This document shows positions 1-64,000 of a DNA stretch of 64,000 nucleotides, piece after piece. This stretch comes from Bacillota bacterium. Lineage in GTDB: Bacteria; Bacillota_I; Bacilli_A; RF39; UBA660. Each line of letters starts with the position of its first letter. Positions within the stretch are counted from its first letter, which is position 1. The stretch is from positions 1,055,811 to 1,119,810 of the forward strand of contig SVAI01000001.1 of NCBI GenBank assembly GCA_015059495.1, written 5' to 3'. A program made the position numbers and the translations under genes. A model generated the notes under the pieces. That model saw only the letters and a program-made list of their open reading frames with translations. It made no database searches and was not told where the DNA came from.

Positions 1-22
1 ATAGTCTTAAAGACTATTTTTT

Positions 23-1942
23 TTATTCTAAAATATCTTCAGAACCCTTAATAAAATAATATACATAACCTTTATTTTTATCACTAACCTTTTCTCCAGT
101 AATAGAGTCAAGTAATAAACCTACTACATTATTTGGTGTTTCATACCAATCTTTATTATCGATATCATAAGATTCTATAGTATTAACCCATATATTTTTA
201 GCAATATTACCATCACTAGCCTTAACTTCCCTATTATCATCATATCCATTCCATACCATCATTAATATATTGGGATTATATCCTATCATCCAACAATCAC
301 TTTGAGTTGAACCAGTCTTCATAGCATACTTTCTACTTATTTTAGATGCTAAGGATATAATAGTTGGAGTATTATAATCTTTAAATGCACTATTATAAGT
401 AGATGTTAATAATTCATTTAATATATAAGTATAACTACTATTTAATACCTGATTATCAATATACTTCTTCTCATATAAAACATTACCATTTAAATCCTCT
501 ACCTTAGTTATAAAAGATAAATCTCTTTTCATACCATTACTAGCTAAAGTAGTATATGCATTAGCAAAATCTATCATTGGTAATTCTATAGTACCTAAAG
601 GTAATGATGCTATTTCTTCTAGTTTAGTTTCAATACCCATTCTTTTAGCAGTTTTAACCAATGCATCTTCACCTAAAAATAAGTGTGTTTTAACTGCATA
701 AATATTATCTGAATAAGATATAGCAGCAGCCATAGTAATGTCTTTATTAGCGTATTTATTATTATAATTAGAGGGACTATAAGTACTATTAGCAAATGTA
801 AAAGTTGTCTCTTCTGATTTAAAAGTAGATGCTCCAGTCATACCATTTTCTAAGGCTGCATAATATAAAAGTGGTTTCATAGTAGAACCAACTTGTCTTT
901 TAGATGATAATACCCTATTATATTGACTCTTAGAATAATTAACTCCTCCTATTAATGCCATGATATTACCATTATTAGGATTAATAATAATACTACTAGC
1001 TTGCATATCACCTTCTACATACTTATTTACTGATTCTTCTAATTTCTTTTGTAAATCTATATTTAAAGATGTATATACTCTAATACCACCAGTATCTATT
1101 AATGTCTTAGGTACACTTTTAATATTTCTTAATTCTTGTTTAACTGCATCTTGATAATACATAATATTAGATAATTCTCCATTATCTTTTTTACCATATA
1201 TTTCTATATTATTATTAAATAACTTACTACTATCTTCTAAAGAAATATAATTGTTATTAACCATTGAGTTAATAACAACCTTACTTCTTTTAATAGCATT
1301 ATCATAATTAGCTACAGGATTATAGTTATTAGGGCTTTTAGGTATGCCTGCTAATATAATAGCTTCTTCCATAGTTAAATCCTTAGCACTCTTATTAAAA
1401 TAGTAATTAGAGGCATTTTCTATGCCATAATTACCTTCTCCAAAATTAATAGTATTTAAATATCCTTCTAATATCTCATCTTTAGAAAAATGCATCTCTA
1501 ATTTTAGAGTTAACCATGCTTCTTCTAGCTTACGTTCTAAAGTCTTATCAAAATCTAAATATAAGTTCTTAACATATTGCTGTGATATAGTAGAGGCTCC
1601 ACCTACTATTTCTTTATTTTTAATATTTAAAAACAATGTTTTAATAATTCTTAAATAATCAAATCCCTTATGCTTATAAAAATTCTTATCTTCAATGGAT
1701 ATTATCGCATTCTTTACATTAGGAGATATATCATCTAAACTAACCCATTTATTAGTCTTACTCCCTTGATATACAATATTATTTTGATCATCATATAAAT
1801 AGAATTGACCATAAGATTTAATGTCTAAAACAGGGCTATAATAAGCAATTATATATAAAGATATGATAAATAATATAAATATAATTAATAATATAATATT
1901 AATCTTAATTATCTTTTTTAATAAAGACATTTTAACCACCAT
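23..1942 (-). CDS. Class A penicillin-binding protein (bifunctional transglycosylase/transpeptidase, PBP1-like)
   Basis: 639 aa; N-terminal TM; GT51 motifs (EDKNFYKHKGFD, GASTISQQ); transpeptidase SxxK (STMK) and KTG (KTGST). Confidence 0.8.
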   Translation of the reverse strand: MVVKMSLLKKIIKINIILLIIFILFIISLYIIAYYSPVLDIKSYGQFYLYDDQNNIVYQGSKTNKWVSLDDISPNVKNAIISIEDKNFYKHKGFDYLRIIKTLFLNIKNKEIVGGASTISQQYVKNLYLDFDKTLERKLEEAWLTLKLEMHFSKDEILEGYLNTINFGEGNYGIENASNYYFNKSAKDLTMEEAIILAGIPKSPNNYNPVANYDNAIKRSKVVINSMVNNNYISLEDSSKLFNNNIEIYGKKDNGELSNIMYYQDAVKQELRNIKSVPKTLIDTGGIRVYTSLNIDLQKKLEESVNKYVEGDMQASSIIINPNNGNIMALIGGVNYSKSQYNRVLSSKRQVGSTMKPLLYYAALENGMTGASTFKSEETTFTFANSTYSPSNYNNKYANKDITMAAAISYSDNIYAVKTHLFLGEDALVKTAKRMGIETKLEEIASLPLGTIELPMIDFANAYTTLASNGMKRDLSFITKVEDLNGNVLYEKKYIDNQVLNSSYTYILNELLTSTYNSAFKDYNTPTIISLASKISRKYAMKTGSTQSDCWMIGYNPNILMMVWNGYDDNREVKASDGNIAKNIWVNTIESYDIDNKDWYETPNNVVGLLLDSITGEKVSDKNKGYVYYFIKGSEDILE

Positions 1943-2024
1943 TATTAATATGTAAAAAAATTAATAATTTATGTAGTCAATTATATAATCCTATGCTATA
2001 ATGAAACATGTAAAAATTTAAAGG

Positions 2025-2387
2025 GTGATTACTATTAAAAATTTACTGGATTTTACACTATATAAACAAGATAATGTACAATTATTAAAAAATAGTGTTG
2101 CATATTTCAAAAAAATTGATAAAATATTGTTCGAAGTGGACAATTCAGCGTTTGAATTAATCGTTGATAATAAGGATGTATATCTTAAAAAAGAAACTTC
2201 AGAATATATATTTATATTAGATAGTAAAAAAGAACATGCTTTACTTACTTTAAGACAAGAAAATATATCTTTTGATATCTTAATTGAATATATTAATATA
2301 GATATTAAAGATAATATTTATACTATAGAATATAAACTAGAATCTGATGAAGAAAAAACTAGAATTGAAATTAAATTAAACAATTAG
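2025..2387 (+). CDS. Hypothetical protein (possibly DUF1934/YwiB-like beta-barrel)
   Basis: 120-aa ORF directly upstream of rpoE; no motif recognised with certainty. Confidence 0.3.
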   Translation: MITIKNLLDFTLYKQDNVQLLKNSVAYFKKIDKILFEVDNSAFELIVDNKDVYLKKETSEYIFILDSKKEHALLTLRQENISFDILIEYINIDIKDNIYTIEYKLESDEEKTRIEIKLNN

Positions 2388-2398
2388 GAGGAATTAAC

Positions 2399-2836
2399 AT
2401 GAAATTAAAAAATTTATCTAAAGAAGAATTAGAATCAATGAGTTATGATGAAATAGCTTATAAAATATTCGAAGAAGAAAATAAAAAAATGAAATTACCT
2501 GATTTATTTAAGAAAATATGTAATCTATTAGACTTAGATGAAAGTGAATATGAAAATAGAATTGCTGATTTCTTTCAATTAATCTCTAGAGATCAAAGAT
2601 TTACTATGCTTGATAAAGGTTATTGGGACTTAAAAGAAAAATACAAAGCAAATATTATTATGGATAATGATGAAGAAGAAGAAATCGAAGAGAGTGAAGA
2701 CGATCTAGACATCAACGAAGATGATGAATCATATAACTATGATGAAGATAATGAAGACGATGATGTTGAAGAAGATGACTTAAAAGACTTGGTCATTATA
2801 TCTGATGATGAAGAAGATGAAGCAAACATGGCCTAA
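2399..2836 (+). CDS. rpoE: DNA-directed RNA polymerase delta subunit
   Basis: N-terminal HARE-HTH-like region (SYDEIAYKIFEE..., DQRFTMLDKGYWDLKEKY) followed by a long poly-acidic (D/E) C-terminal tail typical of RpoE delta; GGAGG SD. Confidence 0.8.
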   Translation: MKLKNLSKEELESMSYDEIAYKIFEEENKKMKLPDLFKKICNLLDLDESEYENRIADFFQLISRDQRFTMLDKGYWDLKEKYKANIIMDNDEEEEIEESEDDLDINEDDESYNYDEDNEDDDVEEDDLKDLVIISDDEEDEANMA

Positions 2837-2875
2837 TAGTCGTTTGCTTTATTTTTAATGTAAGGAGAAATACAT

Positions 2876-3931
2876 ATGAACGAAAGATTAGAAAATATTC
2901 AAAAGAAATATGATGAATTAACTGAAGAATTAACTAAACCTGAAGTTTTAGCAGATTTTAATAAATTAAGAGTATTATCTAAAGAACAAAAAGATTTAGA
3001 AGATATAGTAGTTAAATATAAAGAATATAAAGCTTGTGAACAAGAAATAAAGGATGCAAAAGAATTAATGCAAGATCCTGAAATGAGAGAATTTGCTACT
3101 GAAGAATTAGAATCAGCTGAAAATAGACTTCCAGTTTTAGAACATGAATTAGAATTATTACTATTACCTAAAGATCCTAATGATGAAAAAAATATCATCA
3201 TGGAAATAAGAGGAGCTGCTGGTGGTGATGAAGCTAATATCTTTGCTGGAGACTTATTTAGAATGTATTCTAGATATGCTGAAAAACAAGGATGGTCACT
3301 AGAAATACTTCATGAAGTTGAAGGTGCAGCTGGTGGTTATGCTCAAATCGAATGTTTAATCAAAGGTGATAGCGTTTATTCTAAATTAAAATTCGAATCA
3401 GGTTCTCATAGAGTTCAAAGAGTTCCTGAAACTGAATCAGGTGATAGAGTTCATACTTCTACTGCAACAGTTGTAGTAATGCCTGAAGTAGATATTCAAG
3501 ATATTGAAATCAAAGAAAGTGATTTAAAAATAGATGTTTACCATTCATCTGGAGCTGGTGGACAATCAGTAAACACTTCAAACTCAGCCGTTCGTATTAC
3601 ACACGTACCAACAAATACTGTTGTTACATGCCAAATTGAACGTTCACAACTTAAAAATAAAGAAAGAGCTATGCAAATGCTTGCTACTAAACTACATGAT
3701 GAAGCAGAAGCTAAAAGAGAATCTGCAGTAGGTGCTGAAAGAAAGAGCAAAGTTGGAACTGGTGATAGATCTGAAAAGATTAGAACATACAACTATCCAC
3801 AAAACAGAGTTACTGACCACAGAATTAACTTCTCTATTATGGAATTAGATAAAGTTATGGAAGGTAATATAGATCCAATTATCGAAGCATTAATTACTGA
3901 AGATCAAAGATTAAAACTTGAGGGTAAATAA
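2876..3931 (+). CDS. prfA: Peptide chain release factor 1
   Basis: 351 aa; GGQ motif (SGAGGQSVNTSNSAVRITHVPT); conserved RF1 architecture; followed by prmC as in Bacillus. Confidence 0.95.
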   Translation: MNERLENIQKKYDELTEELTKPEVLADFNKLRVLSKEQKDLEDIVVKYKEYKACEQEIKDAKELMQDPEMREFATEELESAENRLPVLEHELELLLLPKDPNDEKNIIMEIRGAAGGDEANIFAGDLFRMYSRYAEKQGWSLEILHEVEGAAGGYAQIECLIKGDSVYSKLKFESGSHRVQRVPETESGDRVHTSTATVVVMPEVDIQDIEIKESDLKIDVYHSSGAGGQSVNTSNSAVRITHVPTNTVVTCQIERSQLKNKERAMQMLATKLHDEAEAKRESAVGAERKSKVGTGDRSEKIRTYNYPQNRVTDHRINFSIMELDKVMEGNIDPIIEALITEDQRLKLEGK

Positions 3932-4635
3932 TGTTTGATAAATATAATATAAATGATTTAAACAAACTAACTGATGAACAAAAAGAAAAACTAAAAAGTA
4001 ACTACCCTATTCAATATCTTCTAGGAAGTGTTAACTTCTATGGCTATGACTTTAAAGTAGATGAAAGAGTTTTAATACCTAGATATGAAACTGAATATTT
4101 AGTTGATGATACTATAAAATTAATTAAAGAACATATTAAAGAACCTAAAATCATAGATTTATGCACTGGTTCTGGTTGTATAGCAATATCACTTGCTAAA
4201 GAATTAAATACATCAGTAGATGCTTTAGATATATCTTTAGATGCTATTAACTTAGCTAAAGAAAATGCTGTTAATAACAATGTAGTTATTAACTACATAA
4301 ATGAAGATATTAAATCATTTAATACTAATAAAAAATATAATGTTATTATTTCTAATCCACCATATGTTAGATTAGATGAAGAAGTAGGCTTAGAAACTAA
4401 ATATGAACCACAAATAGCATTATTTGCAAGTGACAATGGTTTAGAATTCTATAAAATAATCTTAGATAAATCCAAGGATTTACTAGAAGATAAAAACATA
4501 ATTGCATTTGAAATTGGTGATAAACAAGGTGATTCTATTAAAGAATATGCTTTAAATATTTATCCTAATGCAAACATAATAATTAAAAAAGATTTAAATA
4601 ATCTTGAAAGATATGTATATATAATCAATGAATAA
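3931..4635 (+). CDS. prmC: Release factor glutamine N5-methyltransferase (HemK/PrmC)
   Basis: Start overlaps the prfA stop (TAATG); SAM-binding DLCTGSGCIA and NPPY motif (ISNPPYV). Confidence 0.85.
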   Translation: MFDKYNINDLNKLTDEQKEKLKSNYPIQYLLGSVNFYGYDFKVDERVLIPRYETEYLVDDTIKLIKEHIKEPKIIDLCTGSGCIAISLAKELNTSVDALDISLDAINLAKENAVNNNVVINYINEDIKSFNTNKKYNVIISNPPYVRLDEEVGLETKYEPQIALFASDNGLEFYKIILDKSKDLLEDKNIIAFEIGDKQGDSIKEYALNIYPNANIIIKKDLNNLERYVYIINE

Positions 4636-4695
4636 TTGATTATATTTTTTTGTTTAAAAATAATTATTAATTATCATAACTTATATGGTGATACT

Positions 4696-5199
4696 ATGAA
4701 AAAGATAATAATTATACTATTTATAATATCTTCATTATATTTAATTAATAATAAAGATGAAATTATAATACCAAGTAATTCTATTAGATTTAGAATAATA
4801 GCTTCTTCTAATTCAATTGAAGATCAAAATCTTAAAAACACAATTAAAGAGGACCTAATTAATAATGTATTACCTACTCTAGACTATAATGATATTGATA
4901 ATTCTATAAATAAATCTATACCTATATTAAAAGATACCTTAAATAAATATAATACCTCTTATGATATATCTTATGGATATAACTATTTTCCTAAGAAATC
5001 ATATAAAGGTATAACCTATCCTTCAGGCAATTATAAGTCTTTAGTAATAACTTTAAATGAAGGTTTAGGTAATAATTTCTTTTGTGTATTATATCCACCA
5101 TTATGCTTAATTGATGATAATAATACAACAAACATTGAATACAAATCTTTAATATTAGATACCATAAATAACTATACACACAAAACTTCGAGGATATAA
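4696..5199 (+). CDS. spoIIR: Stage II sporulation protein R-like (SpoIIR)
   Basis: Signal peptide MKKIIIILFIISSLYL; conserved SpoIIR motifs IRFRIIASSNSIEDQNLKNTIKEDL and YPSGNYKSLVITLNEGLGNNFFCVLYPPLC; sits downstream of prmC exactly as spoIIR does in B. subtilis. Start at internal ATG 4696 rather than ORF-track 4636. Confidence 0.55.
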   Translation: MKKIIIILFIISSLYLINNKDEIIIPSNSIRFRIIASSNSIEDQNLKNTIKEDLINNVLPTLDYNDIDNSINKSIPILKDTLNKYNTSYDISYGYNYFPKKSYKGITYPSGNYKSLVITLNEGLGNNFFCVLYPPLCLIDDNNTTNIEYKSLILDTINNYTHKTSRI

Positions 5200-5265
5200 G
5201 AATAATTTGACAAGTGCCGTCATTTAATTATATAGTAGTGATATAGAGATAGGATAGATTTATTT

Positions 5266-6516
5266 ATGGCAAAATTAATTATTGAAGGCAATAAAGAATT
5301 AAGTGGGACAATAAATATAAGTGGAGCTAAAAATAGTGCTGTTGCATTAATACCTGCTGCCATTTTAAGTGATGAAGAAGTAACAATAGATAATATACCT
5401 AATATATCTGATATTGAAGCATTAACTGAAATATTAGAATATCTAGGAGCTAAAGTATCTAGAGATGATACTTTAATGAAAATAGATACAAGATCTATTG
5501 TTAATAAACCAATTCCAGAAAATATATCTGCTAAACTAAGAGCATCATATTATTTTATGTCTGCTCTTCTAGGTAAATATAAACATGTAGAAATGTATTT
5601 CCCAGGTGGATGTAAGATTGGTAAAAGACCTATAGATCAAACATTAAAAGCGTTTGAAGCACTAGGTGCAATTGTAGAAGAAGATAATAATAAATACATA
5701 ATAGATGCTGAAGAACTAAAAGGTACAACTATTTATTTAGATATGCCTTCAGTTGGAGCAACTATTAATACAATTTTAGTAGCATGTCGTGCTAAGGGTA
5801 CAACTATACTAAGAAATGCTGCTAAAGAACCAGAAATAGTAAACGTTGAAACATTCCTAAACCAAATAGGAGCTAAGATTACTGGTGCTGGTACATCTGA
5901 AATTAAAATCCAAGGTGTTGAAAAATTATCTTCGGGATTTACTGAAGTAATTCCAGATCGTATCGAAGCTGGAACATACGTTATTCTTGGGGCTTTAATT
6001 GGTAATAATTTAAAGATTAATAATATAATTCCAGATCATATTAGATCTTTAACATCTAAATTAAGTGAAATGGGTATTCCAATGACTATAGATAATAGTT
6101 CAATTACTATATCTAAATCAAAGAAAAAGAACCCAGTAGCAATTACTACATTAGGTTATCCAGGATTTGCAACAGACCTACAACAACCTGTTACTACCCT
6201 ATTAACTCAATGCCAAGGTGTTTCACTGCTTACTGAAACAATCTATGAAAATAGATTTCAAAACGTTGAATACCTAAATAAAATGGGTGCTAATATAATT
6301 ATTAAAGATAAGACTATTGAAATATATGGTCCAACTAATCTTAAAGGTTGTGAAGTTAAAGCAACAGACTTAAGAGCAGGAGCTTGTTTAGTACTTGCTG
6401 GTTTAATAGCTGAAGGTACTACAACTGTTACAGATGTAGAACATATCTTAAGAGGATATGAAAACATCGTTGAAAAATTAACAAATGTTGGTGCTAAAAT
6501 CACTTTAGAAAAATAA
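5266..6516 (+). CDS. murA: UDP-N-acetylglucosamine 1-carboxyvinyltransferase
   Basis: 416 aa; N-terminal MAKLIIEGNKELSGTINISGAKNSAVALIPAAIL and overall MurA/EPT fold signature. Confidence 0.9.
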   Translation: MAKLIIEGNKELSGTINISGAKNSAVALIPAAILSDEEVTIDNIPNISDIEALTEILEYLGAKVSRDDTLMKIDTRSIVNKPIPENISAKLRASYYFMSALLGKYKHVEMYFPGGCKIGKRPIDQTLKAFEALGAIVEEDNNKYIIDAEELKGTTIYLDMPSVGATINTILVACRAKGTTILRNAAKEPEIVNVETFLNQIGAKITGAGTSEIKIQGVEKLSSGFTEVIPDRIEAGTYVILGALIGNNLKINNIIPDHIRSLTSKLSEMGIPMTIDNSSITISKSKKKNPVAITTLGYPGFATDLQQPVTTLLTQCQGVSLLTETIYENRFQNVEYLNKMGANIIIKDKTIEIYGPTNLKGCEVKATDLRAGACLVLAGLIAEGTTTVTDVEHILRGYENIVEKLTNVGAKITLEK

Positions 6517-6520
6517 AATA

Positions 6521-6546
6521 GTATTAATATACTATTTTTTTTATGG
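6521..6546 (+). terminator. Rho-independent terminator after murA
   Basis: Hairpin aatagtat..atactatt followed by a T-run. Confidence 0.5.
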
Positions 6547-6553
6547 TGATTTT

Positions 6554-7099
6554 ATGAAAATTAAATATCTTATAATGATAATGCTTGCTGTCTTGAGTGT
6601 CTATATAATATATAATCATAACTATAATAAAAATATTAATATTTTATCTATATCAAGTGTTAAAGATAACTATAACCCCTTTCTATCTAATTATTTAACC
6701 AATAGTAATCTTAAATTTAATCTAAATATAGATTACTCTACTAACTTAGAAATAGAAAACCTTATTGGACTTATTAACAATAATAAAAATAAAATACAAA
6801 GTATAATTAATAATAGTGATATTATAATACTTAATATAGGTAATATTGATATCTTAACTGAAGATACTAAAACAATTATTAATGAATTAAAAGAACTATT
6901 TATATTACTTAGAAAAATAAATACTAAAGAAATAATATATATTAGTCCAAATAATATAAAAAATACTATTTATATAAAAGAATTATGCCAGAAATATAAT
7001 ATATTATTTATAAATAGTTCATCTTTTAATAATATTGAACAATTATCTAAAACTATATATCGTAAAATAGAAAGTCAATATAATGCTAAAAAGGATTGA
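6554..7099 (+). CDS. Hypothetical N/I-rich membrane-anchored protein
   Basis: 181 aa; N-terminal TM; no recognisable domain. Confidence 0.35.
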   Translation: MKIKYLIMIMLAVLSVYIIYNHNYNKNINILSISSVKDNYNPFLSNYLTNSNLKFNLNIDYSTNLEIENLIGLINNNKNKIQSIINNSDIIILNIGNIDILTEDTKTIINELKELFILLRKINTKEIIYISPNNIKNTIYIKELCQKYNILFINSSSFNNIEQLSKTIYRKIESQYNAKKD

Positions 7100-7123
7100 T
7101 TTATTTAAAAAATATGCTATAAT
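7096..7123 (+). promoter_or_regulatory. Sigma-A-type promoter upstream of rpmE
   Basis: TTGATT (7096-7101), 16-nt spacer, TGcTATAAT extended -10 (7115-7123). Confidence 0.45.
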
Positions 7124-7182
7124 ACTCTAGGTAAATGAATTACTATGTTTAAAAATTAAACATGGCGAAAGGAGAAATTATC

Positions 7183-7401
7183 ATGGCAAAGAAAGATATT
7201 CATCCAACAATGTATGAAACTGAAGTTGAATGTGTATGTGGTGCAAAATTCACTGTTAAATCAACTAAAGAAAAGATTCACTGTGAAGTTTGTTCAGAAT
7301 GTCATCCATTCTACACAGGAGCACAAGGTAGAGTTAAAAAAGCTGGTGCTATTGACAAATTCAACAAAAAGTATGGATTTAATGATAAAGCTGCTAAGTA
7401 A
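7183..7401 (+). CDS. rpmE: 50S ribosomal protein L31 (Cys-containing type A)
   Basis: MAKKDIHP... with CxxC...CxxC; AAAGGAG SD before the ATG at 7183 (ORF-track start 7162 is an upstream in-frame extension). Confidence 0.9.
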   Translation: MAKKDIHPTMYETEVECVCGAKFTVKSTKEKIHCEVCSECHPFYTGAQGRVKKAGAIDKFNKKYGFNDKAAK

Positions 7402-7498
7402 GCAGTTTTTTTCATGCCATAAAGTGTAAAGTGGCATTCTAATAACTTTAAAAATAAAAATAGATATGATATTCTAAATAATGAAAGAAGGTATGTAT

Positions 7499-7948
7499 AT
7501 GAGTATATATATAGCATCAGATCATAGAGGTGTAGCTTTAGTAGAATTCTTATCTAGAGAACTATCTAAAGAAACAAGAGTTGTTACAAGTAAAATAGAA
7601 CATTCAGCAGAAGATGATTATCCAGACTTTGCTTTTGATGTATGCATGCATATGAATAAAGAAAATGATTTAGGTATCCTAATCTGTGGTAATGGTGTTG
7701 GAATTGCTATTGCTGCAAACAAAGTTAAAGGTATTCGTTGTGGACGTGTAGTATCGTTAGATGATGCAAAAGCAGCCAAAGAGCACAATCATGCCAATGT
7801 AATATCACTACCTGCATCTATTGACCCATCTTTAGCATTAGAAATCTGTAAAACTTTCATTGAAACAGTTCCATCCCAAGAAGATAGACATGTCAGAAGA
7901 GTTAATAAGATAACTATGTATGAAAATGGTGAATATAATGCAATTTAA
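7499..7948 (+). CDS. rpiB: Ribose-5-phosphate isomerase B (RpiB/LacAB family)
   Basis: MSIYIASDHRG..., ICGNGVGIAIAANK motifs; SD GAAAGAAGG before ATG 7499. Confidence 0.85.
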   Translation: MSIYIASDHRGVALVEFLSRELSKETRVVTSKIEHSAEDDYPDFAFDVCMHMNKENDLGILICGNGVGIAIAANKVKGIRCGRVVSLDDAKAAKEHNHANVISLPASIDPSLALEICKTFIETVPSQEDRHVRRVNKITMYENGEYNAI

Positions 7949-8134
7949 AATATATATTTATGTAATATCTGTAATGCTATCAGCATATACTTTAACAGGT
8001 GTAAATTTTGATAGTATTATTAAGAAAAATAAAAGAATAGAAGCAAGATTATTAGTAATCCTACTAAGTTTTATTATGGGTTACTTAATAACTAATTTTA
8101 TTGTAGATTTTACATCTAGTATTTAAGGAGATAT

Positions 8135-8998
8135 ATGAATAATAAACTATTAATATTTATAATAATTATTCTTATAATTATTAGTATTAGTATTAAACCT
8201 AAAGAAGTATTAATAGAACATAAAGATATTGAAGTATTACTAGATAATAATAAATTATCATTTAATGAGTATTTAATCGGAGTAGTTGGTTGTGAAATGC
8301 CAGCTTCTTTTCATTATGAGGCCCTAAAAGCCCAAGCGGTTGCATCTCGTACATTTGCTTATAACTATTTAAAAGATAATGTTATAAATATATCATCATC
8401 AGCCCAATGTTATAGTGATAACACTACCATAAAAGATAAATGGCAAAATAATTATGATAAATACTACTCTACTATAAAAAATGCTGTTGAAGAAACAAAT
8501 AATCAAGTTATAACCTATCAAGGTAATATAATTAAATCGTACTACTTTGCTATAAGTAATGGTAAAACTTCTTCTGCACTAAGTGTATTTAATGAAGATC
8601 TCCCCTACCTTACTAATGTAGACTCTACTTTTGATGAATCAGTTAATAAATATAAAGTAACTACTACATTTACTTATGATAACTTCTGCAGTCTATTAAA
8701 TATAAATCCATGTATTATAAATATATCTAATATCAAAAGAGATGATTCTAATCGTATTACTTCCCTACTCATTAATGATAAAGAATATGATGGAATAACA
8801 ATTCGAAAGCTATTAGGTTTAAGATCAACTGACTTTGATATTAAATTACTAGATAACATTGAAATAACTACTAAAGGATATGGACATGGTGTTGGTATGA
8901 GTCAATATGGAGCTAATTATCTAGCAAATAATAACTATACTTATGAAGAAATAATAAAATATTATTATAAAGATGTAGAAATAACTAGTATAAATTAA
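8135..8998 (+). CDS. spoIID: Stage II sporulation protein D-like (SpoIID/LytB amidase-enhancer family)
   Basis: N-terminal TM; conserved EYLIGVVGCEMPASFHYEALKAQAVASRTFAYNY block typical of SpoIID/LytB; AAGGAG SD; murA...spoIID neighbourhood as in Bacillus/Clostridium. Confidence 0.7.
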   Translation: MNNKLLIFIIIILIIISISIKPKEVLIEHKDIEVLLDNNKLSFNEYLIGVVGCEMPASFHYEALKAQAVASRTFAYNYLKDNVINISSSAQCYSDNTTIKDKWQNNYDKYYSTIKNAVEETNNQVITYQGNIIKSYYFAISNGKTSSALSVFNEDLPYLTNVDSTFDESVNKYKVTTTFTYDNFCSLLNINPCIINISNIKRDDSNRITSLLINDKEYDGITIRKLLGLRSTDFDIKLLDNIEITTKGYGHGVGMSQYGANYLANNNYTYEEIIKYYYKDVEITSIN

Positions 8999-9035
8999 TA
9001 ATAATTGTTCACACTTTAAATAGGAAGGTGAACAA

Positions 9036-9674
9036 ATGAAGAAAAAATTAAGACTAAGAGGATATGTAGTATATACTTTAATAGCTATGTTACTGGGCGT
9101 TATAGCCTACTCTGGATATGAAATATATAAATTAGTCCAAGAAGATTCAAAAGATATAGTAACGGATAATTATGTTAATAAAGAAATTAAAGAGCGTATT
9201 ATCCCTACTATTACAGTTAACGAAGAAGTAACTAAACCATATGATGATGAATCAGTAACTATTACTATCCCCTACTATAACGAAAATGATGAAGATAAAA
9301 AACAACAAGATGCCCTAATCTATTATGAAAATATCTACATGCAAAATACTGGTATAATGTATACTTCATCTAATAAGTTTAATGTTTTAGCAACCTTAGA
9401 TGGTACAGTAAAAAACATTAAAGATGATGAAATTATGGGTAAAATAATAGAAATAGAACATACTCCTAATGTTATTACTATTTATCAAAGTGTTGATAGT
9501 ATTAACGTCAGTGTTGGTCAAAAAGTAACTCAAGGTCAAATCATAGCCCAAGCATCAAGCAACCCAATCGTTGATAATAATACCTTTGCCCTACACTTTG
9601 AAGTATATAAAAATGGACAATTAATTAATCCAGAATCTTTCTTTAAAATGACTAAACAAGAAATTAATGAATAA
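9036..9674 (+). CDS. Membrane-anchored degenerate LytM/M23-domain protein (SpoIIQ-like)
   Basis: N-terminal TM; C-terminal M23-like fold with ALHFEV in place of the catalytic HLH; position immediately after spoIID. Confidence 0.45.
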   Translation: MKKKLRLRGYVVYTLIAMLLGVIAYSGYEIYKLVQEDSKDIVTDNYVNKEIKERIIPTITVNEEVTKPYDDESVTITIPYYNENDEDKKQQDALIYYENIYMQNTGIMYTSSNKFNVLATLDGTVKNIKDDEIMGKIIEIEHTPNVITIYQSVDSINVSVGQKVTQGQIIAQASSNPIVDNNTFALHFEVYKNGQLINPESFFKMTKQEINE

Positions 9675-9689
9675 ATCCCCTACTTTATT

Positions 9690-9722
9690 AAATAGATACT
9701 TAATTTTAAGTATCTTTTTTTA
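9690..9722 (+). terminator. Rho-independent terminator
   Basis: agatacttaattttaagtatct followed by a T-run. Confidence 0.5.
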
Positions 9723-9767
9723 ATGTTTATATGTTATAATTAAATATACAGATTGGATGTGATTTTG

Positions 9768-10208
9768 ATGAAAGTTATATTACTACAAGATGTTAAAAAA
9801 CAAGGAAAAAAAGATGATATTATAGATGTATCTGATGGATATGCTAAAAACTTCTTAATCAAGAATAAATTAGCAGTACCAGCAAGTACAAAAGCAAAAG
9901 AAGTTCTTCAAGATCAAAAGGACAAAAGAGCTCAAGACGAACAAATATTCGTTGATGAGTGTAATAAGTTAAAAAATAAACTTATTAAAGAAAAATTAGA
10001 GTTTACTGTTAAGACTGGAGCAGGGGATAAAGTATTCGGCCAAGTATCAGTAAAACAAATCCATTCTAAACTACAAGAGTTAGGCTATAAGATTGATAAG
10101 AAGTGTATTCATATAACAACACCAATTATATCTTTGGGTCAAACTGAAGTAGAAATTGAATTACATAAGAAGGTTAAATTTAATATTATTGTAACATTAA
10201 AAAAGTAG
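9768..10208 (+). CDS. rplI: 50S ribosomal protein L9
   Basis: [30 protein letters not shown] matches L9 N-domain; TGtTATAAT -10 at 9732-9740; ORF-track TTG 9753 is likely an upstream extension. Confidence 0.85.
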
Positions 10209-10220
10209 GGAGGTTTTAGT

Positions 10221-11567
10221 ATGCCAGTTAGAAAGATGCCACAAAACTTAGAAGCAGAAATGGCTGTATTAGGTGTTGCTTTTATAGATAAAAATGCTAC
10301 ATCAAAGATTTGTGAAGAATTAACTAGTGATATGTTCTATTCTGATCAAAATAAAAAGATTTTTGAAGCAATTAAATCTATGTATGAAAGTAAAACACCA
10401 ATAGATATTACTACTATAACTGAAGAATTAGATAAAAAGAAAAATTTATCAGCAATAGGTGGAATAGAGTACTTATCAGAAGTTATTGATAGTGTTGCTA
10501 CAACATCTAACTTAGATTACTATATTAAAATAGTAAAAGATAAAGCTATAGCAAGATACCTAATCGATACTGCAAATGACATTGTAACTGATGCATACGA
10601 TTATGGTGATGATATAACAAGATTATTAGATAAATCAGAAATGAATATCTTAAATGTTGTTAAATCAAGAAGAACATCAGAATTCTCTACAATTAATGAT
10701 GTATTAAAAAGAGCAAGAGAGCAATTAGATTTCTTAGCTAAAAATAAATCTGCATTATCAGGACTTTCAACAGGATTTAAAGTTCTAGATAGGGCAACAA
10801 CAGGTTTCCATGGTGGTGAAGTTATAATCATAGCTGCACGTCCAGGTATGGGTAAAACTGCATTTGCACTTAACTTAGCTGTAGGTGCTGCTAAATCTAC
10901 AACTAAAGCAGTTGCAATATTCAACTTAGAAATGCCAGCAGAACAATTAGTTAACCGTATGATTAGTGCAAAAGGTGCCATTGAAGGTAGAAAACTTCAA
11001 ACAGGTCAATTAATGCCTAATGATTGGAATAGATATAACGAAGCAGTAGCAGAACTTGCTTCAACAAATATTTATATCGAAGACAATGCTTCAATTACTG
11101 CATCTGACATTAGAGCTAAGTGTAGAAGACTAGCACAAAGTCCAGAAGGTTTAGGACTAGTAGTAATCGACTACTTACAGTTAGTTACACTTGGTGGAAA
11201 GCGTCCTGATTCACGTCAACAAGAAGTTCAAGAAATTTCAAGAGCATTAAAATTAATGGCTTTAGAACTTAACGTACCAGTTATAGCCTTAGCCCAATTA
11301 AACCGTGCTTCTGAAAAATCTAAAACAGAACCAATGTTATCAGACTTAAGAGAATCTGGTTCAATTGAACAAGATGCCGATATCGTTATGTTTATTAATA
11401 GAGAAGATTATTATAAAGCAAAAGAAGAATTAGGTAAGAATATCAATTCAATTACTGATATAATAATTGCAAAACACAGAAAAGGTGGAGTAGGTAAGTT
11501 CCAATTAATGTTCCAACCAACAATAATGAACTTTACTGAAATAGCCGAAGTAAAGGAAAGTGAATAA
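10221..11567 (+). CDS. dnaB: Replicative DNA helicase (DnaB family; DnaC in B. subtilis nomenclature)
   Basis: 448 aa; Walker A ARPGMGKTAFALN, RecA-fold motifs; rplI-dnaB synteny. Confidence 0.9.
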   Translation: MPVRKMPQNLEAEMAVLGVAFIDKNATSKICEELTSDMFYSDQNKKIFEAIKSMYESKTPIDITTITEELDKKKNLSAIGGIEYLSEVIDSVATTSNLDYYIKIVKDKAIARYLIDTANDIVTDAYDYGDDITRLLDKSEMNILNVVKSRRTSEFSTINDVLKRAREQLDFLAKNKSALSGLSTGFKVLDRATTGFHGGEVIIIAARPGMGKTAFALNLAVGAAKSTTKAVAIFNLEMPAEQLVNRMISAKGAIEGRKLQTGQLMPNDWNRYNEAVAELASTNIYIEDNASITASDIRAKCRRLAQSPEGLGLVVIDYLQLVTLGGKRPDSRQQEVQEISRALKLMALELNVPVIALAQLNRASEKSKTEPMLSDLRESGSIEQDADIVMFINREDYYKAKEELGKNINSITDIIIAKHRKGGVGKFQLMFQPTIMNFTEIAEVKESE

Positions 11568-13083
11568 CAATATGTCTAAGAAAAATAGAATGAAAGCTAT
11601 TATTATCACTTTAATATTAGCCGTATTTGTTTTTCTAGCGGGGTTTACAAATGAAGATAATAAAATGCTTACTGTTAAATACCAAGTCTATTTAGATGGT
11701 AATGCAATAGGTATTATAAGTGATACAAAAGAATTATATGCTTTAATTAACAAAGAACAATCACAAATAAAAGATGATTATAATGTTGATCAAGTATATC
11801 CACCAAAAGGATTTGAAATTGAATCATATTTAACATACAATAATTCAATTTCATCAGTAGGGGATATCTATAATCAAATTAAAAACTCTAAATCATTTAC
11901 TGTTAAGGGTTACACAGCAACTATTTCAAATCAAGCAACTGAAAATGAAGATGCTAAAGTAAAATTTAAAGTTAATGTTTTAGATAAAAAAATATTTGAA
12001 GATGCAATCAATAATGTAATTAAATCATTTATTAATAGTGATAGATACCAAGCATATATTAACAATGAACAAGTAGAAATCAAAGATACTGGATCTTTAA
12101 TTGAAAATATTTACTTTAAAGAAAATATTACTATTAAAGAAAACTATTTAAGTATTGATGATAAGATATTTACTAGTAGTGATGAATTAACTAAATTCTT
12201 ACTATTTGGTGATATTAATGCTACTAAAAATTATGTTATAAAAAGAGGAGATACTATTAAATCAATATCTGACGAAAACAAACTTAATACATCAGAATTC
12301 TTAATAGCAAATCCACAATATAAAAAAGATACAAACATCTTAGCAGTAGGGGACGTTGTTAACGTTGCCTTAGCTAATCCACAATTAACACTAGTATCTG
12401 AAGAATATGTTATCGAAGATACTGAGGTTAAATATGATATTGATGTAAAATACGATACTAAAAAACCATCAAGTTATAAGGTTATTGAAACTAAAGGTCA
12501 AAATGGTATTCAAAGAGTTGCTAAACATATATCTTATATAAATGGTGCAATTCAAGAAGAATCATCAATTGATAAAGAACATACATATATGTTAAAAGAA
12601 GTTGTTAATGAAGTTATAGTAAGAGGTAGCATGAACTACCAAGAAAATATTACAGGATACTATGTTGACAATGGACAAAGTTGGGCATGGCCTACAAATT
12701 CACCATACGTTATTTCATCTGGTTATGGATGGCGTTGGGGTGCATTCCATGCAGGTCAAGATATCACTGGTACAGGTTATGGTTCACCAATCTACTCAAT
12801 TGGTAATGGTGAAGTAATTCAATCTGGATGGGGTGGTATGGGTGGTAGTGATGCCGGTCTAAACATCGTAATTGATCATAAGAACGGATACTATTCACTA
12901 TATGCACACCTTAGTGATACATATGTTCAAGTTGGAGATAGAGTAAGTAGAAAACAAAAAATAGGAGCAATGGGTAAGAGTGGTGTAGCAACAGGTACAC
13001 ACTTACACTTAACTATATCTACTGGTGCTGCTCCATATCAACCTGGATATAAATTTATTAACCCACTAGATTTATGGAAATAA
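11560..13083 (+). CDS. LysM-domain peptidase M23 (cell-wall endopeptidase)
   Basis: N-terminal TM; LysM (YVIKRGDTIKSISDENKLNTSEF); intact M23 motifs HAGQD and GTHLHLTI. Confidence 0.75.
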   Translation: MNNNMSKKNRMKAIIITLILAVFVFLAGFTNEDNKMLTVKYQVYLDGNAIGIISDTKELYALINKEQSQIKDDYNVDQVYPPKGFEIESYLTYNNSISSVGDIYNQIKNSKSFTVKGYTATISNQATENEDAKVKFKVNVLDKKIFEDAINNVIKSFINSDRYQAYINNEQVEIKDTGSLIENIYFKENITIKENYLSIDDKIFTSSDELTKFLLFGDINATKNYVIKRGDTIKSISDENKLNTSEFLIANPQYKKDTNILAVGDVVNVALANPQLTLVSEEYVIEDTEVKYDIDVKYDTKKPSSYKVIETKGQNGIQRVAKHISYINGAIQEESSIDKEHTYMLKEVVNEVIVRGSMNYQENITGYYVDNGQSWAWPTNSPYVISSGYGWRWGAFHAGQDITGTGYGSPIYSIGNGEVIQSGWGGMGGSDAGLNIVIDHKNGYYSLYAHLSDTYVQVGDRVSRKQKIGAMGKSGVATGTHLHLTISTGAAPYQPGYKFINPLDLWK

Positions 13084-13084
13084 A

Positions 13085-13112
13085 AGTAGTTTAATTACTA
13101 CTTTTTTATTTT
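13085..13112 (+). terminator. Rho-independent terminator
   Basis: aagtagtttaattactactt followed by a T-run. Confidence 0.5.
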
Positions 13113-13150
13113 AGGTATTTATAATATAATTAATACTAAGGAGTGTTTAT

Positions 13151-14053
13151 ATGTCAAAAGCGTTAGAAGTAAAAAAACTAAATAAATTTTTTGGTAAAAA
13201 ACAAGTATTGCACGACGTAAGCTTCGATATAGAAGAGGGTGAAATACTTGGTTTTATCGGACCTAATGGTGCTGGTAAAACAACAACTATCAAATTAATA
13301 CTAGGACTACAATCAATTAGTAGTGGAGAAGTATATATTGATGGTTTTAATATTAAAAAAGATTTTTCAAAAGCTATAGCTTCAGTAGGAGCAATTGTAG
13401 AGTCTCCAGATTTATACATGTATTTAACAGGTAGACAAAACTTAAAATTAATGTCTAGTTATTACAATGGTATATCTAAGGAAGACATTGAAGAAGTTAT
13501 TAAACTAGTAGGTTTAGAAAATAGAATAGATGATAAAGTATCTAAATATTCTTTAGGTATGAGGCAAAGATTAGGTATTGCAGCATCTCTACTTAATAAA
13601 CCTAAATTATTAATTCTAGATGAACCAACAAATGGTTTAGATCCAGAAGGAATAAAAGAAATGAGAGAGTTACTTAAGAATTTAGCTAAAAAGAAAATAG
13701 CAGTTCTTATCTCATCTCATAACTTATCTGAATTAGAAAGTTTTATTACAACTGCATGTGTTATTCAAAATGGTAAAGTAATATCAACTTCAAGTGTTAA
13801 AAAACTAAAACAAAAGAGTACTACAACATTTAAGATTGATTTAAATACTACTAAAGGTATAGATAAAGTCTTAAAAGATAACTATGAAATAATTGATGAA
13901 GATTCAATTGAACTATATGTAGAAAAAGAAGAAATAACTAAATATATTAAGAAATTAATAGATAATAAATATGAAATCTACCAAGTAGTTAAAGAAGAAC
14001 TATCACTTGAAGAAGCATTCATTCAAATGACAGGAGGTAATAAAATTGATTAA
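13151..14053 (+). CDS. ABC transporter ATP-binding protein (ABC-2 type)
   Basis: Walker A GPNGAGKTT, signature LSLGMRQRL, Walker B LLILDEPTNGLD. Confidence 0.85.
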   Translation: MSKALEVKKLNKFFGKKQVLHDVSFDIEEGEILGFIGPNGAGKTTTIKLILGLQSISSGEVYIDGFNIKKDFSKAIASVGAIVESPDLYMYLTGRQNLKLMSSYYNGISKEDIEEVIKLVGLENRIDDKVSKYSLGMRQRLGIAASLLNKPKLLILDEPTNGLDPEGIKEMRELLKNLAKKKIAVLISSHNLSELESFITTACVIQNGKVISTSSVKKLKQKSTTTFKIDLNTTKGIDKVLKDNYEIIDEDSIELYVEKEEITKYIKKLIDNKYEIYQVVKEELSLEEAFIQMTGGNKID

Positions 14054-15452
14054 GTTAGTTAAAAGTGAACTATATAAAATATTGCATAAGAAATTATTAT
14101 ATGTATTAGTAATAATCTCAGCTATATTTACAATTATCTCCGGAGTTGCTGATAAAATATATGAAAATAATTCTAATAACAATAACCTAGAAATAATCAA
14201 AACTAAAATAGATAATTATGAAAGCATGGGAGATAGAAGCAGTTATGATTATTTAGACAGTAAAACAACATATGATATTGAAAAATTAATAGAAGATAAA
14301 AACATTAAAGAAGAATCACCAGAAGAATATTATGTAAGAAATAATCTATATTCATATATTTACAATTACTATTTTGCTTTAAGTCAAGATATATCAACAA
14401 ACGGATTAAAAAATATTAAAGATACAATGGACGTAGCTATTAATAAACTAGATAACTTTGATTGGAAAGAAATTATTCAAGAAGAATTAAAAGAAATAAA
14501 TGAAACTGTATGTGAAGATAAAAGTTGTGAAGAACTAAAAAATGAAAAATTAAAAGTAGCTAATTACAGATTAGAAAACAATATACCTAAATCTTCAAAT
14601 ATTGCATCAACAACATTAGAAATGTATATAGGAAGATTTAGCGAATATCAAGAAGTAAAAGATAAAAACGAAGATCTAATGAAGTATAGCGAAAAGTATA
14701 GTAAAAGATCATTAGAAAAAGAAATCAAACCAATACAATATATGATTGATAATAAATTATTTACTAACGATTATAAAGATAATGGCTTTAAATGGACTTG
14801 GGTAGTTAATATGGGTGAAGCAGGAACTATAGTAGCAATAGCCCTTCTAGCATTAAGTGCAACAATAGTAGCTGAAGAGTTTAATAAAGGAACAATAAAA
14901 CAGTTATTAGTAAAACCATATTCAAGAACAAAAATAATAATTAGTAAAATGCTTGCTGTACTAATTACTGCTATGCTATTTAAAATAATAATATGCATAA
15001 CAACATTAATTATAGAAGCGTTGTTTGAAGGTAATATTTTGACAGTATTTGGTAAACACGTAATATATAATTTTAATACTGGTAAGTGTATATCTATTTC
15101 ATATTTTACTGAAGGATTACTTGCATATATCTATTCATTACCAGAAATAATATTGCTTGGAATATTTGTTTTTGCAGTATCTGTAGTATCAACTAATACA
15201 GCATTATCATTAGGTTTAGGATTTGGAGCATTTCTATCAGCAGGTATATTTGAACTAATGCTTGGTAGATTTAAATTTTTATCATTCTCTCCAACGCTAA
15301 ATTATAATCTAAATCAATATTTATTTGGAAATATTAGTGAATATGAAGTATTAACACTACATAAAGCAATCGCAGTAGATATAGTATCATTCATAGTATT
15401 ATTTGTATTAATACTAGTAGTATTTAATAAAAAAGATATTAAAAATCAATAA
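14046..15452 (+). CDS. ABC-2 family permease with large extracytoplasmic loop
   Basis: Overlaps the ATPase stop; N-terminal TM, about 240-aa loop, then 5 TM helices. Confidence 0.6.
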   Translation: MIKLVKSELYKILHKKLLYVLVIISAIFTIISGVADKIYENNSNNNNLEIIKTKIDNYESMGDRSSYDYLDSKTTYDIEKLIEDKNIKEESPEEYYVRNNLYSYIYNYYFALSQDISTNGLKNIKDTMDVAINKLDNFDWKEIIQEELKEINETVCEDKSCEELKNEKLKVANYRLENNIPKSSNIASTTLEMYIGRFSEYQEVKDKNEDLMKYSEKYSKRSLEKEIKPIQYMIDNKLFTNDYKDNGFKWTWVVNMGEAGTIVAIALLALSATIVAEEFNKGTIKQLLVKPYSRTKIIISKMLAVLITAMLFKIIICITTLIIEALFEGNILTVFGKHVIYNFNTGKCISISYFTEGLLAYIYSLPEIILLGIFVFAVSVVSTNTALSLGLGFGAFLSAGIFELMLGRFKFLSFSPTLNYNLNQYLFGNISEYEVLTLHKAIAVDIVSFIVLFVLILVVFNKKDIKNQ

Positions 15453-15481
15453 TAAAAAGATAGCATTTGCTATCTTTTTTT
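15453..15481. terminator. Bidirectional terminator between convergent genes
   Basis: aaaagatagcatttgctatctttttt palindrome with flanking A/T runs. Confidence 0.55.
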
Positions 15482-16847
15482 AAAATCTAAAATATATAAA
15501 TGGATTATAACTTCCAACTACTATAAATACTATTGTTAATAAGAATATAATTATTAACAAAAATTCAAAGCATTTAGATTCTTTAAATTTCTTAGGTAAT
15601 ATATTATAAGAGAATATAATACCTAGTATAAATGCTAATATATATCTAAATGAGAATATACCAGTATATAATAGATTACTTAATGAACCAAATCCATAAC
15701 ATCCAAATAATGTTTTAAATGCTATTCCTAGTTCATTAAAATCAGTTTCTCTAAATATTAACCATCCAATATTAATAATTATTAATGTAATAATATGATA
15801 AAAATATTTATTCTTAATCTTATCACTAATTAAGAACTTCTCAATTAATAATAGTATTCCATAATATAATCCCCATATAACAAAGTTCCATTCAGCACCG
15901 TGCCATAGACCTGTTAATATCCATACTACCATTATATTTCTAATATGTTTAAACTTAGTAGTCTTTGATCCTCCTAAAGGTATGTATACATAATCTTTAA
16001 AGAATGATGAAAGTGATATATGCCATCTTCTCCAAAAGTCTGTAATAGATTTAGCAGAATAAGGATATACAAAGTTTTCCATATATTTAAATCCACATAT
16101 TCTTCCTAAACCAATAGCCATATCACTATATCCACTAAAGTCATAATATATTTGTAATGTATAAGCAATTATTGCAATAACTACACCAATAAATCCTGTA
16201 TTTTGAATTCCATAATTAAATAAACTATCACATATAAATGCAACATTATTAGCTATTAATACTTTTTTAGCTAAACCTAATATAAATCTTTTAATACCAT
16301 AATTAATATCTTCACTAGTACTTGTTCTTTCGTTTAATTCTTTTTCAATGTCACTATATCTAACGATTGGACCAGCAATTAACTGTGGAAAAGCACTAAT
16401 GTATGTTGCTAATTTAATAATATTTTTTTGTACATTAACTTTCTTTCTATATACATCAATAACGTATGATAATATTTGAAATGTATAAAAACTAATACCA
16501 ATAGGTAATGATAAATTAATATTACTAATACTTAAATTAAATATTGAATTAATATTATTAATAAAGAAATTAACATATTTAAATGAGAATAATAATCCAA
16601 TATTAAATATAATTAATAATATTAATAAACCTTTACTTTTCTTTTTATCCATTAATAATGTTAAATAATAATTAACAATAATAGATATAATCATTAAGAA
16701 TATATAATAAGGTTCTCCCCATGCATAAAAGAGTAGTGAGAATAATAATAATATAATATTTCTAGTCTTTACTTTTTTAGCTATAAAATAGCAAAGAAGA
16801 AATAAAGGTAAAAACATAAACATAAATATTGTTGAAGAAAATACCAT
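15480..16847 (-). CDS. MBOAT-family membrane O-acyltransferase (AlgI/DltB/PatA-like)
   Basis: 455 aa polytopic; conserved MBOAT histidine region (WRRWHISLSSFFKDYVYIPLGG). Confidence 0.8.
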   Translation of the reverse strand: MVFSSTIFMFMFLPLFLLCYFIAKKVKTRNIILLLFSLLFYAWGEPYYIFLMIISIIVNYYLTLLMDKKKSKGLLILLIIFNIGLLFSFKYVNFFINNINSIFNLSISNINLSLPIGISFYTFQILSYVIDVYRKKVNVQKNIIKLATYISAFPQLIAGPIVRYSDIEKELNERTSTSEDINYGIKRFILGLAKKVLIANNVAFICDSLFNYGIQNTGFIGVVIAIIAYTLQIYYDFSGYSDMAIGLGRICGFKYMENFVYPYSAKSITDFWRRWHISLSSFFKDYVYIPLGGSKTTKFKHIRNIMVVWILTGLWHGAEWNFVIWGLYYGILLLIEKFLISDKIKNKYFYHIITLIIINIGWLIFRETDFNELGIAFKTLFGCYGFGSLSNLLYTGIFSFRYILAFILGIIFSYNILPKKFKESKCFEFLLIIIFLLTIVFIVVGSYNPFIYFRF

Positions 16848-16849
16848 AA

Positions 16850-18052
16850 TTATTTCACCTTCCTTGCTGTATTAAAATTATATATATCAAATAATTCTAC
16901 TTCTGCTTCTTGCATAAATAATACGTTTTTAATATTATTATCTTTTAAATATGATTCTAAATCTAAAATACCATCTTTAAACTTACCATATCTTAAATTA
17001 ACTACGTATGTATTCTTATAATTACTAGCTAATAAATAATCTACTTGCCATGCTAAAGAATCACTAATAATTAATAAATTATCATTTGATTTAGTTTTAT
17101 TATTTGTATAAATAACTTCATCGTATTGTCCATCAAAATAACCAACATAGTAATCATAAAAATCATTATTTTCTTTATAATTAAATGTTAATGGCTTAAA
17201 TTTTTTATCTTTTATATTAACTTCTAAAGTACCATCCTCTAAATAATTAGGTTTTATAATAGCTCCAAAGTGATCTTCAATGGTTTTAGATAATAAACTC
17301 TTAGCCATAGATCCATAATACAAAGAATATAAATCTTTTTCATATAAATCTTCTTCATCTATGTCTTTATCTATTTCTAAAAGATTTAATAAATCAATGT
17401 ATGCTTTTTTAGCTCCAACAGGATTTAAATGATGATCTGTTTTATAAAAATATCTATCGTATTCTTCAATATCATTTGCTTCTAATGCATCAATCTTAAA
17501 TCTGGAGTCAATCTTATTTCTAAATTCTTGATATTTATTATATATACCGTTAATATTTGTAAATGAATTTATTTCGTATCTAAGAGGCATATACATATAA
17601 AAGTTAACATCTTGATACTTATTAACTAGATTATTATAAAATTCTAATTGATTATTTAATCTCTTATCTAATTCATCTGAATTATAATTATTAACTATAT
17701 AGTAACGATAATAATTATCTGACTTATAAAATATTTTTTCGTTATCACTATTATTCTTTAAATATATATCTTTTAAATATAAACTATCTATATCAATAAT
17801 AGAATTATAATAAATACTATTTATATTTTGATATAAAGGAAAATAGTTATTAATTCTATTTTCAATGTTAGTTTCTAGACTCATTATCTTATCATATATT
17901 GGATCATTACTCTTCTCAACAACCTTCCAGTTATCTCCTTTATAAAAATCAATAACATGTAATGTTATTAATCCAGTTTTTACTACTACAAAAATAAGTA
18001 CAAAAAAAATAATAAATATAAATGTTTTACTTAATAAACTTAGTTTTTTCAT
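16850..18052 (-). CDS. AlgJ/PatB/DltD-like extracytoplasmic acyltransferase partner (DHHW family)
   Basis: N-terminal TM; TDHHLNPVGA matches the DHHW signature of AlgJ/PatB; 2-nt gap from the MBOAT gene. Confidence 0.55.
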   Translation of the reverse strand: MKKLSLLSKTFIFIIFFVLIFVVVKTGLITLHVIDFYKGDNWKVVEKSNDPIYDKIMSLETNIENRINNYFPLYQNINSIYYNSIIDIDSLYLKDIYLKNNSDNEKIFYKSDNYYRYYIVNNYNSDELDKRLNNQLEFYNNLVNKYQDVNFYMYMPLRYEINSFTNINGIYNKYQEFRNKIDSRFKIDALEANDIEEYDRYFYKTDHHLNPVGAKKAYIDLLNLLEIDKDIDEEDLYEKDLYSLYYGSMAKSLLSKTIEDHFGAIIKPNYLEDGTLEVNIKDKKFKPLTFNYKENNDFYDYYVGYFDGQYDEVIYTNNKTKSNDNLLIISDSLAWQVDYLLASNYKNTYVVNLRYGKFKDGILDLESYLKDNNIKNVLFMQEAEVELFDIYNFNTARKVK

Positions 18053-18146
18053 ATAATTACCTCTATAAATAGTTTACTATAAACTTGTAGAAAATAATAG
18101 TTTATTTTGTTATAATTAGTAATAGTTATCAAAGGAAGTGAGAAAT

Positions 18147-18920
18147 ATGAAAGTCTGTGTTTTAGCAAGTGGCAGCGAAGGAAATTCAACATATGTTGAA
18201 ACTAAAACTCATAAAATTTTAATTGATTTAGGTATGAATATGAAATACATTAAATCTAAATTAGAAGAACTTGAAGTTTCTCCAAATGAAATAGATACAG
18301 TTTTAATTTCCCACGTGCATAAAGATCACATCGGTTGTCTAGATTCATTTATTAAAAAATATGATCCTAATGTATATTTATCAAAGATAATGTATTCAGA
18401 ATTAGATAATAATAGTCTAATTAAAAGTTATGATAATATAGTATTCTTTGATACTGATTTTTATATAGATAATTTAAAAATAGAATTAATTAAAACATCA
18501 CATGATACAAAAGATTCAAGAGGATTTATCATAACAGAAAATGATAAGAGTGTAGTATATATTACAGATACTGGTTATTTAAATCAAAGATTCTTTAATA
18601 AATTAAAAGATAAGAACTTATATTTATTTGAATCTAATCATGATGTAGAAATGTTAATAAATGGTAAATACCCTAAATGGTTAAAAGATAGAGTAGTAGG
18701 TCCATATGGCCACTTATCTAATAAAGATGCATCTATCTATTTAACTAAATTAGTAGGGGAAAACACTAAAAAAATAGTATTAATGCACTTAAGTAAAGAA
18801 AATAATAAACCAGAAGTAGCATTAGATACTATAAAAGAAATATTTGATGAATACAACGTAGATTTTAAAAACATTACATACGCTAAACAAAGAGAGAAAT
18901 CGAGTGTGATGAAAATATGA
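18147..18920 (+). CDS. Metallo-beta-lactamase-fold hydrolase (YycJ/WalJ-like)
   Basis: MKVCVLASGSEGNSTYVE..., HVHKDH motif; followed by rlmH as yycJ...rlmH in B. subtilis; AGGAAG SD before ATG 18147. Confidence 0.75.
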   Translation: MKVCVLASGSEGNSTYVETKTHKILIDLGMNMKYIKSKLEELEVSPNEIDTVLISHVHKDHIGCLDSFIKKYDPNVYLSKIMYSELDNNSLIKSYDNIVFFDTDFYIDNLKIELIKTSHDTKDSRGFIITENDKSVVYITDTGYLNQRFFNKLKDKNLYLFESNHDVEMLINGKYPKWLKDRVVGPYGHLSNKDASIYLTKLVGENTKKIVLMHLSKENNKPEVALDTIKEIFDEYNVDFKNITYAKQREKSSVMKI

Positions 18921-19351
18921 TAAATATTATCTGTATGGGTAAAATAAAAGAAAAATATTTAAATGATTTAATTGATGATTATACTAAAAGAATAAGTAAA
19001 TATCATAAATTAAATATCATTGAATTACCTGATAATGACATGGACACTGAAACAAAGAATATTTTAAAACATATTAAACCTAATGATTATGTAATATCTT
19101 TAGCTATAGAAGGTAAACAACTAGATTCAGTAGAGTTATCTAATCTAATTGATAAAACATTTATAAACTATCCAATTATAGATTTTATAATAGGGGAATC
19201 TAATGGATTATCAGATGAAATAAAAAATAGATCTAATATGTTATTATCTTTTTCTAAATTAACATACCCACATGGTTTATTTAGGGGTATTCTTCTAGAA
19301 CAAATATATAGATCATTTAAAATATTAAATAATGAATCATATCACAAATAA
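18917..19351 (+). CDS. rlmH: 23S rRNA (pseudouridine1915-N3)-methyltransferase
   Basis: 144 aa SPOUT fold; overlaps the upstream stop (ATGA). Confidence 0.8.
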   Translation: MINIICMGKIKEKYLNDLIDDYTKRISKYHKLNIIELPDNDMDTETKNILKHIKPNDYVISLAIEGKQLDSVELSNLIDKTFINYPIIDFIIGESNGLSDEIKNRSNMLLSFSKLTYPHGLFRGILLEQIYRSFKILNNESYHK

Positions 19352-19381
19352 AAAAGTAAGTATTAACTACTTACTTTTTTT
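19352..19381. terminator. Bidirectional rho-independent terminator
   Basis: aaaaagtaagtattaactacttacttttttt: symmetric hairpin flanked by an A-run and a T-run. Confidence 0.6.
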
Positions 19382-19465
19382 ATTAACTAATTTAACTTTA
19401 ACGCCTCTTCTTGCGCCGAAAGCTTTCTTCTTACCATCTTTTAAATTAACTTTATAAGTTCTCAT
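19373..19465 (-). CDS. Small highly basic protein (30 aa: MRTYKVNLKDGKKKAFGARRGVKVKLVNKK)
   Basis: Not in ORF track (too short); GGAGGG SD 6-7 nt upstream of ATG; own TTAACA-17-TGcTATAAT promoter; ends in bidirectional terminator. Confidence 0.3.
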
Positions 19466-19488
19466 TATTATCCCTCCAAATCTATGCT

Positions 19489-19517
19489 ATTATAGCATAC
19501 ATTTTTAAAAATGTTAA
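19489..19517 (-). promoter_or_regulatory. Sigma-A-type promoter for the 30-aa basic ORF
   Basis: On minus strand TTAACA, 17-nt spacer, TGcTATAAT. Confidence 0.4.
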
Positions 19518-19518
19518 A

Positions 19519-20142
19519 TTATTTTTCTTTAATATCTTCAACTACTTTAGCATCTTTAACTTCAGACTTCTTATTTTTCTTTTTATCTTTCTTAACTAAA
19601 GCAACTGTTTCTTGTTTATCTTCACTTACTTTAATGCTTTTTCCAGTAAAGAAACCAACTATTTCTAATACTGCATAAACCATCATAATTACACCAATAA
19701 TTTGAATAGCTAAGTTACTTACAAGTACTGTATATAAACCTGCAGCTATTAAAAGAATAGCTATAACTAATTGAGTTGTAAATGCATTAGTATGTTTTGG
19801 CATAGATAAAGCAGTAATTAACTTTTCAATACCATTAAATAATATCCATGCTCCAATAACATATTGAATTACTAAACTAATACTATCTGATAAGATAATA
19901 AATAATATACCAATAATAACTAGTACAATACCCATAGTAAGTAATGTAGCAGGTGTATTACTATCATTTTTAGTTTCATAGTAATTTCTAACTATCATAA
20001 ATAATCCGTATAGAATTAATACTGCACCAAATCCAGATGCAACAATAGATATAACTTTATCAGCATAAGCAAATACTAAAGCACCAAATATTAAAAATAA
20101 TATTGATTTAATTAAGCTTCTTGAATTGTTTTTTAATAACAT
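19519..20142 (-). CDS. HdeD/DUF308-family membrane protein
   Basis: 207 aa, 6 TM with repeated GxxxxxG helices and a lysine-rich C-terminal tail. Confidence 0.45.
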   Translation of the reverse strand: MLLKNNSRSLIKSILFLIFGALVFAYADKVISIVASGFGAVLILYGLFMIVRNYYETKNDSNTPATLLTMGIVLVIIGILFIILSDSISLVIQYVIGAWILFNGIEKLITALSMPKHTNAFTTQLVIAILLIAAGLYTVLVSNLAIQIIGVIMMVYAVLEIVGFFTGKSIKVSEDKQETVALVKKDKKKNKKSEVKDAKVVEDIKEK

Positions 20143-20262
20143 AATTATCCTTCTTTCTAATATAGATTATAAAATAAAAACATATTTGTGTAAAGTGATT
20201 AGTTATTTCATTTAATTATAATAAACTTCGTGATATAATCAAAATAATAGGGGAGGTATGAC

Positions 20263-22080
20263 TTGATGATAACATTTGAATCAGCTCTAAAAGTATTAAA
20301 AAAGTATGGCTATAAATCTAAAGATTCACAACCATATCTATACAAAAATAATAAAGAAATAGGTATTAACTATTCTTATATAGATGATAAGTATGGAATT
20401 ACAGATAGAGTTATTTCCTTCAGAAATGATATTGATTTAGACATGTTCTTAAAAAAATATCAATGGTATAAACTTAATAATAAAAAATATGATGTTAAAT
20501 TAAAATTAAACAATTATGAGATATCTTCACCAGAGGTATTATATATTAGAGATAATCATGTAATGACTGATGATGAAATGTTTAATATTGATTCATATGA
20601 TAAAACTAAGAAGAAAAACAATAGATTATCTCATGCTAAGAAAAAATTAATCGAAGCAGAGAACTTAATGAATCATTATAATAATGAAAAGAGAATCAAA
20701 GAACAATTTGTTAATAATTTTAATGCTAAAGAAAATGAATTAAGAAAAAATTATATTGAATTACAATCTTTAGTAGATACTTATAATAGAACTAAACAAA
20801 ATATTGAATTTGAAAAGTTTGATAATGAATTTGTTACATCAAAGATAATCGAAGATAATATAAATGAATTATTAAATCAATTTAAAGATAAATTACCTAA
20901 TGAAGAAAAGTTATCTAAACTAACTACTTCACTATGGGATTTAAATAAAGACTTAGAACTAAACGAAGCCTATATGTATGCACTAAAGTATAATGATGAT
21001 GTCGATGAAGAACTAAGACTAACAGTAACTAAAATTGATTATATGAATGAATTATTATCTAAAAAAAGAAATATCTTTAAAATCGTAGATCTTAAAAAGA
21101 TATTTAATAATATAGATAATACAAGTACATATGAAAGTATATATGGTGATGATTTTGAAGAAAAATATAAAACATTTGTATATTCTAAATATGATGTACT
21201 AGATAAAATAGATGAATTTAGATTATGTGAATACTTAAATAACTTCAAAACAAGAAAAACATATGATATTGAAAAGAATATTAAGAGATGTTCTCAAAAA
21301 ACTAATAAAAAGAATGAATATGAATCAATGGAAGTTATTCAAAAAGAATTAACTAAACAATATAATGCTAATCTAAATGAAAAAGAAAAAGCAGCATTAA
21401 CATTATATGTATCTTTATATAAACAATTATTTGATTTAATTCAAAGAATTAATAACTATGATACTTTAGAAACTTCTGAATTAATTAATCTATTAAATAT
21501 TACTGATAATTATAATTCATTAATGGATGAATGTTTTACTAAAGTAAAAGAATTATTAAAAGATAATAAAACTATTAAAACTAAAATATTTAAACATATT
21601 AAATTTAATAATGAAGAAGACTTTATTAAATCATTAGTAAGTACCCTAAAAGTAATATCTAAGATTAATACTAAGTTAGTATTAAAACATAACACTAAAG
21701 TATTCTTTACTGTAAGTGATTTAGAAAATATTAATAAAGAAAAGATTATTACTACATCATCTACAATAAGTCCATATATAAATTCTAATAATAAAAATAG
21801 AGTTATATCAGCAAGACTTAAGAAAGGTATTAATATCTTATATTCACCTAAATACTTAAATATCTTAGATAATAAACTAGAATTAATAGATAACAAAGGA
21901 GAATTACTTCTAGATACAAGAGATATTAATATAATATTAGATGATAATATAGTAACTTATACTAGATTTAAATCTAATATAGTTAAAGAAGAAGATTATT
22001 CATATATTGATAAATATGATATTAATTATAAGATTAATATTAATAAAGCTATAATAGAAAAGAGAGATAACAATGAATGA
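20263..22080 (+). CDS. Hypothetical K/N-rich, predicted coiled-coil cytoplasmic protein
   Basis: 605 aa; GGGAGG SD; no recognisable domain. Confidence 0.4.
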   Translation: MMITFESALKVLKKYGYKSKDSQPYLYKNNKEIGINYSYIDDKYGITDRVISFRNDIDLDMFLKKYQWYKLNNKKYDVKLKLNNYEISSPEVLYIRDNHVMTDDEMFNIDSYDKTKKKNNRLSHAKKKLIEAENLMNHYNNEKRIKEQFVNNFNAKENELRKNYIELQSLVDTYNRTKQNIEFEKFDNEFVTSKIIEDNINELLNQFKDKLPNEEKLSKLTTSLWDLNKDLELNEAYMYALKYNDDVDEELRLTVTKIDYMNELLSKKRNIFKIVDLKKIFNNIDNTSTYESIYGDDFEEKYKTFVYSKYDVLDKIDEFRLCEYLNNFKTRKTYDIEKNIKRCSQKTNKKNEYESMEVIQKELTKQYNANLNEKEKAALTLYVSLYKQLFDLIQRINNYDTLETSELINLLNITDNYNSLMDECFTKVKELLKDNKTIKTKIFKHIKFNNEEDFIKSLVSTLKVISKINTKLVLKHNTKVFFTVSDLENINKEKIITTSSTISPYINSNNKNRVISARLKKGINILYSPKYLNILDNKLELIDNKGELLLDTRDINIILDDNIVTYTRFKSNIVKEEDYSYIDKYDINYKININKAIIEKRDNNE

Positions 22081-22483
22081 TAATATAGAAATGCCTAAAA
22101 CTAATAAGGAAGAAAATATCATTGAAGAATCTAAAGAAATGGTAAAAAAAGATGTTAAAACTTTTAAAATATTCTTTAAAGATGTTAAAGAATATCTAAC
22201 ATCTAGAAATACTAATGAACTAGGTGAACTTGTATGGAGATTAGTTTTAATAGCTTTAGTAGTTATTGCACTATATGTACCATTCCAATTATTTAGAGAT
22301 TTAGGTATTAATATTTTAATATCTGTAGGTATAAATTTTAGTGATAAAACACTAAATATGTATAACTCAATATTTAATATTATGTATTCAATATTTGGTA
22401 TAGTTTTATTCTTTGTATTATGCAAAGATAGATTCTATAAAATAGTTAAAAATCAAGAAGAAATAAAGCAAAAACAAAATTAG
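22073..22483 (+). CDS. Hypothetical small membrane protein (2 TM)
   Basis: Overlaps the preceding gene by 8 nt (coupled); 136 aa. Confidence 0.35.
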   Translation: MNDNIEMPKTNKEENIIEESKEMVKKDVKTFKIFFKDVKEYLTSRNTNELGELVWRLVLIALVVIALYVPFQLFRDLGINILISVGINFSDKTLNMYNSIFNIMYSIFGIVLFFVLCKDRFYKIVKNQEEIKQKQN

Positions 22484-22559
22484 CATTATTGCTAATTTTT
22501 TATTGAAAAAATAGTAATTTTATGTTATTATTTACATATTTGTGAAAAGAGATGATTTT

Positions 22560-24374
22560 ATGGATAAAATTATTAATATTGCTGTTGTTGCACACGTAGA
22601 TGCAGGTAAATCAACATTAGTTGATGCTCTATTAAAACAAAACGGCGCATTTAGAGAAAATGAAGAAGTAAATGATCAAGTTATGGATAGTAATGATCTA
22701 GAAAGAGAAAGAGGTATTACTATTTATTCTAAACCATGTGCAATTCATTATAAGGATTATAAAATTAATATCGTAGATACTCCAGGACATGCAGATTTCT
22801 CATCAGAAGTAGAAAGAATTATGCGTACTGTTGATACTGTAGTATTAATTGTTGATGCTAAAGAAGGACCAATGCCTCAAACTAGATTTGTTTTAAAGAA
22901 AGCTTTAGAACAAAACTTAAGACCAATTTTATTTATTAATAAGATAGATAAAAAAGATCAAAGAGCTGAAGAAGTTGTTAACATGACATTTGATTTATTT
23001 ATGGAATTAAATGCTACTGATGAACAACTTGATTTCCCTATAGTTTATGGTATTGCTAGAGAAGGTAAGACTGGATTATCTTTAGATGGTGAAATGACTG
23101 ATGTTAAACCATTATTAGATGTAATCTTAAATCATGTTAAACCATTCGAAGGTAATGAAAATGATAACTTACAATTACAAATTTGCCAATTAGATTATGA
23201 TTCATTCATTGGTAGACTTGGAGTAGGTAGAATTACTAAGGGTAAAATTAAGAGTGGGCAAACAGTTACTTTAGCAAGAAATGGCTCAAATCAAACTACT
23301 GACTTTAGAATTTCTAAACTATTTGTTGAAGAAGGAATTAAGAGAAAAGAAGTTAGCGAAGCATTCTATGGTGATATCGTAACTATTGCTGGATGTTCAG
23401 ATATTTCAATTGGTGATACAGTTTGTGAAAAAGGAAATGTTGATGCACTTCCTCCAATCACAATCGAAAGACCTACAATGTCAATGAACTTTATGGTTAA
23501 CTCATCACCATTTGCTGGACAATCAGGAAAATTCTTAACATCAAGACATATTAAAGAAAGATTAGAAAAAGAATTAGAAACTAACGTTGGATTAGAAGTA
23601 GAAGAATTACCTGGAACTGATGGATTTAAAGTATCAGGTAGAGGTGAACTTCACTTATCAGTTTTAATTGAACAAATGAGAAGAGAAGGATTTGAACTTT
23701 GTGTTTCAAAACCAGAAGTATTATATGAAGAAATAGATGGAAGAAAATGTGAACCATTTGAAAACGTTATCGTTAATACTCCATCTGAGTATGCTTCAAC
23801 AATCATCTCTGACTTACAAGAAAGAAAAGCAACTCTAACTATAATGCAAAACTCTGAAACTGATGCTAACTATACTCATTTAGAATTTAGTGCTCCAACT
23901 AGAGGTTTAATCGGATATAGATCTGCATTCATTACTAACACTAAAGGTGAAGGTATCATGGTTAGATCGTTTGATGAATATAAACCATATGTTGGTGAAA
24001 TTAGAGGAAGAAAAAATGGTGTATTAGTTTCTATGGAAACTGGTAAAACTTTAGGTTATTCACTATGGAATTTACAAGATAGAGGAACAATGATTATTGG
24101 TCCAGCTGTTGATGTATATGCAGGTGAAATCGTTGGTATTAACAACAGAGATAATGACTTAAACGTTAACCCATGTAAGAACAAAGAAATGTCTAACACA
24201 AGAAGTAAAGCTAGTGATGATGCTATCGCTTTAGTTCCACCTAAAACATTTAACTTAGAAGAAGCATTAGAATTCATCGCAGATGATGAATATGTAGAAA
24301 TTACACCTGATGCAATTCGTATGAGAAAAAAAGTTTTAGATGCAAATGAAAGATATAGATTAAATAGAAAATAG
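22560..24374 (+). CDS. typA: Translational GTPase TypA/BipA
   Basis: G-domain [21 protein letters not shown]; EF-G-like domains; start placed at ATG 22560 by conserved N-terminal spacing. Confidence 0.9.
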
Positions 24375-24376
24375 GA

Positions 24377-24399
24377 GAATTTTAATTCTCTTTTTTTAT
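24377..24399 (+). terminator. Rho-independent terminator after typA
   Basis: ggagaattttaattctc followed by a T-run. Confidence 0.55.
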
Positions 24400-24503
24400 G
24401 TTATGTGAAAATTAAATGAAAACTAATTATATTTCTATAAAAAATGACGTTTTTTTATTGATTTTACTTGTTTTGTGGTATAATTTTTATAGGAGGTAAA
24501 ATA

Positions 24504-26066
24504 ATGGAAAAGAACAAAAAGAAAAGTTCAACTGTAAGTAAGAAGTCTACTGTTAAAAAGACAGTAACAAAGAAAACTCCAGCTAAAAAAGCTGAAGAAA
24601 TTAAAAAAGTTGAAGTAAAAGCAACAAAAGTAGAAACTGTTAAAAAACCAAAAAGAGAATTTAAACATTCAACATTTAAAATTCTTGGTTTAGTTATTTT
24701 AGTAGTTGCTCTATTAACTTGGTTCATTAAAGGTGGATCTTGGGATTACACAAATGCTGAAAGTATCTCTTTTGTAGCTAATGAAACTGCAACTAAAACA
24801 GGAATTAATGAATTATTCCTAAGCTTATACTATGGAATTAACTATTATCTAGTTCAACTAGTATTCTTAGCTATTCTTGGTATATTCTATGGAGTTGTTG
24901 CTAAGACTAACGGTTACAAAGCAATGGTTAAAAAATTAGGTTCTTTATTTAAAGGTAAAGAAACTGTATTTACTTTAATCGTTACTTGCTTAATCGCTGC
25001 TTTAACTTCAGTATCAACTCAACCAATCGTTGTTGTAACATTTATTCCTTTAATTATTAGCGTTGCTAAAGAATTAAAGATGAATAAAGTTAGCACAATG
25101 CTAATTACATTCGGTGCACTAGCTGTTGGTCTAATGGGATTAACAATTGGTACTTATGGTATTAATTATGCAGCTACTCAATTAGGCGCTGAATTAACTG
25201 ATGGTCTACTTTATAGATTAGTAGTATTAGTTGTTGGATACTTAGCATTAAATATTTTTGTGCTATTATTCAATAAAAAACATACTAACTTAGAAGTAGT
25301 TGAAGAAGTATTTGAAGAAAGTACTGAAGAATCAAAAGCTAAAGCATGGCCATTCTTCGTATTATTTGGAATTTTACTAGTATTAGTAGTTCTAGGATAT
25401 ATTGGATGGAGTAATGTTTTAGGAATTGAAGTATTTGATAATTTCCATAAATGGTTAACAACTGAAATCGTAGTTGGAAAAGATGAATTACCAATCTTTG
25501 GTGATATTCTTGGAAAGATTACTGCATTCGGTTCTTGGGATCCATTTATCCTTAATTATATTATGATTATAGTTTTAGTATTTACTAAATTCTTAAGTCA
25601 TATTAAATTCGATACATTACTTGAAAATGCACTTGCAGGATTAAAGAAAATGGCTAAACCAATTGCTTTAGTAGCAATGGCTTACTCAGTATTCGTACTT
25701 TGCTATTGGTCAGGTATTACTAACTCAATCGTAAATGTATTTAATACTGGTTCAGGATTTAATCCATACATGACTGCATTAGGTAATACAATTGCTGACT
25801 TCTTACATGTTGATGTTGAATACACAGGATTTGCTTTTGGTGCATTCTATGCTGCAAAATATGCTGACTTTACACAACAATTATTAACTATATTTGCTGC
25901 TACAAGTGGTTTTGTTGCATTATGTGCTCCAACAAGTGTATTTGCTTTAATCGGACTTTCATTTACTAAATTATCTTACAAAGATTATGTTAAAGCTATT
26001 TGGAAGTTTATTGTAGCATTACTTGTTGTATTAGCATTAATATTAACAGTAGTTACATATTTATAA
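24504..26066 (+). CDS. Polytopic membrane transporter (YfcC/DcuC-like?) with lysine-rich N-terminal tail
   Basis: AGGAGG SD before ATG 24504; about 12 TM; family assignment tentative. Confidence 0.4.
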   Translation: MEKNKKKSSTVSKKSTVKKTVTKKTPAKKAEEIKKVEVKATKVETVKKPKREFKHSTFKILGLVILVVALLTWFIKGGSWDYTNAESISFVANETATKTGINELFLSLYYGINYYLVQLVFLAILGIFYGVVAKTNGYKAMVKKLGSLFKGKETVFTLIVTCLIAALTSVSTQPIVVVTFIPLIISVAKELKMNKVSTMLITFGALAVGLMGLTIGTYGINYAATQLGAELTDGLLYRLVVLVVGYLALNIFVLLFNKKHTNLEVVEEVFEESTEESKAKAWPFFVLFGILLVLVVLGYIGWSNVLGIEVFDNFHKWLTTEIVVGKDELPIFGDILGKITAFGSWDPFILNYIMIIVLVFTKFLSHIKFDTLLENALAGLKKMAKPIALVAMAYSVFVLCYWSGITNSIVNVFNTGSGFNPYMTALGNTIADFLHVDVEYTGFAFGAFYAAKYADFTQQLLTIFAATSGFVALCAPTSVFALIGLSFTKLSYKDYVKAIWKFIVALLVVLALILTVVTYL

Positions 26067-26070
26067 TATA

Positions 26071-26097
26071 AAAAATAATCTACGAGAAATCGTAGAT
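26071..26097 (+). terminator. Rho-independent terminator
   Basis: aatctacgagaaatcgtagatt followed by a T-run. Confidence 0.55.
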
Positions 26098-26161
26098 TTT
26101 TTTGTTTAAAATGACAAATTATTACTCATAATTTTCATAGAATTATATCAAGGAGGAATTT

Positions 26162-27727
26162 ATGAGTGAACTAGATAAAATACTTAAGAAAGCAGAAAAA
26201 GAACATGATACTTTAAAACATCCATATGTAGGTACTGAACATTTATTATTAGCATTACTTTCATATGATAATGAACTAACAGATTATTTAAAAGAATTTA
26301 ATTTAACTTATAATAAATTTAAAAGAAAATTAATAAATGTAATCGGAGAAGGTACAAAAAAGTCTGCTTATGTTCTTTATACACCTATGCTAAGAAAGGT
26401 TTTAAAAACTGCTAAAGATAATACTGATGAAATAACTTCAATAGATTTATTTAATTCTCTGTTAAATTCAAAAGAGGGTATAGCAATACGTTTACTAGAA
26501 GAATTAAATATTGATGTTGATAATATTGAATTTATTAACAACGAAGAAATAAAAATTACAAATAGAGATGAAGAAATTAACGAGATCTTTCAAATACTTA
26601 TGAGAAAGAATAAATGTAACCCATTGTTAATAGGAGATGCTGGAGTAGGTAAAACTGCAATAGTAGAAGAAGTAGAAAGAAGATTAAAGCATAACGAAGT
26701 ACCAACAAGCTTAATGGGATATAAAATAAAAAAAGTTGATCTATCATCAATACTAGCAGGTACTAAATATCGAGGAGATTTTGAAGATAAAATAAATAAA
26801 TTATTAACATCTATTGAAAACAAAAAGACTATTATATTTATAGATGAAATACATACTCTAGTAAATGCAGGTGGAGCAGAAGGAGCTATATCAGCAAGTG
26901 ATATCTTTAAACCATACCTAGCAAGAGGCAAAATAAAGTGCATCGGAGCAACAACCAATAAAGAATATAACGAATACTTTAAAACAGATGAAGCACTAAA
27001 CCGTAGATTTCAACAAGTAATAATTGATGAACCGGATAATAATAAAACTTTATCTATTTTAAAATCACTAAAAAAAGAATATGAAAAGTATCATAAAGTA
27101 TCAATAGATAATAATGTGTTAAATGAAATTATATACATATCATCAAAATATATAACTAATAAAAAGAATCCAGATAAATCAATTGAACTATTAGATTCCG
27201 TATGTACTAATGCAAGATTTAAAGAACAAAATAAAGTAAAAATGGATAATTTATACGATGTATTTAAATCTAGATATAAACTAGATATATCTAATAAACA
27301 TATAAGAAATATATTAGATAAAAAAGAAATCTTGTTAGCAACTAAAGATTTATTAACAACTATTAACTGCTCAAATATAATTTATATTGATGGAAATGAT
27401 TACAAGAATGATGAAGATCTTCTTAAATTATATGGTAACATAAAATCTAAAGAAGATTATATACTTAAAAAGGCATTAGAAAACCCTGTTGGAGTAATAA
27501 CTATAACAAATTATAATTATAATGAAATATTAAAAGAATTTATATTAAAATTAACATCTAATAGAAATGTATTAGATAATTTTGGTAACAATATTAATTT
27601 TAATAACTATATTATTATCATGGAAAAAACATCATCCAATAATTCAATAGGATTTACTACAAATACTAGTCAAAATAGTGTAATATATAAGGAAATAAAG
27701 CAAAAAACACTACTACCTAGTATATAA
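26162..27727 (+). CDS. ClpC/ClpB-like AAA+ protein with Clp-N repeats and D1 domain only (no D2)
   Basis: Clp_N repeats (HPYVGTEHLLLALL; second repeat around PMLRKVLKTAKD); D1 Walker A GDAGVGKTA, Walker B IIFIDEIHTL, sensor GATTNKEY..NRRF; C-terminal about 170 aa lacks any second Walker A. Confidence 0.55.
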   Translation: MSELDKILKKAEKEHDTLKHPYVGTEHLLLALLSYDNELTDYLKEFNLTYNKFKRKLINVIGEGTKKSAYVLYTPMLRKVLKTAKDNTDEITSIDLFNSLLNSKEGIAIRLLEELNIDVDNIEFINNEEIKITNRDEEINEIFQILMRKNKCNPLLIGDAGVGKTAIVEEVERRLKHNEVPTSLMGYKIKKVDLSSILAGTKYRGDFEDKINKLLTSIENKKTIIFIDEIHTLVNAGGAEGAISASDIFKPYLARGKIKCIGATTNKEYNEYFKTDEALNRRFQQVIIDEPDNNKTLSILKSLKKEYEKYHKVSIDNNVLNEIIYISSKYITNKKNPDKSIELLDSVCTNARFKEQNKVKMDNLYDVFKSRYKLDISNKHIRNILDKKEILLATKDLLTTINCSNIIYIDGNDYKNDEDLLKLYGNIKSKEDYILKKALENPVGVITITNYNYNEILKEFILKLTSNRNVLDNFGNNINFNNYIIIMEKTSSNNSIGFTTNTSQNSVIYKEIKQKTLLPSI

Positions 27728-27764
27728 TTGTGGTAAAATAATAACAACTAAAGGAGTAATTATT

Positions 27765-27842
27765 ATGTTAACAAAACGATGTTGCACTTACTTATGTATT
27801 AATAATAAAAATATAAAGGAGTGTAGAAATGAAATTATATAA
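27765..27842 (+). CDS. Putative Cys-rich leader peptide ([25 protein letters not shown]) overlapping cysS start
   Basis: AAAGGAG SD 8 nt upstream; 4 Cys codons in 25 codons including tandem UGU-UGC; stop overlaps cysS codons 4-5. Confidence 0.25.
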   Translation: MLTKRCCTYLCINNKNIKECRNEII

Positions 27843-29220
27843 TACTTTAACAAGAACAATTGAAGATTTTATACCTAATAATAAAGATGATGTAAGAATA
27901 TATACCTGTGGTCCAACAGTATATCATTATGCACATATAGGTAATATCAGAAATTATATTGGACATGATATTTTAGAAAAAACTTTAAGATATTTAGGAT
28001 ATGGTGTAACTAGAGCAATGAATATCACTGATGTAGGTCATCTAACAAGTGATAGTGACTCTGGTGAAGATAAAATGGAAGTTGCTAAAAAAAGAGAACA
28101 TAAGAGTGCGATGGAAATTGCTAAATTCTATACTGATGAATTCTTTAAGGATTTTAAAAAAGTAAATTGTAAGGTTCCTGAAATAGTTTCACCAGCAACA
28201 GATAATATTGAAATGTATATTAAAATAATAACTAAATTATTAGAAGATGGTTATGCATATATATCTGGTGGTAATGTTTATTTTGATGTATCTAAGGTAA
28301 AAGATTATTATCAATTAACAAACCATAAGATTGATGAAATGGTAGTAGGAGCAAGAGAAGGCGTAGAAGAAGATGGTAACAAGAGAAATCAAGCTGACTT
28401 CGCACTATGGTTTACTACATCAAAATTTGAAAATCATGAACTTCAATGGGAATCTCCTTGGGGTAAAGGTTATCCGGGATGGCATATTGAATGTTCTGGT
28501 ATTTCAATTAAATATCTAGGAGAACATTTAGATATCCATGGTGGTGGAGTAGATAATATCTTCCCACATCATACAAATGAAATAGCACAATCCGAATCGT
28601 ACTTAGGACATAAATGGTGCAACTATTGGTTCCACAATGAACACTTATTAGATGAATCTGGTAAGATGTCTAAATCTAATGGTGCTATACTTACTGTATC
28701 AGTACTAGAAGAAAAAGGATATGATCCACTAGCATTTAGATTTATGTGCTTAAATTCACATTACAGAAAACAATTAGTATTCTCATATGATGCCTTAGAA
28801 CAAGCTCAAAACACATTAAATAAATTAAGAACAAGAATTGCTAATATCACAAAAGATGGTGAATTAGACAAAGCTAAATTTGATGAATACAATAATAGAT
28901 TTATTGAAAATATTTCTGATGATGTTAATACTGCTAATGCTTTAACTGTACTATATGATTTATTAAAAGATGATGCAGTTAATAATACAACAAAACTAGA
29001 ATTAGTATCTAATTTTGATAAAGTATTTGATGTTAATTTAATTAAATCTAATGAAGTAGATGAAGAATTATTAAAATACATCAATGAAAAGATTGAAGAA
29101 AGAAAACAAGCAAAAGCAAATAAAGACTTTGAACTAGCAGATAAAGTAAGAAATGAATTACTTGAAAAAGGTATTCAACTTAAAGATACTAGAGAAGGTA
29201 CTATATTTGAAATAATTTAA
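27829..29220 (+). CDS. cysS: Cysteine--tRNA ligase
   Basis: HIGN ([12 protein letters not shown]), KMSKS, zinc-binding Cys positions. Confidence 0.9.
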
Positions 29221-29243
29221 GATAGCATAAGCTATCTTTTTTT
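29221..29243 (+). terminator. Rho-independent terminator after cysS
   Basis: gatagcataagctatc followed by a T-run. Confidence 0.6.
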
Positions 29244-29290
29244 AATGTATAAATATATATTATATTCATAAAATAATAATAGGTGATAAT

Positions 29291-29749
29291 ATGAAAAAAA
29301 TAAAAGAACTTATTATTAGTATAATAATACCCAATGTAGTAGGGGCTATTAGTGCTTTTTTAAGTAAAATTAAAGAGAATTCTAATACTTTTAAACAACC
29401 ATCATTTAATCCACCAGGAATAGTATTTCCAATCGTATGGTTTGTACTATATACATTAATGGGTATATCATCATATTTAATATATAAAGATAATACAACA
29501 TATAAAAGAAGAGCATTACTATTATATGCAGTGCAACTATTTATTAATGGCTTATGGTCTATAATATTCTTTAGATTCAAACAATTCTTATTAGCTTTTA
29601 TAGTTGTAATTATACTAATACTATTAACTATATATATGATTATAGAATACTATAAGATAAATAAAACATCAGCATATTTACAAATACCATATTTATTATG
29701 GTTAATATTTGCAGCCATTCTTTCTTATAGTGTATATACTCTTAATTAA
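29291..29749 (+). CDS. tspO: TspO/MBR-family tryptophan-rich sensory protein
   Basis: 152 aa, 5 TM, conserved Trp/Pro pattern (PPGIVFPIVWFVLYTLMG..., LWSIIFF, LWLIFAAIL). Confidence 0.55.
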   Translation: MKKIKELIISIIIPNVVGAISAFLSKIKENSNTFKQPSFNPPGIVFPIVWFVLYTLMGISSYLIYKDNTTYKRRALLLYAVQLFINGLWSIIFFRFKQFLLAFIVVIILILLTIYMIIEYYKINKTSAYLQIPYLLWLIFAAILSYSVYTLN

Positions 29750-29783
29750 ACAAAAAAAGATAGGAATAAATCCTATCTTTTAT
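29750..29783. terminator. Bidirectional terminator
   Basis: aaaaaaagataggaataaatcctatctttt palindrome between convergent genes. Confidence 0.55.
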
Positions 29784-31921
29784 TATTTATCATATAGATT
29801 TTCTTCTGTTGCAGTTCCTCTAGTTTTACCAGTTGGTGTCCAACCATCTAAACTTGGCTCACTGCTCCATTTGTATTCATATGTAGTAGATGTACTAGTT
29901 ACAGGTATTGGATCAGCACATTCTAGTGAGTGCTTAATACACTTATCTTTATCTAGAATATAACCATCTGGACAACTATAACCTTTTAATCCACCTTTAA
30001 TTGTTTTAATACATTTATCATCAACTAATTGTTCTTCAGCACTTTCACAATAATATGTAGTCTTATCTTCAACATAGATAGAACACTTAGTATTTTCTCC
30101 TTCTCCTTCTTTCTTATAACCAGTAGGACATTCATAAGCATATGTCTTCTTAGTTGTAGGAGTAGTATATTGATAACATGTAGTTCCTTCTCTTACATAA
30201 CCAGTAGGACATGTATATTGAGTTTCAGAAGTATGTGGAGTAGCTGGTTCTGATTTAATACATTGAGTTCCACTCATTGTATAACCAACAGGACAACTAT
30301 AACTTGTACTTGAATTATAAGTTGAATTAACAGTTCTTGTACATGTATTATTACTATTAATATTATATCCAACAGGACAACTATAACTTGTAGTTCCTGG
30401 AGTAGTAGAACAATTCTTATTAGCATATTCATAACATGTAGATGAAGATTGAGTTCTACCATCATTACATGTGTAATATGAACTTGATGTACTAGATGGT
30501 CTAGTCATATAACATGTAGAACCATTTCTATTACCTTGAGGACAATTGTAATTTGTTATAGCAGTATATGTACAATATGTATATGTACATCCTCTAGCAG
30601 TACAATTTTGACCTGTTTTAACTCTCTTAGATGAACTATTTTCATATTCAGATAATTGTCTAGATGAAGTTGTACAACTTGGATTAGACCAAGATCTTGT
30701 AGCGTTAGCAGCTTTAGTACATTGACTTCCACTTGGACTCCATCCACTAGGACAATTACCATAGTTTGTAGATCCTGCATGATATGAACCAGTATAAGTT
30801 CTTACACAGTTTCCACCATTATCTCTATATCCATAAGGACAATTACATGTAGTAGAACCACTTGTAGTTGTTCTAGTAGCATTAACAGTACTTGTACATC
30901 TTAATTGATCAGCACTGATTGTATATCCACTAGGACAAGTATAACTACCAGTCTTATGTTCAATTCTTTGAGTAGTAGCAATACATGATGTACCACTTAA
31001 TGTATATCCACTAGGACATTCATAAGTAGTAGTACCAGGTATTACAGTAGCATTTACATATTTATAACAAATGTTACCATTCTTTGTATATCCTTCAGGA
31101 CATACATCTTCACTTGAAACTTCAATTTTTTTAGCTTCAGCATATTTAGTATATCCACCACTCTTATTTTCTTTAGCATCAGTAGTTTGTACTACATCAT
31201 CAAAGTAAAGTGGAGTAGCAGGAATTGTTTCTCCTGTTTCATACTTATAACATACATTATTATCTTTAACATAACCTTCAGGGCAAGTATAAGTAGTGCT
31301 AGTCTTAGTTATAGCTCTCTTATATTCATATTCAACATTTCCACCCTTATCGTATTTAGAATCACCACTATTAATGATACTTGCATCTATTTCAATCCCA
31401 TCATCTTCATCTTTATCATTTTCAGATTTATCTTTAGATTGATTGTTTGAAGTAGATGAACCATTATCTTTTGATTCTCTATTATTATTTGAACTAGTAC
31501 TTGCAGTAGTTGTATTTAATGTTTCTAAAACATAATCAGTTTTATCATCACAAGATAATTGTACTTTTAAAACATAATTATTATTCTCAGTTTTAGTAAC
31601 TTGAGCAAATGAATTAGTAGTACTACATTCATTATTATCTTTATCAGTAAATTCTGTTATTAATTTCTTATCTAACATATCTTGTAGCTTAATAGTATTT
31701 GAACTACCAGTTTTGCTAGGTAAGTTTTCATTAACAAAATACTTTTCAGCTACATCCTTCATATTATTTAAATTTTCATTATAAACTCTATTATAAAATG
31801 TATCTAATTTAGGAATAGGGAATAACCAAATAAATACTAATATTAATAATATTACAGCAATTAATTTAAGTATTAATCCCTTCCAATCAATTTTAATTTT
31901 AACATTATCCTCATAATACAT
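29783..31921 (-). CDS. Bitopic surface protein with S/T/N-rich linker and 13 tandem CPxGY-x(5-10)-C two-cysteine repeats
   Basis: 712 aa; N-terminal TM ILKLIAVILLILVFIWLF; repeats such as CPEGYVKDNNVCYKY, CPSGYTLSGTSC, CPVGYTMSGTQC, CPTGYVREGTTCYQY; third gene of a minus-strand operon. Confidence 0.5.
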   Translation of the reverse strand: MYYEDNVKIKIDWKGLILKLIAVILLILVFIWLFPIPKLDTFYNRVYNENLNNMKDVAEKYFVNENLPSKTGSSNTIKLQDMLDKKLITEFTDKDNNECSTTNSFAQVTKTENNNYVLKVQLSCDDKTDYVLETLNTTTASTSSNNNRESKDNGSSTSNNQSKDKSENDKDEDDGIEIDASIINSGDSKYDKGGNVEYEYKRAITKTSTTYTCPEGYVKDNNVCYKYETGETIPATPLYFDDVVQTTDAKENKSGGYTKYAEAKKIEVSSEDVCPEGYTKNGNICYKYVNATVIPGTTTYECPSGYTLSGTSCIATTQRIEHKTGSYTCPSGYTISADQLRCTSTVNATRTTTSGSTTCNCPYGYRDNGGNCVRTYTGSYHAGSTNYGNCPSGWSPSGSQCTKAANATRSWSNPSCTTSSRQLSEYENSSSKRVKTGQNCTARGCTYTYCTYTAITNYNCPQGNRNGSTCYMTRPSSTSSSYYTCNDGRTQSSSTCYEYANKNCSTTPGTTSYSCPVGYNINSNNTCTRTVNSTYNSSTSYSCPVGYTMSGTQCIKSEPATPHTSETQYTCPTGYVREGTTCYQYTTPTTKKTYAYECPTGYKKEGEGENTKCSIYVEDKTTYYCESAEEQLVDDKCIKTIKGGLKGYSCPDGYILDKDKCIKHSLECADPIPVTSTSTTYEYKWSSEPSLDGWTPTGKTRGTATEENLYDK

Positions 31922-31932
31922 ATAAATACCCC

Positions 31933-33027
31933 CTATCTAGATCTCTTTCCAAGGATGTCTTCAAATCCTTCATTTACTTTTTGGAATGGAACTGTACCAT
32001 CATAAGATGATATCCATTTAGTTTCTTCTATATTTTCACTCTTACTGAATAAATTATCTACAGCATCAGGACAATATAATCCATCTTGTTCTATTTCATA
32101 TGTTCCACCATTATCAATAATATCTTGTCCGTTATAACCGTAATATAAATCTATACCTTCAGCATCAAGTGTGTGATTCTTTTGATGTTTTCTAGCATTA
32201 ATCATATTACCTGTATTTCTATATTGTTCGTATTGTTCTCTAGCCCAATCAATATATACAACATATTTATTGTATTGTGGAATTGCAGTTCTATAATCTA
32301 AGAAATTCTTAACTATATAATTATATAAATCATTTGCGCTTGCATAATCTGTAGAACCATTAAAGTTCTTTAAGTTATATGATAATTTTTCTCCTTCTTC
32401 CATTATAGTTCTCATATAAGTTCCTTCTGGAATAAGGCTGCTTAAATTTGGTTCTATACCATGTGTAACACAAGATTTATAATAATCAGCTATTATTTCA
32501 TCAAACATCGCTTGAGAATTAATTGAAGACTCAATACCTTTTTGGGTTTCATCAAACATGTTTATGAAATTAACAAAATTAATTACATCTTCTTTTGATT
32601 GGAAACTTTCAGCAAATTCTCCATATTTATTTCTATATTCAACTATTTGATTAAAGAATGCATCAACATTAGAATAATCTAATTCTTCATCACTAAAATC
32701 AAATTCAGCAGTTGTATTAGTGCTTTCTATTGTAGAAGCAATTTCTTCTTCGATAGTAGGTTGAATAACTGTTTCAGTATCTTCAATAATTGTAGAATCA
32801 CTGCTTATATTTTCCTCATTATTTTCATCTGATTTATTAGCTGCATGATGATAACCAAGAGCACATATAACTAAGGCTGTACCAATAGCTATACGACAAA
32901 TAGATTTCTTCATTTCTTCATCAGAATCAAGTTTATCATATTCTTCTTCGTTTATTACTTTATGAACTTTTTCGTCGGTATTGTCATAACTAGACTCAAA
33001 TTCTTTATCTAATTTCCATTTTCTCAT
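31933..33027 (-). CDS. Hypothetical bitopic membrane protein (short acidic cytoplasmic N-terminus, about 300-aa extracytoplasmic domain)
   Basis: 364 aa; TM ICRIAIGTALVICALGY; 11-nt gap from flanking genes (operon). Confidence 0.4.
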   Translation of the reverse strand: MRKWKLDKEFESSYDNTDEKVHKVINEEEYDKLDSDEEMKKSICRIAIGTALVICALGYHHAANKSDENNEENISSDSTIIEDTETVIQPTIEEEIASTIESTNTTAEFDFSDEELDYSNVDAFFNQIVEYRNKYGEFAESFQSKEDVINFVNFINMFDETQKGIESSINSQAMFDEIIADYYKSCVTHGIEPNLSSLIPEGTYMRTIMEEGEKLSYNLKNFNGSTDYASANDLYNYIVKNFLDYRTAIPQYNKYVVYIDWAREQYEQYRNTGNMINARKHQKNHTLDAEGIDLYYGYNGQDIIDNGGTYEIEQDGLYCPDAVDNLFSKSENIEETKWISSYDGTVPFQKVNEGFEDILGKRSR

Positions 33028-33038
33028 GCTATCACCTC

Positions 33039-34658
33039 TTATCCTAATGTTCTAACGTTTTCGTTATCTAAAGCGTTTATTCTTAATTGCATAATGTAAG
33101 AATTATCATATGGTTTAACCTTATTATATACTTTTTTAGCATTTTCTCTTACTTCCGCTGGAACACTATTAAGTTCATTTTGGTATTCAGAACCTTCTAA
33201 ACCGTTTTCTTCAGCACATCCTGAAGCAATTAGCATTGAACTATATCCAGTTACTTGATCAGTAATAGCACTTAGATTCCATATAGCTGCGTAATCATCA
33301 GGTGATAAGTAATCAACAGCGCTATTAATTGCATTATAAGCATTATTTTCATCATCGTAAGAATTATTATTTTGATCTATAGCTTTAGTAGATAAGAATA
33401 ATGTGTTCATTACTTGATATGAATCAAGATTTTCGAAGAACATTGATGTATCAATTCCATTATTATATAATACTTGGAATAATTCATAAGCAGTTTCACC
33501 ACTTAATATAGTATTGTCTCTTGTATATCTAACTAATGCTTCAATAGTTTCACGATTAAACATATCTTTAACTACTGGATCACTTATTTTAGAAATTTCA
33601 CTTTCAATTTTATCGACTGTTTCATATATAACAGTATCACTATTAACATCTAATTCGACTTCATATGGTTCTTCTTCGATTGTTGAAACTTGTTCAGTTA
33701 TTTCTTCCTCAACTTCAGTATCATCATCAATAGAGTTAATCATATTAGTGGCTATAGAATTTTTATCTATACCATTTTCTTCTAAAATAGATTCTGCTCT
33801 CTTAGAAGAATTAGATGAATAGGTTAATATAGCAATTGCTAAAGCAGAAATACCTGCGACAGTTATGAAAGCTTTTGAACCTAAAGATGATAGCTTAACA
33901 GCAAATCTTTCTTTTTTATCTACTTCCTCAACTTTTTCAACCTTTTGAGGTTCTTCTTCAGTATCTTTAAAGATTGGTTTAATATTGTTATCATTTCCAT
34001 TATTTTTAGTATTATCATTATTTTTTTCAATCTTAATAACAGGATCAGTTTTTTCTTCGACTTTTGGTTCTTCTTTTACTTCTTTACTCACATCGTTATT
34101 TTTTTTGCTGTTTTTGATATCTATTATATCAATATCTCTATCCCCATCTTGATTTAATATATCTAAAAGTTCTTTTTTGATATCATCATCATCTTCTTTG
34201 ATATCATCATCATCTTCTTTATAATCATCAATAGTTTCTTGATTAGATTTAGTAGATAACTTACGTTCTAATTCATTAATGTATTCTTCTCTTTCGTCAT
34301 TTAATTTTCTTAAATCTTCATTCTCTTTAAGTAACTTATCTAATTGTTCAATAGATTGTAGATTGCTTTCATTTTCTTGACTTGATTTAGCCATTTCTTT
34401 ATCATATACAGCATCATATTCTGCTCTAGTTTCGCTATTAGATAAAACTTTTATAGCTTCCATAATAGCTGAGAAGTATTGATATTTCTCTTTTTCGCTT
34501 ACTTTCTCCATATTAGCATTGTTTCTTGAAATATCACCGGCAAACATAATTGCACTATTACCATTTCTAATAATTTCTTCAGTAGATGCATCTTTATTTA
34601 CACCTATCATTTCATAATAATTAATAAAAAAACCTTTATTATCATAATACTTTTCCAT
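33039..34658 (-). CDS. Membrane protein with N-terminal J-domain-like module lacking HPD, coiled coil, acidic repeats, TM and extracytoplasmic C-terminal domain
   Basis: YYEMIGVNKDASTEEI...AIMFAGD...YFSAIMEAIKVLSNSETRAEYD aligns with the DnaJ J-domain but HPD is AGD; DDDDIKEDDDDIK repeat; TM FITVAGISALAIAILTY. Confidence 0.4.
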   Translation of the reverse strand: MEKYYDNKGFFINYYEMIGVNKDASTEEIIRNGNSAIMFAGDISRNNANMEKVSEKEKYQYFSAIMEAIKVLSNSETRAEYDAVYDKEMAKSSQENESNLQSIEQLDKLLKENEDLRKLNDEREEYINELERKLSTKSNQETIDDYKEDDDDIKEDDDDIKKELLDILNQDGDRDIDIIDIKNSKKNNDVSKEVKEEPKVEEKTDPVIKIEKNNDNTKNNGNDNNIKPIFKDTEEEPQKVEKVEEVDKKERFAVKLSSLGSKAFITVAGISALAIAILTYSSNSSKRAESILEENGIDKNSIATNMINSIDDDTEVEEEITEQVSTIEEEPYEVELDVNSDTVIYETVDKIESEISKISDPVVKDMFNRETIEALVRYTRDNTILSGETAYELFQVLYNNGIDTSMFFENLDSYQVMNTLFLSTKAIDQNNNSYDDENNAYNAINSAVDYLSPDDYAAIWNLSAITDQVTGYSSMLIASGCAEENGLEGSEYQNELNSVPAEVRENAKKVYNKVKPYDNSYIMQLRINALDNENVRTLG

Positions 34659-34753
34659 ATTCCTTTACCCCCTATAACGAATGAATGTTTCATCCGTTTT
34701 TATTGGTTCTATATACTATCACTTGTCTATTTAAATGTCAAGTATAAGTTCGA

Positions 34754-34783
34754 TTGACATTTCGGCCATTTTTATGCTAAAAT
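34754..34783 (+). promoter_or_regulatory. Promoter of ssrA (tmRNA)
   Basis: TTGACA (34754-59), 18-nt spacer, TGcTAAAAT extended -10 (34775-83). Confidence 0.5.
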
Positions 34784-34798
34784 TAGGGCATAAATGGG

Positions 34799-35168
34799 GT
34801 AGCTTATTGGTTTCGACAAGCTAGTCTTATGATAGATGTTTGCAAGTAGTCCGATATGACTTAAAACTGTCAAATTAAAATTAAATGACAAAAATGAAAG
34901 CTCTTTCGGAGCATTCACTCCTGTATTTGCCTAATTAAAGGTTGGGAGTTCTCTATCTTAGGTTCACCTATAGCTTAAGAATAGGGATCATATTTATAGG
35001 TTATATATTATAATTGATTAGGTTATAATACGAATCTTACTAATCTTAGTTAAAGAGTAGGTGTGTGATAGCCGGCGCTTTAATGAAATAATAATTATCA
35101 CTAAACTTGTAGATGATGTCTAATCATATAGTTTGGACAGGAGTTCGATTCTCCTCTACTCCACCAAA
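34799..35168 (+). ncRNA. ssrA: Transfer-messenger RNA (tmRNA, SsrA)
   Basis: 5' GGGGTAGCTTATTGGTTTCGACA and 3' GGACAGGAGTTCGATTCTCCTCTACTCCACCA; acceptor stem GGGGTAG/CTACTCC with the G3:U wobble alanine determinant; T-arm GTTCGATTC; in-frame tag reading ...gac aaa aat gaa agc tct ttc gga gca ttc act cct gta ttt gcc TAA (34887-34934) gives (A)DKNESSFGAFTPVFA. Confidence 0.85.
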
Positions 35169-35263
35169 TTAAAAATAAAGACAAGAAATTGTCTTTTTTT
35201 ATTTCCAATAAATACCATAATTATTTACTATTCTTAAACCATAATATAATTAGGAGGTATATT

Positions 35264-35443
35264 ATGACTCAAAAGGAATTACTTTATTTAGAAGATGCAT
35301 ATAATCATGAAAAGAATATAATTGATATTTATAATAATTTAGAAATGGAAGTTGTAGAAGATTTCATGACAAAAGAATTAAAAAGACATGAACTAATGAA
35401 AAATAAAATAAAAAAATTACTGGAGATGAAAGCAAATGACTAG
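35264..35443 (+). CDS. Small helical protein, partner of CotF-like protein
   Basis: AGGAGG SD before ATG 35264 (ORF-track 35189 is an extension); overlaps the next gene by 8 nt. Confidence 0.4.
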   Translation: MTQKELLYLEDAYNHEKNIIDIYNNLEMEVVEDFMTKELKRHELMKNKIKKLLEMKAND

Positions 35444-35681
35444 TGAATTATTATTACAAAATTATCTTCTACTAGTTAAAAGTACAATAGAGGTATATGT
35501 TCATGGAACAATAGAATCTTCGAATAAAGAAGTAAGAGAAATACTTCATGATGGTTTAAATGAAACATTAAAACATCAAGAAAATGTGTATAACGAACTA
35601 GTTAATAACAACTATTATGTAGTTGATAATATTAACTCTAGTGCTATAAATAAAGTAATAAATAAACTAAACAAGGACTAA
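35436..35681 (+). CDS. Spore coat protein F (CotF)-like domain protein
   Basis: LLVKSTIEVYVHGTIESSNKEVREILHDGLNETLKHQENVYNELVNNNYY resembles the Coat_F domain pattern. Confidence 0.45.
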   Translation: MTSELLLQNYLLLVKSTIEVYVHGTIESSNKEVREILHDGLNETLKHQENVYNELVNNNYYVVDNINSSAINKVINKLNKD

Positions 35682-35750
35682 TCCTTGTTTTAAATTTGCA
35701 TTTTTTAAAAAAAGTAGTATAATATCTAAGCATTAAAGAAGGGGTGTAAT

Positions 35751-36323
35751 ATGTACAAGTATTATTGTTATATAACTGAAAAAGGACCTATATACATTGT
35801 AAAGGAATTTGAGAAGGTAAATGGACAATTATTTCTAAAAAGAATGTTTGAATTTTATTCTCATGAACCAGTTGAAGAATACTATAATTATTTAATGTTT
35901 AATAAAGGAAATAAATACCTTAGATTTGGTGATTTTGAAATAGATAACGATGACTTTATTACTACTAACTCTCAAATAGTTGAATTAAGTTTATTTCAAC
36001 TAAGATGTATCACAAATGGTTATTTACATGAAGGTATTAATCCGGCTGAAGAAACAAAGAAAATAATTGAAAGTGGTATATCTAGAGAAGAAGCAGACGA
36101 AGCACTAAGAAGAAAATGGGAATCAAAGGTTAAATCTCAAGAAAATATAATTGCTAAAGAAAAAGAAGTGGCAGAAGTAGTAAAAAGATTAAAGAGAAGA
36201 AAAACAAATCATGAAATTGTTAGTAGAAGATCTAATACAAATACTACTGAGGAAGAAAAAAAATTAAAAACTTTTATGTACGTATTTGGAGATTTATTTG
36301 AAGAAGAAGAAATAAGATATTAA
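35751..36323 (+). CDS. Hypothetical protein with K/E-rich C-terminus
   Basis: 190 aa ORF with SD; no domain recognised. Confidence 0.35.
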   Translation: MYKYYCYITEKGPIYIVKEFEKVNGQLFLKRMFEFYSHEPVEEYYNYLMFNKGNKYLRFGDFEIDNDDFITTNSQIVELSLFQLRCITNGYLHEGINPAEETKKIIESGISREEADEALRRKWESKVKSQENIIAKEKEVAEVVKRLKRRKTNHEIVSRRSNTNTTEEEKKLKTFMYVFGDLFEEEEIRY

Positions 36324-36350
36324 AAAAACACTCTAACGAGTGTTTTTTAC
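36324..36350. terminator. Bidirectional terminator
   Basis: aaaaaacactctaacgagtgtttttt palindrome between convergent genes. Confidence 0.55.
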
Positions 36351-37568
36351 ATAACTATCATCTAAAACTTTATCAGATTCAACATTGACAGAAACTAATT
36401 TTACTTCATCATCAACAAATCTATAAATGTATACACCACCATCTTCTTTATTAGGTACATATTGCATTACATTACATACATAATTAGGATCACCTGCACC
36501 ACATGCGTATGAATAAGGTAAGAAACTTGTATCAGCAGGATTATCTAATACTTCTCTAGTAGTTTTACCTGTACCTGCTTCCATAGCAGCCATAACTTCA
36601 TAGAAATTACCATGACCTTTATTATAATATTCTAATATTGCAAACATGTTATCAGTATCTAATACATAAGCTGCATGAGCTAATATTATATTAATTGCAG
36701 CTATATTAGTAGGTGGATTAGTTAATTCTTTACTAGTAATAGTAATGTCAGCATTTTTATAATTTTCTGGTGTATCTGTAAATACAACAGTTATCCATTT
36801 ATTTTCATCATAATTATAAACTTTTAAAAGTTGTCCTTCCCATTCGGAGTGTTCTATTTGACCTTTATTACTACCTTTACCATGAGACTCTTGAGTATAT
36901 AATCCACATGCTACATATGGCGAAACACCATATTTTTTACCATATTTAATAAATTCATCTTTATATTCACTTTGAATATCTATTATTTCTTGTTCCATGG
37001 ATCTATCAACGATATCTAAAGATGCTGAAGGTATTACTTCTTGAACTACTTCTTCTTCAATTTTAGGTTCTTCTTGAATAGTTTCTTCAACAACATTATT
37101 TTCTTCTTTAATAGCTATTTGATTATCTATTTGTTCAAATTCGATACCTTCACTATATTTATTACTTAAATCTTCTTCTTTTAAATAAGTAGTAACTAAC
37201 ATACTAGCCATAACAATAGGTGCAACAACAACACCAACTTTACCGACTAAGTTATTACTAACTTTTTTACCTTTATGTTTCTTTTCCTGTATTTTTCTTT
37301 CATTTTCTTTTGCGGTTTTAATAGTATTATCTAAAAGATCTCTATATTTAGATAAAAAGAATTGAGTACAACCTTGAATTACTACATTATATCCGTGTTT
37401 ACTATTCTTAATAATAAGATTATTTCCTTTATTATATATCTTATTATTTTTAGTTTTATCAACTTCCTTTAAAAATTCAATAGCAAGATCTTGTTTAATT
37501 CGTTTGTTATTATTTCCATCTATACACAATAAGGAACCATCAAGTATTGTATAATATATATTATGCAA
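36333..37568 (-). CDS. Bitopic membrane protein with possible lytic-transglycosylase (SLT)-like extracytoplasmic domain
   Basis: 411 aa; TM VGKVGVVVAPIVMASMLVTTYL; YTQESHGKG and EYYNKGHGNF weakly resemble SLT ES... and AYNAG motifs. Confidence 0.3.
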   Translation of the reverse strand: MHNIYYTILDGSLLCIDGNNNKRIKQDLAIEFLKEVDKTKNNKIYNKGNNLIIKNSKHGYNVVIQGCTQFFLSKYRDLLDNTIKTAKENERKIQEKKHKGKKVSNNLVGKVGVVVAPIVMASMLVTTYLKEEDLSNKYSEGIEFEQIDNQIAIKEENNVVEETIQEEPKIEEEVVQEVIPSASLDIVDRSMEQEIIDIQSEYKDEFIKYGKKYGVSPYVACGLYTQESHGKGSNKGQIEHSEWEGQLLKVYNYDENKWITVVFTDTPENYKNADITITSKELTNPPTNIAAINIILAHAAYVLDTDNMFAILEYYNKGHGNFYEVMAAMEAGTGKTTREVLDNPADTSFLPYSYACGAGDPNYVCNVMQYVPNKEDGGVYIYRFVDDEVKLVSVNVESDKVLDDSYVKNTR

Positions 37569-37797
37569 TGTTAAACGCCTCCTTTAGTTTATCTAATAAA
37601 CTATTATCAATTTCTTTTAAGATAATTTTATTATCTACTATTTCATATTCACTAATATACATATTATCTTTATCAGCATATAGTACATAATATTTACCAT
37701 CTACTTCTTTAGAATCAATATATTCATAAGTCTTGCCATCTATTTTTATTTCAAAAGGATTCATAAATACACTTCCTATTCTGATAATATTATACAT
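37561..37797 (-). CDS. Small hypothetical protein, translationally coupled upstream of the SLT-like gene
   Basis: 78 aa; stop overlaps the downstream start (8-nt overlap). Confidence 0.3.
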   Translation of the reverse strand: MYNIIRIGSVFMNPFEIKIDGKTYEYIDSKEVDGKYYVLYADKDNMYISEYEIVDNKIILKEIDNSLLDKLKEAFNIA

Positions 37798-37889
37798 TAT
37801 AATTGTCCATTTTACACTACAAGTGTATAATTACTTTACATTATTAATATAAACATTTATACTTAATAATAGATAGGGAGGTATTAAAT

Positions 37890-38174
37890 ATGGCATTAAC
37901 TTATAGAGAACCAGACTATACTATTACACTAGAAAACTATACTGAAGAAAATGAAAAGTATCATACAGAGCAAATTAGATCTGTTCATTCAGTTGAAAAA
38001 GGATGGTTTGTTGGTGAACCAGAAAGAATAACTAGATCTGACGGTTCAGTTACATTAGTTTATGATTTACAAAAGTTTGATTCTGAAGAAGAAGCACGTC
38101 AAGAATATGCTAAAAATGGTATAGATTTAGATAAAGCAAAAGAAATTCAACAATTCCAAGGATATTCTAGATAG
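37890..38174 (+). CDS. Hypothetical small acidic protein
   Basis: 94 aa; GGGAGG SD. Confidence 0.35.
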   Translation: MALTYREPDYTITLENYTEENEKYHTEQIRSVHSVEKGWFVGEPERITRSDGSVTLVYDLQKFDSEEEARQEYAKNGIDLDKAKEIQQFQGYSR

Positions 38175-38235
38175 GATATCTTTTTTGCTTTATTTAACTT
38201 TAAGTGATATAATTTAATTACTTAAGGGGTGCGCT

Positions 38236-38946
38236 ATGAGAGTTTATGTGAAGAAAATAAATGATTATTTATTTGCTAAGGGTAAAGTCTTTGCAAAAGG
38301 TTTTTGTAAGGAAAAACTTTTCTTTATGTTCCTTTTTGGTTGTATCTTTGGTTGTGTATGGGAAGAACTACTAACTCTTATAGATACATACAAAAGATTT
38401 GGTGTACCAATATGGGAAACAAGAAGAGGAGTTTTATATGGAGAATTATCTCCAATATATGGCTTTGGATGTGTACTTTTACTAGTAATATTAATGCATA
38501 AAAAAAGAAACTTCTTTGAATACTTTGCTATAGGTGCATTAATAGGTGGAGTATATGAATACTTTATGTCATTCTTACAAGAAAAACTAACCGGAGCAGT
38601 ATCATGGGATTATTCAACATTAATGCTTAACATCAATGGTAGAACAACAATTCCATTCATGGCCTTCTGGGGATTACTTTCAGTAATATTCGTTTATGTA
38701 TTTTATCCACTCGTCTCGCACTTCATAGAAAAAATACCATATAACTTTGGTAGATTATTGTATCATGTACTAGTAGTTCTAGTAAGTTTAGATTTAGTAT
38801 TAACTTATGCAGCAGTTGCAAGACAAACACTAAGAAATGCTGGATATCCACCATATACACCAATAGGTAGGACTCTAGATAAATACTATCCAAACGAAAG
38901 AATTGCTAAAGCGTTTGTCAACGCACAATTTAAAGATAAAAATTAA
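38236..38946 (+). CDS. DUF1113/CmpB-like (putative ABC-transporter type IV) membrane protein
   Basis: LFGCIFGCVWEELLTLIDTYKRFGVPIWETRRGVLYGELSPIYGFGCVLLLVIL resembles the CmpB family; AAGGGG SD. Confidence 0.4.
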   Translation: MRVYVKKINDYLFAKGKVFAKGFCKEKLFFMFLFGCIFGCVWEELLTLIDTYKRFGVPIWETRRGVLYGELSPIYGFGCVLLLVILMHKKRNFFEYFAIGALIGGVYEYFMSFLQEKLTGAVSWDYSTLMLNINGRTTIPFMAFWGLLSVIFVYVFYPLVSHFIEKIPYNFGRLLYHVLVVLVSLDLVLTYAAVARQTLRNAGYPPYTPIGRTLDKYYPNERIAKAFVNAQFKDKN

Positions 38947-38966
38947 TAAAACAAATATAATTTAAT

Positions 38967-39599
38967 ATGAAAAAAATTATATTTGTTTTTTTATTATGTT
39001 TAATTTTAATTAATATTAATGTTAAAGGTTCACTATACTTATCAGGTAAATATATAATTATAGATCCCGGACATGGTTCAAAAGATAATGGTACATCATA
39101 TAACAATATTTTAGAAAAAGATTTAAATTTATCCATATCAAAGATATTAGAACAAGAATTAATAAAAAATGGGGCAAGCACAAACTTAGTCAGAGAAGAA
39201 GATTATGACTTATCTTCTCCTAATGCTAAACGAAGAAAAAGAAGTGATTTTAATAATCGAATAGATTTTATTAACAAGTCTAATGCTGATATCTATTTAT
39301 CAATACATATTAACTATTTAGAAAATAATAAGTATAGTGGCTCACAAGTATTTTATTATGGTGATAGTAATAAAGAATTAGCAAATACTATTCAAATGTA
39401 TTTAAACAAGATTAATACTCCTAGAAGTATTAAAGAAATGCCCAATGTATATATGTATAATAAATTAAATATAAAAGGAGTCTTAATAGAGTGTGGTTTT
39501 ATATCAAATATTAATGATAGAAATAACCTTATAAATAAAGATTATCAACAACTTTTAGCTAAGACCATAACAGATGCTTTAATAGATTATTTCACATAA
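38967..39599 (+). CDS. N-acetylmuramoyl-L-alanine amidase (Amidase_3, CwlD-like)
   Basis: Signal/TM; IIIDPGHGSKDNGTS, SIHINY, GVLIECGFISN zinc-amidase motifs. Confidence 0.7.
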   Translation: MKKIIFVFLLCLILININVKGSLYLSGKYIIIDPGHGSKDNGTSYNNILEKDLNLSISKILEQELIKNGASTNLVREEDYDLSSPNAKRRKRSDFNNRIDFINKSNADIYLSIHINYLENNKYSGSQVFYYGDSNKELANTIQMYLNKINTPRSIKEMPNVYMYNKLNIKGVLIECGFISNINDRNNLINKDYQQLLAKTITDALIDYFT

Positions 39600-39682
39600 T
39601 TTTCACATTATTTATATAAAAAAAACACTATAAAGGTATATCATTTAATTATCACATGTGGTATAATCTAACAGAATAGGTG

Positions 39683-40621
39683 ATGCATGTGGAAAAGACA
39701 TTTAAAACACTCGATGAGCAAGTATCCATATTAATTAAAAAGGGATTAATAATAAGTGATATCAACTATACTAAAGATGTTCTTTTAAGAGAGAACTACT
39801 TCTTTCTTATGGGTTATAGACACTTATTCTTCAAAAGTGAAAAGGATAGAGAATTCATTCCTGGAACTACTTTTGATGAACTATATTCAGTATTTAATTT
39901 TGATAGACGAATAAGAAATATCTTATTTAAAAATATCTTAATAGTAGAAAACAATGCTAAGAGTATATTTTCTTATCAATTATCTAAAAACTATGGATAT
40001 AGAGAAAAAGATTATATTAATCCAAGAAACTTTACTAAAGAAGCTAGTAGAAGAAGACAAGTAAATGATCTTTTAAAGAAAATGCAAAGACAAATAAGAA
40101 TCAATGGTGGACAACATAGTGCAACAATGCACTACTTAAGTAATTATGGTTACTTACCACTATGGATTGCAGTTAAAGTATTATCTTTTGGTATTGTATC
40201 TGAATTATTTACAATACTAAAACAAGAAGATCAACAAGCTATAGCACAAATATATGGAATACCAATTGATGATTTAATTCAATATTTTCCAATATTAGCA
40301 AATTATCGTAATCTATGTGCTCATGAAGATATTTTATTTGATCATAAATCTCAAAGAATAATTCAAGATACTAAATATCATAATTATTTGAATATTCCTA
40401 AAATGGATGGAGAATATATTTATGGTAAAGATGATCTATTTGCTTTAATAATAATATTAAAGAGAATTCTAAGAGATGAAAACTTCCATCAACTAATTCA
40501 AGAAATATCATATGAAATGGATATATTAAGCGGAAAACTTAAAACCATAACTATAGACAAAGTTATGGATATGATGGGATTCCCATCAAATTATAAAAAT
40601 ATACTAAGGACGGATTTATAA
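39683..40621 (+). CDS. Abi_2-family (AbiD/AbiF-like) abortive-infection-like protein
   Basis: Architecture and motifs (PLWIAVKVLSFGIVSELF, NYRNLCAHEDILFDHK) reminiscent of Pfam Abi_2; extended -10 TGgTATAAT at 39658-39667 just upstream. Confidence 0.5.
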   Translation: MHVEKTFKTLDEQVSILIKKGLIISDINYTKDVLLRENYFFLMGYRHLFFKSEKDREFIPGTTFDELYSVFNFDRRIRNILFKNILIVENNAKSIFSYQLSKNYGYREKDYINPRNFTKEASRRRQVNDLLKKMQRQIRINGGQHSATMHYLSNYGYLPLWIAVKVLSFGIVSELFTILKQEDQQAIAQIYGIPIDDLIQYFPILANYRNLCAHEDILFDHKSQRIIQDTKYHNYLNIPKMDGEYIYGKDDLFALIIILKRILRDENFHQLIQEISYEMDILSGKLKTITIDKVMDMMGFPSNYKNILRTDL

Positions 40622-40622
40622 T

Positions 40623-41717
40623 ATGAAAAAGAGTAATATAAGATTATTTATAGCAATTATTATTAGTTTAGCTATTGGTGCTGCAGGAATGTATTTCTTT
40701 ACTATTACTTTTGGTGCAACTACAATTATAAATAAGAGTGAAAAAGAAGTAACAGTAACTGATTCAGGTATTGCAGATGCTGTAGAAAAAGTATATGATT
40801 CAACAGTTATTGTTGAAGTATATAAAAATAATAAACTATATGGTTCAGGTTCAGGATTTATCTTCGAAAAAGATAATGATGTATATTATGTAATGACTAA
40901 TAACCATGTAGTAACTGAAGCTACTTCAGTAAAAATTATTTTAACTGATGGTTCAACATATGAGACAACTAAGATTGGCTCAGATCAATATTTAGATGTA
41001 GCAGTCTTATCATTTAAATCAGATAAAGATATCAAAGTAGCTGAAATAGGATCATCTGAATCTATGAGAGTAGGAGATACAGTATTTACTGTTGGAGCTC
41101 CAATTGATTCAAATACATATTCATGGACAGTAACTAGAGGTATTTTATCAGGTAAAGATAGAATGGTAAGTGTATCTACTTCTAACTCTACTGTTGCAGA
41201 TTACATAATGAAATCACTACAAACTGATGCTACTATTAACTCTGGTAACTCAGGTGGACCACTATGTAATGCTAATGGTCAAATTGTTGGAATCACAAAT
41301 ATGAAATTAGTTTCTTCATCAATCGAAGGTATGTCATTTGCTATTCCAATTGAACAAGCACTAACTTATGCTAAGAAATTAATGAAGGGTGAAGATACAA
41401 CAAGACCAACACTTGGAGTTCAAATGGCAGATTTAAGTGCAGCAAGTGCTTTATACTATAAATATAATATAATAATTCCAGATGATGTTGAAGAAGGAGT
41501 AGTAGTTGTAAAAGTTGTAGAAAAATCAGACGCTGAAAAAGCCGGAATCGAAGCTGGTGATATTATCACTAAAGTAGGAGAACAAAAAGTAACAACTATG
41601 GCACAACTAAAATATCAACTATATCAACATAATATTGGAGATAAATTAAATATTACTTTACTAAGAGATGGTAAAGAAAAGACAGTTGAAGTTACTTTAA
41701 CTAAAACTGAAAGCTAA
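40623..41717 (+). CDS. htrA: HtrA/DegP-family serine protease (trypsin-like + PDZ)
   Basis: N-terminal TM; catalytic triad context (TNNHVV, D, GNSGGPL); C-terminal PDZ; start 1 nt after the Abi_2 stop. Confidence 0.8.
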   Translation: MKKSNIRLFIAIIISLAIGAAGMYFFTITFGATTIINKSEKEVTVTDSGIADAVEKVYDSTVIVEVYKNNKLYGSGSGFIFEKDNDVYYVMTNNHVVTEATSVKIILTDGSTYETTKIGSDQYLDVAVLSFKSDKDIKVAEIGSSESMRVGDTVFTVGAPIDSNTYSWTVTRGILSGKDRMVSVSTSNSTVADYIMKSLQTDATINSGNSGGPLCNANGQIVGITNMKLVSSSIEGMSFAIPIEQALTYAKKLMKGEDTTRPTLGVQMADLSAASALYYKYNIIIPDDVEEGVVVVKVVEKSDAEKAGIEAGDIITKVGEQKVTTMAQLKYQLYQHNIGDKLNITLLRDGKEKTVEVTLTKTES

Positions 41718-41718
41718 A

Positions 41719-41745
41719 AGATAGCTAATGCTATCTTTTTTTTAT
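41719..41745 (+). terminator. Rho-independent terminator after htrA
   Basis: aagatagctaatgctatctt followed by a T-run. Confidence 0.6.
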
Positions 41746-41764
41746 TAATTATTATATAATTATT

Positions 41765-42154
41765 ATGGTGATTATTATGAAACAACTTAAAACAATATCA
41801 ATAGTATGGGGATTACTTATCCTTGTAGTATTTACATGTTTAACTATATTTGCTTTAAAATGGAAAAAAGATATTTATCCATATACTTTATTAGAAGACA
41901 AATTAGTAACAGCTACTAAGAAATTTTATGAACAAAAATATTCATATCCTGCTAAAGGTCAATCAACATATATAACTTATGATGAACTAAAAGAAAACGA
42001 AATGATTGATGAACTTAAAAAAGATGATGATACTTGTACAGGATTAGTTAAAGTTACTATGAATAATGTAGTTGAGTATAAAGCATATATTAAATGTGAT
42101 AAATATACAACAAAAGAATATGATAAATATATAGATTATATTAATAAAAAATAA
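41765..42154 (+). CDS. Hypothetical membrane-anchored protein
   Basis: 129 aa; N-terminal TM. Confidence 0.3.
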   Translation: MVIIMKQLKTISIVWGLLILVVFTCLTIFALKWKKDIYPYTLLEDKLVTATKKFYEQKYSYPAKGQSTYITYDELKENEMIDELKKDDDTCTGLVKVTMNNVVEYKAYIKCDKYTTKEYDKYIDYINKK

Positions 42155-42186
42155 TAGATATAATTTATATAAAGAAAGGACTAATT

Positions 42187-43282
42187 ATGGAAATTGAATT
42201 ATTAGAAAATAAAATAAATGATTATGAAGATAAATTAAATACAATCAGGAGGTCTCTTTGACTTAGACAAAAAAGAAAGTGAAATAGCTTCACTTGAACA
42301 AGAAATGTCTAAGGATAACTTTTGGGATGATATAGATAATGCTAATAAGATTAATCAAAAGTTAACTAATTTAAAAAAGAGTATTTCTTCATACAAAAAA
42401 TTAAATGATATGGTATCAACAAGTAAAGAAATGATACCACTAATTAAAGAAACAAATGATAATGATTTATATAATGAAACATTAAATGAATTAAATGGCT
42501 TAGAATCAGAAATAAGTGAACTTGAATTATCAACATTATTAAATGGTGAATATGATAGTTTAAATTGTTTCTTAGAAATACATCCTGGAGCAGGTGGAAC
42601 TGAGTCATGTGACTTTGCATCAATGCTTTACCGTATGTATACAAGATTCTTTGAAAAGAATGATTATAAATATGATGTAATAGATTTTGAAAAAGGTGAA
42701 GAAGCTGGAGTAAAATCAGTTACCTTACTAGTTAAAGGGTTTTATCCATATGGATATTTAAAAAATGAAACAGGTGTACATCGTCTTGTTAGAATTTCAC
42801 CATTTGATTCAAATGCTAGACGTCATACATCATTTGCTTCTGTTATGGTAACACCAGAATTTGATAATAATATAACAATAGATATTAAAGAAACAGATTT
42901 AAAAATAGATGTGTATCATTCATCTGGTGCAGGTGGACAATCAGTAAATACATCAAATAGTGCTGTACGTATTACACACTTACCAACAAAAACAGTTGTA
43001 ACATGCCAAGTTGAAAGATCTCAACTTAAAAACAAAGAGATGGCAATGCAAATGCTTAAATCAAAACTGTTCCAACAAGAATTAGCTAAACAACAAGAAA
43101 AGTTAAGTGACGTTAAAGGTCAAACTATGGAAATTAACTTTGGTTCACAAATAAGAAACTATGTCTTAGAACCATATAGACTAGTTAAAGATTTAAGAAG
43201 TAATTATGAAACTTCTAATACCGATAAAGTATTAGATGGTGATATAATGCCTATAATAGAATCTCTATTAAAAAATAAATAA
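42187..43282 (+). CDS. prfB: Peptide chain release factor 2 (programmed +1 frameshift)
   Basis: Frame 0: ATG 42187...AGGAGG TCT CTT TGA (stop 42259-61); +1 frame from GAC 42260 continues to 43282; SPF (RISPFDS) and GGQ motifs present. Confidence 0.85.
42247..42262 (+). other. prfB autoregulatory +1 frameshift site (internal SD AGGAGG + CTT TGA C)
   Basis: Canonical RF2 frameshift window AGGAGGtctCTTTGAC. Confidence 0.8.
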
Positions 43283-43293
43283 GGAGTTGTGCT

Positions 43294-44151
43294 ATGAGTA
43301 ATATTAATAAATATATGCATTTAATAGTAGGTGTATTAATTGAAGCATTAGGTTTCACTCTATTTTTACAACCTAATAACTTAGCAGCTACTGATGTATC
43401 AGGTTTAGCTTTAATATTTAACAATTTATTTAATATTAATATATCTATGTTTGTACTTATATGTAATACATTATTAATATTAGTTTCATATGTATGTTTA
43501 GGTAAAGAAAAAACACTTAAAACTGTAGTAGGTTCATTTTTATTACCTTTATTTATATTCTTAACTGGAGGAATAAGTAATATCATTAAATTTGAAGGAG
43601 TAGATACATTAATACTTGCTTTAATGGGTGGTATCTTATCTGGTATAGGTAATGGTATGGTATTCAAAGCAGGTTATACTTCTGGTGGAACAGATATAGT
43701 CGAAGAAGTTTATTGTAAATACTATAAAATGACTTTAGGTAAATCTATACTTATCGTTGATGGTTTTGTAGTATTACTAGGTGGATTTGTATTTGGTATA
43801 GAAAAGATGATATACGCTATGCTAGCACTATTTATGATGTCATTATTTTCTAATAAGAAACTAATCGGAGTAGATGAAGATAAATTAATACTAATAACTA
43901 CTAAAAAGAAAAAACTAGTAACTAAATATATAACTGATAACTATCACTATGGAGTAACTATACTAGATGGTGTAGGTAGATATTCTAAAAAAGAAAGTGA
44001 TTTTATTATGTGTTCAGTAGCATCAAGAAACTACTATAAAATAAAAACAGATATTAAAAAACTAGAACCAGATTCATTTATGGTAGTATTAAATTCTTAT
44101 GAAACTAAATATATAAATAAAGAAGAAAGAAAAAGAAGACGTAAGCAATAA
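43294..44151 (+). CDS. YitT-family membrane protein (DUF161 + DUF2179)
   Basis: 285 aa; N-terminal polytopic domain IVGVLIEALGFTLFLQPNNLAATDVSGLAL typical of YitT; soluble C-terminal domain. Confidence 0.55.
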   Translation: MSNINKYMHLIVGVLIEALGFTLFLQPNNLAATDVSGLALIFNNLFNINISMFVLICNTLLILVSYVCLGKEKTLKTVVGSFLLPLFIFLTGGISNIIKFEGVDTLILALMGGILSGIGNGMVFKAGYTSGGTDIVEEVYCKYYKMTLGKSILIVDGFVVLLGGFVFGIEKMIYAMLALFMMSLFSNKKLIGVDEDKLILITTKKKKLVTKYITDNYHYGVTILDGVGRYSKKESDFIMCSVASRNYYKIKTDIKKLEPDSFMVVLNSYETKYINKEERKRRRKQ

Positions 44152-44207
44152 CTTGATATTATTGCTTTTTTTGTGTAAAATAAGGCATAAATGAAAGGGA
44201 CTTATTT

Positions 44208-45491
44208 ATGATTGAATCATTAAACTATTTAAAAAGTATCTTAAGTTTAGATTCTACAGTAGTAGTAGGTGTATCAGGTGGACCTGATTCAATGTGCTTA
44301 CTACATCTTTTGTGTGATTTAAAAGAACAATTAAATTTAAGAATTGTTGTTGCTCACATGAATCATAAAGTAAGAAAACAAAGCGATGAAGAAGCTAAAT
44401 ACGTTGAAGAATTTAGTAAAGAAAATGATTTAATCTATGAATACTTTGAATTATCTACAATCCCTAAAGCAAACTTCCATAGTGAAGCAAGAATTATTAG
44501 ATATAAATTCTTTAATGAATTAATTGATAAATATAAAGCGTCATACTTAATGACTGCTCATCATGGTGATGATTTAATCGAAACTATTTTAATGCGTATT
44601 CAAAGAGGATCTAACTTAAAGGGTTATTCAGGTTTTGATATTATCACAGATAAAGGATCATATAAACAAGTTAAACCACTTATCTTCTATACTAAAAAAG
44701 ATATCGTAGATTATATGGATAATAATAACTATAAATATTATATTGATCATACTAATAATGAAAATGATTACTTAAGAAATAGATATAGACATTATATTCT
44801 TCCTAAACTACATGAAGAATATGAACTAATTCATAAAAAATATTTAAAGTATTCTAATACTATATCTGAAGCAGATGACTTTATTAATAAATATACTAAA
44901 GAAGTATTAAGTGAAATCTATGTTGATAACACATTATTTATTAACAAGTTCTTACGTCAAGAAAAAATTATTCAAAGAAGAATAATTGAATATATTTTAT
45001 CTACACTATATATAGATGACTTATATAAAGTTAATGATAATAATGTTGATGAAATTCTAAAAGCAATCAATAGTAATAAAACATATGTTAAAATTAAACT
45101 TCCTAATAATCATATTATCTTTAAAGAATATGATGAACTATATGTTGATAAAGACATAATTATTAACAATGTAAAAATAATGGAAGTTAAAGAATCATCA
45201 GATACATCTAATTATACTATTAGACTTAACTCTAAAGAAATAAAGATGCCACTAGTCTATAGAACAAGAAAAGATGGAGATAAGATGACAATTAAAAATA
45301 TGGATCATGCTAAAAAAATTAAGGATATTTTTATAGATTTAAAAATACCTTTATACAAAAGAGATGAAATAATTCTAGTATGTGATAGTGATGATAATAT
45401 CTTATGGATACCTGGATATAAAAAATCTAAGTATGATAAAGATATAAATGACAAGTTTGATATAGTGTTAACTTGTAAAAAAAATAAATAA
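44208..45491 (+). CDS. tilS: tRNA(Ile)-lysidine synthetase
   Basis: PP-loop SGGPDS (VGVSGGPDSMCLL); tilS...ftsH neighbourhood. Confidence 0.8.
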   Translation: MIESLNYLKSILSLDSTVVVGVSGGPDSMCLLHLLCDLKEQLNLRIVVAHMNHKVRKQSDEEAKYVEEFSKENDLIYEYFELSTIPKANFHSEARIIRYKFFNELIDKYKASYLMTAHHGDDLIETILMRIQRGSNLKGYSGFDIITDKGSYKQVKPLIFYTKKDIVDYMDNNNYKYYIDHTNNENDYLRNRYRHYILPKLHEEYELIHKKYLKYSNTISEADDFINKYTKEVLSEIYVDNTLFINKFLRQEKIIQRRIIEYILSTLYIDDLYKVNDNNVDEILKAINSNKTYVKIKLPNNHIIFKEYDELYVDKDIIINNVKIMEVKESSDTSNYTIRLNSKEIKMPLVYRTRKDGDKMTIKNMDHAKKIKDIFIDLKIPLYKRDEIILVCDSDDNILWIPGYKKSKYDKDINDKFDIVLTCKKNK

Positions 45492-45539
45492 TTCATAGAA
45501 AACTATGCTATAATAGATAGTATTGAAAAGGAGATTATT

Positions 45540-47507
45540 ATGAAGAAAAAAGAAGATTTTGTAAAGACATCATTTCCTTATATTATTTTAGGATTAGTAA
45601 TTATCATTGCATTCCTATTTTATAATAATACAAGATTTGAAGTACATGAATTAACTACTGGTGAATTAATGAGTGCTATTAAAGATTCTAAAGTATCTGA
45701 AATAACAATTACGCCTAAAAGTAGTGAATCAGTATATTATATAACTGGTAAATTAACTGATTATAAAGAAGGAGAATCATTTACTTCTAAAGTAGTAGAA
45801 GAAGAAGTATCATCAGTTGTTGAATATAAAAATAACAACAATTTAAAATCATATGATACTAATAAAGATCCAGGATCATCTACTATATTATATATAGTTG
45901 TTAATGTAGTACCAATTGTAATTTTAGCTTTTGCAGCTTACTTACTATTTACTAAACTTGCTATGTCTAATAACAAATCAATGGATTTTGGTAAGAGTAG
46001 AGCAAGATTAGAAGAAGGCGGAAAAGTTAAATTTAAAGATGTAGCTGGATTGAAAGAAGAAAAAGAAGAAGTAGAAGAAATCATAGATTTCTTAAAGAAT
46101 CCAAAGAAATTCCAAAAAATGGGTGCAAGAATACCTAAAGGTGTATTACTTGTAGGACCTCCAGGAACAGGTAAAACATTACTTGCTAAAGCTGTTGCTG
46201 GTGAAGCAAATTGTCCATTCTACTTTATCTCAGGTTCAGACTTCGTTGAATTATTCGTAGGTGTTGGTGCCTCTCGTGTTAGAGATATGTTTAAACAAGC
46301 TAAACAAAGTGCTCCATGCTTAATATTCATCGATGAAATTGATGCTGTTGGTAGAGAAAGAGGAACTGGACTTGGTGGTGGACATGATGAAAGAGAACAA
46401 ACACTAAACCAATTATTAACTGAAATGGATGGTTTTGGTGCTAACGAAGGAATCATAATCATGGCTGCAACAAACAGACCTGACGTTTTAGACCCAGCAC
46501 TTTTAAGACCAGGACGTTTTGATAGACAAATCACTGTATCTCTTCCTGATTCAAATGAAAGAGAACAAATCTTAAAAGTACATGCACAAGATAAGATCTT
46601 AGCTAAAGATGTTAACTTAGCTGCAATATCAAAAAGAACACCAGGATTTAGTGGAGCTGATTTAGAAAACTTATTAAATGAAGCTGCATTACTTACTGTA
46701 AGAAGAAATAAAGACGCTATCACAATGGATGAAATTGATGAAGCTACAGATAGAGTTATCTTAGGACCTGCTAAGACATCAAGAAAGATAACTGAAAAAG
46801 AAAAGAGATTAGTTGCAATCCACGAATCTGGACATGCAGTAATCGGACTTAAACTTCCTGATGCTGAAGAAGTTCACAAGATAACAATCATACCAAGAGG
46901 TATGGCTGGCGGATATACAATGATGCTTCCAAAAGAAGAACACATTGGTATTTCTACAAAAGAAGAATTAGAATCTCGTATCACTGGATTACTTGGTGGT
47001 AGAGCATCTGAAGAATTATTCTTAGGTCAAATTACTACTGGTGCATCTGATGACTTTAAAAAAGCAACATCAATTGCACGTGCAATGGTAACTGAATATG
47101 GTATGTCAGAACTAGGAACTATTCAATTTGAACAAAAGAGTGAAGGAGTATTCTTAGGTAGAGATTATAATAAATCTAAGAACTTCTCTGACCAAGTTGC
47201 TTTAGAAATAGATAAAGCTGAAAGAAAGATTATTGATGAATGTTATGCTAAGGCTAAAAAAATCTTAAAAGAAAATGAAAAATTAGTTCATTTACTTGCA
47301 GATGCTTTAGTAGAATATGAAACATTAACTAAAGAACAAATTGAATCACTAGTTGAAACTGGAACTTTTAATCCAAATGATGAAGCAACATCAAATGAAA
47401 CAACTATGTTAAAACTAAAAGAAGTTGCTAAAGCTAAAGGTATTAAAGGTTATACTAAAATGACTAGAGAAGAACTAGAACAAAAAATAGAAGAATCAGA
47501 TAAATAA
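45540..47507 (+). CDS. ftsH: ATP-dependent zinc metalloprotease FtsH
   Basis: Two TM, AAA Walker [12 protein letters not shown], zinc motif HESGHA. Confidence 0.95.
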
Positions 47508-47576
47508 TCTGATTCTTTTTTAATTGATAAAAGTATATATTTTTGATAAAATCTATTTTAGAATAGAGGAAATTAA

Positions 47577-49532
47577 ATGAAGAATAAGGGATTTACTTTA
47601 ACTGAAATAATAGCAGTAATAGTTATACTTGGAATACTAATTGCTATAGGTACTCCAGTATACTTTACAATATCTAATAATACAAAACAAAAAGAACTTA
47701 ATAACAAACTTGAATATTTAAAAGCACAAGCTATTAAATATGCTGAAGAAAATACTATTGATACATCTAAAACTATTGCAGCAGGAGCTTTAGTATATGA
47801 TGGTTATGTAGTAGCAGATAAATATGTAAAAGAACAAGGTGAAGAAATTCCATTTATAATTAATCCGGCAGACGATGATGATAATCTAGCCTGTAGAATT
47901 ATTAATATTGGAGTTAATGATTATGACTACACAGCTAAAGTAACAGATGATAGCAATTGTGACTTAATTAATGAAGATACTTTTGCAAATGAAATAGGCG
48001 TTAAAGTATATAAATATTACAATAATACTTTAACTGAATTAATAGATATAAAAGAAGAGAATAAGAACTGGGTTAATACTGATGTAGCAGTTGTAATTAA
48101 TCCAACTTATGAAAATATTTTAAGTACAAGAATAACTCATCAAGGAAAAACAATTGAAGTAAATAAAAACAATATTTTAACTGAACCATCAATAGGATTA
48201 AGAATTAATCAAGCTTATTCTAATGTAGTTATTGTTACAGCAGCTACTGTATTAAAAGATGAAATACATGTAGCAGTTCAAACAAAAGACTCAATTAAAA
48301 ATGCTGTAATTAAAATTAATATAGATAAAGAAGAACCAGGAATTAAATCAAGTGCATATGACGGATGGACTAAAAAAGATGGTAAGAATGCCAAAGCATA
48401 TGTAAGCGATGGTAATGGATCAGGTGCTAAATATGTATATATTACTGCTGAAAATAATATAGGTATGAAAAATATTTATAATAGATTTGAAGTAATAGAT
48501 GAAGTAGCTACTATTAATCATGGATATGATTTATATGAAGGTGTTAATACACCATTATCAAATGGCACATATTACTTATGGGCAGAAGATGAAGTAGGAA
48601 ACGTAACTTCATATTCAACTGAATTAGTAATATCTAATTCTGATGCTATAGCACCAACATGTGAAATAAGAAATGATAATTCAGTATGGAAAACTGAAAC
48701 AAGAAAAATTATTTATGGATGTGTTGATAATGAATCAGGATGTTCAGTTGACAACAGTGGATATTCTAAAGATGTTAATTATTCAACTAAAAAACAAATA
48801 ATGGAACAAACAACACTAGTTGATAATACAGGAAATGAAACAGTTTGCCCTGAAAGAATAGTTGATGCATATGTTGATATAGATAATCCATATATTGAAT
48901 CTATAAGTGTTCAATCGCAAGATAGTAGATTTAATACTACTAATACAAACGTTGTAGTAAAAGCTAAAGATGATCACAGTGGATTAAAATCAGTTTGTGT
49001 ATTAATAGATGATAAAAAAATAGAACATTGTAAATGGGTAGATGTAGATGCTACAACTATTGATACAATTCATAACGAGGGACCTATATCATATACATTT
49101 AAAGTACCAACTACTATTGGTAGATATGACAGAAAATCTCCAGCATCATATCAAGTATATGCATATGTAAAAGATATTTTAGGACATGTAAGTGAAATTA
49201 AATCTAAGTCATATGCTACATATAAATACTGTGATGCCCAAACAAGAACTGGTGAGTCTGGTTATGGAGGCTGTTCAGCAGATTGTGGTGGCGGATCACA
49301 ATCAAGAACTGTATATTATAGTGATAAGTACTTCTCAAATCAAACTTGTCCAAATGGTTCTGAAAGTCAAAGCTGTAATACTCACGATTGTCCATCAAGC
49401 AGCGAAAGTGATTGCTGTACTTCTGCATCAGAAACAGACGGACATGGTTCTGGACCTGGACACTGGGGATGTACATGTGCAGACGGTTCATGGCATGGTG
49501 GATGTAGTGGACCTGGAGCATCAGATTGCTAA
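47577..49532 (+). CDS. Large type IV pilin-like (class III signal) protein with Cys-rich thrombospondin-type-1-like C-terminus
   Basis: N-terminus MKNKG|FTLTEIIAVIVILGILIA matches prepilin cleavage/methylation motif (G/FTLxE); C-terminus GCSADCGGGSQSR...CPNGSESQSCNTHDCP resembles a TSP1 repeat; 651 aa. Confidence 0.5.
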   Translation: MKNKGFTLTEIIAVIVILGILIAIGTPVYFTISNNTKQKELNNKLEYLKAQAIKYAEENTIDTSKTIAAGALVYDGYVVADKYVKEQGEEIPFIINPADDDDNLACRIINIGVNDYDYTAKVTDDSNCDLINEDTFANEIGVKVYKYYNNTLTELIDIKEENKNWVNTDVAVVINPTYENILSTRITHQGKTIEVNKNNILTEPSIGLRINQAYSNVVIVTAATVLKDEIHVAVQTKDSIKNAVIKINIDKEEPGIKSSAYDGWTKKDGKNAKAYVSDGNGSGAKYVYITAENNIGMKNIYNRFEVIDEVATINHGYDLYEGVNTPLSNGTYYLWAEDEVGNVTSYSTELVISNSDAIAPTCEIRNDNSVWKTETRKIIYGCVDNESGCSVDNSGYSKDVNYSTKKQIMEQTTLVDNTGNETVCPERIVDAYVDIDNPYIESISVQSQDSRFNTTNTNVVVKAKDDHSGLKSVCVLIDDKKIEHCKWVDVDATTIDTIHNEGPISYTFKVPTTIGRYDRKSPASYQVYAYVKDILGHVSEIKSKSYATYKYCDAQTRTGESGYGGCSADCGGGSQSRTVYYSDKYFSNQTCPNGSESQSCNTHDCPSSSESDCCTSASETDGHGSGPGHWGCTCADGSWHGGCSGPGASDC

Positions 49533-49544
49533 AAGGAGAATAAT

Positions 49545-50213
49545 ATGAAGAAGAAATTAATAATAGTATTTGTAATAATAATTATTGCTTTAGCAGGATG
49601 CTTTATTTACTTTAAAATTAATAATAATAAATATTTATTTAAAGCATATCTAGAGGAACATAATGGTAACTATACACTAGTCATAAGAAATAAAGATTAC
49701 TTTAGTTTTAATGAAATGTGGAAAGTAGAAGATTTAACAAGAACAAATGGAAATTTCAAAATGCTTCCATGGACACTAGATTCTAGAATTAAAAAAATAA
49801 CAAAAGTAGATATTCAAGACAACATAAAAGTAGATTCACTTGCGTTATGGTTTTATGGATTTGAAAATCTAGAAGAAATAAAAGGATTAGATAAACTAGA
49901 TACATCATCATTAACTAATCTTTCAGCGGTATTTTACAATTGCAAATCTCTAAAAGAATTAGACTTAAGTATGTTGGATACAAGAAAAGTAACACTAACT
50001 GACAATATGTTTGCTAACTGTGAAAATTTAACTACTATATATGTTGGTGAAAATTGGAATATGGATAAAGTTGAAGAATCAACAGATATGTTTAAAGGAT
50101 GTACAAATCTAGTCGGACCAAATCAAACTGAATACAATGAATATGTTGTAGATAAATCATTTGCACAAGTAGATGATTTAGATAATGCTGGTTATTTAAC
50201 ACTTAAAAATTAA
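49545..50213 (+). CDS. BspA-type leucine-rich-repeat (LRR_5) lipoprotein
   Basis: Lipobox LAGC after signal peptide; repeats LTNLSAVFYNCKSLKELDLS..., MFANCENLTTIY, MFKGCTNL. Confidence 0.5.
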   Translation: MKKKLIIVFVIIIIALAGCFIYFKINNNKYLFKAYLEEHNGNYTLVIRNKDYFSFNEMWKVEDLTRTNGNFKMLPWTLDSRIKKITKVDIQDNIKVDSLALWFYGFENLEEIKGLDKLDTSSLTNLSAVFYNCKSLKELDLSMLDTRKVTLTDNMFANCENLTTIYVGENWNMDKVEESTDMFKGCTNLVGPNQTEYNEYVVDKSFAQVDDLDNAGYLTLKN

Positions 50214-50215
50214 CA

Positions 50216-50250
50216 TTAAAAATACTATATTAAAAATAGTATTTTTTTTA
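50216..50250 (+). terminator. Rho-independent terminator
   Basis: aaaatactatattaaaaatagtatttt followed by a T-run. Confidence 0.55.
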
Positions 50251-50320
50251 TTATTTTATAAGACAAAAAATACTTTATATGATACAATAGATTATGTAAT
50301 AAAAGGACTAGGTGGTAAAA

Positions 50321-51103
50321 ATGGCAAAGGTTATATCTTTAGTTAATCAAAAAGGTGGAGTTGGTAAAACTACATCAAGTATAAACTTGGCTGCAGCTTT
50401 AGGTAAAGAAGGTAAAAAGACTCTACTTATTGATTTAGACTCACAAGGTAATGCTACTACAGGTTTAGGTCTTAATGCTGGTGAAATAGATATAGACATC
50501 TATGATGTTATCACTGGTAATAAGACAATGGATGAAGCAATAGTTAAAACTAAATTTAAAAATTTATCTATTGTACCATCAACAATTAACCTAGCTGGAA
50601 TTGATATGGAATTTACTAAAAAGATGTTTGAAGATAATACGTTTAGACAAAACGAACAATTAAGAAAATATATTAATGAAATTAAAGATAGATTTGATTA
50701 TATTATTATAGATTGTCAACCATCTCTTGGTATAACAACTCTTAATGCACTATGTGCTTCTGATTCAGTTATTATTCCAGTTCAATGTGAATTCTATGCA
50801 CTAGAAGGTATAACTCAATTATTAAATTCAATTATTTTAGTTCAAAATAATATGAATCCAAACCTAAGAATTGAAGGTGTTCTATTAACTATGTTAGATG
50901 GTAGAACAAATATAGGTTTAGAAGTAATAGAAGAAGTAAGAAAATACTTTAAAAATAAAGTATTCAATACAATAATCCCTAGATTGGTTAGATTAGTTGA
51001 GGCACCAAGTCACGGCAAACCAATAAGTGATTATGATCCAGAATGTCGTGCAACTTTGGCTTACCAAAATTTAGCTAAGGAGGTTATAGAAAGAAATGAA
51101 TAA
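50321..51103 (+). CDS. soj: Chromosome partitioning ATPase ParA/Soj
   Basis: MAKVISLVNQKGGVGKTT deviant Walker A; start at ATG 50321 (ORF-track GTG 50312 is an extension). Confidence 0.85.
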   Translation: MAKVISLVNQKGGVGKTTSSINLAAALGKEGKKTLLIDLDSQGNATTGLGLNAGEIDIDIYDVITGNKTMDEAIVKTKFKNLSIVPSTINLAGIDMEFTKKMFEDNTFRQNEQLRKYINEIKDRFDYIIIDCQPSLGITTLNALCASDSVIIPVQCEFYALEGITQLLNSIILVQNNMNPNLRIEGVLLTMLDGRTNIGLEVIEEVRKYFKNKVFNTIIPRLVRLVEAPSHGKPISDYDPECRATLAYQNLAKEVIERNE

Positions 51104-51962
51104 TAAGAGATTAGGAAAAGGATTAGAACAATTATTTTCAAACGAAAGAATAGATTTTGATAATCTAGAAAAAACAATTATCGATGAAGCTAAAAAAAGT
51201 GATATTGTTGAAATTAGATTAGATGAAATTAGAAGTAACCCATACCAACCAAGAAAAACATTTGATGAAGAATCATTAAATGAATTAGCAGAGTCAATTA
51301 AAGAACATGGTGTAGTTCAACCAGTTATAGTAAAAAAATCAATTAAAGGTTATGAATTAGTAGCAGGTGAAAGAAGAACTAAAGCTTCAAAAATCGCAGG
51401 TAAGACTACTATTCCAGCAATCATTAGAGATTTTAATGATGAAGAAATGATGGAAATAGCTTTAATTGAAAATATTCAAAGAGAGAACTTAAACCCAATC
51501 GAAGAAGCATTAGCTTATGAAAATATTATTAAGTCAACTGGTATGACTCAAGAAAAAATAGCTCAAAAATTTGGTAAATCAAGAAGTTATGTTACTAACA
51601 TGTTAGGCTTATTAAACTTACCTGAAGAAACTAAAAAGTTAGTTGAAAAAGGCGACATTTCAGCATCACATGCTAGAGTATTATCTAAGATGGATGATGA
51701 AAAGAAAATTAATGAAATTGCTAAAAAGGTAGTTAATGATAAAATCAATGTTAGAGAAATAGAAGAACTAGTTAAACAAGTTAATACTCCAACATCTAAA
51801 CCAAGTATTCCTAATACATATAAAATATATGAAGATGTATTAAGAGACAAAGTAGGAACTAAAGTTAAAGTAAGTAACAAGAAGATTGAAATACCTTTTG
51901 ATTCACAAAAGGATTTAGAAAGAATATTAGAAATATTACATATTGAAATTGAGGGTGATTAA
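51096..51962 (+). CDS. spo0J: Chromosome partitioning protein ParB/Spo0J
   Basis: ParB box GERRTKASKIAG and HTH; overlaps the soj stop. Confidence 0.85.
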   Translation: MNNKRLGKGLEQLFSNERIDFDNLEKTIIDEAKKSDIVEIRLDEIRSNPYQPRKTFDEESLNELAESIKEHGVVQPVIVKKSIKGYELVAGERRTKASKIAGKTTIPAIIRDFNDEEMMEIALIENIQRENLNPIEEALAYENIIKSTGMTQEKIAQKFGKSRSYVTNMLGLLNLPEETKKLVEKGDISASHARVLSKMDDEKKINEIAKKVVNDKINVREIEELVKQVNTPTSKPSIPNTYKIYEDVLRDKVGTKVKVSNKKIEIPFDSQKDLERILEILHIEIEGD

Positions 51963-51964
51963 TT

Positions 51965-52789
51965 ATGGATAACGTACTAAAACCTCTTGCTGCAGCATTT
52001 CAAAACAAGATGGTATATGGTCCTATTCTAACAATATTAATTGCATATTTAATATATAATATAGTTAAATCTGTATTATACAAAATAGAAGATCCTAAAA
52101 AATACAGTGGATATGATTTAAAAAGAAGAAAAACAGTAGTAGATTTAATAGCTAACTTTATTAAAATATTTACTATAGTAATAGTATTACTAGTTATATT
52201 AAATCTATTTGGTATTAATACTACATCTATTATTGCTTCTTTAGGTGTAGCATCCGCTGTTATAGGTTTAGCATTCCAAGATACTCTAAAAGATGTAATT
52301 GGTGGTGTTAACATTATTATGGATAATTACTTTATCGTAGGAGATATAGTAAAATATAATGATTTTACTGGTGAAGTAATATCATTTGGATTTAAAGCAA
52401 CTAAAATTAAGAATCTAAACAATGAAGTATTAACAGTTGCTAATAGAAATATTACACAAATTATTAACTTATCAAAAGAAAAAGCTGCAGTACAAGTTAA
52501 AATACCAGTAGCTTATGAAGAAGATATTGATAAAGTTGAAAAAGTAATTGATAAGATATTAGCTGATATTGCAAAATCTGAATATGTTGATGCAAAAACT
52601 GTTCAATACCTTGGTGTAGATGAACTAAGTGACTCATCTGTTAATCTACTTATCAAATTTATAAGTGAAAGAGATAAACAATGGATTACTAAAAGAGAAG
52701 CTTTAAAGATTGTTAAAAAAGAATTAGATAAAAATGGTGTTAAAATACCATATCAACAAATTGAGGTACACAATGGAAAAAACATATAA
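51965..52789 (+). CDS. Small-conductance mechanosensitive channel (MscS family)
   Basis: 3 TM then the conserved MscS beta-domain (GDIVKYNDFTGEVISFGFKATKIKNLNNEVLTVANRNI). Confidence 0.7.
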   Translation: MDNVLKPLAAAFQNKMVYGPILTILIAYLIYNIVKSVLYKIEDPKKYSGYDLKRRKTVVDLIANFIKIFTIVIVLLVILNLFGINTTSIIASLGVASAVIGLAFQDTLKDVIGGVNIIMDNYFIVGDIVKYNDFTGEVISFGFKATKIKNLNNEVLTVANRNITQIINLSKEKAAVQVKIPVAYEEDIDKVEKVIDKILADIAKSEYVDAKTVQYLGVDELSDSSVNLLIKFISERDKQWITKREALKIVKKELDKNGVKIPYQQIEVHNGKNI

Positions 52790-52967
52790 GTTAAATGATC
52801 AAGTCATTATGAAAAAAGATCATGCATGTGGTGCTAACCTTTGGAAGATAACTAGAGTGGGAGCAGACATTAAAATTAAATGTGAAAACTGTGGACATGA
52901 AATAATGATGGATAGATTAGAATTTAATAAAAAGATTAAAAAGGTTATAGGTGATAAGAGTGAGTAA
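52773..52967 (+). CDS. DUF951-family small zinc-ribbon protein (YyzM-like)
   Basis: MEKTYKLNDQVIMKKDHACGANLWKITRVGADIKIKCENCGHEIMM matches DUF951; GAGGT SD before ATG 52773. Confidence 0.65.
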   Translation: MEKTYKLNDQVIMKKDHACGANLWKITRVGADIKIKCENCGHEIMMDRLEFNKKIKKVIGDKSE

Positions 52968-54492
52968 ATTATTTAAAAAAATTAAGTTACATCCTATTAT
53001 GACATTTATGGTTTTAATAATAGGAACTATATTACTTAGTGCTATACTTAATTTATTTGAAGTAGGAGCAACATATAATGTTGTTGATAACGCTACTAAA
53101 TCATATAATCAAGAAATGGTAACAGTAGAATCACTTTTATCATTAAGTGGATTTAAATATATATTTTCTTCTACTGTACTAAGTTTTGTTCAATTTACTC
53201 CATTATCTATGCTAATTATTATATTAATTGGTATAGGTGTAATGGAAAAGAGTAATTTCTTAAAAACATCAATTACTCTACTAACACAAAACACTAAAAA
53301 ACAAACAGTAACATTTGTTATATCACTTATTTGTATATTATTTAGTTTAGTTGGAGACTTAGGTTATGTAGTTATGATACCTATAAGTGCAATTATATTC
53401 TTCTACGGAAGAAGAAATCCGATTCTTGGTATAGTAACTGCCTATGCTTCACTAACATGTGGTACAGGTTTAAGTTTACTTATGACTGCAACTGATTCAA
53501 GTTTAATATCAACAACTTTATCAGCAGCAACTGTACTAGATCCAAACTATACAATAAGCGTATTAGGATTTATGTTAATAATGGTAGCAGCAATAATATT
53601 AATTGCACTAGCTATTACAACAATTACTGAAAAAATAAGCGTATTTAGTGTTCCTAAATATGAATTTAAAGAAGAAAGAAAAGAATTTAAATTAACTAGA
53701 AAAGAAGTAAGAGGTTTAGTATTTGCTTTAACAGCAGGTGCTATATATTGTTTCATTATTTTATATAATGTAATTCCAGGTTTACCATTTTCAGGTAATT
53801 TAATAGATTATTCACAAGAATTATTTATCAATAAATTATTCTCACCAAATTCATTCTTCTCTCAAGGATTTGTATTTATAGTTACAACATTATTTATTAT
53901 CCTTGGATTATTCTATGGAATTGGTGCTAAAACAATTAAAAATAACCATGATTTTTCAGATACTTTAGGTCATTCACTAGATGGAATTGGTGAAACAATA
54001 GTATTAATATTCATGGCATCAGTATTTATTAATATATTTAAGAAAACTAATATTGGTATTGTAGTAACATCTATGTTTACTAATCTAATAGTAGCAAGTT
54101 CATTTAAAGGTATTCCTTTAATTATACTATTATTTGTACTAGTATCACTTGCTACATTCTTACTACCTAACTCAACATTAAAATGGTCAGTTATGGCAGG
54201 AAGTATTGTACCAATATTAATGAATGCTGGTATCTCACCAGAAATGGGACAAGTTGTATTTAGATTTGCAGAAAGTGTAACATACGGTTTAACACCAGTT
54301 ATGGCATACTTTGTAATCTATTTAGCGTTTGTAGAAAAGTATAATCAAAGTGATGAACCAATTAGATTATTTAGCGTACTTAAATATCAAAAACCATACG
54401 CTATTGCAACAGGAGCTATATTACTATCACTATTAGTATTATGGTTTGTAGTTGGCCTACCACTTGGTCTACATACTTTACCAACAATGTAA
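52951..54492 (+). CDS. AbgT/MtrF-family transporter
   Basis: About 12 TM; N-terminal KIKLHPIMTFMVLIIGTILLSAILNLFEVGATY and FYGRRNPILG blocks resemble AbgT; GTG start (alternative GTG 52960). Confidence 0.5.
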   Translation: MIRVSKLFKKIKLHPIMTFMVLIIGTILLSAILNLFEVGATYNVVDNATKSYNQEMVTVESLLSLSGFKYIFSSTVLSFVQFTPLSMLIIILIGIGVMEKSNFLKTSITLLTQNTKKQTVTFVISLICILFSLVGDLGYVVMIPISAIIFFYGRRNPILGIVTAYASLTCGTGLSLLMTATDSSLISTTLSAATVLDPNYTISVLGFMLIMVAAIILIALAITTITEKISVFSVPKYEFKEERKEFKLTRKEVRGLVFALTAGAIYCFIILYNVIPGLPFSGNLIDYSQELFINKLFSPNSFFSQGFVFIVTTLFIILGLFYGIGAKTIKNNHDFSDTLGHSLDGIGETIVLIFMASVFINIFKKTNIGIVVTSMFTNLIVASSFKGIPLIILLFVLVSLATFLLPNSTLKWSVMAGSIVPILMNAGISPEMGQVVFRFAESVTYGLTPVMAYFVIYLAFVEKYNQSDEPIRLFSVLKYQKPYAIATGAILLSLLVLWFVVGLPLGLHTLPTM

Positions 54493-54494
54493 AG

Positions 54495-54528
54495 AAGAGT
54501 AAAAAAACTCTTTTTTTTATTTTAAATA
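54495..54528 (+). terminator. Rho-independent terminator
   Basis: agagtaaaaaaactct followed by a long T-run. Confidence 0.55.
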
Positions 54529-54597
54529 TAAATTATTTTCTTCATAAATAATCAAGTTTATGATATACTTTAAAAAAGTAGAATATGAGGAGAAGAC

Positions 54598-55776
54598 ATG
54601 AAGAAATTATACAAGATGATGATTATATCTACATTTATTTTATTGCCATTAACAAATGTTACAGCTAAAGAATATAATAGGTTATCAGTTAACGAATTTA
54701 TTGATTCCATAAACAAAAGTACATTATTTGATTACGAAGTAAAACAAGGAACTAGATCTAAGGCACCAACAATTACTTCGTCAGCATCAATTGATAACAA
54801 TATTTTTAAATATAAGGTAACATATGATGAAAAAGAATATGTGTCATTATTTAAATATGATTTAAAAAATAATACTTTAACATATGTTAGAGAAAACAAA
54901 AAAGATGACTCAGATAAGAGTTTTGAGGAGTCAATAATAGACATTCTAGCTGAGGCAACTGGTGAAGGAACTAATGAAGAAATAGTAAAATCGTTAATAA
55001 ATTTTGACTATGAAAAATGTGATATAGAAAATTTAGGTTATTGTGTTCAAGGAAAAGAAAATGAATCAACAATAATAGTTGAACTATCTGACAAAATGGC
55101 AACTGAAGTGTTAAAATTAAAATCAAAGGTTAACAATAAGACTGCTGATCCAAGATTTCAAGCATATATTGACTTAGTTAACAATTCGAAATATATTAAA
55201 TCTATCAATGATAAGTTCAAAGAAAATGAATCAATGAGTGTTTATGGAGTAACTTATGGTAATGAAGCCTTTATTCAAACAAATGAAGGAAATGATGAAA
55301 ATATATTACTTAATATAACTTATAATCCAGAACTTAATACGATAAAGACTATAGAAAAAACTGATGGAATAAACAGTTTTACAAATGCAGGGTTAATATT
55401 AATATTATACTTTGAAGAGTTTTCATCTTACTCACTTGATGAAGTAGTTAATTCACTAGCAAATACTACAGAAGGTAAAGTGTGTGACATAGAAAACAAA
55501 GGTATATGTGTTAAATATTTTGATGAAACTGAAACGCAAGCCTCTATAGAATTGGAATTATCAGATAAAGCTATAAATAATTATTTTTCTAAAAAGGTTA
55601 ATATAGAACCTACTGAGAACAAAGAAGAATCAAAAGAAGATGAAGAATCAGAAGAACCTATTAATAATCCGGAAACAGGAGCATTTGCAAACTTTGGTTT
55701 AATATCATTGATATCCATTATAGCTATCATAGCAATAGCATTTGTAATAAAGAAAAAGAAATTTTATAACATTTAA
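54598..55776 (+). CDS. Secreted surface protein with C-terminal sortase-type sorting signal (NPETG + hydrophobic + KKKK) and internal duplication
   Basis: Signal peptide; two copies of a module containing C-D-I-E-N-x-G-x-C-V (KCDIENLGYCVQG / VCDIENKGICVKY) each ending ...ELSDK; C-terminal NPETGAFANFGLISLISIIAIIAIAFVIKKKK. Confidence 0.45.
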   Translation: MKKLYKMMIISTFILLPLTNVTAKEYNRLSVNEFIDSINKSTLFDYEVKQGTRSKAPTITSSASIDNNIFKYKVTYDEKEYVSLFKYDLKNNTLTYVRENKKDDSDKSFEESIIDILAEATGEGTNEEIVKSLINFDYEKCDIENLGYCVQGKENESTIIVELSDKMATEVLKLKSKVNNKTADPRFQAYIDLVNNSKYIKSINDKFKENESMSVYGVTYGNEAFIQTNEGNDENILLNITYNPELNTIKTIEKTDGINSFTNAGLILILYFEEFSSYSLDEVVNSLANTTEGKVCDIENKGICVKYFDETETQASIELELSDKAINNYFSKKVNIEPTENKEESKEDEESEEPINNPETGAFANFGLISLISIIAIIAIAFVIKKKKFYNI

Positions 55777-55777
55777 A

Positions 55778-55808
55778 AACTTCAATTTTGAAGTTTTTTT
55801 AATTTATG
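55778..55808 (+). terminator. Rho-independent terminator
   Basis: aaaaacttcaattttgaagttttttt. Confidence 0.55.
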
Positions 55809-55833
55809 TTAAAATACTTATCAGGTGATATCT

Positions 55834-56661
55834 ATGTTTAAAAAGATATATGTAGAAATAACAAACAATTGTAATCTCAATTGTCCGTTTTGTATTGGTA
55901 ATGATAGACAAAAAGAATTTATAACTGAATATAAATTTAATTTGTTATTAAATAAACTAAAAGGACATACTAAATACTTATATTTTCATTTAATGGGTGA
56001 ACCACTTATACATCCAGAAATTAATAAATTAATAGATATAGCAAGTAAAGATTATAAAATAAATATAACTACTAATGGTTATTTTATAAATAGAATTAAA
56101 GATAATAAAAATATTCATCAAGTTAATATATCATTACATTCATTTGATGATAAAAAGAATAAAACTCTAGATGAATACCTAAGCAATATATATGAAGGTG
56201 TTGATAATTTATTAGTTAATAACACTATAATTAATTATAGATTATGGGTTAATAATAAATATAAAGAAGAAATAATTAAATCAATCGAAAATAGATATAA
56301 TGTAACAATAAATGGTAATACTAAAATTAAAGATCATTTATATTTAGAGTTTGAAACTGAGTTTATTTGGCCTAATTTAAATAATCATTATTGTAAAGAA
56401 GAAGGTTCTTGCCAAGGTCTAAGAACTCATATTGGTATTTTAGTAGATGGTTCAGTAGTACCATGTTGTCTAGATTATAATGGTAATCTAAAACTAGGCA
56501 ATATTTATGAACAAGATTTAGATGAAATATTAAATCAACAAAGAGCAAAAGATATGATTAAAGGATTTCAAAATAATAAAAAAGTAGAGAAATTATGTCA
56601 ACATTGTAATTTCTATGATAGAATAATGCAGAAAAAAGGAAGTGATAACAATGTCAAATGA
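55834..56661 (+). CDS. Radical SAM enzyme with C-terminal SPASM/twitch-like Cys cluster
   Basis: CNLNCPFC (Cx3Cx2C) near N-terminus; C-terminal [32 protein letters not shown]...LCQHC; start overlaps uvrA start region. Confidence 0.6.
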
Positions 56662-59464
56662 TAAAATTATAATTAAGGGAGCAAGAGAAAATAACCTTAA
56701 GAACGTAGATTTAGAAATACCAAAGAATTCACTTGTAGTTATGACAGGTGTATCAGGTTCAGGTAAATCATCACTTGCTTTTGATACTATATATGCTGAA
56801 GGACAAAGAAGATATGTTGAAAGCTTATCAGCTTATGCTCGTCAATTCATGGGTGGATCAAAGAAACCAGACGTTGATTCAATCGAAGGTCTATCACCAT
56901 CAATTTCAATTGATCAAAAAACAACAAATAATAACCCAAGATCAACAGTTGCAACTGTAACTGAAATATATGATTACTTACGTTTATTATTTGCTAGAGT
57001 TGGTACGCCATATTGTCCTAATCATAAAGAACCAATTATTCATCAATCAATCGAAGAAATGACTGATAAAGTAATGGCTTTTGAAGAAGGAACAAAACTA
57101 GAGATTATGGCACCTGTAGTTCATGGTAAAAAAGGTACTCATCAAGACTTAATTGATAATTTAAGAAAAGATGGTTATACAAGAATAAGAATTAATGGTG
57201 AAGTTAAATCTTTAGATGAAGATATAACCTTAGAAAAGAATATTAAAGATAATATTGATGTAGTAGTAGATAGAATAGTATTACATAAAGATGAAAGATC
57301 AAGAGTATTTGAATCAATCGAAAACTCATGTAAATTAGCTAATGGACTAGTTATAGTAAATGTTTTAGGAGATAAAGAATACTTATTTAGTGAAAACTAT
57401 GCATGTGTTAAATGTGATTATTCACTTCCTGAACTAGAACCAAGAATGTTTTCATTTAACAATCCATTTGGTGCTTGTCCAGAATGTAAAGGTTTAGGTT
57501 TTAAGAGTGCTATCTCTGAAGAACTATTAATACCCGATAAAACATTATCTATTAATCAAGGTGCTATCCAAACAATCCAAGATTCACAAAATATCTTCTG
57601 GACTGATCTTAAAACAGCATGTGATTACTATAAAATAGATATGGATAAACCATATAATAAGTTAACTAAAAAAGAACGTGATATAGTTTTATATGGTTCA
57701 CTTGAACCACTAAACTTTGAATATACAGCTAAAAATGGTAATAAGAGATATGCTACTTCTTTCTATGAAGGTGTTATAACAAACCTAGAAAGAAGATACA
57801 TGGAAACTAAGTCTGATTGGATTAGAGAATGGTTAGATAACTACATGATGGAATTAGAATGTCCTGTATGTCATGGAACTCGTTTAAAAGAATCAGTACT
57901 TAATGTATTAATTAATAAAAAGAATATTTATGAATTTACTGAAATGTCTATTGGTGAATTAAAAGAATTCATGAAGAAACTAAAATTAACTGAAGAACAA
58001 AAGAAGATAAGTGAGCTAATAGTAAAAGAAATACAAAATAGATTAGAATTCCTAGACAACGTAGGTTTAACATACCTAACACTAAATCGTATGGCAGGAA
58101 CTCTATCAGGTGGTGAACTTCAAAGAATTAGACTTGCAACTCAAATTGGTTCAAGGCTTTCTGGAGTATTATATGTTTTAGATGAACCATCAATTGGTTT
58201 ACATCAAAGAGATAATGATAGATTAATTAAATCATTAAAAGATATGGTTGATTTAGGTAATACTTTAATAGTAGTAGAACATGATACTGACACAATGATG
58301 GCTTCAGACTATTTAGTTGATGTAGGTCCAGGAGCAGGTAACGAAGGTGGATATATTGTATCTAAAGGTACACCTAAAGAAGTTATGAAAGATCCTAATT
58401 CTTTGACTGGTAGATACCTATCAGGTAAAGAAAAAATAGAAGTACCAAAAACTAGAAGAAAAGGTAATGGTAAATTTATTGAAATAACTGGTGCTAAGGA
58501 ACATAACTTAAAAGACGTAGATGTAAAAATACCTTTAGGTAAGTTTGTATGTGTAACTGGTGTATCAGGCTCAGGTAAGAGTTCTTTAGTTAATGAAATA
58601 TTATATAAAGCAGTATTTAAAAATATATATAAAAAATCAAGAGTTATGCCTGGTAAATATTCTAAAATTAAAGGTTTAGATAATATTGATAAGGTAGTTC
58701 AAATAACTCAAGAACCAATAGGTAGAACACCACGTTCTAACCCAGCAACATATGTTGGTGTATTTGATAACATTAGAGAAGTATTTGCTAACATGACTGA
58801 ATCAAAGATGAGAGGTTTTGATAAAGGTAGATTCTCATTTAATGTTAAAGGTGGACGTTGTGAAGCTTGTTGGGGTGATGGCGTAAAGAAAATAGAAATG
58901 CACTTCTTACCAGATGTATATGTACCATGTGATGTATGTCATGGAACACGTTACAACAAGGATACATTAAATATTAAATTTAAAGGTAAGAATATTGCTG
59001 AAGTATTAGATATGAGAGTAGAAGAAGCAATTGAATTCTTTGAAAACGTACCTAAGATAAAAGAACAATTACAAATAATGATGGATGTAGGTTTATCTTA
59101 TATTAAATTAGGACAAGGTGCTCCAACATTATCTGGTGGTGAAGCAGGACGAGTTAAACTTGCTAAAGAACTTCAAAAGAAGCCAACAGGTAAGAGTTTA
59201 TTTATACTAGATGAACCAACAACGGGTCTACATTTAGATGATATTAAAAAATTAATCAAAATACTACAAAGAATAGTAGATAATGGTGATACAGTAGTAG
59301 TTATTGAACATAACTTAGATGTTATTAAAGTAGCTGATCACATTATCGACTTAGGACCAGAAGGTGGATCTTTAGGTGGAGAAGTTATCGCAACAGGTAC
59401 ACCTGAAGAAATAGCTAAATGTGATAAATCATATACTGGTGAATATTTAAAGAGATACTTATAA
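56651..59464 (+). CDS. uvrA: Excinuclease ABC subunit A
   Basis: 940 aa; two ABC ATPase modules (GVSGSGKSS twice), zinc-finger Cys pairs, ABC signatures. Confidence 0.95.
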
Positions 59465-59527
59465 GGTATCTTTTTAAATTGACACGAACAAATTATCAAG
59501 TATAATATTAAACACGAGGGGATTATT

Positions 59528-60328
59528 ATGAGATATGATGACAAATTTTTAAAAGAACTAAAATCAGCAAAAGATACAAAAGAAAATGTATTAGAAGTTT
59601 GCGATCAAGAAGAAGAAAGACTAGTGAAAGAATTAAAAAAAGTACAAGCTAGAAAAAAACAAATTGAAATAAAATATGATAATCAAAGAATAAAAAAAGT
59701 AAAAAATTTCTTAGATCACTATCAAAAATTAAAAAAGGAAAGTAAATCTGTACTTGATATACTAACTGCAATTCATAAAGATTTATATAGACATGGATTA
59801 TGCAAATCGCAATCTAAAAATAAAAAATACAATCTTGAAAAATTATCTACTGAAGTAGATAAGAATATAAGCTATGAGGAGTTTAAACAATTGCTAGTTG
59901 AATTTAAAAAACAAGATGAAATAGTTGACTGGGACGCATTCTGCAATATTACAGATGAAAATAAATATACTTTAGATTCTCTAACAAAAAGTGGAACTTA
60001 TTATGAATTCTTATATTCTTACTGTGAAGCGTTATTAGAAAAAGCGTGTAGACACTTTGGACATGATTATAAGGTTGTAAGTAAAAAAGAAGAAATATTA
60101 CCATTTCCAGACAGATATTCTGAATTTTATGTACCAGAAAGACAAAATGTTTATTCTTGTGAATGTAAAAACTGCGGATGTCAAACAGCATTCCCTAATA
60201 AGGTTGTAAATAGATTTAAGATAGATCAAGATGGAATAGACTCATATTCAGAAGATGTTGAATATTTAAAATTATATAGTTCACACTTTGGAAAAAAACA
60301 AAGATTATTAACTCCATCAGAATATTAA
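59528..60328 (+). CDS. Hypothetical protein with C-terminal Cys cluster (SCECKNCGC)
   Basis: 266 aa; GAGGGG SD; K-rich N-terminal half. Confidence 0.35.
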   Translation: MRYDDKFLKELKSAKDTKENVLEVCDQEEERLVKELKKVQARKKQIEIKYDNQRIKKVKNFLDHYQKLKKESKSVLDILTAIHKDLYRHGLCKSQSKNKKYNLEKLSTEVDKNISYEEFKQLLVEFKKQDEIVDWDAFCNITDENKYTLDSLTKSGTYYEFLYSYCEALLEKACRHFGHDYKVVSKKEEILPFPDRYSEFYVPERQNVYSCECKNCGCQTAFPNKVVNRFKIDQDGIDSYSEDVEYLKLYSSHFGKKQRLLTPSEY

Positions 60329-60330
60329 AA

Positions 60331-60353
60331 GAGAATATTAATTCTCTTTTTTA
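60331..60353 (+). terminator. Rho-independent terminator
   Basis: agagaatattaattctct followed by a T-run. Confidence 0.55.
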
Positions 60354-60434
60354 CATTATAAACGTAAAGAACTAATGGTAAAAATTTAAATGTTTTAAAA
60401 TATATGTTAAAGTAATAATAAGGAAGTGTATATA

Positions 60435-61043
60435 ATGGAAATTAAACAAAAATATGAAGAATTATTTGAAAAATTAGCTGATATGGAAGTAGAAGAATTA
60501 GCACAATTTTTTAACTGCTCGCCAAACGATATATTATTTGACGACATAACAGATGAAAGTGAATTTAATAGTATTCCATATAAAGTAATATGTGGAGATA
60601 TTGAATTATCAGATCAAGCGTTAGTCGAAGATTTTGGCAATATAGAAGCAGTATTAGGAAGTATAAATATAGGAAGATATCCTAGTTTAGAATCAGATAT
60701 TACTTCATTAGGAAAACTAAAATACGTATATGGTGACCTACGAGCAGGATTCTCTCAACTATGTAACCTAGGCGACTTATTAGCTGTAGGTGGATGTGTT
60801 GATTTAGAAAGTGCTGATCTTAAAAGTACTGGATCTTTAGAATATGTTGGAGAAGATTTAATTATACGTGATAATAGTGATTTAAAAGATGCAAGTAGTT
60901 TAAAATATATAGGAAAAAATTTAGATTCACAAGGTACACAAATTTCATCATTTGATAATTTAGAGTATGTTGGTGGAAGTATTGATAAGGATGAAGATAC
61001 AGTAATAGATGCTAGCGTTACAAATCATGGCAGAATAAGATAA
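60435..61043 (+). CDS. Hypothetical acidic protein with about 20-aa tandem repeats (L[KE]Y[VI]G.DL...)
   Basis: AAGGAAG SD; repeats LKYVYGDLRAG..., LEYVGEDLIIRD..., LKYIGKNLDSQG..., LEYVGGSIDKDE... Confidence 0.35.
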   Translation: MEIKQKYEELFEKLADMEVEELAQFFNCSPNDILFDDITDESEFNSIPYKVICGDIELSDQALVEDFGNIEAVLGSINIGRYPSLESDITSLGKLKYVYGDLRAGFSQLCNLGDLLAVGGCVDLESADLKSTGSLEYVGEDLIIRDNSDLKDASSLKYIGKNLDSQGTQISSFDNLEYVGGSIDKDEDTVIDASVTNHGRIR

Positions 61044-61045
61044 AA

Positions 61046-61068
61046 GGGATAATACCCTTTTTAATTTT
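61046..61068 (+). terminator. Rho-independent terminator
   Basis: aaagggataataccctttttaatttt (hairpin followed by a T-run). Confidence 0.5.
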
Positions 61069-61104
61069 TATAAAATTTGGTATACTAGTAAAGAAGGTGA
61101 TGAT

Positions 61105-61920
61105 ATGAATCCAGTAATGTTTACATTTGGTAAATTTGAAATTAGATGGTATTCAGTACTTATATTAATTGGAGTTCTTTTAGCATATGAACTAGCAGCA
61201 TTTGAAGGTAAAAAATATAAAGCTCCTAAAGATTTTATATTTAACTTAACTTTCTGGTCTGTAATATTTGGACTTATTGGTGCTAGATTATATTATGTAG
61301 TATTTAACTGGCAATTATATTCTCATGACTTAACTTCTATATTTAAGTTCTGGGAAGGTGGACTTGCAATCCATGGTGGTATATTTGCAGGTTTAGTTAC
61401 AATGTACTTATACTGTAAGAAATATAAAGTTAGATTACTAAAAATAACTGATATAGCAGTACCAAGTTTATTAATTGCTCAAGCAATAGGTAGATGGGGT
61501 AACTTCTTTAACTCTGAAGCTCATGGAGCAGCAACTACTTTAGCAGAACTAAAAGAATCAAAAATAATACCAGAATTCGTTATCAATGGAATGAATATAA
61601 ATGGTATATATTATGTACCTACATTCTACTATGAATCTATTTGGTGTTTATTAGGATTTGTAATAGTACTAATAATAAGAAATAGAAAGAAAACTAAACT
61701 AGGTACTTTAACAGCATTCTATTTAATGTGGTATAGTTTTGGTAGATTCTTTATCGAAGGATCTAGAACTGATTCACTAATGATATTTGGACTTAAAGCA
61801 GCTCAAATAGTATCAGTACTATTATTTATAATTGGTTTAGTTATCATAATGATAAACTCAAGAAAGAGTGCATTTGATGATAATTATCAAGAAACAACAT
61901 TTGATGAAGTAAGATTTTAA
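61105..61920 (+). CDS. lgt: Prolipoprotein diacylglyceryl transferase
   Basis: Polytopic; LAIHGG signature (GGLAIHGGIFAG), conserved R/W. Confidence 0.8.
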   Translation: MNPVMFTFGKFEIRWYSVLILIGVLLAYELAAFEGKKYKAPKDFIFNLTFWSVIFGLIGARLYYVVFNWQLYSHDLTSIFKFWEGGLAIHGGIFAGLVTMYLYCKKYKVRLLKITDIAVPSLLIAQAIGRWGNFFNSEAHGAATTLAELKESKIIPEFVINGMNINGIYYVPTFYYESIWCLLGFVIVLIIRNRKKTKLGTLTAFYLMWYSFGRFFIEGSRTDSLMIFGLKAAQIVSVLLFIIGLVIIMINSRKSAFDDNYQETTFDEVRF

Positions 61921-61951
61921 TTGCTTCATTTTTTTATTTATATTTACATTA

Positions 61952-61958
61952 TTCGACA
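61952..61958 (-). promoter_or_regulatory. Spo0A-box (TGTCGAA on minus strand) upstream of spo0A
   Basis: Plus-strand TTCGACA at 61952-61958 is the reverse complement of the 0A-box consensus TGTCGAA; about 95 nt upstream of the spo0A start. Confidence 0.35.
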
Positions 61959-62052
61959 GTACTTATCAAAACATTTCCTAGTAATTTGTCTTAATTAATA
62001 ATATAATTAAGTCATGCTTTAAAAATATAATATACGAGGAGAAAGAAGAGAA

Positions 62053-62811
62053 ATGATTAATGTATTTATGGTGGATAGCAATGAATCTACTATTAAAGAA
62101 GTTAAGCAGTATTTTAGTAACCATAGCAGTATATGTATTAAAAACACTTGTAAAGATGGTTTAGAGGCCATTAATGAACTTAAAACTAATAAGTATGACG
62201 TATTACTATTAGATCCAATAATATCAAAAATAGACGGTATAGAACTATTAAAATTAATGTCTAATAATAATATAAATACTAAAGTAATTATTTATAGTGA
62301 TTATTTTAATCACAATATAGTATCATCTATTTATAAATTTGATATATCATTTTATTTATTAAAAGATACTAATAAAGATATATTAGAACAAAGAATAATT
62401 GATGCTACTAAATTAAACTATATAGAATTAGAATTTAATGATAATTCAATTAGTAAGAAAACATCTAAACTATTACATGATTTAGGTATGCCATCTCATA
62501 TAAAAGGATATCAATATATTAGGGATGCTATTATTATGATGTATAATGATAAATCTTATATTGGAGGTATAACTAAAATGTTATATCCAGATATAGCTAA
62601 AAAATATGAAACAACACCATCACGTGTTGAAAGAGCAATAAGACATGCTATTGAAGTATCATGGACTAGAGGTGATTATGACTTAATGGATGAGATATTT
62701 GGTCACTCTGTAGACTTTGATAGAGCTAAACCAACTAACTCAGAATTTCTAGCAACTCTAGCAGATAAACTTAATTTAGATGAGAAAATAAATAATAGAA
62801 ATTACATTTAA
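62053..62811 (+). CDS. spo0A: Stage 0 sporulation protein A (response regulator with Spo0A_C DNA-binding domain)
   Basis: Receiver domain (VDSNE, LLLDPII); C-terminal MPSHIKGYQYIRDAIIMMYND...ITKMLYPDIAKKYETTPSRVERAIRHAIEVSWTRG...KPTNSEFLATLADKL is a near-consensus Spo0A_C domain. Confidence 0.75.
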   Translation: MINVFMVDSNESTIKEVKQYFSNHSSICIKNTCKDGLEAINELKTNKYDVLLLDPIISKIDGIELLKLMSNNNINTKVIIYSDYFNHNIVSSIYKFDISFYLLKDTNKDILEQRIIDATKLNYIELEFNDNSISKKTSKLLHDLGMPSHIKGYQYIRDAIIMMYNDKSYIGGITKMLYPDIAKKYETTPSRVERAIRHAIEVSWTRGDYDLMDEIFGHSVDFDRAKPTNSEFLATLADKLNLDEKINNRNYI

Positions 62812-62878
62812 ATGGCATGTTTATGCTATTTTTTTATTATATTTTGTTATATAATAAAAAATATAGGGAGGGTATTAA

Positions 62879-64000
62879 ATGAAAAAGGTAATCTTAATAA
62901 TATTTGATGGTTTTGGTATGAGAAAAGAAAAAGAAGGTAATGCAGTATTAAATGCTGATATGCCTAACTTTAACTATCTTTTAAATAATTATCCTCATTG
63001 TCTTTTACAAGCATCAGGTAAATATGTTGGTTTAGAAGATAATCAAATGGGTAACTCTGAAGTAGGACACTTATCTATCGGAGCAGGTAGATTAGTAAAA
63101 CAAAACTTCATGCAAATAGAAGAAATGTTTAAAAATAAAGAACTAGAAGATAATGAAGCTTATTTAGATATGGTTAAATATGTACATGAAAATAATAAAC
63201 CACTTCATTTAATGGCTTTAATATCACCCGGAGGCATTCACTCTCACTTAAACTTTATTTTATCTATGTTAGATAATCTTCATAAAGATAATGTTAATAA
63301 TGTTTATGTACATGCTATAACAGATGGTAGAGATACTGATGTTCATAGTGCATATTCTTATATAGCGCAAGTAGAAGAAAAACTAGAAAAATATAAAATG
63401 GGTAAAGTAGTATCTGTATGTGGTAGATACTATGCGATGGATAGAGATAAAAAATGGGCTAGAACTAAATACTATTCAGATATGATAACAGAAGGTAAAG
63501 CAGTTAAAGTACCAAGTGCCAGAATGGGTATAGATTTATGTTATAAAAAGAATATAACTGATGAATTTATTCCACCACTAATAATTGATGATACTAAAAT
63601 AATTCAAGATGGGGACGCACTACTATGGTTTAACTATAGACCTGATAGAGCAAAACAAATCTTAAGAGTATTAACAGATACAACATTTTCAGAATATCAA
63701 ACTAAAAAATACCCTAATTTAAAAACTTATACAATATATAAAATAGATGAAGCAATTAATTCTAAACATTTATTAGATCATATAGATGTAATTAACCCAA
63801 TGGGTGAGTATTTAGCATCACTAGGCTTATCACAAGCTCGTATTGCTGAAACAGAAAAGTATGCTCATGTTACTTACTTCTTTGATGGTGGCAGAGAACT
63901 AATATTAAATAACTGTGATAGATTCTTAATCCCATCACCTAAAGTAGCAACATATGATTTAAAACCTGAAATGTCTTCACATGATGTAACAAGACAAGTT
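62879..64000 (+). CDS. gpmI: 2,3-bisphosphoglycerate-independent phosphoglycerate mutase (partial, runs off window)
   Basis: MKKVILIIFDGFGMRKEKEGNAVLNADMPNFNYL...MGNSEVGHLSIGAGR; GGGAGGG SD; open to the window end (absent from ORF track because no stop in window). Confidence 0.85.
   Translation, partial: MKKVILIIFDGFGMRKEKEGNAVLNADMPNFNYLLNNYPHCLLQASGKYVGLEDNQMGNSEVGHLSIGAGRLVKQNFMQIEEMFKNKELEDNEAYLDMVKYVHENNKPLHLMALISPGGIHSHLNFILSMLDNLHKDNVNNVYVHAITDGRDTDVHSAYSYIAQVEEKLEKYKMGKVVSVCGRYYAMDRDKKWARTKYYSDMITEGKAVKVPSARMGIDLCYKKNITDEFIPPLIIDDTKIIQDGDALLWFNYRPDRAKQILRVLTDTTFSEYQTKKYPNLKTYTIYKIDEAINSKHLLDHIDVINPMGEYLASLGLSQARIAETEKYAHVTYFFDGGRELILNNCDRFLIPSPKVATYDLKPEMSSHDVTRQV

Follow-up and report, generated by a model that had tools for sequence, protein, structure and literature searches.

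A short uORF with conserved tandem Cys codons upstream of cysS: a likely cysteine-sensing leader peptide in RF39-like gut Bacilli

In Firmicutes, aminoacyl-tRNA synthetase genes are normally regulated by T-box riboswitches, i.e., tRNA-binding elements of roughly 200 nt that include a terminator (RF00230). Where such a T-box precedes cysS or cysE-cysS, cysS expression increases when charging of tRNA(Cys) falls. In the window studied here (the whole stretch of DNA that was analysed, 64,000 nt), only 101 nt separate cysS from the gene that precedes it, and a preliminary description proposed that this leader lacks a T-box and instead harbors a Cys-rich ORF through which the supply of cysteine could be sensed. 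The questions are what this ORF represents and how it would act on cysS. Our analysis indicates that it is very likely a cysteine-sensing leader peptide; with less certainty, the element probably attenuates the initiation of cysS translation, by means of a cysteine-specific leader peptide and sequestration of the SD sequence. The features of the locus are listed below.

26162-27727: upstream gene, a ClpA/B/C-like ATPase with a single AAA+ module
27731-27739, + strand: candidate extended -10 element TGgTAAAAT, read from the sequence
27750-27756, + strand: SD of the leader ORF, AAAGGAG, with an 8-nt spacer to the ATG at 27765 (from the sequence)
27765-27842, + strand: leader ORF, 25 codons plus stop; the conserved part of the peptide is MLTKRCC
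27774-27785, + strand: putative sensor core AAA CGA UGU UGC (Lys-Arg-Cys-Cys), from comparison with relatives
27782-27800, + strand: predicted 5' arm of the hairpin (anti-SD), which starts inside the Cys codons and is composed of UUGCACUU, CUU and UGUAUU (MFE and centroid folds)
27810-27826, + strand: predicted 3' arm of the hairpin, AAUAUA, AAG and GAGUGUAG, which takes in the cysS SD completely and the spacer for the most part (MFE and centroid folds)
27815-27821, + strand: SD of cysS, AAAGGAG, 7 nt before the cysS ATG at 27829 (from the sequence)
27829-29220, + strand: cysS, cysteine--tRNA ligase, 463 aa, the putative regulated gene (TIGR00435)
29219-29238: terminator-like hairpin 3' of cysS

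The identity of cysS as given earlier is supported by a TIGR00435 match of 450.6 bits, compared to a cut-off of 340, and the description of the leader ORF agrees with the sequence in each detail, i.e., its length, the AAAGGAG located 8 nt before the ATG, the four Cys codons (UGU 27780-82, UGC 27783-85, UGU 27795-97 and UGU 27822-24) with a tandem pair at codons 6-7, and a stop (TAA, 27840-42) within cysS codons 4-5, 11 nt into the gene. Cys accounts for 16% of the residues of the leader ORF and for 1.1% of the codons (215/19,261) in the long ORFs of the window, which has a G+C content of ~26%. With the candidate -10 element at 27731-27739, transcription would start 5' of the uORF SD; an alternative TATAAT is found at 27723-27728, where it overlaps the stop of the ATPase gene, and a two-hexamer promoter scan of the window did not flag the uORF promoter. 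No comparable amino-acid-rich uORF was found in the other leaders of the window that were checked. Gene callers have missed the cysS uORFs, none of which is called in the public contigs.

The claim that the short leader lacks a T-box holds at both levels of search, as neither a T-box nor any other Rfam family was found at the gathering score in the whole window or at E<=10 in the region 27650-27900. In the same covariance-model search, more distant cysS loci of Lachnospiraceae yielded T-boxes at 94-132 bits. The leader element would thus fill the role of a T-box without being one. The sole Rfam match on the leader at E<=10 was a meaningless snoRNA (E=5).

Relatives were taken from a set with one genome per GTDB species, comprising 80 of 587 cysS loci, most of which come from MAGs of uncultured bacteria of the gut and rumen that carry the label Bacilli or Tenericutes. 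Judging by these labels the relatives are probably "RF39-like", and we use this name below. For 61 of these loci, including that of the window, the CysS identity was >=63% and enough upstream sequence was available. In these, uORFs were defined by an SD and ATG, a length of 5-40 codons and a location within 200 nt upstream of cysS, and their number was compared to that in 300 dinucleotide-preserving shuffles. Tandem-Cys uORFs were observed at 6/61 loci, compared to 0.14 expected (shuffle maximum, 2). Across the same 61 loci, eight uORFs harbored at least two Cys (0.98 expected), six contained Arg-Cys (0.32 expected), and CC was the most enriched of all tandem residues upstream of cysS.

A second sample was obtained from metagenomes using a pattern composed of CGATGT, a gap of 36-60 nt and the cysS N-terminus. 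Among the 120 matches listed, 23 were cysS loci and 97 were chance matches that do not adjoin cysS. Three of the cysS matches (L127, L139 and L186) were discarded because CGATGT is found inside the upstream gene. The metagenome loci were preselected for CGATGT at the right distance, but not for a second Cys codon or an in-frame start, and CGATGT was preceded by an in-frame SD and ATG at 10 of 14 loci, compared to 0.42 expected by shuffling. The matches listed added leader peptides from at least seven further species as well as three alleles from the species of the window (L110, L146 and L194), such that at least 13 distinct leaders with tandem Cys or Arg-Cys were identified. By this comparison, the leader ORF is not a chance ORF but real and conserved. 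Its distribution is patchy: among the dereplicated loci listed, the nearest other species (L002, 80% CysS identity, and L003, 76%) harbor no uORF, and their cysS SD immediately follows a promoter, while metagenome relatives at 74-87% CysS identity carry the uORF.

The leader peptides, each given up to its stop, are as follows; those in the second group are from the metagenomes.

Window and L001: MLTKRCC...
L017: MVKRCCIYIT
L022: MKYNYFRCLCHS
L012: MNLYPLRCLSFIRHE
L042: MKKIDPKTNYSTRCQNWNRTIIK, which contains STRCQ
L028: ...HHITNESCCIF
L010 and L011: MNRLTTNKMCCQDLL...

L086: MLNKIIYNRCCEYNY, ending YNRCCEYNY
L099: MEFKRCCKSNY
L111 and L130: MLRILVSFLSKRCCFSN, ending SKRCCFSN
L183: MKNNFKRCC
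L187: MKLIKRCCI
L193: MLNIKRCCL
L197: MILNKRCCTSFIN

Comparison of these loci shows conservation of the uORF and of its start in frame, of the Cys tandem with the rare CGA before it, and of the distance from the Cys codons to cysS. The consensus core is AAA CGA UGU UGY, preceded by a retained SD and ATG, while the uORF length varies from 9 to 27 aa and all residues outside of the core vary around the persisting Cys codons. The first Cys codon is located 49 nt before the cysS ATG in the window and at -49 to -53 in the unbiased genome set, where CGATGT is found at -52 to -55 in six loci. Furthermore, all 14 of 14 RF39-like leaders have a -10 box, TATAAT or TAAAAT, that starts 25-32 nt before the uORF ATG.

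Other parts of the window's leader ORF are specific to the allele. Cys11 is replaced by Tyr in the same-species allele L110, and Cys20 is missing in alleles L001 and L194 as well as in every other species. Within the species, "long" alleles (the window, L110, L146 and the identical L201 and L202) and "short" alleles (L001 and L194, encoding MLTKRCCTYFCINNKI) are found. In the short alleles two compensating indels truncate the uORF, yet the distance from the Cys codons to cysS remains exactly -49, which suggests that the spacing is what is kept and that the overlap of the uORF with cysS is incidental. This overlap is seen in the window, L110 and L146. It is absent from L001, L194 and every other species, where 14-44 nt remain between the end of the uORF and the cysS ATG; the stop of L001 directly adjoins the cysS SD. 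The earlier proposal that ribosomes passing over the cysS start form part of the mechanism does therefore not describe a conserved mechanism, as the stop overlap is found in these three alleles alone. The expectation that the Cys codons would be found also in relatives holds for the tandem pair at codons 6-7, but not for Cys11 and Cys20, which vary, nor for L002 and L003, which lack the uORF. The more general idea of a cysteine-sensing leader gains from the recurrence of a Cys uORF before cysS with different flanking sequences and from the predicted pairing of the Cys region with the cysS SD (see below), but its reference to Cys11, Cys20 and the overlap falls away. In the window's allele, leader ribosomes would also cross the cysS start; occlusion or coupling could add to the effects considered below and are ignored by the model.

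Could the uORF be translated and conserved without sensing cysteine? It might act constitutively, through coupling, as a standby site or by stabilising the mRNA, or encode a functional Cys peptide. The stop that overlaps cysS in the window and the one that abuts the SD in L001 are compatible with termination-reinitiation, and short Cys-rich peptides are able to bind metals. A constitutive role is at odds with the gap of 14-44 nt that in other species separates the uORF stop from the cysS ATG, and both a constitutive role and a functional peptide are difficult to reconcile with conservation of K-R-C-C alone, while length and the other residues are free to vary. In addition, the element occurs specifically upstream of cysS, the enriched residue is the cognate amino acid and the exact sequence AACGATGTTGY is found once in the 64-kb window, i.e., at cysS and nowhere else. 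Conservation of K-R-C-C alone, the location before cysS and the enrichment of the cognate residue are the signature of regulatory codons, and we consider a role that does not involve cysteine sensing to be unlikely.

If the uORF is a cysteine-sensing leader peptide, the remaining problem is how the signal would reach cysS. The predicted hairpin of the window is short and AU-rich, with a free energy of about -9 kcal/mol. In the MFE folds of most leaders the Cys region pairs with the cysS SD or the spacer, while the sequences of the arms differ. Predicted pairs are GAUGUCUU(U) with (G)AGGACAU in L022 and L012, UGUUGCCUUU with AGAGGUAACA in L193, GUUGUU with AACAAU plus a U-run with AAGAAGGAG in L183, CUUCUUUUAUUA with UAAUGAAGGAAG in L197, and CUAUUCUA with UAGAAUAG in L042. 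The fold of the whole leader is not more stable than those of shuffled sequences (z-score -0.97), and an alignment of 15 leaders (MAFFT and RNAalifold) yielded zero consensus pairs and no formal covariation, which is explained by stems that form in different registers. It is therefore from individual sequences that a hairpin hiding the SD, and its opening by a stalled ribosome, are predicted, and the thermodynamic support is modest.

The effect of a ribosome was modelled by keeping the positions P-12 to P+14 unpaired and calculating the cost of opening the region -16 to +3 of cysS. For the window the calculation gave 7.3 kcal/mol for the free RNA and 2.1 kcal/mol with a ribosome having the first Cys codon in the A site. 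For 13 distinct leaders the modelled relief was on average 4.6 kcal/mol (median 5.2), compared to 0.8 +/- 1.3 kcal/mol (median 0.45, maximum 4.85) for 52 leaderless cysS loci treated identically (Mann-Whitney p=1e-4, a value that overstates the independence of the leaders because they share ancestry). In L099, L183, L187, L193 and L197, the cost drops exactly as the first Cys codon enters the A site. Relief was weak or absent in about 5 of the 13 leaders (L017, L022, L086 and L028 in both folding contexts, L012 in one); in L028 it runs in the opposite direction, and for L012 it was 0.9 kcal/mol with the full leader and 3.2 kcal/mol in the other folding context. The cost of opening the ribosome-binding site in the free state did not differ significantly between leaders (median 6.9) and leaderless loci (mean 5.5; p=0.088), i.e., the ribosome-dependent relief alone is significant.

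In the model the geometry is that of a two-arm translational attenuator. The spacing of ~50 nt would put the front edge of a stalled ribosome (at about -37) just behind the region occupied by an initiating 30S subunit. A promoter, a cysteine response and its direction are inferred, and the following sequence of events is proposed. The mRNA would start from the promoter just upstream (-10 near 27731-27739), possibly also through read-through from the ClpC-like gene, with the leader ORF as its first cistron. In the free mRNA, 27782-27800 would pair with the cysS SD and spacer (27810-27826) such that binding of the 30S subunit is hindered. When Cys-tRNA(Cys) is plentiful, leader ribosomes would move quickly, the hairpin would re-form and translation of cysS would remain low. 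When Cys-tRNA(Cys) is scarce, a ribosome would wait with UGU or UGC in the A site, where its footprint covers the 5' arm and the hairpin would be held open. A stall ~35 nt upstream of the cysS SD would be near enough to melt the stem and too far away to block the 30S subunit; the cysS SD would be freed and more CysRS made.

Alternatively, the leader peptide could control transcription, through a terminator and antiterminator as in trpL and Rhodobacterales uORFC-8-2, or through Rho-dependent polarity. In Rhodobacterales, an intrinsic terminator is found at the end of cysS uORFs, both known and predicted (PMC8632094), Rho-dependent effects are compatible with the sequence of the cysS leader, and L010 and L011 have a 13-bp hairpin and a U-run 3' of their Cys-Cys uORF (MNRLTTNKMCCQ...). 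In the window, in contrast, no G+C-rich stem with a U-tract is located between the uORF and cysS, a terminator scan of 27727-27829 identified none, and the 3' arm of the predicted hairpin is the cysS SD itself, followed by AAAUG rather than a U-tract. The terminator-like hairpins that were found are located elsewhere, i.e., 3' of cysS and before the ATPase gene (26077-26098). The L010 locus is itself uncertain, as its terminator persists in constrained folds and a TATAAT is found 3' of it. An antiterminator spotted by eye in L010 and L011 (GAUAGGUCU with GGACUUAUC) was not reproduced by MFE folding under constraints, in which the terminator is retained throughout, so that transcriptional control in these two relatives is a tentative lead. 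Control of transcription is accordingly a rather improbable reading of the window's leader, and attenuation of translation initiation remains the preferred one.

The codon that precedes the Cys codons raises a separate point. CGA accounts for 8/544 Arg codons in the window's long ORFs and for 6/172 Arg codons in the cysS genes of leader-bearing species, and the codon before the first Cys is CGA in 5/5 independent unbiased lineages, compared to a background usage of 1.5-3.5%, which suggests selection on the CGA codon itself. L028 and L010 have no Arg before Cys-Cys. At the second Cys codon UGU and UGC alternate, and TGC is over-used.

Both this conservation at the nucleotide level, including the rare CGA, and the over-use of TGC would also be expected if the conserved AAACGAUGUUGC were an RNA-level signal, e.g., one bound by CysRS or a different protein, or a small element akin to a riboswitch, in which case the open frame would be incidental. 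However, the in-frame SD and ATG are retained despite indels and a variable peptide length, the second Cys codon is either UGU or UGC, and L028 and L010 keep Cys-Cys without CGA. No Rfam match was found and the surroundings of the motif display no conserved structure, and we regard an RNA-level signal as quite improbable. The least tenable reading, a functionless chance ORF in AT-rich intergenic DNA, draws on the abundance of small ORFs (87 of >=20 aa within 8 kb of the window) and the unexceptional stability of the leader fold, but is effectively refuted by the comparative data, i.e., an enrichment far above that in shuffles and a frame, position and promoter context conserved across many species, and is thus extremely improbable. 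Autoregulation by CysRS via a tRNA-like operator, as for thrS in E. coli, was considered separately and rejected, as neither a tRNA-like fold nor a conserved loop with GCA was identified.

How does the proposed element relate to known systems? It shares its physiological logic with the T-box (RF00230), from which it differs in that the window's leader is 101 nt, yields no T-box match and is proposed to sense via the ribosome. In ermC, cat-86 and cmlA, an SD-sequestering hairpin is opened by the stalling of a ribosome within the short leader ORF. The two-arm geometry of the window resembles that of cat and cmlA; the stall in ermC, cat-86 and cmlA is caused by an antibiotic together with the nascent peptide, while in the window scarcity of charged tRNA is proposed.

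The mechanistically closest comparison is with the polycysteine sORFs of mycobacteria (e.g., Ms5788A; Canestrari et al. 2020), in which mutagenesis showed that a duplex of the Cys tract with the SD is blocked, and the ribosome-binding site freed, by ribosomes stalled for want of Cys-tRNA (bioRxiv 10.1101/834739). Common to both are consecutive Cys codons and the absence of a terminator; pairing of the Cys tract with the downstream SD is predicted, and control of translation proposed, for the window. The mycobacterial sORFs are leaderless and control cysteine-metabolism operons in Actinobacteria (bioRxiv 10.1101/834739), while the uORF of the window is SD-led with a 5' UTR and its target is a tRNA synthetase in low-GC gut Bacilli or "Tenericutes". 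They also harbor longer Cys runs that form a long, very stable duplex, compared to two conserved Cys codons, preceded by Lys-Arg(CGA), and a short AU-rich hairpin in the window. With its SD and 5' UTR and only two conserved Cys codons, the element would work like the mycobacterial sORFs without being a homologous member of that group, and its origin is presumably independent as there is no sequence homology. If correct, our proposal extends the mechanism in which a Cys tract pairs with the SD to a second phylum and to cysS.

The preliminary description considered such control uncommon. Reports from other phyla already describe Cys-containing uORFs ahead of cysS, and the cysS uORF is therefore not unprecedented. 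In the alpha-proteobacterial Rhodobacterales, uORFC-8-2 (Brewer et al. 2021) is a conserved tandem-Cys uORF before cysS that is interpreted as sensing Cys-tRNA by ribosome-mediated attenuation; its Cys codons are at positions 14-15, and an intrinsic terminator mediates attenuation of transcription (PMC8632094). The window shares with it two tandem Cys codons in a conserved uORF directly upstream of cysS, but lacks a terminator and is unrelated in sequence; the Rfam search of the leader matched no family, including uORFC-8-2 if Rfam contains that motif. For Deinococcus deserti, de Groot et al. (2014) proposed as an attenuator a peptide of 10 aa, two of them Cys, whose coding sequence opens the cysS mRNA (PMC4007540), which likewise places a Cys-containing peptide before cysS. 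Its start is leaderless, unlike the SD-led uORF of the window, its proposed action is transcriptional and it was described in a single species (PMC4007540). In its role, the window's element would correspond to the uORFs that precede cysS in Rhodobacterales and Deinococcus. A search of the accessible literature yielded no description of the cysS element discussed here. The principle is well established, with precedents for cysS; new are the lineage, a minimal design at the level of translation, and conservation of the rare codon pair CGA-UGU. An uncultured, genome-reduced lineage of gut Firmicutes probably controls an aminoacyl-tRNA synthetase by a leader-peptide switch of ~65 nt, which would be among the smallest amino-acid sensors proposed.

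Work in yeast links CGA, an inosine-read codon, to slow decoding. A bolder reading, which we consider doubtful, is that RF39-like gut Bacilli swapped the cysS T-box for a minimal translational attenuator tuned by an inhibitory codon pair. With CGA in the P site and the first Cys codon in the A site, decoding in the A site would be slowed and the stall would become steeply dependent on Cys-tRNA(Cys). K-R(CGA)-C-C might then also head other cysteine genes, and if this were true, such modules before cysteine-related genes would constitute a regulon run by the ribosome. The conserved CGA before the Cys codons offers a testable hint of codon-pair tuning in bacterial attenuators, and the natural variants of 9-27 codons provide a compact set for toeprinting or reporter work.

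At the five cysS loci compared, those of the window (27777-27779) and of the related genomes L017, L022, L012 and L042, the Arg codon that precedes the first Cys of the leader ORF (uORF) is CGA, a triplet that accounts for 1.5% of the Arg codons in the window and for 3.5% of those in the cysS genes of leader-bearing species, where AGA is the dominant Arg codon. The second Cys codon is UGC in 6 of 11 tandem leaders against a background of ~18%, i.e., this codon is over-used. Taken together, these preferences, as read from the sequences, point to selection that would act on codons or nucleotides, beyond the peptide alone.

A comparison of the window (27700-27850) with the corresponding segment of L001 (2872-3022), a cysS locus from a genome that is 98% identical, revealed two compensating one-nucleotide indels in the leader: in L001 an A-run is shorter by one A, and one extra T is found ahead of the cysS ATG. 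Combined, these changes cut the uORF to 16 codons, while the distance from the first Cys codon to the cysS ATG is still exactly -49. The exact CysS protein is found on 13 public contigs (L201 and L202 among them; JGI samples 3300021318 and 3300021319), five of which are longer than 1 Mb; the leader on these contigs is identical to that of the window, and the uORF is absent from their gene calls.

The gene located 5' of cysS is:

26162-27727, + strand, ClpA/B/C-like protein of 521 aa with a Clp_N domain and a single AAA+ module

This protein scores far under the cut-offs for full-length ClpA, ClpB and ClpC. No terminator was found between this gene and cysS, and read-through transcription into the leader is therefore possible.

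A different Cys-Cys uORF, encoding MNRLTTNKMCCQDLLNDRSISLCLTR followed by a stop codon, is found at two GTDB loci, L010 and L011 (Firmicutes bacterium CAG:321 and a Bacilli MAG from the Hadza gut), in the region -163 to -25 relative to cysS. A 13-bp hairpin with a U-run, which resembles an intrinsic terminator, is located 3' of this uORF. The two loci may represent a transcription-attenuation variant of the Cys leader-peptide idea; against this, constrained folding of the leader did not yield an antiterminator, and the terminator-like hairpin is itself followed by a TATAAT.

T-box leaders (94-132 bits) were identified in Lachnospiraceae and Acetatifactor MAGs (L049, L062, L064-L067 and L073), and in none of the uORF-bearing cysS loci. 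In these Clostridia the T-box is found about 70 to 1000 nt 5' of cysS, a distance which suggests, for most of the loci, a T-box-controlled operon with another gene ahead of cysS.

More distant loci were picked using the pattern CGATGT, which selects for Arg-Cys, not for extra Cys codons. At one of these, L104 (contig CEPV01091727.1; CysS only 32% identical), a leader peptide, MYKFLNCCRCCC followed by a stop, is encoded from -90 to -52 before cysS and harbors 5 Cys among its 12 residues; with a modelled ribosome, the predicted SD-pairing cost falls from 9.2 to about 1.3-3 kcal/mol. At L128 and L172 (CysS 38% identical, higher G+C), picked in the same way, the leader ORF encodes M..CGGC(S/A)RCPG.. 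and a stop, and comparable relief of SD pairing by the modelled ribosome is absent.

The sequence CGATGTTGA is common to L169, L173, L182 and L195 (CysS ~37% identical), ~50-60 nt before cysS, and an open frame through it is absent at all four loci. One possible reading is a TTGA element of the -35 type; another, given that these loci came from the CGATGT search, is a mere coincidence.

Only two Rfam matches were found in the 64-kb window, the first just 5' of rpmE (7162-7401) and the second in a 1.1-kb gap between ORFs:

7143-7174, + strand, L31-Firmicutes ribosomal-protein leader
34796-35166, + strand, tmRNA gene, tag peptide DKNESSFGAFTPVFA followed by a stop

Follow-up and report, generated by a model that had tools for sequence, protein, structure and literature searches.

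Several described systems come close to parts of the locus reported here. Minor pseudopilins and pilins (GspI/EpsI/XcpV; S. sanguinis PilA) and modular pilins (S. sanguinis PilB) are among the closest known to its largest protein, and pilins of the modular kind, with large modules grafted on, occur widely (PMC8179133). Their hallmark is a class III signal peptide, i.e.: a hydrophilic leader running to a Gly/Ala, then about 21 hydrophobic residues, with a Glu at +5 (IPR012902/Pfam N_methyl; PMC8179133). The cysteine-rich part of the same protein recalls two other groups. EGF-like and cEGF domains (Pfam PF12662, PF09064) are eukaryotic extracellular modules, and TraN, which stabilises mating pairs in F-type conjugation, is a cysteine-rich, beta-sheet-rich extracellular adhesin in which all cysteines are predicted to be disulfide-bonded (PMC9246713). 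A further parallel is offered by the chloroplast and cyanobacterial division proteins ARC6 and ZipN (Ftn2), which combine an N-terminal J-like domain lacking the canonical tripeptide with one TM helix. The J-like domain of ARC6 does not bind Hsp70, a precedent for such a domain without Hsp70 function, and the extracytoplasmic domain of ARC6 binds a second bitopic protein (PMC12232670); ZipN is described as a related FtsZ tether (PMC6391411).

The locus lies in a DNA stretch of 64,000 nt (hereafter the window), where three minus-strand ORFs of 539, 364 and 712 aa, named p1, p2 and p3, occupy positions 29783-34658. Our favoured reading, held tentatively and at a little short of even confidence, is that this operon encodes a vertically inherited envelope structure of RF39-type Bacilli: a membrane-anchored surface fibril together with its base complex.

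A three-gene operon facing ssrA

From the start of the operon, p1 (33039-34658, minus strand) encodes a 539-aa bitopic protein belonging to a widely conserved partner family, 'X'; p2 (31933-33027, minus) a 364-aa bitopic protein of an orphan family; and p3 (29783-31921, minus) a 712-aa protein, anchored in the membrane, that combines a pilin-fold head with a cysteine-rich beta rod. Homologues were found for each of them, and we therefore take them as real genes rather than chance ORFs. The p1/p2 and p2/p3 gaps are 11 nt each, both with a Shine-Dalgarno-like motif, and read TAA-GAGGTGATAGC-ATG and TAG-GGGGTATTTAT-ATG. A promoter-like site (34713-34741, minus; TTGACA, 17 nt, TG-n-TAGTAT, an extended -10) precedes p1, with 10 of 12 consensus positions plus the TG matching in a consensus scan, as a pattern match only. 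The only terminator-like hairpin found on the operon strand lies just past the last operon stop codon (29755-29781); it is bidirectional, with an 11-bp stem followed by a T run on each strand, and is common to the operon and the convergent TspO gene. With a single predicted promoter and a single predicted terminator, p1, p2 and p3 form one putative transcription unit, and the consensus sigma-A-type character of the promoter suggests vegetative, constitutive expression.

On the other side of a 137-nt spacer, ssrA (tmRNA; 34796-35166, plus strand; ARAGORN, and Rfam RF00023 at 125.6 bits) is transcribed divergently. The spacer holds back-to-back TTGACA/extended -10 promoter matches, that of ssrA being a pattern match at 34754-34783. 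Across relatives, a promoter-like TTGACA/TGnTAnnnT site that faces the partner gene lies within the short ssrA-partner spacer (40-266 nt) in about 19 of 29 loci (again pattern matches only). ssrA is a conserved divergent neighbour, outside the protein system.

Each protein has one strongly hydrophobic segment (p1 263-281, p2 42-60, p3 16-34) and no second. The sequence-only reading had described three co-oriented minus-strand genes with 11-nt gaps, divergent from ssrA, single-pass membrane proteins, and 13 cysteine repeats in the 712-aa product. ORF calls and ARAGORN/Rfam agree on the first point and hydropathy on the second, while counting gave exactly 13 C[PNE]xG...C motifs.

The pilin-like head and cysteine-rich rod of p3

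The AF2 model of p3 (mean pLDDT 76) divides the protein into a TM helix, a head with a minor-pseudopilin fold, a predicted flexible linker of about 55 residues and a modelled beta rod of about 500 residues. In the pilin-like module (residues 13-135; 31517-31885, minus), the TM helix (13-33) is followed by an invariant Pro35 and a helix (39-61) packed on a beta sheet (74-135), which contains an invariant Cys99-Cys124 pair. The linker (residues 139-193; 31343-31507, minus) is a low-complexity S/N/D/K stretch with pLDDT below 50 and has the lowest conservation and column occupancy in the family. The rod (residues 196-702; 29816-31336, minus) is all-beta, mostly at pLDDT 75-94, consists of 13 CPxGY...C hairpin units and has a conserved stretch, YEYKWS...GWT.TGKT, at its C-terminal end. 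p3 belongs to a family of more than 211 homologues and is evenly conserved over its length, tip included.

p3 has 37 cysteines, and in most of the 13 motifs the Cys-Cys spacing is 11. The rod units, of the pattern Y-x-C-P-x-G-Y-x-x-x-G-x-x-C, resemble cEGF and EGF-like hairpins, with a Pfam cEGF match in 25 of the 34 family members (best E 3.8e-19). Unlike those eukaryotic modules, p3 is bacterial and membrane-anchored, and it repeats only the two-cysteine hairpin sub-motif. By sequence pattern, the rod is a series of 13 two-cysteine cEGF/TraN-like hairpins; from this similarity and the invariant cysteine pairs we infer that the cysteines are probably disulfide-bonded. The likeness to TraN is confined to the Cys-rich beta region: residues 182-677 align by tblastn to TraN of F-type plasmids of sphingomonads and Shewanella with 26-29% identity (E 1e-7 to 1e-13), and some p3 homologues have been named 'TraN' automatically by JGI. 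This similarity between repeated two-Cys hairpins may be partly compositional, and Pfam TraN was absent among the matches of p3 and its family at E up to 0.1. Moreover, TraN is an outer-membrane protein of diderms encoded within tra operons, between trbC and traF in the matching plasmids, whereas p3 is chromosomal, belongs to a monoderm, holds to the membrane through its N-terminal TM helix and pilin-like head, and has no conjugation genes nearby. We rejected p3 as a TraN given the missing family-model match and neighbours (ssrA, TspO, cysS and a ClpC-like gene) that are not those of a tra/trb operon.

By fold, the head of p3 is that of a pilin: its long N-terminal helix lies against an antiparallel beta sheet. 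The p3 of the window reads ...VKIK|IDWKG LILK..., with Lys at -1 and Gly at +5, so that both hallmarks of the class III signal are absent. Pfam N_methyl matched neither p3 nor any of the 34 family members, and NCBIfam gave no match of any kind for p3; as a positive control, the 651-aa ORF at 47577 of the window passes the N_methyl threshold and is a modular prepilin (MKNKG|FTLTE). Compared with this true pilin, the p3 head shows no significant sequence similarity (hhalign 1.6%; BLASTP E 0.01). Among 113 relatives, a Gly at -1 before I-N-W-K and a D/E five residues after that Gly are both present in 55, both missing in 54 and mixed in 4; because 55 relatives carry the pair, the prepilin signal is ambiguous for the family, while it is absent in the p3 of the window.

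These data bear on an alternative in which p3 would belong, as a genuine though non-canonical minor (tip) pilin, to a type IV filament or Com-like pilus whose genes lie elsewhere in the genome, with the Cys-rich rod as a grafted module and p1 and p2 as loading or priming factors. The wide occurrence of pilins with large grafted modules (PMC8179133) lends it plausibility, as does the canonical prepilin in the same window, given which the organism probably has a prepilin peptidase and filament machinery. The almost perfect co-occurrence of G(-1) and D/E(+5) points the same way, although the 55/54 split may simply separate two clades, and it is set against the Lys at -1 and Gly at +5 of the window protein and the N_methyl and NCBIfam results. 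Genomic context argues against it as well: no assembly ATPase, platform protein or prepilin peptidase was found in the operon, among the scanned window ORFs of at least 300 aa or among the conserved neighbours of 80 loci, which separates the operon from minor and modular pilins linked to filament assembly genes. Canonical prepilins near p3 genes number five in about 1.3 Mb, by a rough estimate about the frequency expected by chance, and J-like partner proteins carrying helical ectodomains are not known from type IV filaments. We regard p3 as unlikely to be such a tip pilin.

Partner proteins and a candidate surface fibril

p1 is built of a J-like domain (residues 13-82; 34413-34622, minus), a coiled coil, an acidic disordered region, a TM helix (residues 263-281; 33816-33872, minus; AFITVAGISALAIAILTYS, best hydropathy window 1.94) and an all-alpha ectodomain (residues 340-536; 33051-33641, minus). 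The ectodomain is without a Pfam family, and structural comparison returned generic helical matches, nothing specific. p2 has a short cytoplasmic tail, a TM helix at residues 42-60, an acidic linker and an ectodomain at 105-364; it has no match in Pfam, NCBIfam, PHROG or PADLOC. Twelve homologues of p2 were retrieved by word index, and its family comprises only 32 representative clusters among 1.84 billion proteins. Both proteins are predicted to be N-in/C-out bitopic, the net charge of +4 on the N-flank of the p1 TM helix being consistent with an N-in orientation.

Residues 13-82 of p1 have the J-domain fold, and share it with DnaJ/Hsp40. However, the conserved His-Pro-Asp motif (helices II/III), needed to stimulate Hsp70, is absent in p1, in its 14 homologues and in the partner proteins of the other clades examined; one distant relative (L079) carries YPD. 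p1 also differs from DnaJ in being without the G/F region, zinc finger and client-binding domain. The idea of p1 as a canonical J-domain Hsp70 co-chaperone was discarded on the missing HPD and an NCBIfam DnaJ score far under the cut-off (28.7 vs 377 bits).

The partner gene and p3 behave as a unit. Among the 39 loci with enough upstream sequence, 33 have a co-oriented gene at most 40 nt upstream of p3, usually 10-23 nt apart. The families of these upstream genes (c9, that of p1, c2, c17, c233, c175 and c155) are connected by HMM searches; in hhalign comparisons of ectodomains, the probability is 97% for c2-c17 and 85% for c17-c175/155, and the link of the p1 ectodomain to the other partner clades reaches only 70% (c9-c17). 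By contrast, p2 scores below 1% against partner families, except for a weak 39% match to the c31 family. p1-type and p2-type ectodomains are joined in two fusion proteins, P0164 and P0165, in the order TM, p1-ectodomain, p2-ectodomain (the p2 type being C-terminal), with i-E values of 4e-24 and 3e-39 for P0164 and 5e-32 and 4e-42 for P0165. A p3 orthologue (47% identity) follows the P0164 gene after 11 nt, beside gyrBA and with no ssrA nearby; the fused chain is always encoded immediately ahead of p3. Hence, as far as gene order tells, partner gene and p3 are kept together even where they have moved away from ssrA. The adjacency and the fusion back the initial proposal that the genes form one system, and likewise its description of them as lacking an enzymatic domain or described function: they encode three bitopic envelope proteins that would act as one functional unit.

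The cytoplasmic part of p1 is less constant. Partners of the c17 family have the coiled coil and no J-like domain, P0164 and P0165 have 46-76 residues ahead of the TM helix, and in a CAG:956-like clade the upstream gene product has a Tat signal and no cytoplasmic domain, so this part may be dispensable in some clades. Such variation weighs against an explanation modelled on ARC6/ZipN-PDV2, namely that the module couples the two sides of the envelope in morphogenesis, division or sporulation: the J-like domain and coiled coil of p1 would bind a cytoplasmic scaffold and its ectodomain would position p2 and p3 outside the membrane. The layout of p1 does parallel that of ARC6 (PMC12232670), the genes belong to a single-copy core set with housekeeping-like conservation, and the genome has wall and sporulation-type genes. 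Yet the p1 ectodomain is an unrelated helical domain, and no sequence relation to ARC6 or ZipN extends beyond the generic J fold. In none of the loci is the operon linked to genes for division or sporulation, and a 500-residue extracellular rod would have no obvious task in such a device; we consider coupling of this kind distinctly improbable.

In the fibril reading that we favour, the ectodomains of p1 and p2 would assemble close to the membrane into a complex by which the pilin-like foot of p3 is docked, folded or organised. The disulfide-stapled rod would cross the peptidoglycan layer and display its conserved tip beyond the wall, where it could touch other cells or a substrate, and the J-like domain and coiled coil of p1 would serve oligomerisation or localisation rather than Hsp70 activation. 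That a cell wall is present is indicated by the window, which has genes for a class A PBP, SpoIID, an M23/LysM peptidase and an Amidase_3 protein. Adhesins that bind variable host ligands do not usually have tips conserved this evenly, so the output may be something other than adhesion; the data suit a structural or spacer role for p3 just as well. A bolder version of this proposal, which we find doubtful, is that of a new, order-wide envelope apparatus of RF39-type Bacilli, where a pilin module outside any type IV context would be the foot of a disulfide-stapled EGF/TraN-like fibre standing on a dedicated two-ectodomain base; in some clades an HPD-less J-like/coiled-coil module would connect that base with the cytoplasm.

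The guts of humans, ruminants and birds harbour RF39-type Bacilli in abundance; these bacteria have genomes of only about 1.2-1.7 Mb, and to our knowledge no member has been cultured. That such reduced genomes keep a large three-gene envelope module across the lineage makes it probable that the module matters to how these bacteria live, and the operon is a concrete, testable candidate for their main surface structure. It adds two ectodomain families without annotation (p1 type and p2 type), a pilin fold without a recognisable prepilin signal, which bears on the evolution and reuse of type IV pilin modules, and, as a rare case in a presumably strictly anaerobic gut bacterium, a heavily cysteine-rich extracellular protein. 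Should the bolder version hold, the apparatus would amount to a new class of surface organelle in monoderms, unlike the type IV filaments or TraN-type adhesins tested, and possibly to the main route by which these small-genome gut bacteria reach one another, their substrate or the host.

Conservation of the ssrA junction

The succession of ssrA, partner gene and p3 recurs in 28 other loci from uncultured gut and rumen Bacilli of RF39 type, across which p3 identity falls to about 28-34%. The same neighbourhood is found on contigs from several samples, among those listed, and an identical p2 on 16 contigs. At closer range, p3 diverges at the pace of the core genes around it, with 59% identity vs 59-63% for the neighbouring ClpC-like, TspO, SpoIID and M23 proteins. 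Operon GC (0.27-0.32) does not deviate from its surroundings (window range 0.19-0.36). Genomic islands at ssrA integrate at its 3' end, and the operon sits at the 5' (promoter) end. No att repeat of the ssrA 3' end was found within 7 kb downstream, and the ORF scan, which covered 14 kb on either side, showed no integrase. On these genomic comparisons, the operon is a vertically inherited core feature of the RF39-type lineage and not a mobile island at the tmRNA gene.

This speaks against the initial view of the operon as the most accessory-looking block of the window: an acquisition at a tmRNA integration hotspot, serving phage exclusion or another strain-variable surface function, has in its favour the adjacency to ssrA, the lack of a housekeeping annotation and the gene content beyond ssrA, and is largely refuted and very improbable given the side, junction, composition and divergence described above. 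Comparison with known anti-phage defence and phage proteins left phage exclusion unsupported: PADLOC had no match to the operon proteins, p3 had no tblastn match in 50,697 phage records, and the lone PHROG match in the operon is a weak one (E 3e-4) of the p1 J-like region to a family of unknown function. A role at the spore surface, also suggested at first, found no support. Of the refuting outcome named at the outset, a conserved core cluster with a known function, one half holds: the operon is a conserved core cluster of its lineage, yet corresponds to no known function. For island calling, the case advises caution: adjacency to tmRNA is insufficient by itself, since the side of ssrA and the conservation of the junction in relatives decide. 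On the far (3') side of ssrA lie an Abi_2 gene and small unannotated genes, and that side varies between genomes.

Layout and transcription of the operon

The three minus-strand genes p1 (33039-34658, 539 aa), p2 (31933-33027, 364 aa) and p3 (29783-31921, 712 aa) probably encode a membrane-anchored modular surface protein, p3, with dedicated partners. As the sequence-only reading had described, they are co-oriented, separated by gaps of 11 nt (p1-p2 and p2-p3), and divergent from the plus-strand tmRNA gene ssrA (34796-35166; ARAGORN; Rfam 125.6 bits); in each gap a Shine-Dalgarno-like GAGGTG or GGGGT lies right before the ATG. All three products contain a single strongly hydrophobic segment, with no further candidate in any of them, which bears out the earlier description of all three as single-pass membrane proteins.

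The 137-nt spacer between p1 and ssrA holds two back-to-back TTGACA/extended -10 promoter matches, one per direction, and a bidirectional terminator-like hairpin (29755-29781) stands directly after the p3 stop. This hairpin is the only one of its kind on the operon strand, and the signals fit a single transcription unit. A genome scan with the p3-homologue alignment (one genome per species, 185,579 species) returned at least 190 stretches with a relative, and 80 loci were retained. A match to a TTGACA-type sigma-A consensus promoter facing the partner gene recurs in about 19 of 29 loci, suggesting vegetative expression of the operon.

The p3 protein and its pilin-like head

In the AF2 model of p3 (113 sequences, mean pLDDT 76), a TM helix (residues 13-33) and an invariant Pro35 lead into a pilin-like head, or foot, in which a helix (39-61) packs on a sheet (74-135) holding an invariant Cys99-Cys124 pair. 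A disordered S/N/D/K linker (139-193) and an uninterrupted all-beta region (196-702) follow. Among the 37 cysteines are 13 C[PNE]xG...C motifs, exactly the number of repeats counted from the sequence alone, with a Cys-Cys spacing of mostly 11; these cysteines would form disulfides. Conservation is even along the protein and peaks in the head, in the repeats at either end of the series and in the C-terminal YEYKWS...GWT.TGKT region, and insertions and deletions sit in the middle repeats. Pfam cEGF recognises the repeats of 25 among 34 family members (best E 3.8e-19). The nearest relative of the rod is TraN: p3 residues 182-677 share 26-29% identity (E 1e-7 to 1e-13) with plasmid TraN genes of Sphingomonad and Shewanella, found inside tra operons. 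On donor cells TraN is a surface adhesin, rich in disulfides and beta sheet (PMC9246713); by the membership test, p3 is not a TraN protein. A PDB sequence-profile search with p3 gave only a zinc-finger match, a repeat-driven artefact.

The fold of the head raises the possibility that p3 is a genuine though non-canonical pilin at the tip of a type IV filament. Type IV pilins are defined by a class III signal peptide (PMC8179133), and the window p3 lacks one, having Lys at -1 and Gly at +5. Neither p3 nor any of the 34 relatives scanned is matched by Pfam N_methyl, a test that works here because the same model passes on a true prepilin 16 kb away in the window; NCBIfam gives p3 no match of any sort, the similarity between the p3 head and that prepilin is not significant, and p3 falls outside the type IV pilins in the membership test. 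Two further observations favour the tip-pilin reading: the presence of that large, modular prepilin, and a motif carried by half of the p3 family. In 55 of the 113 members a Gly before I-N-W-K is combined with Asp/Glu at +5, 54 have neither and 4 are mixed, so that the two features go together almost without exception, the split falling in the columns of the family alignment that correspond to p3 residues 10 and 15; the window p3 belongs to the "neither" class. Judging from the N-termini at the loci, the Gly-Asp/Glu class apparently coincides with clades having a single partner gene (c2 and c17, two BLAST clusters of genes upstream of p3). The pair could be a relic or a divergent form of the prepilin signal in these clades, and could equally be a plain clade difference. 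On balance, we consider it unlikely that p3 is a tip pilin.

The prepilin itself (651 aa, 47577-49532, plus strand; Pfam N_methyl 25.3 bits, cut-off 21.2) has a textbook class III signal peptide, MKNKG/FTLTEIIAVIVILGILIA. It is an isolated gene, flanked by ftsH and by a 222-aa ORF that precedes parA/parB, and no filament assembly genes were found in the window. Its cysteine-rich C-terminus holds CSADCGGGSQSR, by eye resembling a thrombospondin type 1 repeat. Elsewhere, locus L047 (9962-18353) has two p3 paralogues of 605 and 610 aa and, 68 nt after the second, a canonical 518-aa prepilin (MKKNG/FTLVELLAIIAVL); L052 and L085 have canonical prepilins at most 3 kb from a p3-family gene. Canonical prepilins are not enriched near p3 genes: the 5 seen over some 1.3 Mb are close to the number expected by chance. 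We also considered comG-type competence-pilus operons around distant p3-like genes and rejected them: on reading the sequences, the conserved upstream genes encode a PfkB-type kinase, a small Smr-like protein, PPDK and XerC/D.

Partner proteins and a proposed mechanism

In 33 of 39 loci, no more than 40 nt, and typically 10-23 nt, separate the p3 start from the end of a co-oriented gene. BLAST groups the genes in this position into clusters c9 (p1 with its relatives), c2, c17, c233, c175 and c155, which HMM searches interlink; in profile-profile comparison of the ectodomains, c2-c17 scored 97%, c17-c175/155 85% and c9-c17 70%. On these profile links we treat them as one family, X, represented in the window by p1. 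The p2 gene is restricted to the window's own clade (L006-L010, L021 and L026), where it lies between X and p3. Among 1.84 billion representative proteins, searched exhaustively by HMM, the p2 family amounts to only 32 clusters; p2 has no match in family libraries, nor among the sequences of solved structures in a PDB profile search.

A link between the partners comes from two proteins among those 32 hits that combine a TM helix, a p1-type ectodomain and a p2-type ectodomain in a single polypeptide: P0164 (595 aa; i-E 4e-24 and 3e-39, respectively) and P0165 (574 aa; i-E 5e-32 and 4e-42). Such Rosetta-stone evidence indicates joint action of the p1 and p2 ectodomains at the outer membrane face. 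Only 11 nt separate the P0164 gene from a p3 orthologue (47% identity) downstream of it, beside gyrB/gyrA and with no ssrA nearby, so the module keeps its link to p3 on relocation. The adjacency seen in 33 of 39 loci and the ectodomain fusion uphold the earlier proposal that the three genes form one system and speak against independent genes. A paralogy of p1 and p2 was considered and rejected, as the motif they share by eye gave only 5% and 0.4% in hhalign; their relationship is one of fusion and co-occurrence rather than of detectable homology. Another database match to the p2-type ectodomain, P0163 (488 aa), has a C-terminal half that is almost the same as P0160, a p2-type ectodomain, behind an N-terminal half that is lipoprotein-like and, by eye, SusD-like; it is most likely a metagenome assembly chimera rather than a real architecture.

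The predicted structure of p1 rests on 15 sequences. Ahead of the TM helix, p1 has a J-like region, then a long helix at residues 75-137, then a disordered stretch rich in acidic residues (138-260, 32% D+E); its ectodomain (340-536) is confidently all-alpha (pLDDT 85-94) and retrieved only generic helical bundles in a structural search. The HPD tripeptide is absent from p1, from all its homologues and from the X proteins of other clades, and p1 does not classify as a J-domain co-chaperone in the membership test. A precedent is the J-like domain of ARC6, which also lacks the canonical tripeptide and does not bind Hsp70 (PMC12232670). An ARC6-like device coupling the two sides of the envelope would be a rather improbable reading of the operon, given that the cytoplasmic module varies: c17 proteins have a coiled coil without the J-like domain, the fusion proteins have just 46-76 residues before the TM helix, and in the CAG:956-like clade the gene upstream of p3 encodes a Tat signal and no cytoplasmic domain. 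In this clade (L020, L022-L025 and L034) the protein encoded between ssrA and p3 is 320-417 aa long; that of L022 matches Pfam TAT_signal at 30.6 bits, and the other members have RR-type N-termini. This partner shows a weak hhalign link (39%) to the p2 ectodomain.

The constant elements are extracytoplasmic (partner ectodomains, p3 foot and rod). We therefore propose that p3 would be a membrane-anchored fibril, whose conserved tip is brought across the wall and out past it by the flexible linker and the disulfide-stapled rod. Near the membrane, the p1 and p2 ectodomains would form a base that docks, folds or organises the p3 foot. The J-like/coiled-coil part of p1, an addition that varies between lineages, would serve oligomerisation or placement and would not activate Hsp70. 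The output may be adhesion or a structural role. The modules of p3 and p1 each look like a known kind, p2 and the p1 ectodomain being orphan families, and no described system joins these parts. The operon is a lineage-wide, uncharacterised envelope system with several unusual features; that it builds a distinct surface organelle of RF39-type bacteria seems doubtful.

The ssrA junction, the host and neighbouring genes

The tmRNA gene was found by ARAGORN in 28 of the 80 loci (the window's own genome left out), and in all 28 it is divergent from, and directly upstream of, the partner gene preceding p3. Upstream sequence of 2.5 kb or more is available for 39 full-length p3 genes; 23 of them have a divergent ssrA 1.1-3.3 kb away, with p3 identity as low as about 28-34% in these loci. 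The operon lies on the 5' side of ssrA; the target of integrative elements is its 3' end. Its GC is unremarkable for the window, and p3 is as diverged from its L007 counterpart (59% identity) as neighbouring genes are (ClpC-like, TspO and SpoIID 59%, M23 63%). PADLOC models have no match in the operon, p3 has none in phage genomes, and PHROG gives a single weak match (E 3e-4, function unknown) on the p1 J-like region. We therefore reject the earlier view of an accessory block at a tmRNA integration hotspot, an island or defence block being highly improbable given the conserved 5' junction, normal GC, core-like divergence and lack of mobility genes and of informative phage or defence matches; the operon as a whole also falls outside ssrA islands in the membership test.

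The variable flank of ssrA is the 3' one and not that of the operon: genes from 35189 to about 40600 have no counterpart in the related loci L007, L021 or L008. A repeat search found no att-like copy of the ssrA 3' end on that side. This flank (35189-40621) encodes an 84-aa ORF, a CotF-like 81-aa ORF and family-less ORFs of 190, 411, 78 and 94 aa, and continues with CmpB, Amidase_3 and Abi_2 genes. The 411-aa product (36333-37568, minus strand) is bitopic and built like p1 and p2, its cytoplasmic N-domain being followed by a TM helix, an acidic linker and then an ectodomain, which has a sub-threshold SLT lytic transglycosylase match (18.3 bits, cut-off 21.3).

GC is about 26% across the whole window, and identical copies of p1 and p2 occur on 0.7-1.26 Mb contigs of several metagenomes. 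The p3 relatives all come from uncultured gut or rumen Bacilli: 'Tenericutes', Mycoplasma sp. CAG:956 and CAG:472, Clostridium sp. CAG:628, CAG:433 and CAG:1193, and Candidatus Coprovivens, which belongs to GTDB order RF39 (PMC8035907). RF39 bacteria are predicted to be mostly walled (PMC10868615), and a literature search for RF39 and a cysteine-rich surface protein gave no hits. A peptidoglycan wall is expected in the source organism because the window encodes a class A PBP (23-1942), SpoIID (8135-8998), an M23/LysM/G5 peptidase (11560-13083), a CotF-like protein (35436-35681) and Amidase_3 (38967-39599). These wall- and sporulation-type genes are retained in a genome of about 1.25 Mb and 26% GC, of a lineage often labelled 'Tenericutes', and suggest that the organism is walled and possibly spore-forming.

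Three ORFs, of 400 aa (16850-18052, minus), 605 aa (20263-22080, plus) and 136 aa (22073-22483, plus), have no Pfam family at E up to 1e-4. A 521-aa ClpC-like protein (26162-27727, plus) has two Clp_N repeats and one AAA module with its lid, without the second AAA module, and is kept in L007 and L021 at 59-62% identity. A second release-factor gene (42305-43282, plus; 325 aa, PCRF and RF-1 domains) has a Pfam match beginning at profile position 12 and, in the gene calls of the same genome, a 41-aa ORF immediately upstream; the two are probably the usual prfB +1 frameshift.

Follow-up and report, generated by a model that had tools for sequence, protein, structure and literature searches.

The locus and its neighbours

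The gene described here belongs to a three-gene operon on the minus strand of the window (the whole 64-kb stretch of DNA that was analysed, whose positions are used throughout). The operon and its flanking signals are as follows.

29755-29781, no strand assigned: bidirectional terminator-like hairpin, directly past the stop codon
29783-31921, minus strand: complete open reading frame (ORF call) of the candidate Cys-hairpin surface protein, 712 aa plus stop
31933-33027, minus strand: upstream operon gene, a 364-aa bitopic membrane protein with two invariant Cys; intergenic gap of 11 nt
33039-34658, minus strand: first operon gene, 539 aa, with an N-terminal J-like domain lacking HPD, an acidic region, a TM helix and an extracellular domain
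34713-34741, minus strand: promoter-like site TTGACA-17-TAGTAT with TG, 5' of the operon (consensus match only)

The reading frame of the 712-aa gene is intact, with a GGGGT ribosome-binding site 7 nt 5' of the ATG, and a codon alignment with a 93%-identical homologue (L001) gave a dN/dS of 0.28 for the whole gene, 0.04 for the N-terminal ectodomain and 0.41 for the linker. A search beyond the source genome, which a previous sequence-only reading had proposed, recovered 211 homologues of 32-94% identity, nearly all full-length, in RF39-type gut MAGs. Because the frame is intact and is accompanied by a ribosome-binding site, a promoter-like site, a terminator, low dN/dS and these 211 homologues, the gene is real, constrained and under purifying selection, and is not the pseudogene that the same reading had allowed for. 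Its product is a conserved protein of an uncultured gut bacterium of the order RF39 (class Bacilli), for which a location at the cell surface is somewhat favoured.

The 712-aa gene is a core gene that occurs in single copy, is strongly conserved and keeps its synteny next to housekeeping genes; its neighbours across loci are cysS, a ClpC-like gene, TspO and pheST. Within the operon, the 364-aa gene is present in three of the five Cys-repeat loci examined (with homologues in L003 and L005), and its product had no Pfam, NCBIfam or PHROG match. Counterparts of the 539-aa gene lie immediately upstream in four other loci (L003, L005, L006 and L002); for the 591-aa protein of L002 no BLAST similarity was detected, and only the J-like N-terminus aligns. 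The 364-aa and 539-aa proteins are alike only around the TM segment. J-domains are marked by an HPD tripeptide between helices II and III, which is absent from the 539-aa protein and its four syntenic homologues (five aligned); the match to Pfam DnaJ reached 27.5 bits, just below the cutoff of 27.8, and by its sequence the protein is best described as J-like only, not as a J-domain protein. A disulfide between the 712-aa protein and the sole Cys of this neighbour was considered and rejected, as that Cys is not conserved. An association with phages was likewise rejected, with one match in 2.9 million viral contigs and no PHROG match. The window also encodes PBP1A, Amidase_3 and a weak SLT match, and since peptidoglycan is predicted in most RF39 (PMC10868615), we conclude that the host has a cell wall.

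Cysteine-hairpin repeats and their likeness to EGF

The protein contains 37 Cys, an odd count that is conserved. A regular expression, C-[P]-x-G-[YWN]-x(4-12)-C, identified 12 strict units, and one degenerate unit brings the total to the 13 counted previously; all of the example peptides quoted at that time are present. Each unit holds exactly two Cys, as had been claimed, so that 26 of the 37 fall within units and 11 outside them (C99/C124, C625/C637, C359, C416, C440, C445, C450, C504 and C668). All features of the repeat region listed here are on the minus strand.

31250-31285: unit 1, CPEGYVKDNNVC, aa 213-224, invariant Cys pair
31067-31102: unit 2, CPEGYTKNGNIC, aa 274-285, invariant Cys pair
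30983-31018: unit 3, CPSGYTLSGTSC, aa 302-313, invariant Cys pair
30896-30937: unit 4, CPSGYTISADQLRC, aa 329-342
30806-30841: unit 5, CPYGYRDNGGNC, aa 361-372, with C359 just before it (C359 co-occurs with C504)
30719-30754: unit 6, CPSGWSPSGSQC, aa 390-401
30545-30718: central non-repeat module, aa 402-459 (C416, C440, C445, C450), the best-predicted part (pLDDT 86-92)
30512-30544: unit 7, CPQGNRNGSTC, aa 460-470
30434-30469: unit 8, degenerate, CNDGRTQSSSTC, aa 485-496, in only 18 of 61 homologues
30341-30379: unit 9, CPVGYNINSNNTC, aa 515-527
30260-30295: unit 10, CPVGYTMSGTQC, aa 543-554, invariant Cys pair
30176-30211: unit 11, CPTGYVREGTTC, aa 571-582, invariant Cys pair
30083-30130: unit 12, CPTGYKKEGEGENTKC, aa 598-613, invariant Cys pair
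30011-30049: CP-less invariant Cys pair C625/C637, CESAEEQLVDDKC, aa 625-637
29939-29974: unit 13, CPDGYILDKDKC, aa 650-661, invariant Cys pair

When residues 195-712 were shuffled 20,000 times, CPxG[YWFN] motifs occurred at a mean of 0.023 and a maximum of 2, compared with the 12 observed, and the CPxGY motif is absent from every other ORF of the window. The unit consensus from 865 units is tY[TS]-C-P-x-G-Y-T-L-N-G-x-x-C-x-K with a period of 28 aa, and the C-x10-C loop is found in 865 of 1,065 units. The description of the repeats as tandem stands in part: spacing is 25-32 aa for most units, but three gaps of 61, 70 and 52 aa, filled by conserved non-repeat inserts, interrupt the series. In the central module, W411, Y426, C440, Y447 and Y449 are nearly invariant.

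At the DNA level, direct repeats of about 24 bp had been noted, and an exact 24-mer is indeed present twice, its coordinates differing by 2-4 nt from those given before.

30285-30308, no strand assigned: exact 24-bp direct repeat CCAACAGGACAACTATAACTTGTA, copy 1, encoding part of ..TSYSCPVG..
30369-30392, no strand assigned: the same repeat, copy 2, 84 nt (28 codons) from copy 1

The remaining units are only 60-79% identical in DNA, and TRF found no array of 84-nt period. Copy-number variation between strains, which had been suggested as a check, was not seen between relatives of 93-95% identity; these have the same repeat number and differ by a 4-aa linker indel or one codon, whereas unit number ranges from 4 to 17 between species. 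With diverged DNA copies and an unchanged repeat number in close relatives, recent repeat expansion and strain-level copy-number change were rejected.

Structure prediction with AF2 gave a mean pLDDT of 74.5 for the whole protein, with most of residues 195-703 at 70-92 and two short dips near aa 353-358 and 505-510; the pTM of 0.29 means that the model does not fix the overall shape, whether a rod or folded back. DSSP analysis of the model assigned to every unit a three-residue strand at C+5, a two-residue turn and a second strand bearing the second Cys, which is consistent with the two-Cys beta-hairpins proposed from the sequence. Ten Cys pairs show no variation across homologues, and where Cys columns appear or disappear they do so two at a time, along with whole repeats. 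Co-occurrence was perfect both for C504 with C359 or an alternative column (28/0/0/33) and for C440 with C445 or an alternative column (57/0/0/4). From the model and these paired columns, we infer that each unit would form a two-Cys beta-hairpin closed by its own disulfide.

An EGF-like resemblance had also been suggested, and the Pfam model cEGF (PF12662), which represents only the C-terminal half of the EGF domain, matched the protein at 31.6 bits against a gathering cutoff of 26.6, in four stretches covering model positions 5-20 of 24; homologues scored higher (65.7 bits for P0005 and 48.2 bits for P0029), and EGF_Tme5 was also above its cutoff in the 712-aa protein. Because the cEGF score is a sum of short repeats, it indicates membership at the level of a motif only. 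The EGF domain has six conserved Cys, joined 1-3, 2-4 and 5-6, within about 35-45 aa. The present unit is not a full EGF domain, since it has two Cys and not six; these lie in 28 aa, with Tyr at the C4 position. The whole-EGF models PF00008 and PF07645 gave no match even at E up to 10, EGF_3, whose cutoff is 28.5 bits, scored no more than 15.1 in one homologue, and no NCBIfam family model matched the 712-aa protein at E up to 10. Thus, the statement that the repeat corresponds to no named bacterial domain is half true: the unit matches the named cEGF half-domain, but it is not an EGF domain and no bacterial family model covers the protein. Profile searches of the PDB with the full protein, the N-domain and the tail returned chance or motif-level matches only (a zinc-finger array, P12p, Sushi and a Geobacter pilin helix at E 0.57), and no structural relative was found in the PDB or BFVD.

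Conserved ends and the wider superfamily

The protein is a mosaic, in order, of a short tail, one TM helix, an ectodomain of ~100 aa, a linker, a beta-rich repeat region and a conserved C-terminal tail, all encoded on the minus strand.

31877-31921: N-terminal tail, aa 1-15 (MY...I.W.K), conserved and probably cytoplasmic; M1 and W13 invariant, Y2 and I11 nearly invariant
31820-31876: single TM helix (signal anchor), aa 16-34, the sole hydrophobic segment; AF2 helix 13-33
31508-31819: conserved N-terminal ectodomain, aa 35-138; AF2 on the domain alone, pLDDT 86 and pTM 0.66
31340-31507: disordered S/N/D/K-rich linker, aa 139-194, pLDDT 28-40
29939-31339: beta-rich repeat region, aa 195-661, 13 C-P-x-G-Y...C units plus inserts, all-beta in AF2
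29786-29938: conserved C-terminal tail, aa 662-712, the odd Cys C668 followed by YEYKWS....LDGWTPTGKTR, with invariant residues

Of the architecture read earlier from the sequence, the N-terminal membrane anchor and the low-complexity stalk (pLDDT below 50) were borne out and glycosylation of the linker was not supported. Neither the N-terminal ectodomain nor the C-terminal tail had been noticed, although conservation is highest in these two parts. An N-in/C-out topology appears probable, though the bias in charge between the two flanks of the TM helix is slight (K+R of 2.2, with +1 in the helix, versus 1.8). In the ectodomain, AF2 predicts a helix at 39-61, a strand at 74-78, a short helix at 79-84 and three strands at 105-136, and the Cys pair C99/C124 is invariant; the domain had no Pfam match, and no PDB match by sequence or by Foldseek. 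The linker, with a column conservation of about 0.3 and frequent gaps, holds the sole indel relative to a 95%-identical homologue (P0001), and is probably a wall-spanning spacer. The tail consensus is Y-x-Y-K-W-S...L-x-G-W-x-x-T-G-K-T-R, with a gap of x4-6 between W-S and L and with Y683, W685, S686, G693, T697 and G698 invariant; it had no Pfam or PDB match and no known relatives, including no match to LysM, SH3b, CWB, GW or SLH. The protein ends in ...ENLYDK, with neither LPXTG nor a hydrophobic segment.

The N-domain was present in 117 of the 120 best homologues, and its profile matched 1,782 representative protein clusters (E up to 1e-3) as well as the 712-aa protein itself (E 5.5e-66, with a profile partly built from that protein). 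The N-domain and tail recur together in hundreds of other protein clusters; Cys-poor superfamily members combine them with a middle of Big_2 or Flg_new, and a few members end in a second TM helix and not in the tail. A Flg_new version (L007) shares the pheST/rubrerythrin locus with the Cys-repeat versions L003, L002 and L006. It is the N-domain and the tail, rather than the repeats, that define this unnamed superfamily, to which the 712-aa protein is assigned by its match to the N-domain profile and its W-S...G-[WY]-x-x-T-G tail. Neither of these two parts is covered by any Pfam or NCBIfam model, a literature search found no paper on the family, and the homologues carry no family name, with JGI labelling three of them (P0010, P0031 and P0116) as TraN-like mating-pair stabilisation proteins.

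Proposed function and comparison with known systems

We favour, with a probability of roughly 0.55, the interpretation that the protein is a surface stalk that is anchored at its N-terminus, spans the wall and presents a conserved tip. This interpretation is suggested by the sister proteins that share its N-domain and tail and carry Big_2 or Flg_new in place of the repeats, Big_2 being known as a domain of fibrillar-adhesin stalks (PMC8286594). Anchoring by the N-terminus would take the place of an LPXTG motif, and the disordered linker would thread the peptidoglycan layer; the disulfides of the units, together with further ones that may include a long-range C359-C504 bond, would rigidify an elongated, protease-resistant stalk, which would in turn keep the C-terminal tail, its presumed functional (binding) end, at a distance from the cell, much as fibrillar adhesins do. 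The 712-aa protein had no adhesive-domain Pfam match and no ligand is identifiable. Two further points count against this interpretation: Firmicutes generally keep Cys out of their exported proteins (PMC2823432), and none of the 23 window ORFs scanned for families matched a thiol-disulfide oxidoreductase. Fast-evolving adhesins, moreover, are less often encoded by single-copy core genes, and such a gene would fit an envelope-structural role as well.

Such a role, in which the N-terminus sits in the membrane, the tail binds the wall or a wall polymer, and a swappable stalk sets or stabilises the distance from membrane to wall or from wall to surface layer, would be in keeping with the core-gene behaviour, the synteny beside pheST or cysS, and the strong purifying selection at both ends, which are kept while the stalk is interchanged. 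Wall-binding modules often have aromatic and Gly-rich C-terminal motifs, a point that we count in favour of this tether or spacer. We nevertheless regard it as rather unlikely, given that the tail matches none of the known wall-binding families searched and is replaced by a second TM helix in the few superfamily members noted above.

Alternatively, the N-module could be a degenerate type IV pilin. The protein would then be a 'modular pilin' serving a type IV pilus or pseudopilus system, perhaps as the subunit at its tip or base that carries the Cys-rich stalk. As in pilins, a TM helix is followed by a long helix, a beta-sheet and a Cys...Cys bracket; a true prepilin of 651 aa, extended by a Cys-rich part, is encoded 16 kb away; and aa 14-61 gave weak in-register matches to this prepilin (pairwise E 0.022) and to the Geobacter pilin helix (E 0.57). 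Moreover, a metagenomic prepilin (P0326; MKKA|FTLIELL, Pfam N_methyl) has the same beta-sheet head (profile E 3e-16), although it is a single 533-nt contig and a possible chimera. Type IV pilins are marked by a class III signal peptide with G-1, a hydrophobic +1 residue and E+5. Here no G-1/F+1/E+5 is conserved, the consensus being INWKxxIIKxIL without Gly and with Lys in place of Glu, and N_methyl, TIGR02532 and the NCBIfam pilin models were unmatched, whereas the true prepilin of the window does match N_methyl and TIGR02532. A Foldseek search with the N-domain model found no pilin in the PDB (best E 0.4), the hhalign probability against the window's prepilin was 1.8%, and the operon contains no pilus biogenesis genes. 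A pilin derivation is thus unlikely.

We consider it very improbable that the protein descends from a eukaryotic EGF protein by horizontal transfer and mimics EGF-family ligands or matrix proteins of the host. The cEGF and EGF_Tme5 scores above cutoff and the motif C-P-x-G-Y-x-L-x-x-G-x-x-C, as in cbEGF and Sushi, speak for this origin, but there are two Cys per unit and not six, only positions 5-20 of the 24 in cEGF are matched, and no whole-EGF model is. Furthermore, the repeats lie between bacterial-specific N and C modules common to the Big_2 and Flg_new proteins, the synteny is vertical, and convergence can yield a motif of 12-16 residues.

Binding of a metal (Zn or Fe) by the Cys pairs instead of disulfide formation, either in the cytoplasm or outside the cell, is similarly remote. 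In its favour, the periodic Y-x-C-P spacing led a profile search to hit, spuriously, a designed C2H2 zinc-finger array (E 5e-4); the habitat lacks oxygen; and neither a Dsb-like enzyme nor any thiol-disulfide oxidoreductase was identified among the 23 window ORFs scanned for families; CxxC occurs in only three window ORFs, which look intracellular. The protein nonetheless has no CxxC knuckles and no His partners, its C-x10-C loop flanks a single predicted hairpin and matches the cEGF disulfide loop, and its sister proteins carry the extracellular Big_2 and Flg_new domains. Identity with F-type TraN, an outer-membrane protein of Gram-negative bacteria that is also Cys-rich and whose name the JGI labels invoke, is effectively refuted by the lack of any match at E up to 10 in NCBIfam, which holds F-type TraN models, by the monoderm Bacilli host, and by the chromosomal housekeeping context (cysS, ClpC-like, TspO and pheST) free of conjugation genes.

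The gene is conserved across RF39, a group of uncultured bacteria with small genomes that are commonly found in the guts of humans and animals and of whose cell surface, to our knowledge, almost nothing is known. As a tentative extension of the favoured stalk, which we hold to be possible but doubtful, the superfamily may constitute an undescribed surface-display system of RF39 and related reduced-genome gut Bacilli, in which an N-anchor module and a C-terminal tip are joined by swappable stalks, one of them a new disulfide-hairpin repeat of 28 aa, derived from an EGF fragment or of independent origin. In that case, the presence of ~18 disulfides in a strict anaerobe would mean that these Firmicutes have a so far unrecognised route of oxidative folding outside the cytoplasm, an unpaired conserved Cys (C668 or one of a membrane-proximal cluster) could act as a shuffling thiol or a site of covalent dimerisation, and the J-like membrane protein might be a dedicated biogenesis partner. 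As exported proteins of Firmicutes generally exclude Cys (PMC2823432), an exported protein with 37 of them would point to unexplored disulfide-bond biology. The N-anchor domain, the 28-aa Cys-hairpin repeat and the C-terminal tail are three candidate new domain families, and the protein itself is a candidate RF39 surface marker or antigen.

The protein is not a new kind of biological system, for surface stalks built of repeats have been described before, as have EGF-like hairpins, and its function is one that we infer. Its units have in common with cEGF (the C5-C6 'minor sheet' of fibrillin, C1r and thrombomodulin) the motif C-P-x-G-[YF]-x-L-x-x-[DN]-G-x-x-C, a predicted one-disulfide beta-hairpin and a serial arrangement in an extracellular protein; they differ in lacking the N-terminal EGF half with disulfides a and b, in a period of 28 aa compared with about 40 in EGF, and in their bacterial host and bacterial-specific flanking modules. 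Sushi/CCP modules and Plasmodium 6-Cys proteins show local matches to Y-x-C-x-x-G-Y-x-L-x-G that are not significant as domains, and their Cys count and fold differ. F-type TraN is Cys-rich and envelope-associated, as here, but in another type of envelope and genomic context. Modular type IV pilins fuse a pilin module to a functional C-terminal domain, as in PilB and PilC of S. sanguinis; here too, an N-module of helix plus sheet, with one putative disulfide, precedes a large additional domain, though without the prepilin cleavage/methylation motif and E5 and outside a pilus operon. Fibrillar adhesins, with their SasG/Aap G5-E, Rib or Big_2 stalks (PMC8286594), also have a long, repetitive, beta-rich extracellular region, to which the 13 repeated units correspond, and a low-complexity spacer adjoining the anchor. 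In contrast to these adhesins, the present protein is a conserved single-copy gene product with no recognisable adhesive domain, has an N-terminal TM helix and conserved domain and not a C-terminal LPXTG cell-wall anchor, and would be stabilised by putative disulfides where theirs rely on isopeptide bonds or a hydrophobic core.

Gene, anatomy and repeat unit of the 712-aa protein

The Cys-repeat protein of 712 aa is encoded by a real gene, which is the last in a row of three minus-strand genes separated by gaps of 11 nt and has a Shine-Dalgarno sequence (GGGGT) located 7 nt 5' of its ATG.

The 712-aa gene, its J-like partner, and flanking signals
29783-31921, minus strand, ORF of the 712-aa protein (ORF call)
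33039-34658, minus strand, gene of a J-like membrane protein, with syntenic genes in the related loci L002, L003, L005, and L006
34741-34713, promoter-like site ahead of the three-gene row (consensus match only)
29755-29781, bidirectional terminator hairpin directly after the stop codon of the 712-aa gene

Relative to the 93% identical homologue in L001, which derives from an "uncultured Tenericutes bacterium" MAG, the gene as a whole has a dN/dS of 0.28; by region, the value is 0.04 for the N-terminal domain, 0.41 for the linker, and 0.33 for the repeats. Strain-level change in repeat copy number, which the sequence-only reading had proposed checking, was not observed among relatives of 93-95% identity; the sole length difference is a 1-codon offset near aa 522 in L001 and a 4-aa indel in the linker in homologue P0001, which retains every Cys of the 712-aa protein.

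In each of the five Cys-repeat loci that were examined, the J-like protein gene lies directly 5' of the Cys-repeat gene; it is absent at both non-Cys loci, L007 (Flg_new) and L008. Its product starts with a J-like domain and also has a TM helix and an extracellular domain. Given that the J-like domain scores below the cutoff (27.5 vs 27.8 bits) and that the HPD tripeptide is missing in all five loci, recruitment of DnaK should not be assumed. A 364-aa middle gene of no known family occurs at three of these five loci. Elsewhere in the window, a short ClpC-like protein (26162-27727, plus strand; 521 aa, made up of Clp_N, a single AAA module, and a lid) is encoded next to TspO, as it is in L005, and two plus-strand ORFs, of 605 aa (20263-22080) and 190 aa (35751-36323), had no match in Pfam or NCBIfam.

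The window has a G+C content of 26.5%; the protein contains 37 Cys, and its commonest residues are Thr, Ser, Tyr, and Asn. An AF2 model of the full protein, built on a 61-sequence alignment, had a mean pLDDT of 74.5 and a pTM of 0.29, and the N-terminal domain modelled by itself reached a pLDDT of 86 and a pTM of 0.66.

Regions of the 712-aa protein (predicted structure from AF2)
aa 13-33, TM helix
aa 40-136, compact N-terminal domain (long helix 40-61, strand 74-78, short helix 79-84, three strands within 105-136)
aa 139-194, disordered region, pLDDT 28-40
aa 195-703, all-beta region
aa 225-273, conserved insert separating unit 1 from unit 2
aa 402-459, central non-repeat module, the best-predicted part of the model (pLDDT 86-92)
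aa 625/637, invariant Cys pair lacking CP
C-terminal end, conserved tail YEYKWSSEPSLDGWTPTGKTR, with Y683, W685, S686, G693, T697, and G698 invariant

The repeat region is of mosaic build and not a simple tandem array. Invariant residues of the N-terminal domain include C99/C124, as well as W13, P35, N50, Y61, P68, G72, F91, and D93.

The count of 13 repeat units was borne out by a pattern search, which recovered 12 matches to C-P-x-G-[YWN]-x(4-12)-C and one degenerate copy, CNDGRTQSSSTC. Shuffling the repeat region yielded a mean of 0.023 motifs and a maximum of 2 in 20,000 trials, compared to the 12 found, and no further copy of the motif turned up when the window was translated in all six frames. 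The 24-bp direct repeats previously noted in the DNA also exist, at positions slightly different from those first reported: an exact 24-mer recurs at 30285-30308 and 30369-30392, 28 codons apart. DNA identity of the remaining unit copies is 60-79%, and TRF detected no array of 84-nt period (just four tiny low-period hits), indicating that the repeats are old and not the product of a recent expansion. Homologues carry between 4 and 17 CPxG[YWF] units.

We derived a unit consensus from 1,065 units in 120 homologues. The modal period was 28 aa, and 865 of the units had a C-x10-C loop; residue frequencies were calculated on these 865. As the match pattern presets both Cys, the G at +3, and an aromatic residue at +4, only the choice of Tyr is informative at +4.

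Consensus of the C-x10-C units (percentage of 865 units)
-2, Tyr, 78%
+1, Pro, 98%
+4, Tyr, 93%
+7, Asn, 57%
+8, Gly, 86%
+13, Lys, 72%

Consistent with the earlier proposal of one small hairpin per unit, the AF2 model predicts in every unit a strand of three residues beginning at C+5, then a turn of two residues, often N-G, and a further strand carrying the second Cys.

Cysteine pairing and the wider superfamily

Ten Cys pairs are invariant across the 61 aligned sequences, and between species whole repeats are gained or lost together with both their Cys. Cys at C504 and Cys at C359 (or in an alternative column) are either both present or both absent (28/0/0/33 of the 61 sequences for both, either alone, and neither), and this co-occurrence implies a long-range disulfide that would close a loop of ~145 residues. 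The same kind of pairing holds for C440 and C445, the latter again with an alternative column (57/0/0/4 of 61), whereas the 712-aa protein and its closest relative are alone in having both C416 and C450. After pairing, one Cys of the protein is left over; an odd number of Cys was found in 100 of 116 full-length homologues. The extra residue is C668 near the tail in 29 of 61 sequences, and the final Cys of a C-x3-C-x4-C cluster just past the N-terminal domain in 26 (homologue alignment columns 141/145/150), with the two never found together (0/61). The conserved odd Cys may stay free as a thiol, link two chains into a covalent dimer, or act as a built-in thiol for disulfide shuffling.

We detected 211 homologues of the 712-aa protein (32-94% identity), nearly all full-length and all unnamed, and the few source names among them were "Bacilli bacterium" and "Candidatus Coprovivens sp.", the latter belonging to family CAG-1000 of the GTDB order RF39 (PMC8035907). 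Three homologues are labelled "TraN" by JGI; this assignment was rejected, as NCBIfam gave no match and the gene context is housekeeping.

A profile of the N-terminal 138 aa recovered 1,782 representative clusters at E <=1e-3, 869 at E <=1e-10, and 309 at E <=1e-30. Among the best 150 of the 1,782, many are Cys-poor and lack CPxGY units, with middle regions that match Big_2, Flg_new, or nothing recognisable; these members often share the tail Y-x-W-S-x(4-8)-L-x-G-[WY]-x-x-T-G-x-[TK]-[RK]. The Flg_new version P0139 (locus L007) occupies the same position adjoining pheST and rubrerythrin as the Cys-repeat versions in L003, L002, and L006, and the shared locus together with the shared ends indicates that the middle region has been exchanged in place with both ends kept. 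Neither end had a relative in Pfam, NCBIfam, or the PDB. The window also encodes a stand-alone paralogue of the N-terminal domain, a 129-aa membrane protein without a Pfam family (41765-42154, plus strand; local hmmsearch E 3e-5 among 113 ORFs, profile positions 15-126), in which the Cys...Cys bracket is kept. In 2.9 million viral contigs, the sole relative of this domain was found at 2266-2670 of L009 (IMGVR_UViG_3300006217_003302), with 35% identity.

A proposed surface stalk and its alternatives

These results best fit an N-in/C-out surface protein with a stiff disulfide-hairpin stalk displaying the conserved tail. The disordered linker would cross the cell wall, and the hairpins, closed by disulfides and arranged in series, would build a rigid stalk that resists proteases and presents the C-terminal tail. 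The stalk interpretation draws on the exchange with Flg_new and with Big_2, which is known as a stalk domain (PMC8286594), as well as on the all-beta prediction and the composition. A peptidoglycan wall has been predicted for most RF39 (PMC10868615), and the window encodes PBP1A and Amidase_3, together with a weak SLT match. An Amidase_3 gene and an HtrA-type protease gene (Trypsin_2 + PDZ) flank an Abi_2 (abortive-infection-like) gene at 39680-40621 (plus strand).

The 712-aa gene behaves as a core gene, which makes an envelope-structural tether a serious alternative to a displaying stalk. A pilin origin of the N-terminal domain is a minor possibility: the domain has weak in-register similarity to pilin, and one prepilin, P0326, has the same head, but the cleavage motif is missing from the family, a Foldseek search was negative, and hhalign gave a probability of 1.8%. 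P0326 (140 aa, on a 533-nt metagenomic contig) has a true prepilin N-terminus (MKKA|FTLIELL, Pfam N_methyl), and its residues 75-135 are near-identical, by eye, to the N-domain head found in subfamily-B homologues; P0326 represents a natural mosaic of pilin and N-domain or else a chimera produced by assembly.

The window encodes another Cys-rich exported protein of "eukaryote-like" type, of 651 aa with 20 Cys (47577-49532, plus strand), which looks like a modular pilin. Its genuine prepilin N-terminus (MKNKG|FTLTEII; Pfam N_methyl 25.3 vs cutoff 21.2, TIGR02532 28.2 vs 16.3) is joined to an extracellular portion of ~600 aa, and the Cys-rich tail at the end of this portion has matches to thrombospondin type-1 (TSP1) that stay below threshold. 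Directly downstream, at 49545-50213 (plus strand), is the gene of a 222-aa protein with DUF285 (a "Mycoplasma" family) and BspA-type leucine-rich repeats.

Comparison with known stalks and EGF domains

Repetitive bacterial surface stalks are known as a kind of protein, as is the hairpin motif, and we found no description of this family in the literature or in curated models, including NCBIfam. What is new is a bacterial stalk built on a 28-aa two-Cys repeat, the N-anchor and tail modules, which lack annotation and are common to about 1,800 clusters, the conserved odd Cys, and a predicted heavily disulfide-bonded exported protein within a Firmicutes lineage; exclusion of Cys from exported proteins has been reported for Firmicutes (PMC2823432).

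The resemblance to EGF-like loops suggested by the sequence-only reading is supported. Pfam cEGF (PF12662) matched the 712-aa protein above its cutoff (31.6 vs 26.6 bits, model positions 5-20 of 24), as did EGF_Tme5 (23 vs 22 bits), and cEGF scores in homologues reached 48 and 66 bits; the unit is therefore the counterpart of the EGF half-domain that holds C5 and C6. Models of the whole EGF domain had no match to the protein. The short motif also weakly matches Sushi modules and one Plasmodium 6-Cys protein, which makes it a recurrent disulfide-hairpin solution, and 12-16 residues are too few to establish homology to EGF. The unit does not conform to the definition of an EGF domain: the latter has six Cys, whereas the unit has two and carries a Tyr in the place of C4.

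Follow-up and report, generated by a model that had tools for sequence, protein, structure and literature searches.

A gene for an AbiF-type RNase is fixed in the htrA operon of a large lineage of gut and digester Bacilli, which suggests that the host has recruited a toxin for a stress function of its own. We describe the pair in a window, the whole 64,000-nucleotide stretch of DNA that was analysed, and in related species genomes. The explanation that we favour, and to which we give about an even chance of being right, is that abi–htrA is a vertically inherited, translationally coupled operon in which a domesticated HEPN RNase without an antitoxin is made from an OmpR-type promoter and has a role in envelope or secretion stress.

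The first gene of the pair, abi (39689–40621, + strand), encodes a 310-aa cytoplasmic HEPN protein of the AbiD/AbiF family (Pfam Abi_2). A previous sequence-only reading of this DNA had attributed Abi_2 (AbiD/AbiF-like) character to the product, and a scan with PF07751 bears this out, scoring 137.5 bits where 25.6 would suffice (E=8e-40, profile positions 2–184 of 184), while the PADLOC AbiD model is covered over positions 4–276 of 277 (E=4.5e-54). The sequence also matches PDB entry 8VZ6, an ‘Abi family protein’ (E=4.7e-16), and 8VZ6_A (PbAbiF) is the sole significant PDB match when an AF2 model of Abi (pLDDT 91.7) is searched with Foldseek, aligning over the full length with 313 aligned columns (E=7e-11, TM 0.75/0.78). 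Alignment places the HEPN catalytic motif R207-N-L-C-A-H212 (Rx4H) at 40307–40324 (+ strand), with RNLCAH set against the RNSCCH of 8VZ6, and R207, N208, C210, A211 and H212 are invariant across 37 aligned sequences from the clade and its outgroup. The equivalent R/H pair is needed for AbiF_Cd toxicity and PbAbiF activity (PMC12373285). Abi is thereby confirmed as a full-length AbiD/AbiF-family protein with an intact catalytic site, and it is presumably an active RNase whose targets would lie among cytoplasmic RNAs. The start codon had been placed at 39683 (or 39680), giving 313 aa; we move it to GTG 39689, because close homologues are all 308–316 aa long and begin M-E/I-K-T and because a Shine–Dalgarno sequence, AGGTGAT, lies at 39678–39684 (+ strand). 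The element (A)TAGGTGA recurs before the start in most of 79 distinct upstream sequences.

After a gap of 1 nt (TAA 40619–40621, ATG 40623) abi is followed by htrA (40623–41717, + strand), which encodes a membrane-anchored serine protease of the HtrA/DegP type that has a single PDZ domain. Its Pfam matches are Trypsin_2 (E=4e-30) and PDZ_2 (E=2.9e-19), a TM helix spans residues 8–26, the H/D/S motifs are NNHV(93), DVAV(125) and GNSGGP(208), and the best NCBIfam model is TIGR02037 degP_htrA_DO, a two-PDZ model whose cut-off of 416.2 exceeds the 262.8 bits scored here. PADLOC matches of HtrA to RT-Protease_XI, LmuA and PDC-S45 were discounted, as they reflect the generic trypsin domain alone and represent no system. 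The htrA Shine–Dalgarno sequence, AAGGA (40606–40610, + strand), is embedded in the last abi codons, and a GAGG/AAGGA element lies within the abi 3′-end in most species. No promoter of its own is visible for htrA; the boxes and promoter described below are all upstream of abi, and GC content is flat across the locus. An intrinsic terminator with a 10-bp stem, a 4-nt loop and a T-run (41716–41739, + strand) straddles the htrA stop codon and is the sole + strand terminator-like site in 38900–42400. These coordinates and domain matches agree with the sequence-only reading, which had described a TM-anchored trypsin/PDZ protease 1 nt behind abi and a terminator only after the protease. Judged by its layout, the pair appears to form a translationally coupled two-gene operon closed by a terminator 3′ of htrA. 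The cytoplasmic N-tail of HtrA shows no conservation among species, which argues against direct contact between Abi and HtrA.

Relatives of Abi occur in at least 199 GTDB species genomes, and the best 80 (62–97% identity), in all of which abi is present, were used for locus counts, with the proviso that these species are related and the counts are not independent events. In 77 of the 80, htrA lies directly 3′ of abi; a further two loci are cut off by the contig end, and the last lacks htrA. Whether the adjacency recurs had been put forward earlier as a check, and the outcome is divided: it recurs strongly within one lineage, at 77 of 78 informative species genomes and thus far beyond chance, but no HtrA was found within 4 kb in any of 80 loci of more distant Abi_2 relatives (27–37% identity). 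The stop–start distance is –14 to +10 nt at all 77 junctions. Metagenome contigs of 81% and 72% identity repeat this layout in front of different downstream genes, and a deep branch at 57% identity shares it. In the exceptional locus (L053) an intact abi has been retained and the adjacent htrA deleted; Abi therefore does not strictly need HtrA in cis. A literature search for a link between Abi_2 and HtrA retrieved only unrelated papers on human ABI2. The lineage itself consists of uncultured, low-GC Bacilli from gut and digesters whose members are known as MAGs, and its NCBI labels include Bacilli, Tenericutes, Mycoplasma sp. CAG:956, CAG:472, Coprobacillus sp. CAG:605 and Ca. Coprovivens.

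Within the lineage, pairwise identity of Abi tracks that of HtrA (r=0.79) and of the product of the upstream gene, CwlD (r=0.65). Abi is conserved above HtrA in 77 of 77 loci, above CwlD in 67 of 67, and above RF2 in four of five, the last being a small sample. Its identity exceeds that of HtrA in 98% of 2016 pairs, and the median dN is 0.24 for abi versus 0.41 for htrA, where relative dN is used alone because dS is saturated (about 1–1.5) and dN/dS ratios are unreliable. The abi–htrA operon thus seems to have been inherited vertically through this large gut and digester lineage.

The gene upstream of abi (38967–39599, + strand) encodes a cwlD-like N-acetylmuramoyl-L-alanine amidase (Pfam Amidase_3, E=3.3e-40), for which the best NCBIfam model is spore_cwlD, under its cut-off, and cwlD is found 5′ of abi inside the fetched locus in 67 of the 80 species loci. 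An amidase beside an abiF-like gene might be the relic of a prophage endolysin–abiF pair, and this origin was rejected because the amidase has an N-terminal hydrophobic, signal- or anchor-like segment and because the metagenome loci of the clade show housekeeping synteny (rplM-rpsI-...-cwlD), an order present also in B. subtilis.

AbiD/AbiF proteins are classed as mobile phage-defence toxins and as ancestors of Cas13, and it is in mobility and in the region upstream of the gene that the clade departs from its relatives. Clade abi genes sit in this housekeeping backbone, whereas the nearest outgroups occur in prophage- or island-like contexts; in IMG/VR a profile of the clade Abi has no matches, versus 332 for the outgroup profile, and all Abi matches in phage and plasmid collections fall below 31% identity. 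The gap upstream of abi has a median of 92 nt in the clade versus 206 nt in 68 outgroup loci, and the fold z-score of the upstream 150 nt is –0.54 versus –2.54. The first 100 nt of the predicted transcript showed no stable or conserved fold, z-scores being scattered around 0 in 24 species, and an AbiD1-type leader hairpin hiding the Shine–Dalgarno sequence was ruled out on this ground. The Rfam abiF motif RF03085 was found neither in the window nor in the clade loci, but it was equally undetected in 20 outgroup loci and so is uninformative alone; we replaced it as discriminator by the gap lengths and fold z-scores, which do separate clade from outgroup. From these comparisons, the clade has probably lost two defining traits of AbiF type III toxin–antitoxin and abortive-infection systems, a cis RNA antitoxin and a mobile context.

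The promoter offers a possible clue to what the operon responds to. An extended –10 element, TGGTATAAT (39659–39667, + strand), stands without a TTGACA-like –35; it had been recognized before, although with its start one position early at 39658, as had the very short abi leader, which measures ~15 nt from the predicted transcription start. In 76 of 80 species loci, a TGnTATAAT-type element precedes the start codon by 19–32 nt. Upstream lie two direct repeats of 11-bp period. The distal one, TTTCACA-N4-TTTCACA (39590–39607, + strand), whose first box is overlapped by the final cwlD codons (YFT-stop), is where an OmpR-family response regulator is proposed to bind; the core of the repeat is an exact match to the B. 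subtilis CssR octamer, TTTTCACA, quoted as the canonical CssR box in PMC6749698. This is the only zero-mismatch CssR-box site in the window, and a second box-like site at 24404–24421, with two mismatches, was dismissed as within the chance expectation of 1.65. Across the clade, 48 of 80 loci carry TTCAY-N6-TTCAY at a fixed –71/–76 offset from the –10, versus 1.2% of background windows; the remaining loci have degenerate versions, and the distal box is retained with either upstream gene, cwlD or a divergent phospholipase gene. The proximal repeat, TATCAT-N5-TATCAC (39639–39655, + strand), occupies the –35 position, where it may serve as an additional operator or as an unusual –35. TATCAT is kept throughout the clade and lies a constant ~51 nt 3′ of the distal box in most box-carrying loci when these are anchored on the –10.

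Such an architecture, a –35-less extended –10 preceded by 11-bp-phased repeats, looks like that of a promoter activated by an OmpR-family regulator, and the protein bound at the boxes would presumably belong to that family. Read on the other strand, the TTTCACA motif differs from the WalR consensus by a single mismatch in each half-site; ‘CssR-like’ is therefore not an exclusive description, and the match seems compatible with other OmpR-family regulators too. A crude H-box/G-box regex found no two-component system in the 64 kb of the window, where Pfam searches of ten ORFs gave housekeeping functions only, and no two-component genes adjoin the operon in the metagenome and deep-branch loci inspected.

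The physiological role that we would assign to Abi follows a simple scheme. Envelope or secretion stress would activate the abi–htrA promoter, and ribosomes would translate abi and re-initiate on htrA, so that Abi and HtrA would be made together. HtrA would then remove misfolded exported proteins outside the membrane, and the Abi RNase would cleave cytoplasmic RNA, transiently cutting translation and hence the secretory load, or else arresting growth, with tight transcriptional control standing in for an RNA antitoxin. An active HEPN toxin that sits in a core operon without an antitoxin would be puzzling unless the protein is selective by nature or kept under tight repression. The sequence-only reading had proposed an Abi and envelope-protease module for phage defence or stress-triggered suicide. 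Of these, stress triggering is the better fit, given the conserved CssR-type boxes that precede what appears to be an activator-type promoter, and the phage-defence option is weakened by the lack of a cis RNA region, the lack of a mobile, defence or viral context, and evolution slower than that of housekeeping neighbours. That reading had alternatively suggested that abi inserted into the promoter region of htrA, which is probably right as history, but the arrangement is ancient and fixed rather than incidental.

Patchiness, mobility and fast evolution are typical of defence genes, and the abi of this clade shows none of them: it holds the same cwlD–abi–htrA position in 80 of 80 species loci, is missing from collections of viruses, phages and plasmids, and is conserved above HtrA, CwlD and, in a small sample, RF2. 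It is for this reason, together with the missing antitoxin RNA region and the cost that a suicide toxin fired at every envelope stress would impose, that we consider it unlikely, though well worth keeping in view, that abi is a chromosomally fixed abortive-infection gene, in which a phage perturbs the envelope, the stress promoter responds and the Abi RNase kills or arrests the cell, with HtrA merely sharing the promoter. Such a function would suit a full-length AbiD/AbiF homologue with Rx4H intact, and an envelope-stress-type promoter would make a plausible infection sensor; moreover, toxicity and a role in defence have been proven for members of the AbiF family (PMC12373285, PMC12737573), and abiF genes elsewhere are often tied to envelope-lysis modules (PLoS Genetics 2025 study). 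The mobility of abi relatives also invites the idea of an entrenched passenger, a mobile abiF that inserted ancestrally between htrA and its promoter and was kept by promoter capture, coupling or residual addiction without any stress function. The promoter and boxes 5′ of abi, an htrA without a visible promoter, and an htrA Shine–Dalgarno sequence and start embedded in the abi 3′-end would all be expected of it. However, polar dependence predicts conservation of the 3′-end and reading frame only, whereas the whole of Abi, catalytic motif included, is constrained above HtrA, and L053 kept an intact abi after losing htrA; we regard a passenger as improbable.

More doubtful still is that Abi is an RNA-binding or RNA-processing autoregulator, which would cleave or bind the abi–htrA mRNA and so set HtrA levels. 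Coupling would fix the stoichiometry of Abi and HtrA, and B. subtilis htrA is itself reportedly negatively autoregulated, a finding ascribed to Noone and colleagues in 2000. PbAbiF, furthermore, binds and processes its own cognate RNA (PMC12737573). The clade, however, has no conserved structured leader element, and simple binding would not need an intact catalytic dyad and very high conservation of the whole protein. Adjacency by chance, or by a recent insertion specific to one genome, draws on the general mobility of the Abi_2 family and nothing more; it is refuted by the near-universal adjacency and shared, constant junction geometry, as well as by divergence correlated with the neighbours and flat GC, and we give it next to no weight.

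We therefore return to the domesticated RNase in a coupled, stress-controlled operon, which, if true, would show concretely how host physiology can exapt a defence toxin and would predict that envelope stress responses in Gram-positive bacteria have an arm acting on RNA in the cytoplasm. Chromosome-encoded versions are described as having no known function (PLoS Genetics 2025 study); here abi is a core gene of a clade, wired to what seems to be an htrA stress promoter. Censuses of the PADLOC or DefenseFinder type would score each genome in this abundant gut lineage as carrying ‘AbiD’ defence, which its context suggests is probably wrong. We speculate, as a reading with rather low odds of being correct, that the operon is a bacterial counterpart of IRE1/RIDD logic, in which a HEPN RNase, a domesticated AbiF freed from its RNA antitoxin, is co-transcribed and co-translated with HtrA under an envelope- or secretion-stress regulator, misfolded exported proteins being degraded outside and mRNAs cut inside to ease the secretory load. 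If true, it would document for the first time that an AbiF/Cas13-ancestor toxin was exapted into a core stress response.

Three known systems invite comparison. With the AbiF/AbiD systems (L. lactis AbiD/AbiD1/AbiF, C. difficile AbiF_Cd-RCd22 and PbAbiF-AbiFr) the clade shares full-length homology, fold and the RNxCAH HEPN motif. Those systems have an upstream structured ncRNA antitoxin, of which gap length and fold z-scores show no counterpart in the clade, and they are mobile and patchy, whereas clade abi is syntenic and slower-evolving than neighbouring housekeeping genes; clade abi is coupled to htrA, as none of the 80 other Abi_2 loci is.

Two-component control of htrA is the rule in Gram-positive bacteria, according to a 2025 review (PMC12826053), whose section on Gram-positive htrA loci, as far as a keyword reading goes, names no Abi-family neighbour, and CssRS control of htrA in B. 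subtilis is described there and in PMC6749698. The CssRS regulon of B. subtilis, which governs htrA and htrB in secretion and heat stress, likewise places a membrane-anchored HtrA 3′ of a promoter with CssR-box-core repeats. Unlike the htrA genes controlled by CssRS or, in streptococci, by CiaRH, the present operon has no cognate two-component system in the window or the loci inspected, and its first cistron is a HEPN RNase gene.

The comparison with the KEN-domain RNases IRE1 and RNase L (eukaryotic unfolded-protein response, RIDD) is a hypothesis of functional analogy alone; homology to Abi is limited to the HEPN superfamily, and Abi has no sensor domain, kinase domain or membrane anchor. 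The KEN RNase belongs to the HEPN superfamily and breaks down membrane-associated mRNAs once the secretory compartment carries too much load (PMC3710099); in the abi–htrA operon a HEPN RNase would similarly be co-expressed with an extracytoplasmic quality-control protease.

In this window, a catalytically competent-looking AbiF-family protein is the fixed, strongly constrained first cistron of an htrA operon, a position established before the lineage radiated; the operon lies behind a conserved regulator-type promoter, and the protein has no RNA antitoxin in cis. The abi frame is open at 39680-40621 (+ strand), and its product matches the Pfam Abi_2 profile (PF07751) well above the gathering score (137.5 versus 25.6 bits, E=8e-40), as the sequence-only reading had anticipated, and the PADLOC AbiD model over its entire span (E=4.5e-54). 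That reading began the gene at 39683 (313 aa); because close Abi homologues are all 308-316 aa long and begin M-E/I-K-T, we place the start at GTG 39689 (310 aa). With AGGTGAT (39678-39684, + strand) as its Shine-Dalgarno sequence, abi has a leader of only ~15 nt, so the near-absent leader described earlier stands. One nucleotide separates the abi stop (TAA, 40619-40621) from the ATG of htrA (40623-41717, same strand), whose product has Trypsin_2 and PDZ domains (Pfam), degP_htrA_DO as top NCBIfam model, a hydrophobic anchor (residues 8-26) and the triad motifs NNHV, DVAV and GNSGGP, bearing out the proposed anchored trypsin/PDZ protease. The terminator is likewise where it was claimed to be, after the protease: from 38900 to 42400 the + strand carries a single terminator-like site, a 10-bp stem with a T-run at 41716-41739.

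GC content is flat (~25%) across the locus, and its neighbours are the housekeeping genes typA, cysS, tmRNA, cwlD, prfB, yitT, tilS and ftsH (prfB, tilS and ftsH identified from translations, the remainder by profile scans of those searched). The start of prfB (42188-42265; the gene runs to 43282) holds a classic RF2 programmed +1 frameshift site (ATG 42188; AGGAGG TCT CTT TGA C at ~42247-42262), which explains why the ORF listing shows only the downstream 325-aa frame. The tmRNA gene (34796-35166, 125.6 bits), also upstream in a 97% relative (L011), precedes four ORFs of 190, 411, 78 and 94 aa, distributed over both strands at 35751-38174, with no Pfam match for the 190-, 411- and 94-aa ORFs; since tmRNA genes are frequent integration sites, this region may be a remnant island. 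At 26162-27727, a 521-aa protein with Clp_N, a single AAA and AAA_lid_9 amounts to about the N-terminal half of a ClpC/ClpB-type ATPase; the gene for this chaperone may be split or truncated. An L31-Firmicutes ribosomal leader (7143-7174, 37.5 bits) and a DUF285/BspA-type LRR ORF resembling 'Mycoplasma' surface proteins (49545-50213) are consistent with a Mollicutes-related host.

The HEPN dyad of Abi is intact: no substitution occurs at R207, N208, C210, A211 or H212 in the alignment of clade and outgroup, and the motif aligns with RNSCCH of PbAbiF (PDB 8VZ6). The equivalent R/H pair is reported as required for toxicity of C. difficile AbiF and for PbAbiF activity (PMC12373285). An AlphaFold2 model (pLDDT 91.7) has PbAbiF as its only PDB match, over the full length (E=7e-11, TM 0.75/0.78). 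Abi's most hydrophobic segment corresponds to the family-wide PLW(I/V)xVKVLSFG core helix and not to a membrane span.

The pairing recurs throughout the clade. With one genome scanned per GTDB species, 199 encode an Abi relative; the best 80 of these, at 62-97% identity, are without exception MAGs of uncultured gut or digester bacteria, labelled Bacilli, 'Tenericutes' or 'Mycoplasma sp. CAG', and 77 of the 80 have an HtrA orthologue directly 3' of abi (tblastn), which is the recurrence that the earlier reading had proposed to check. In two others (L014, L066) the contig stops at abi, and in the last (L053, uncultured-Bacilli MAG MGBC127997) the adjacent htrA is deleted with abi intact, leaving at 6900-7030 of that locus a 4-codon remnant (MEIK*) and terminator, then a MiaB-like gene. 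The abi stop and htrA start are -14 to +10 nt apart in 77/77 loci (mostly -11, -1, +1 or +2), and the htrA Shine-Dalgarno sequence lies inside the final abi codons. Metagenome contigs with 81%- and 72%-identical Abi carry the same pair on an rplM-rpsI-cwlD backbone with differing downstream genes (GH25, MiaB-like), and cwlD-abi-htrA, here with a 4-nt overlap, is also the arrangement in P0121 (57%), the one additional close 50%-identity cluster. Among 80 loci of distant Abi_2 proteins (27-37% identity), none has HtrA within 4 kb; in the nearest outgroups the Abi_2 gene lies among endolysin, XRE-repressor, SocA/Panacea and integrase genes, with flanking tRNAs. Chance association and recent insertion are both ruled out.

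In pairwise comparisons, Abi identity rises and falls with HtrA identity (r=0.79) and CwlD identity (r=0.65), much as HtrA does with CwlD (r=0.83), the pattern expected under co-inheritance. Identity to the window is higher for Abi than for HtrA in 77/77 loci, CwlD in 67/67 and RF2 in 4/5; Abi exceeds HtrA in 98% of 2016 pairs, and median dN is 0.24 for abi versus 0.41 for htrA (dN/dS ratios were set aside, dS being saturated). Against 2.9 million viral contigs the clade query found no match and the outgroup profile 332; phage and plasmid record matches to Abi are all below 31% identity. In a C. difficile study (PLoS Genetics 2025), abiF is reported as patchy, with mobilome and defence neighbours enriched, and the role of chromosomal copies is given as unknown. 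The behaviour of this clade is atypical of the AbiF family.

The extended -10 (TGGTATAAT) noted upstream of abi is real, but lies at 39659-39667 rather than 39658-39667. TGnTATAAT occurs in 76/80 loci, with A(T)AGGTGA 8-15 nt 3' of it, and the upstream sequences of 79 distinct loci contain no TTGACA-like -35. A conserved TATCAT (duplicated in the window as TATCAT-N5-TATCAC, 39639-39655) sits ~17-22 nt upstream of the -10, the spacing varying by 5 nt between subclades (L011-L090 equivalents), and a constant ~51 nt downstream of a distal direct repeat, TTTCACA-N4-TTTCACA (39590-39607). TTCAY-N6-TTCAY is found at a fixed -71/-76 offset in 48/80 loci versus 1.2% of background windows, and is kept under both upstream contexts, co-directional cwlD and a divergent phospholipase gene. 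The repeat core is the canonical CssR box TTTTCACA (PMC6749698); CssRS is described as the B. subtilis secretion- and heat-stress system inducing htrA/htrB (PMC12826053). The 11-bp phasing and weak -35 fit a promoter activated by an OmpR-family regulator. No two-component system was found in the window by motif search and a scan of selected ORFs. WalR- and CiaR-type boxes resemble the CssR box, and the candidate regulator may be CssR or a related protein, such as one of the WalR or CiaR type. Where the gene upstream of abi is a divergent Zn-dependent phospholipase C (L004-L009, L028 and similar), TTTCAC boxes ~100 nt before abi are flanked by two extended -10 promoters that point away from each other (TGTTATAAT on the minus strand); the same regulator may control the phospholipase gene too.

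AbiF systems are described as type III toxin-antitoxins whose antitoxin is a structured ncRNA directly upstream (PMC12373285, PMC12737573). The median upstream non-coding gap is 92 nt in the HtrA-linked clade (78 loci) versus 206 nt in the outgroup (68 loci), the median fold z of the upstream 150 nt is -0.54 versus -2.54, and z is below -2 in 13% versus 64% of loci. No stable fold was seen in the transcript from the predicted start in 24 clade species. The Rfam abiF model (RF03085) matched neither the window and clade loci nor 20 outgroup loci, so the argument for antitoxin loss rests on the gap and fold contrast. The strongly structured upstream regions of the outgroup, yet undetected by RF03085 in the 20 loci scanned, suggest AbiFr-type RNAs outside the present Rfam model.

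Taken together, we infer that envelope or secretion stress would induce abi and htrA together, and that Abi would cleave RNA in the cytoplasm, thereby reducing translation or secretory load or halting growth, with transcriptional control in place of the antitoxin. The weightiest alternative is that abi is a fixed abortive-infection gene for which envelope stress would be the infection signal. Less weight falls on abi as an entrenched passenger retained for polar reasons, as the whole Abi protein is under constraint and L053 kept abi after losing htrA; still less falls on Abi as an autoregulator of its operon.

Literature searches turned up no description of an Abi-HtrA operon; the closest hint, in the C. 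difficile study, is 'posttranslational modification' genes 3' of some abiF genes. Profile, motif and fold all place Abi in the Abi_2/AbiD-F family; however, since RNA antitoxin and mobile context were both sought and neither was found, the abi-htrA locus pairs an Abi_2 family protein with a setting outside the AbiF toxin-antitoxin/defence-system class as defined.
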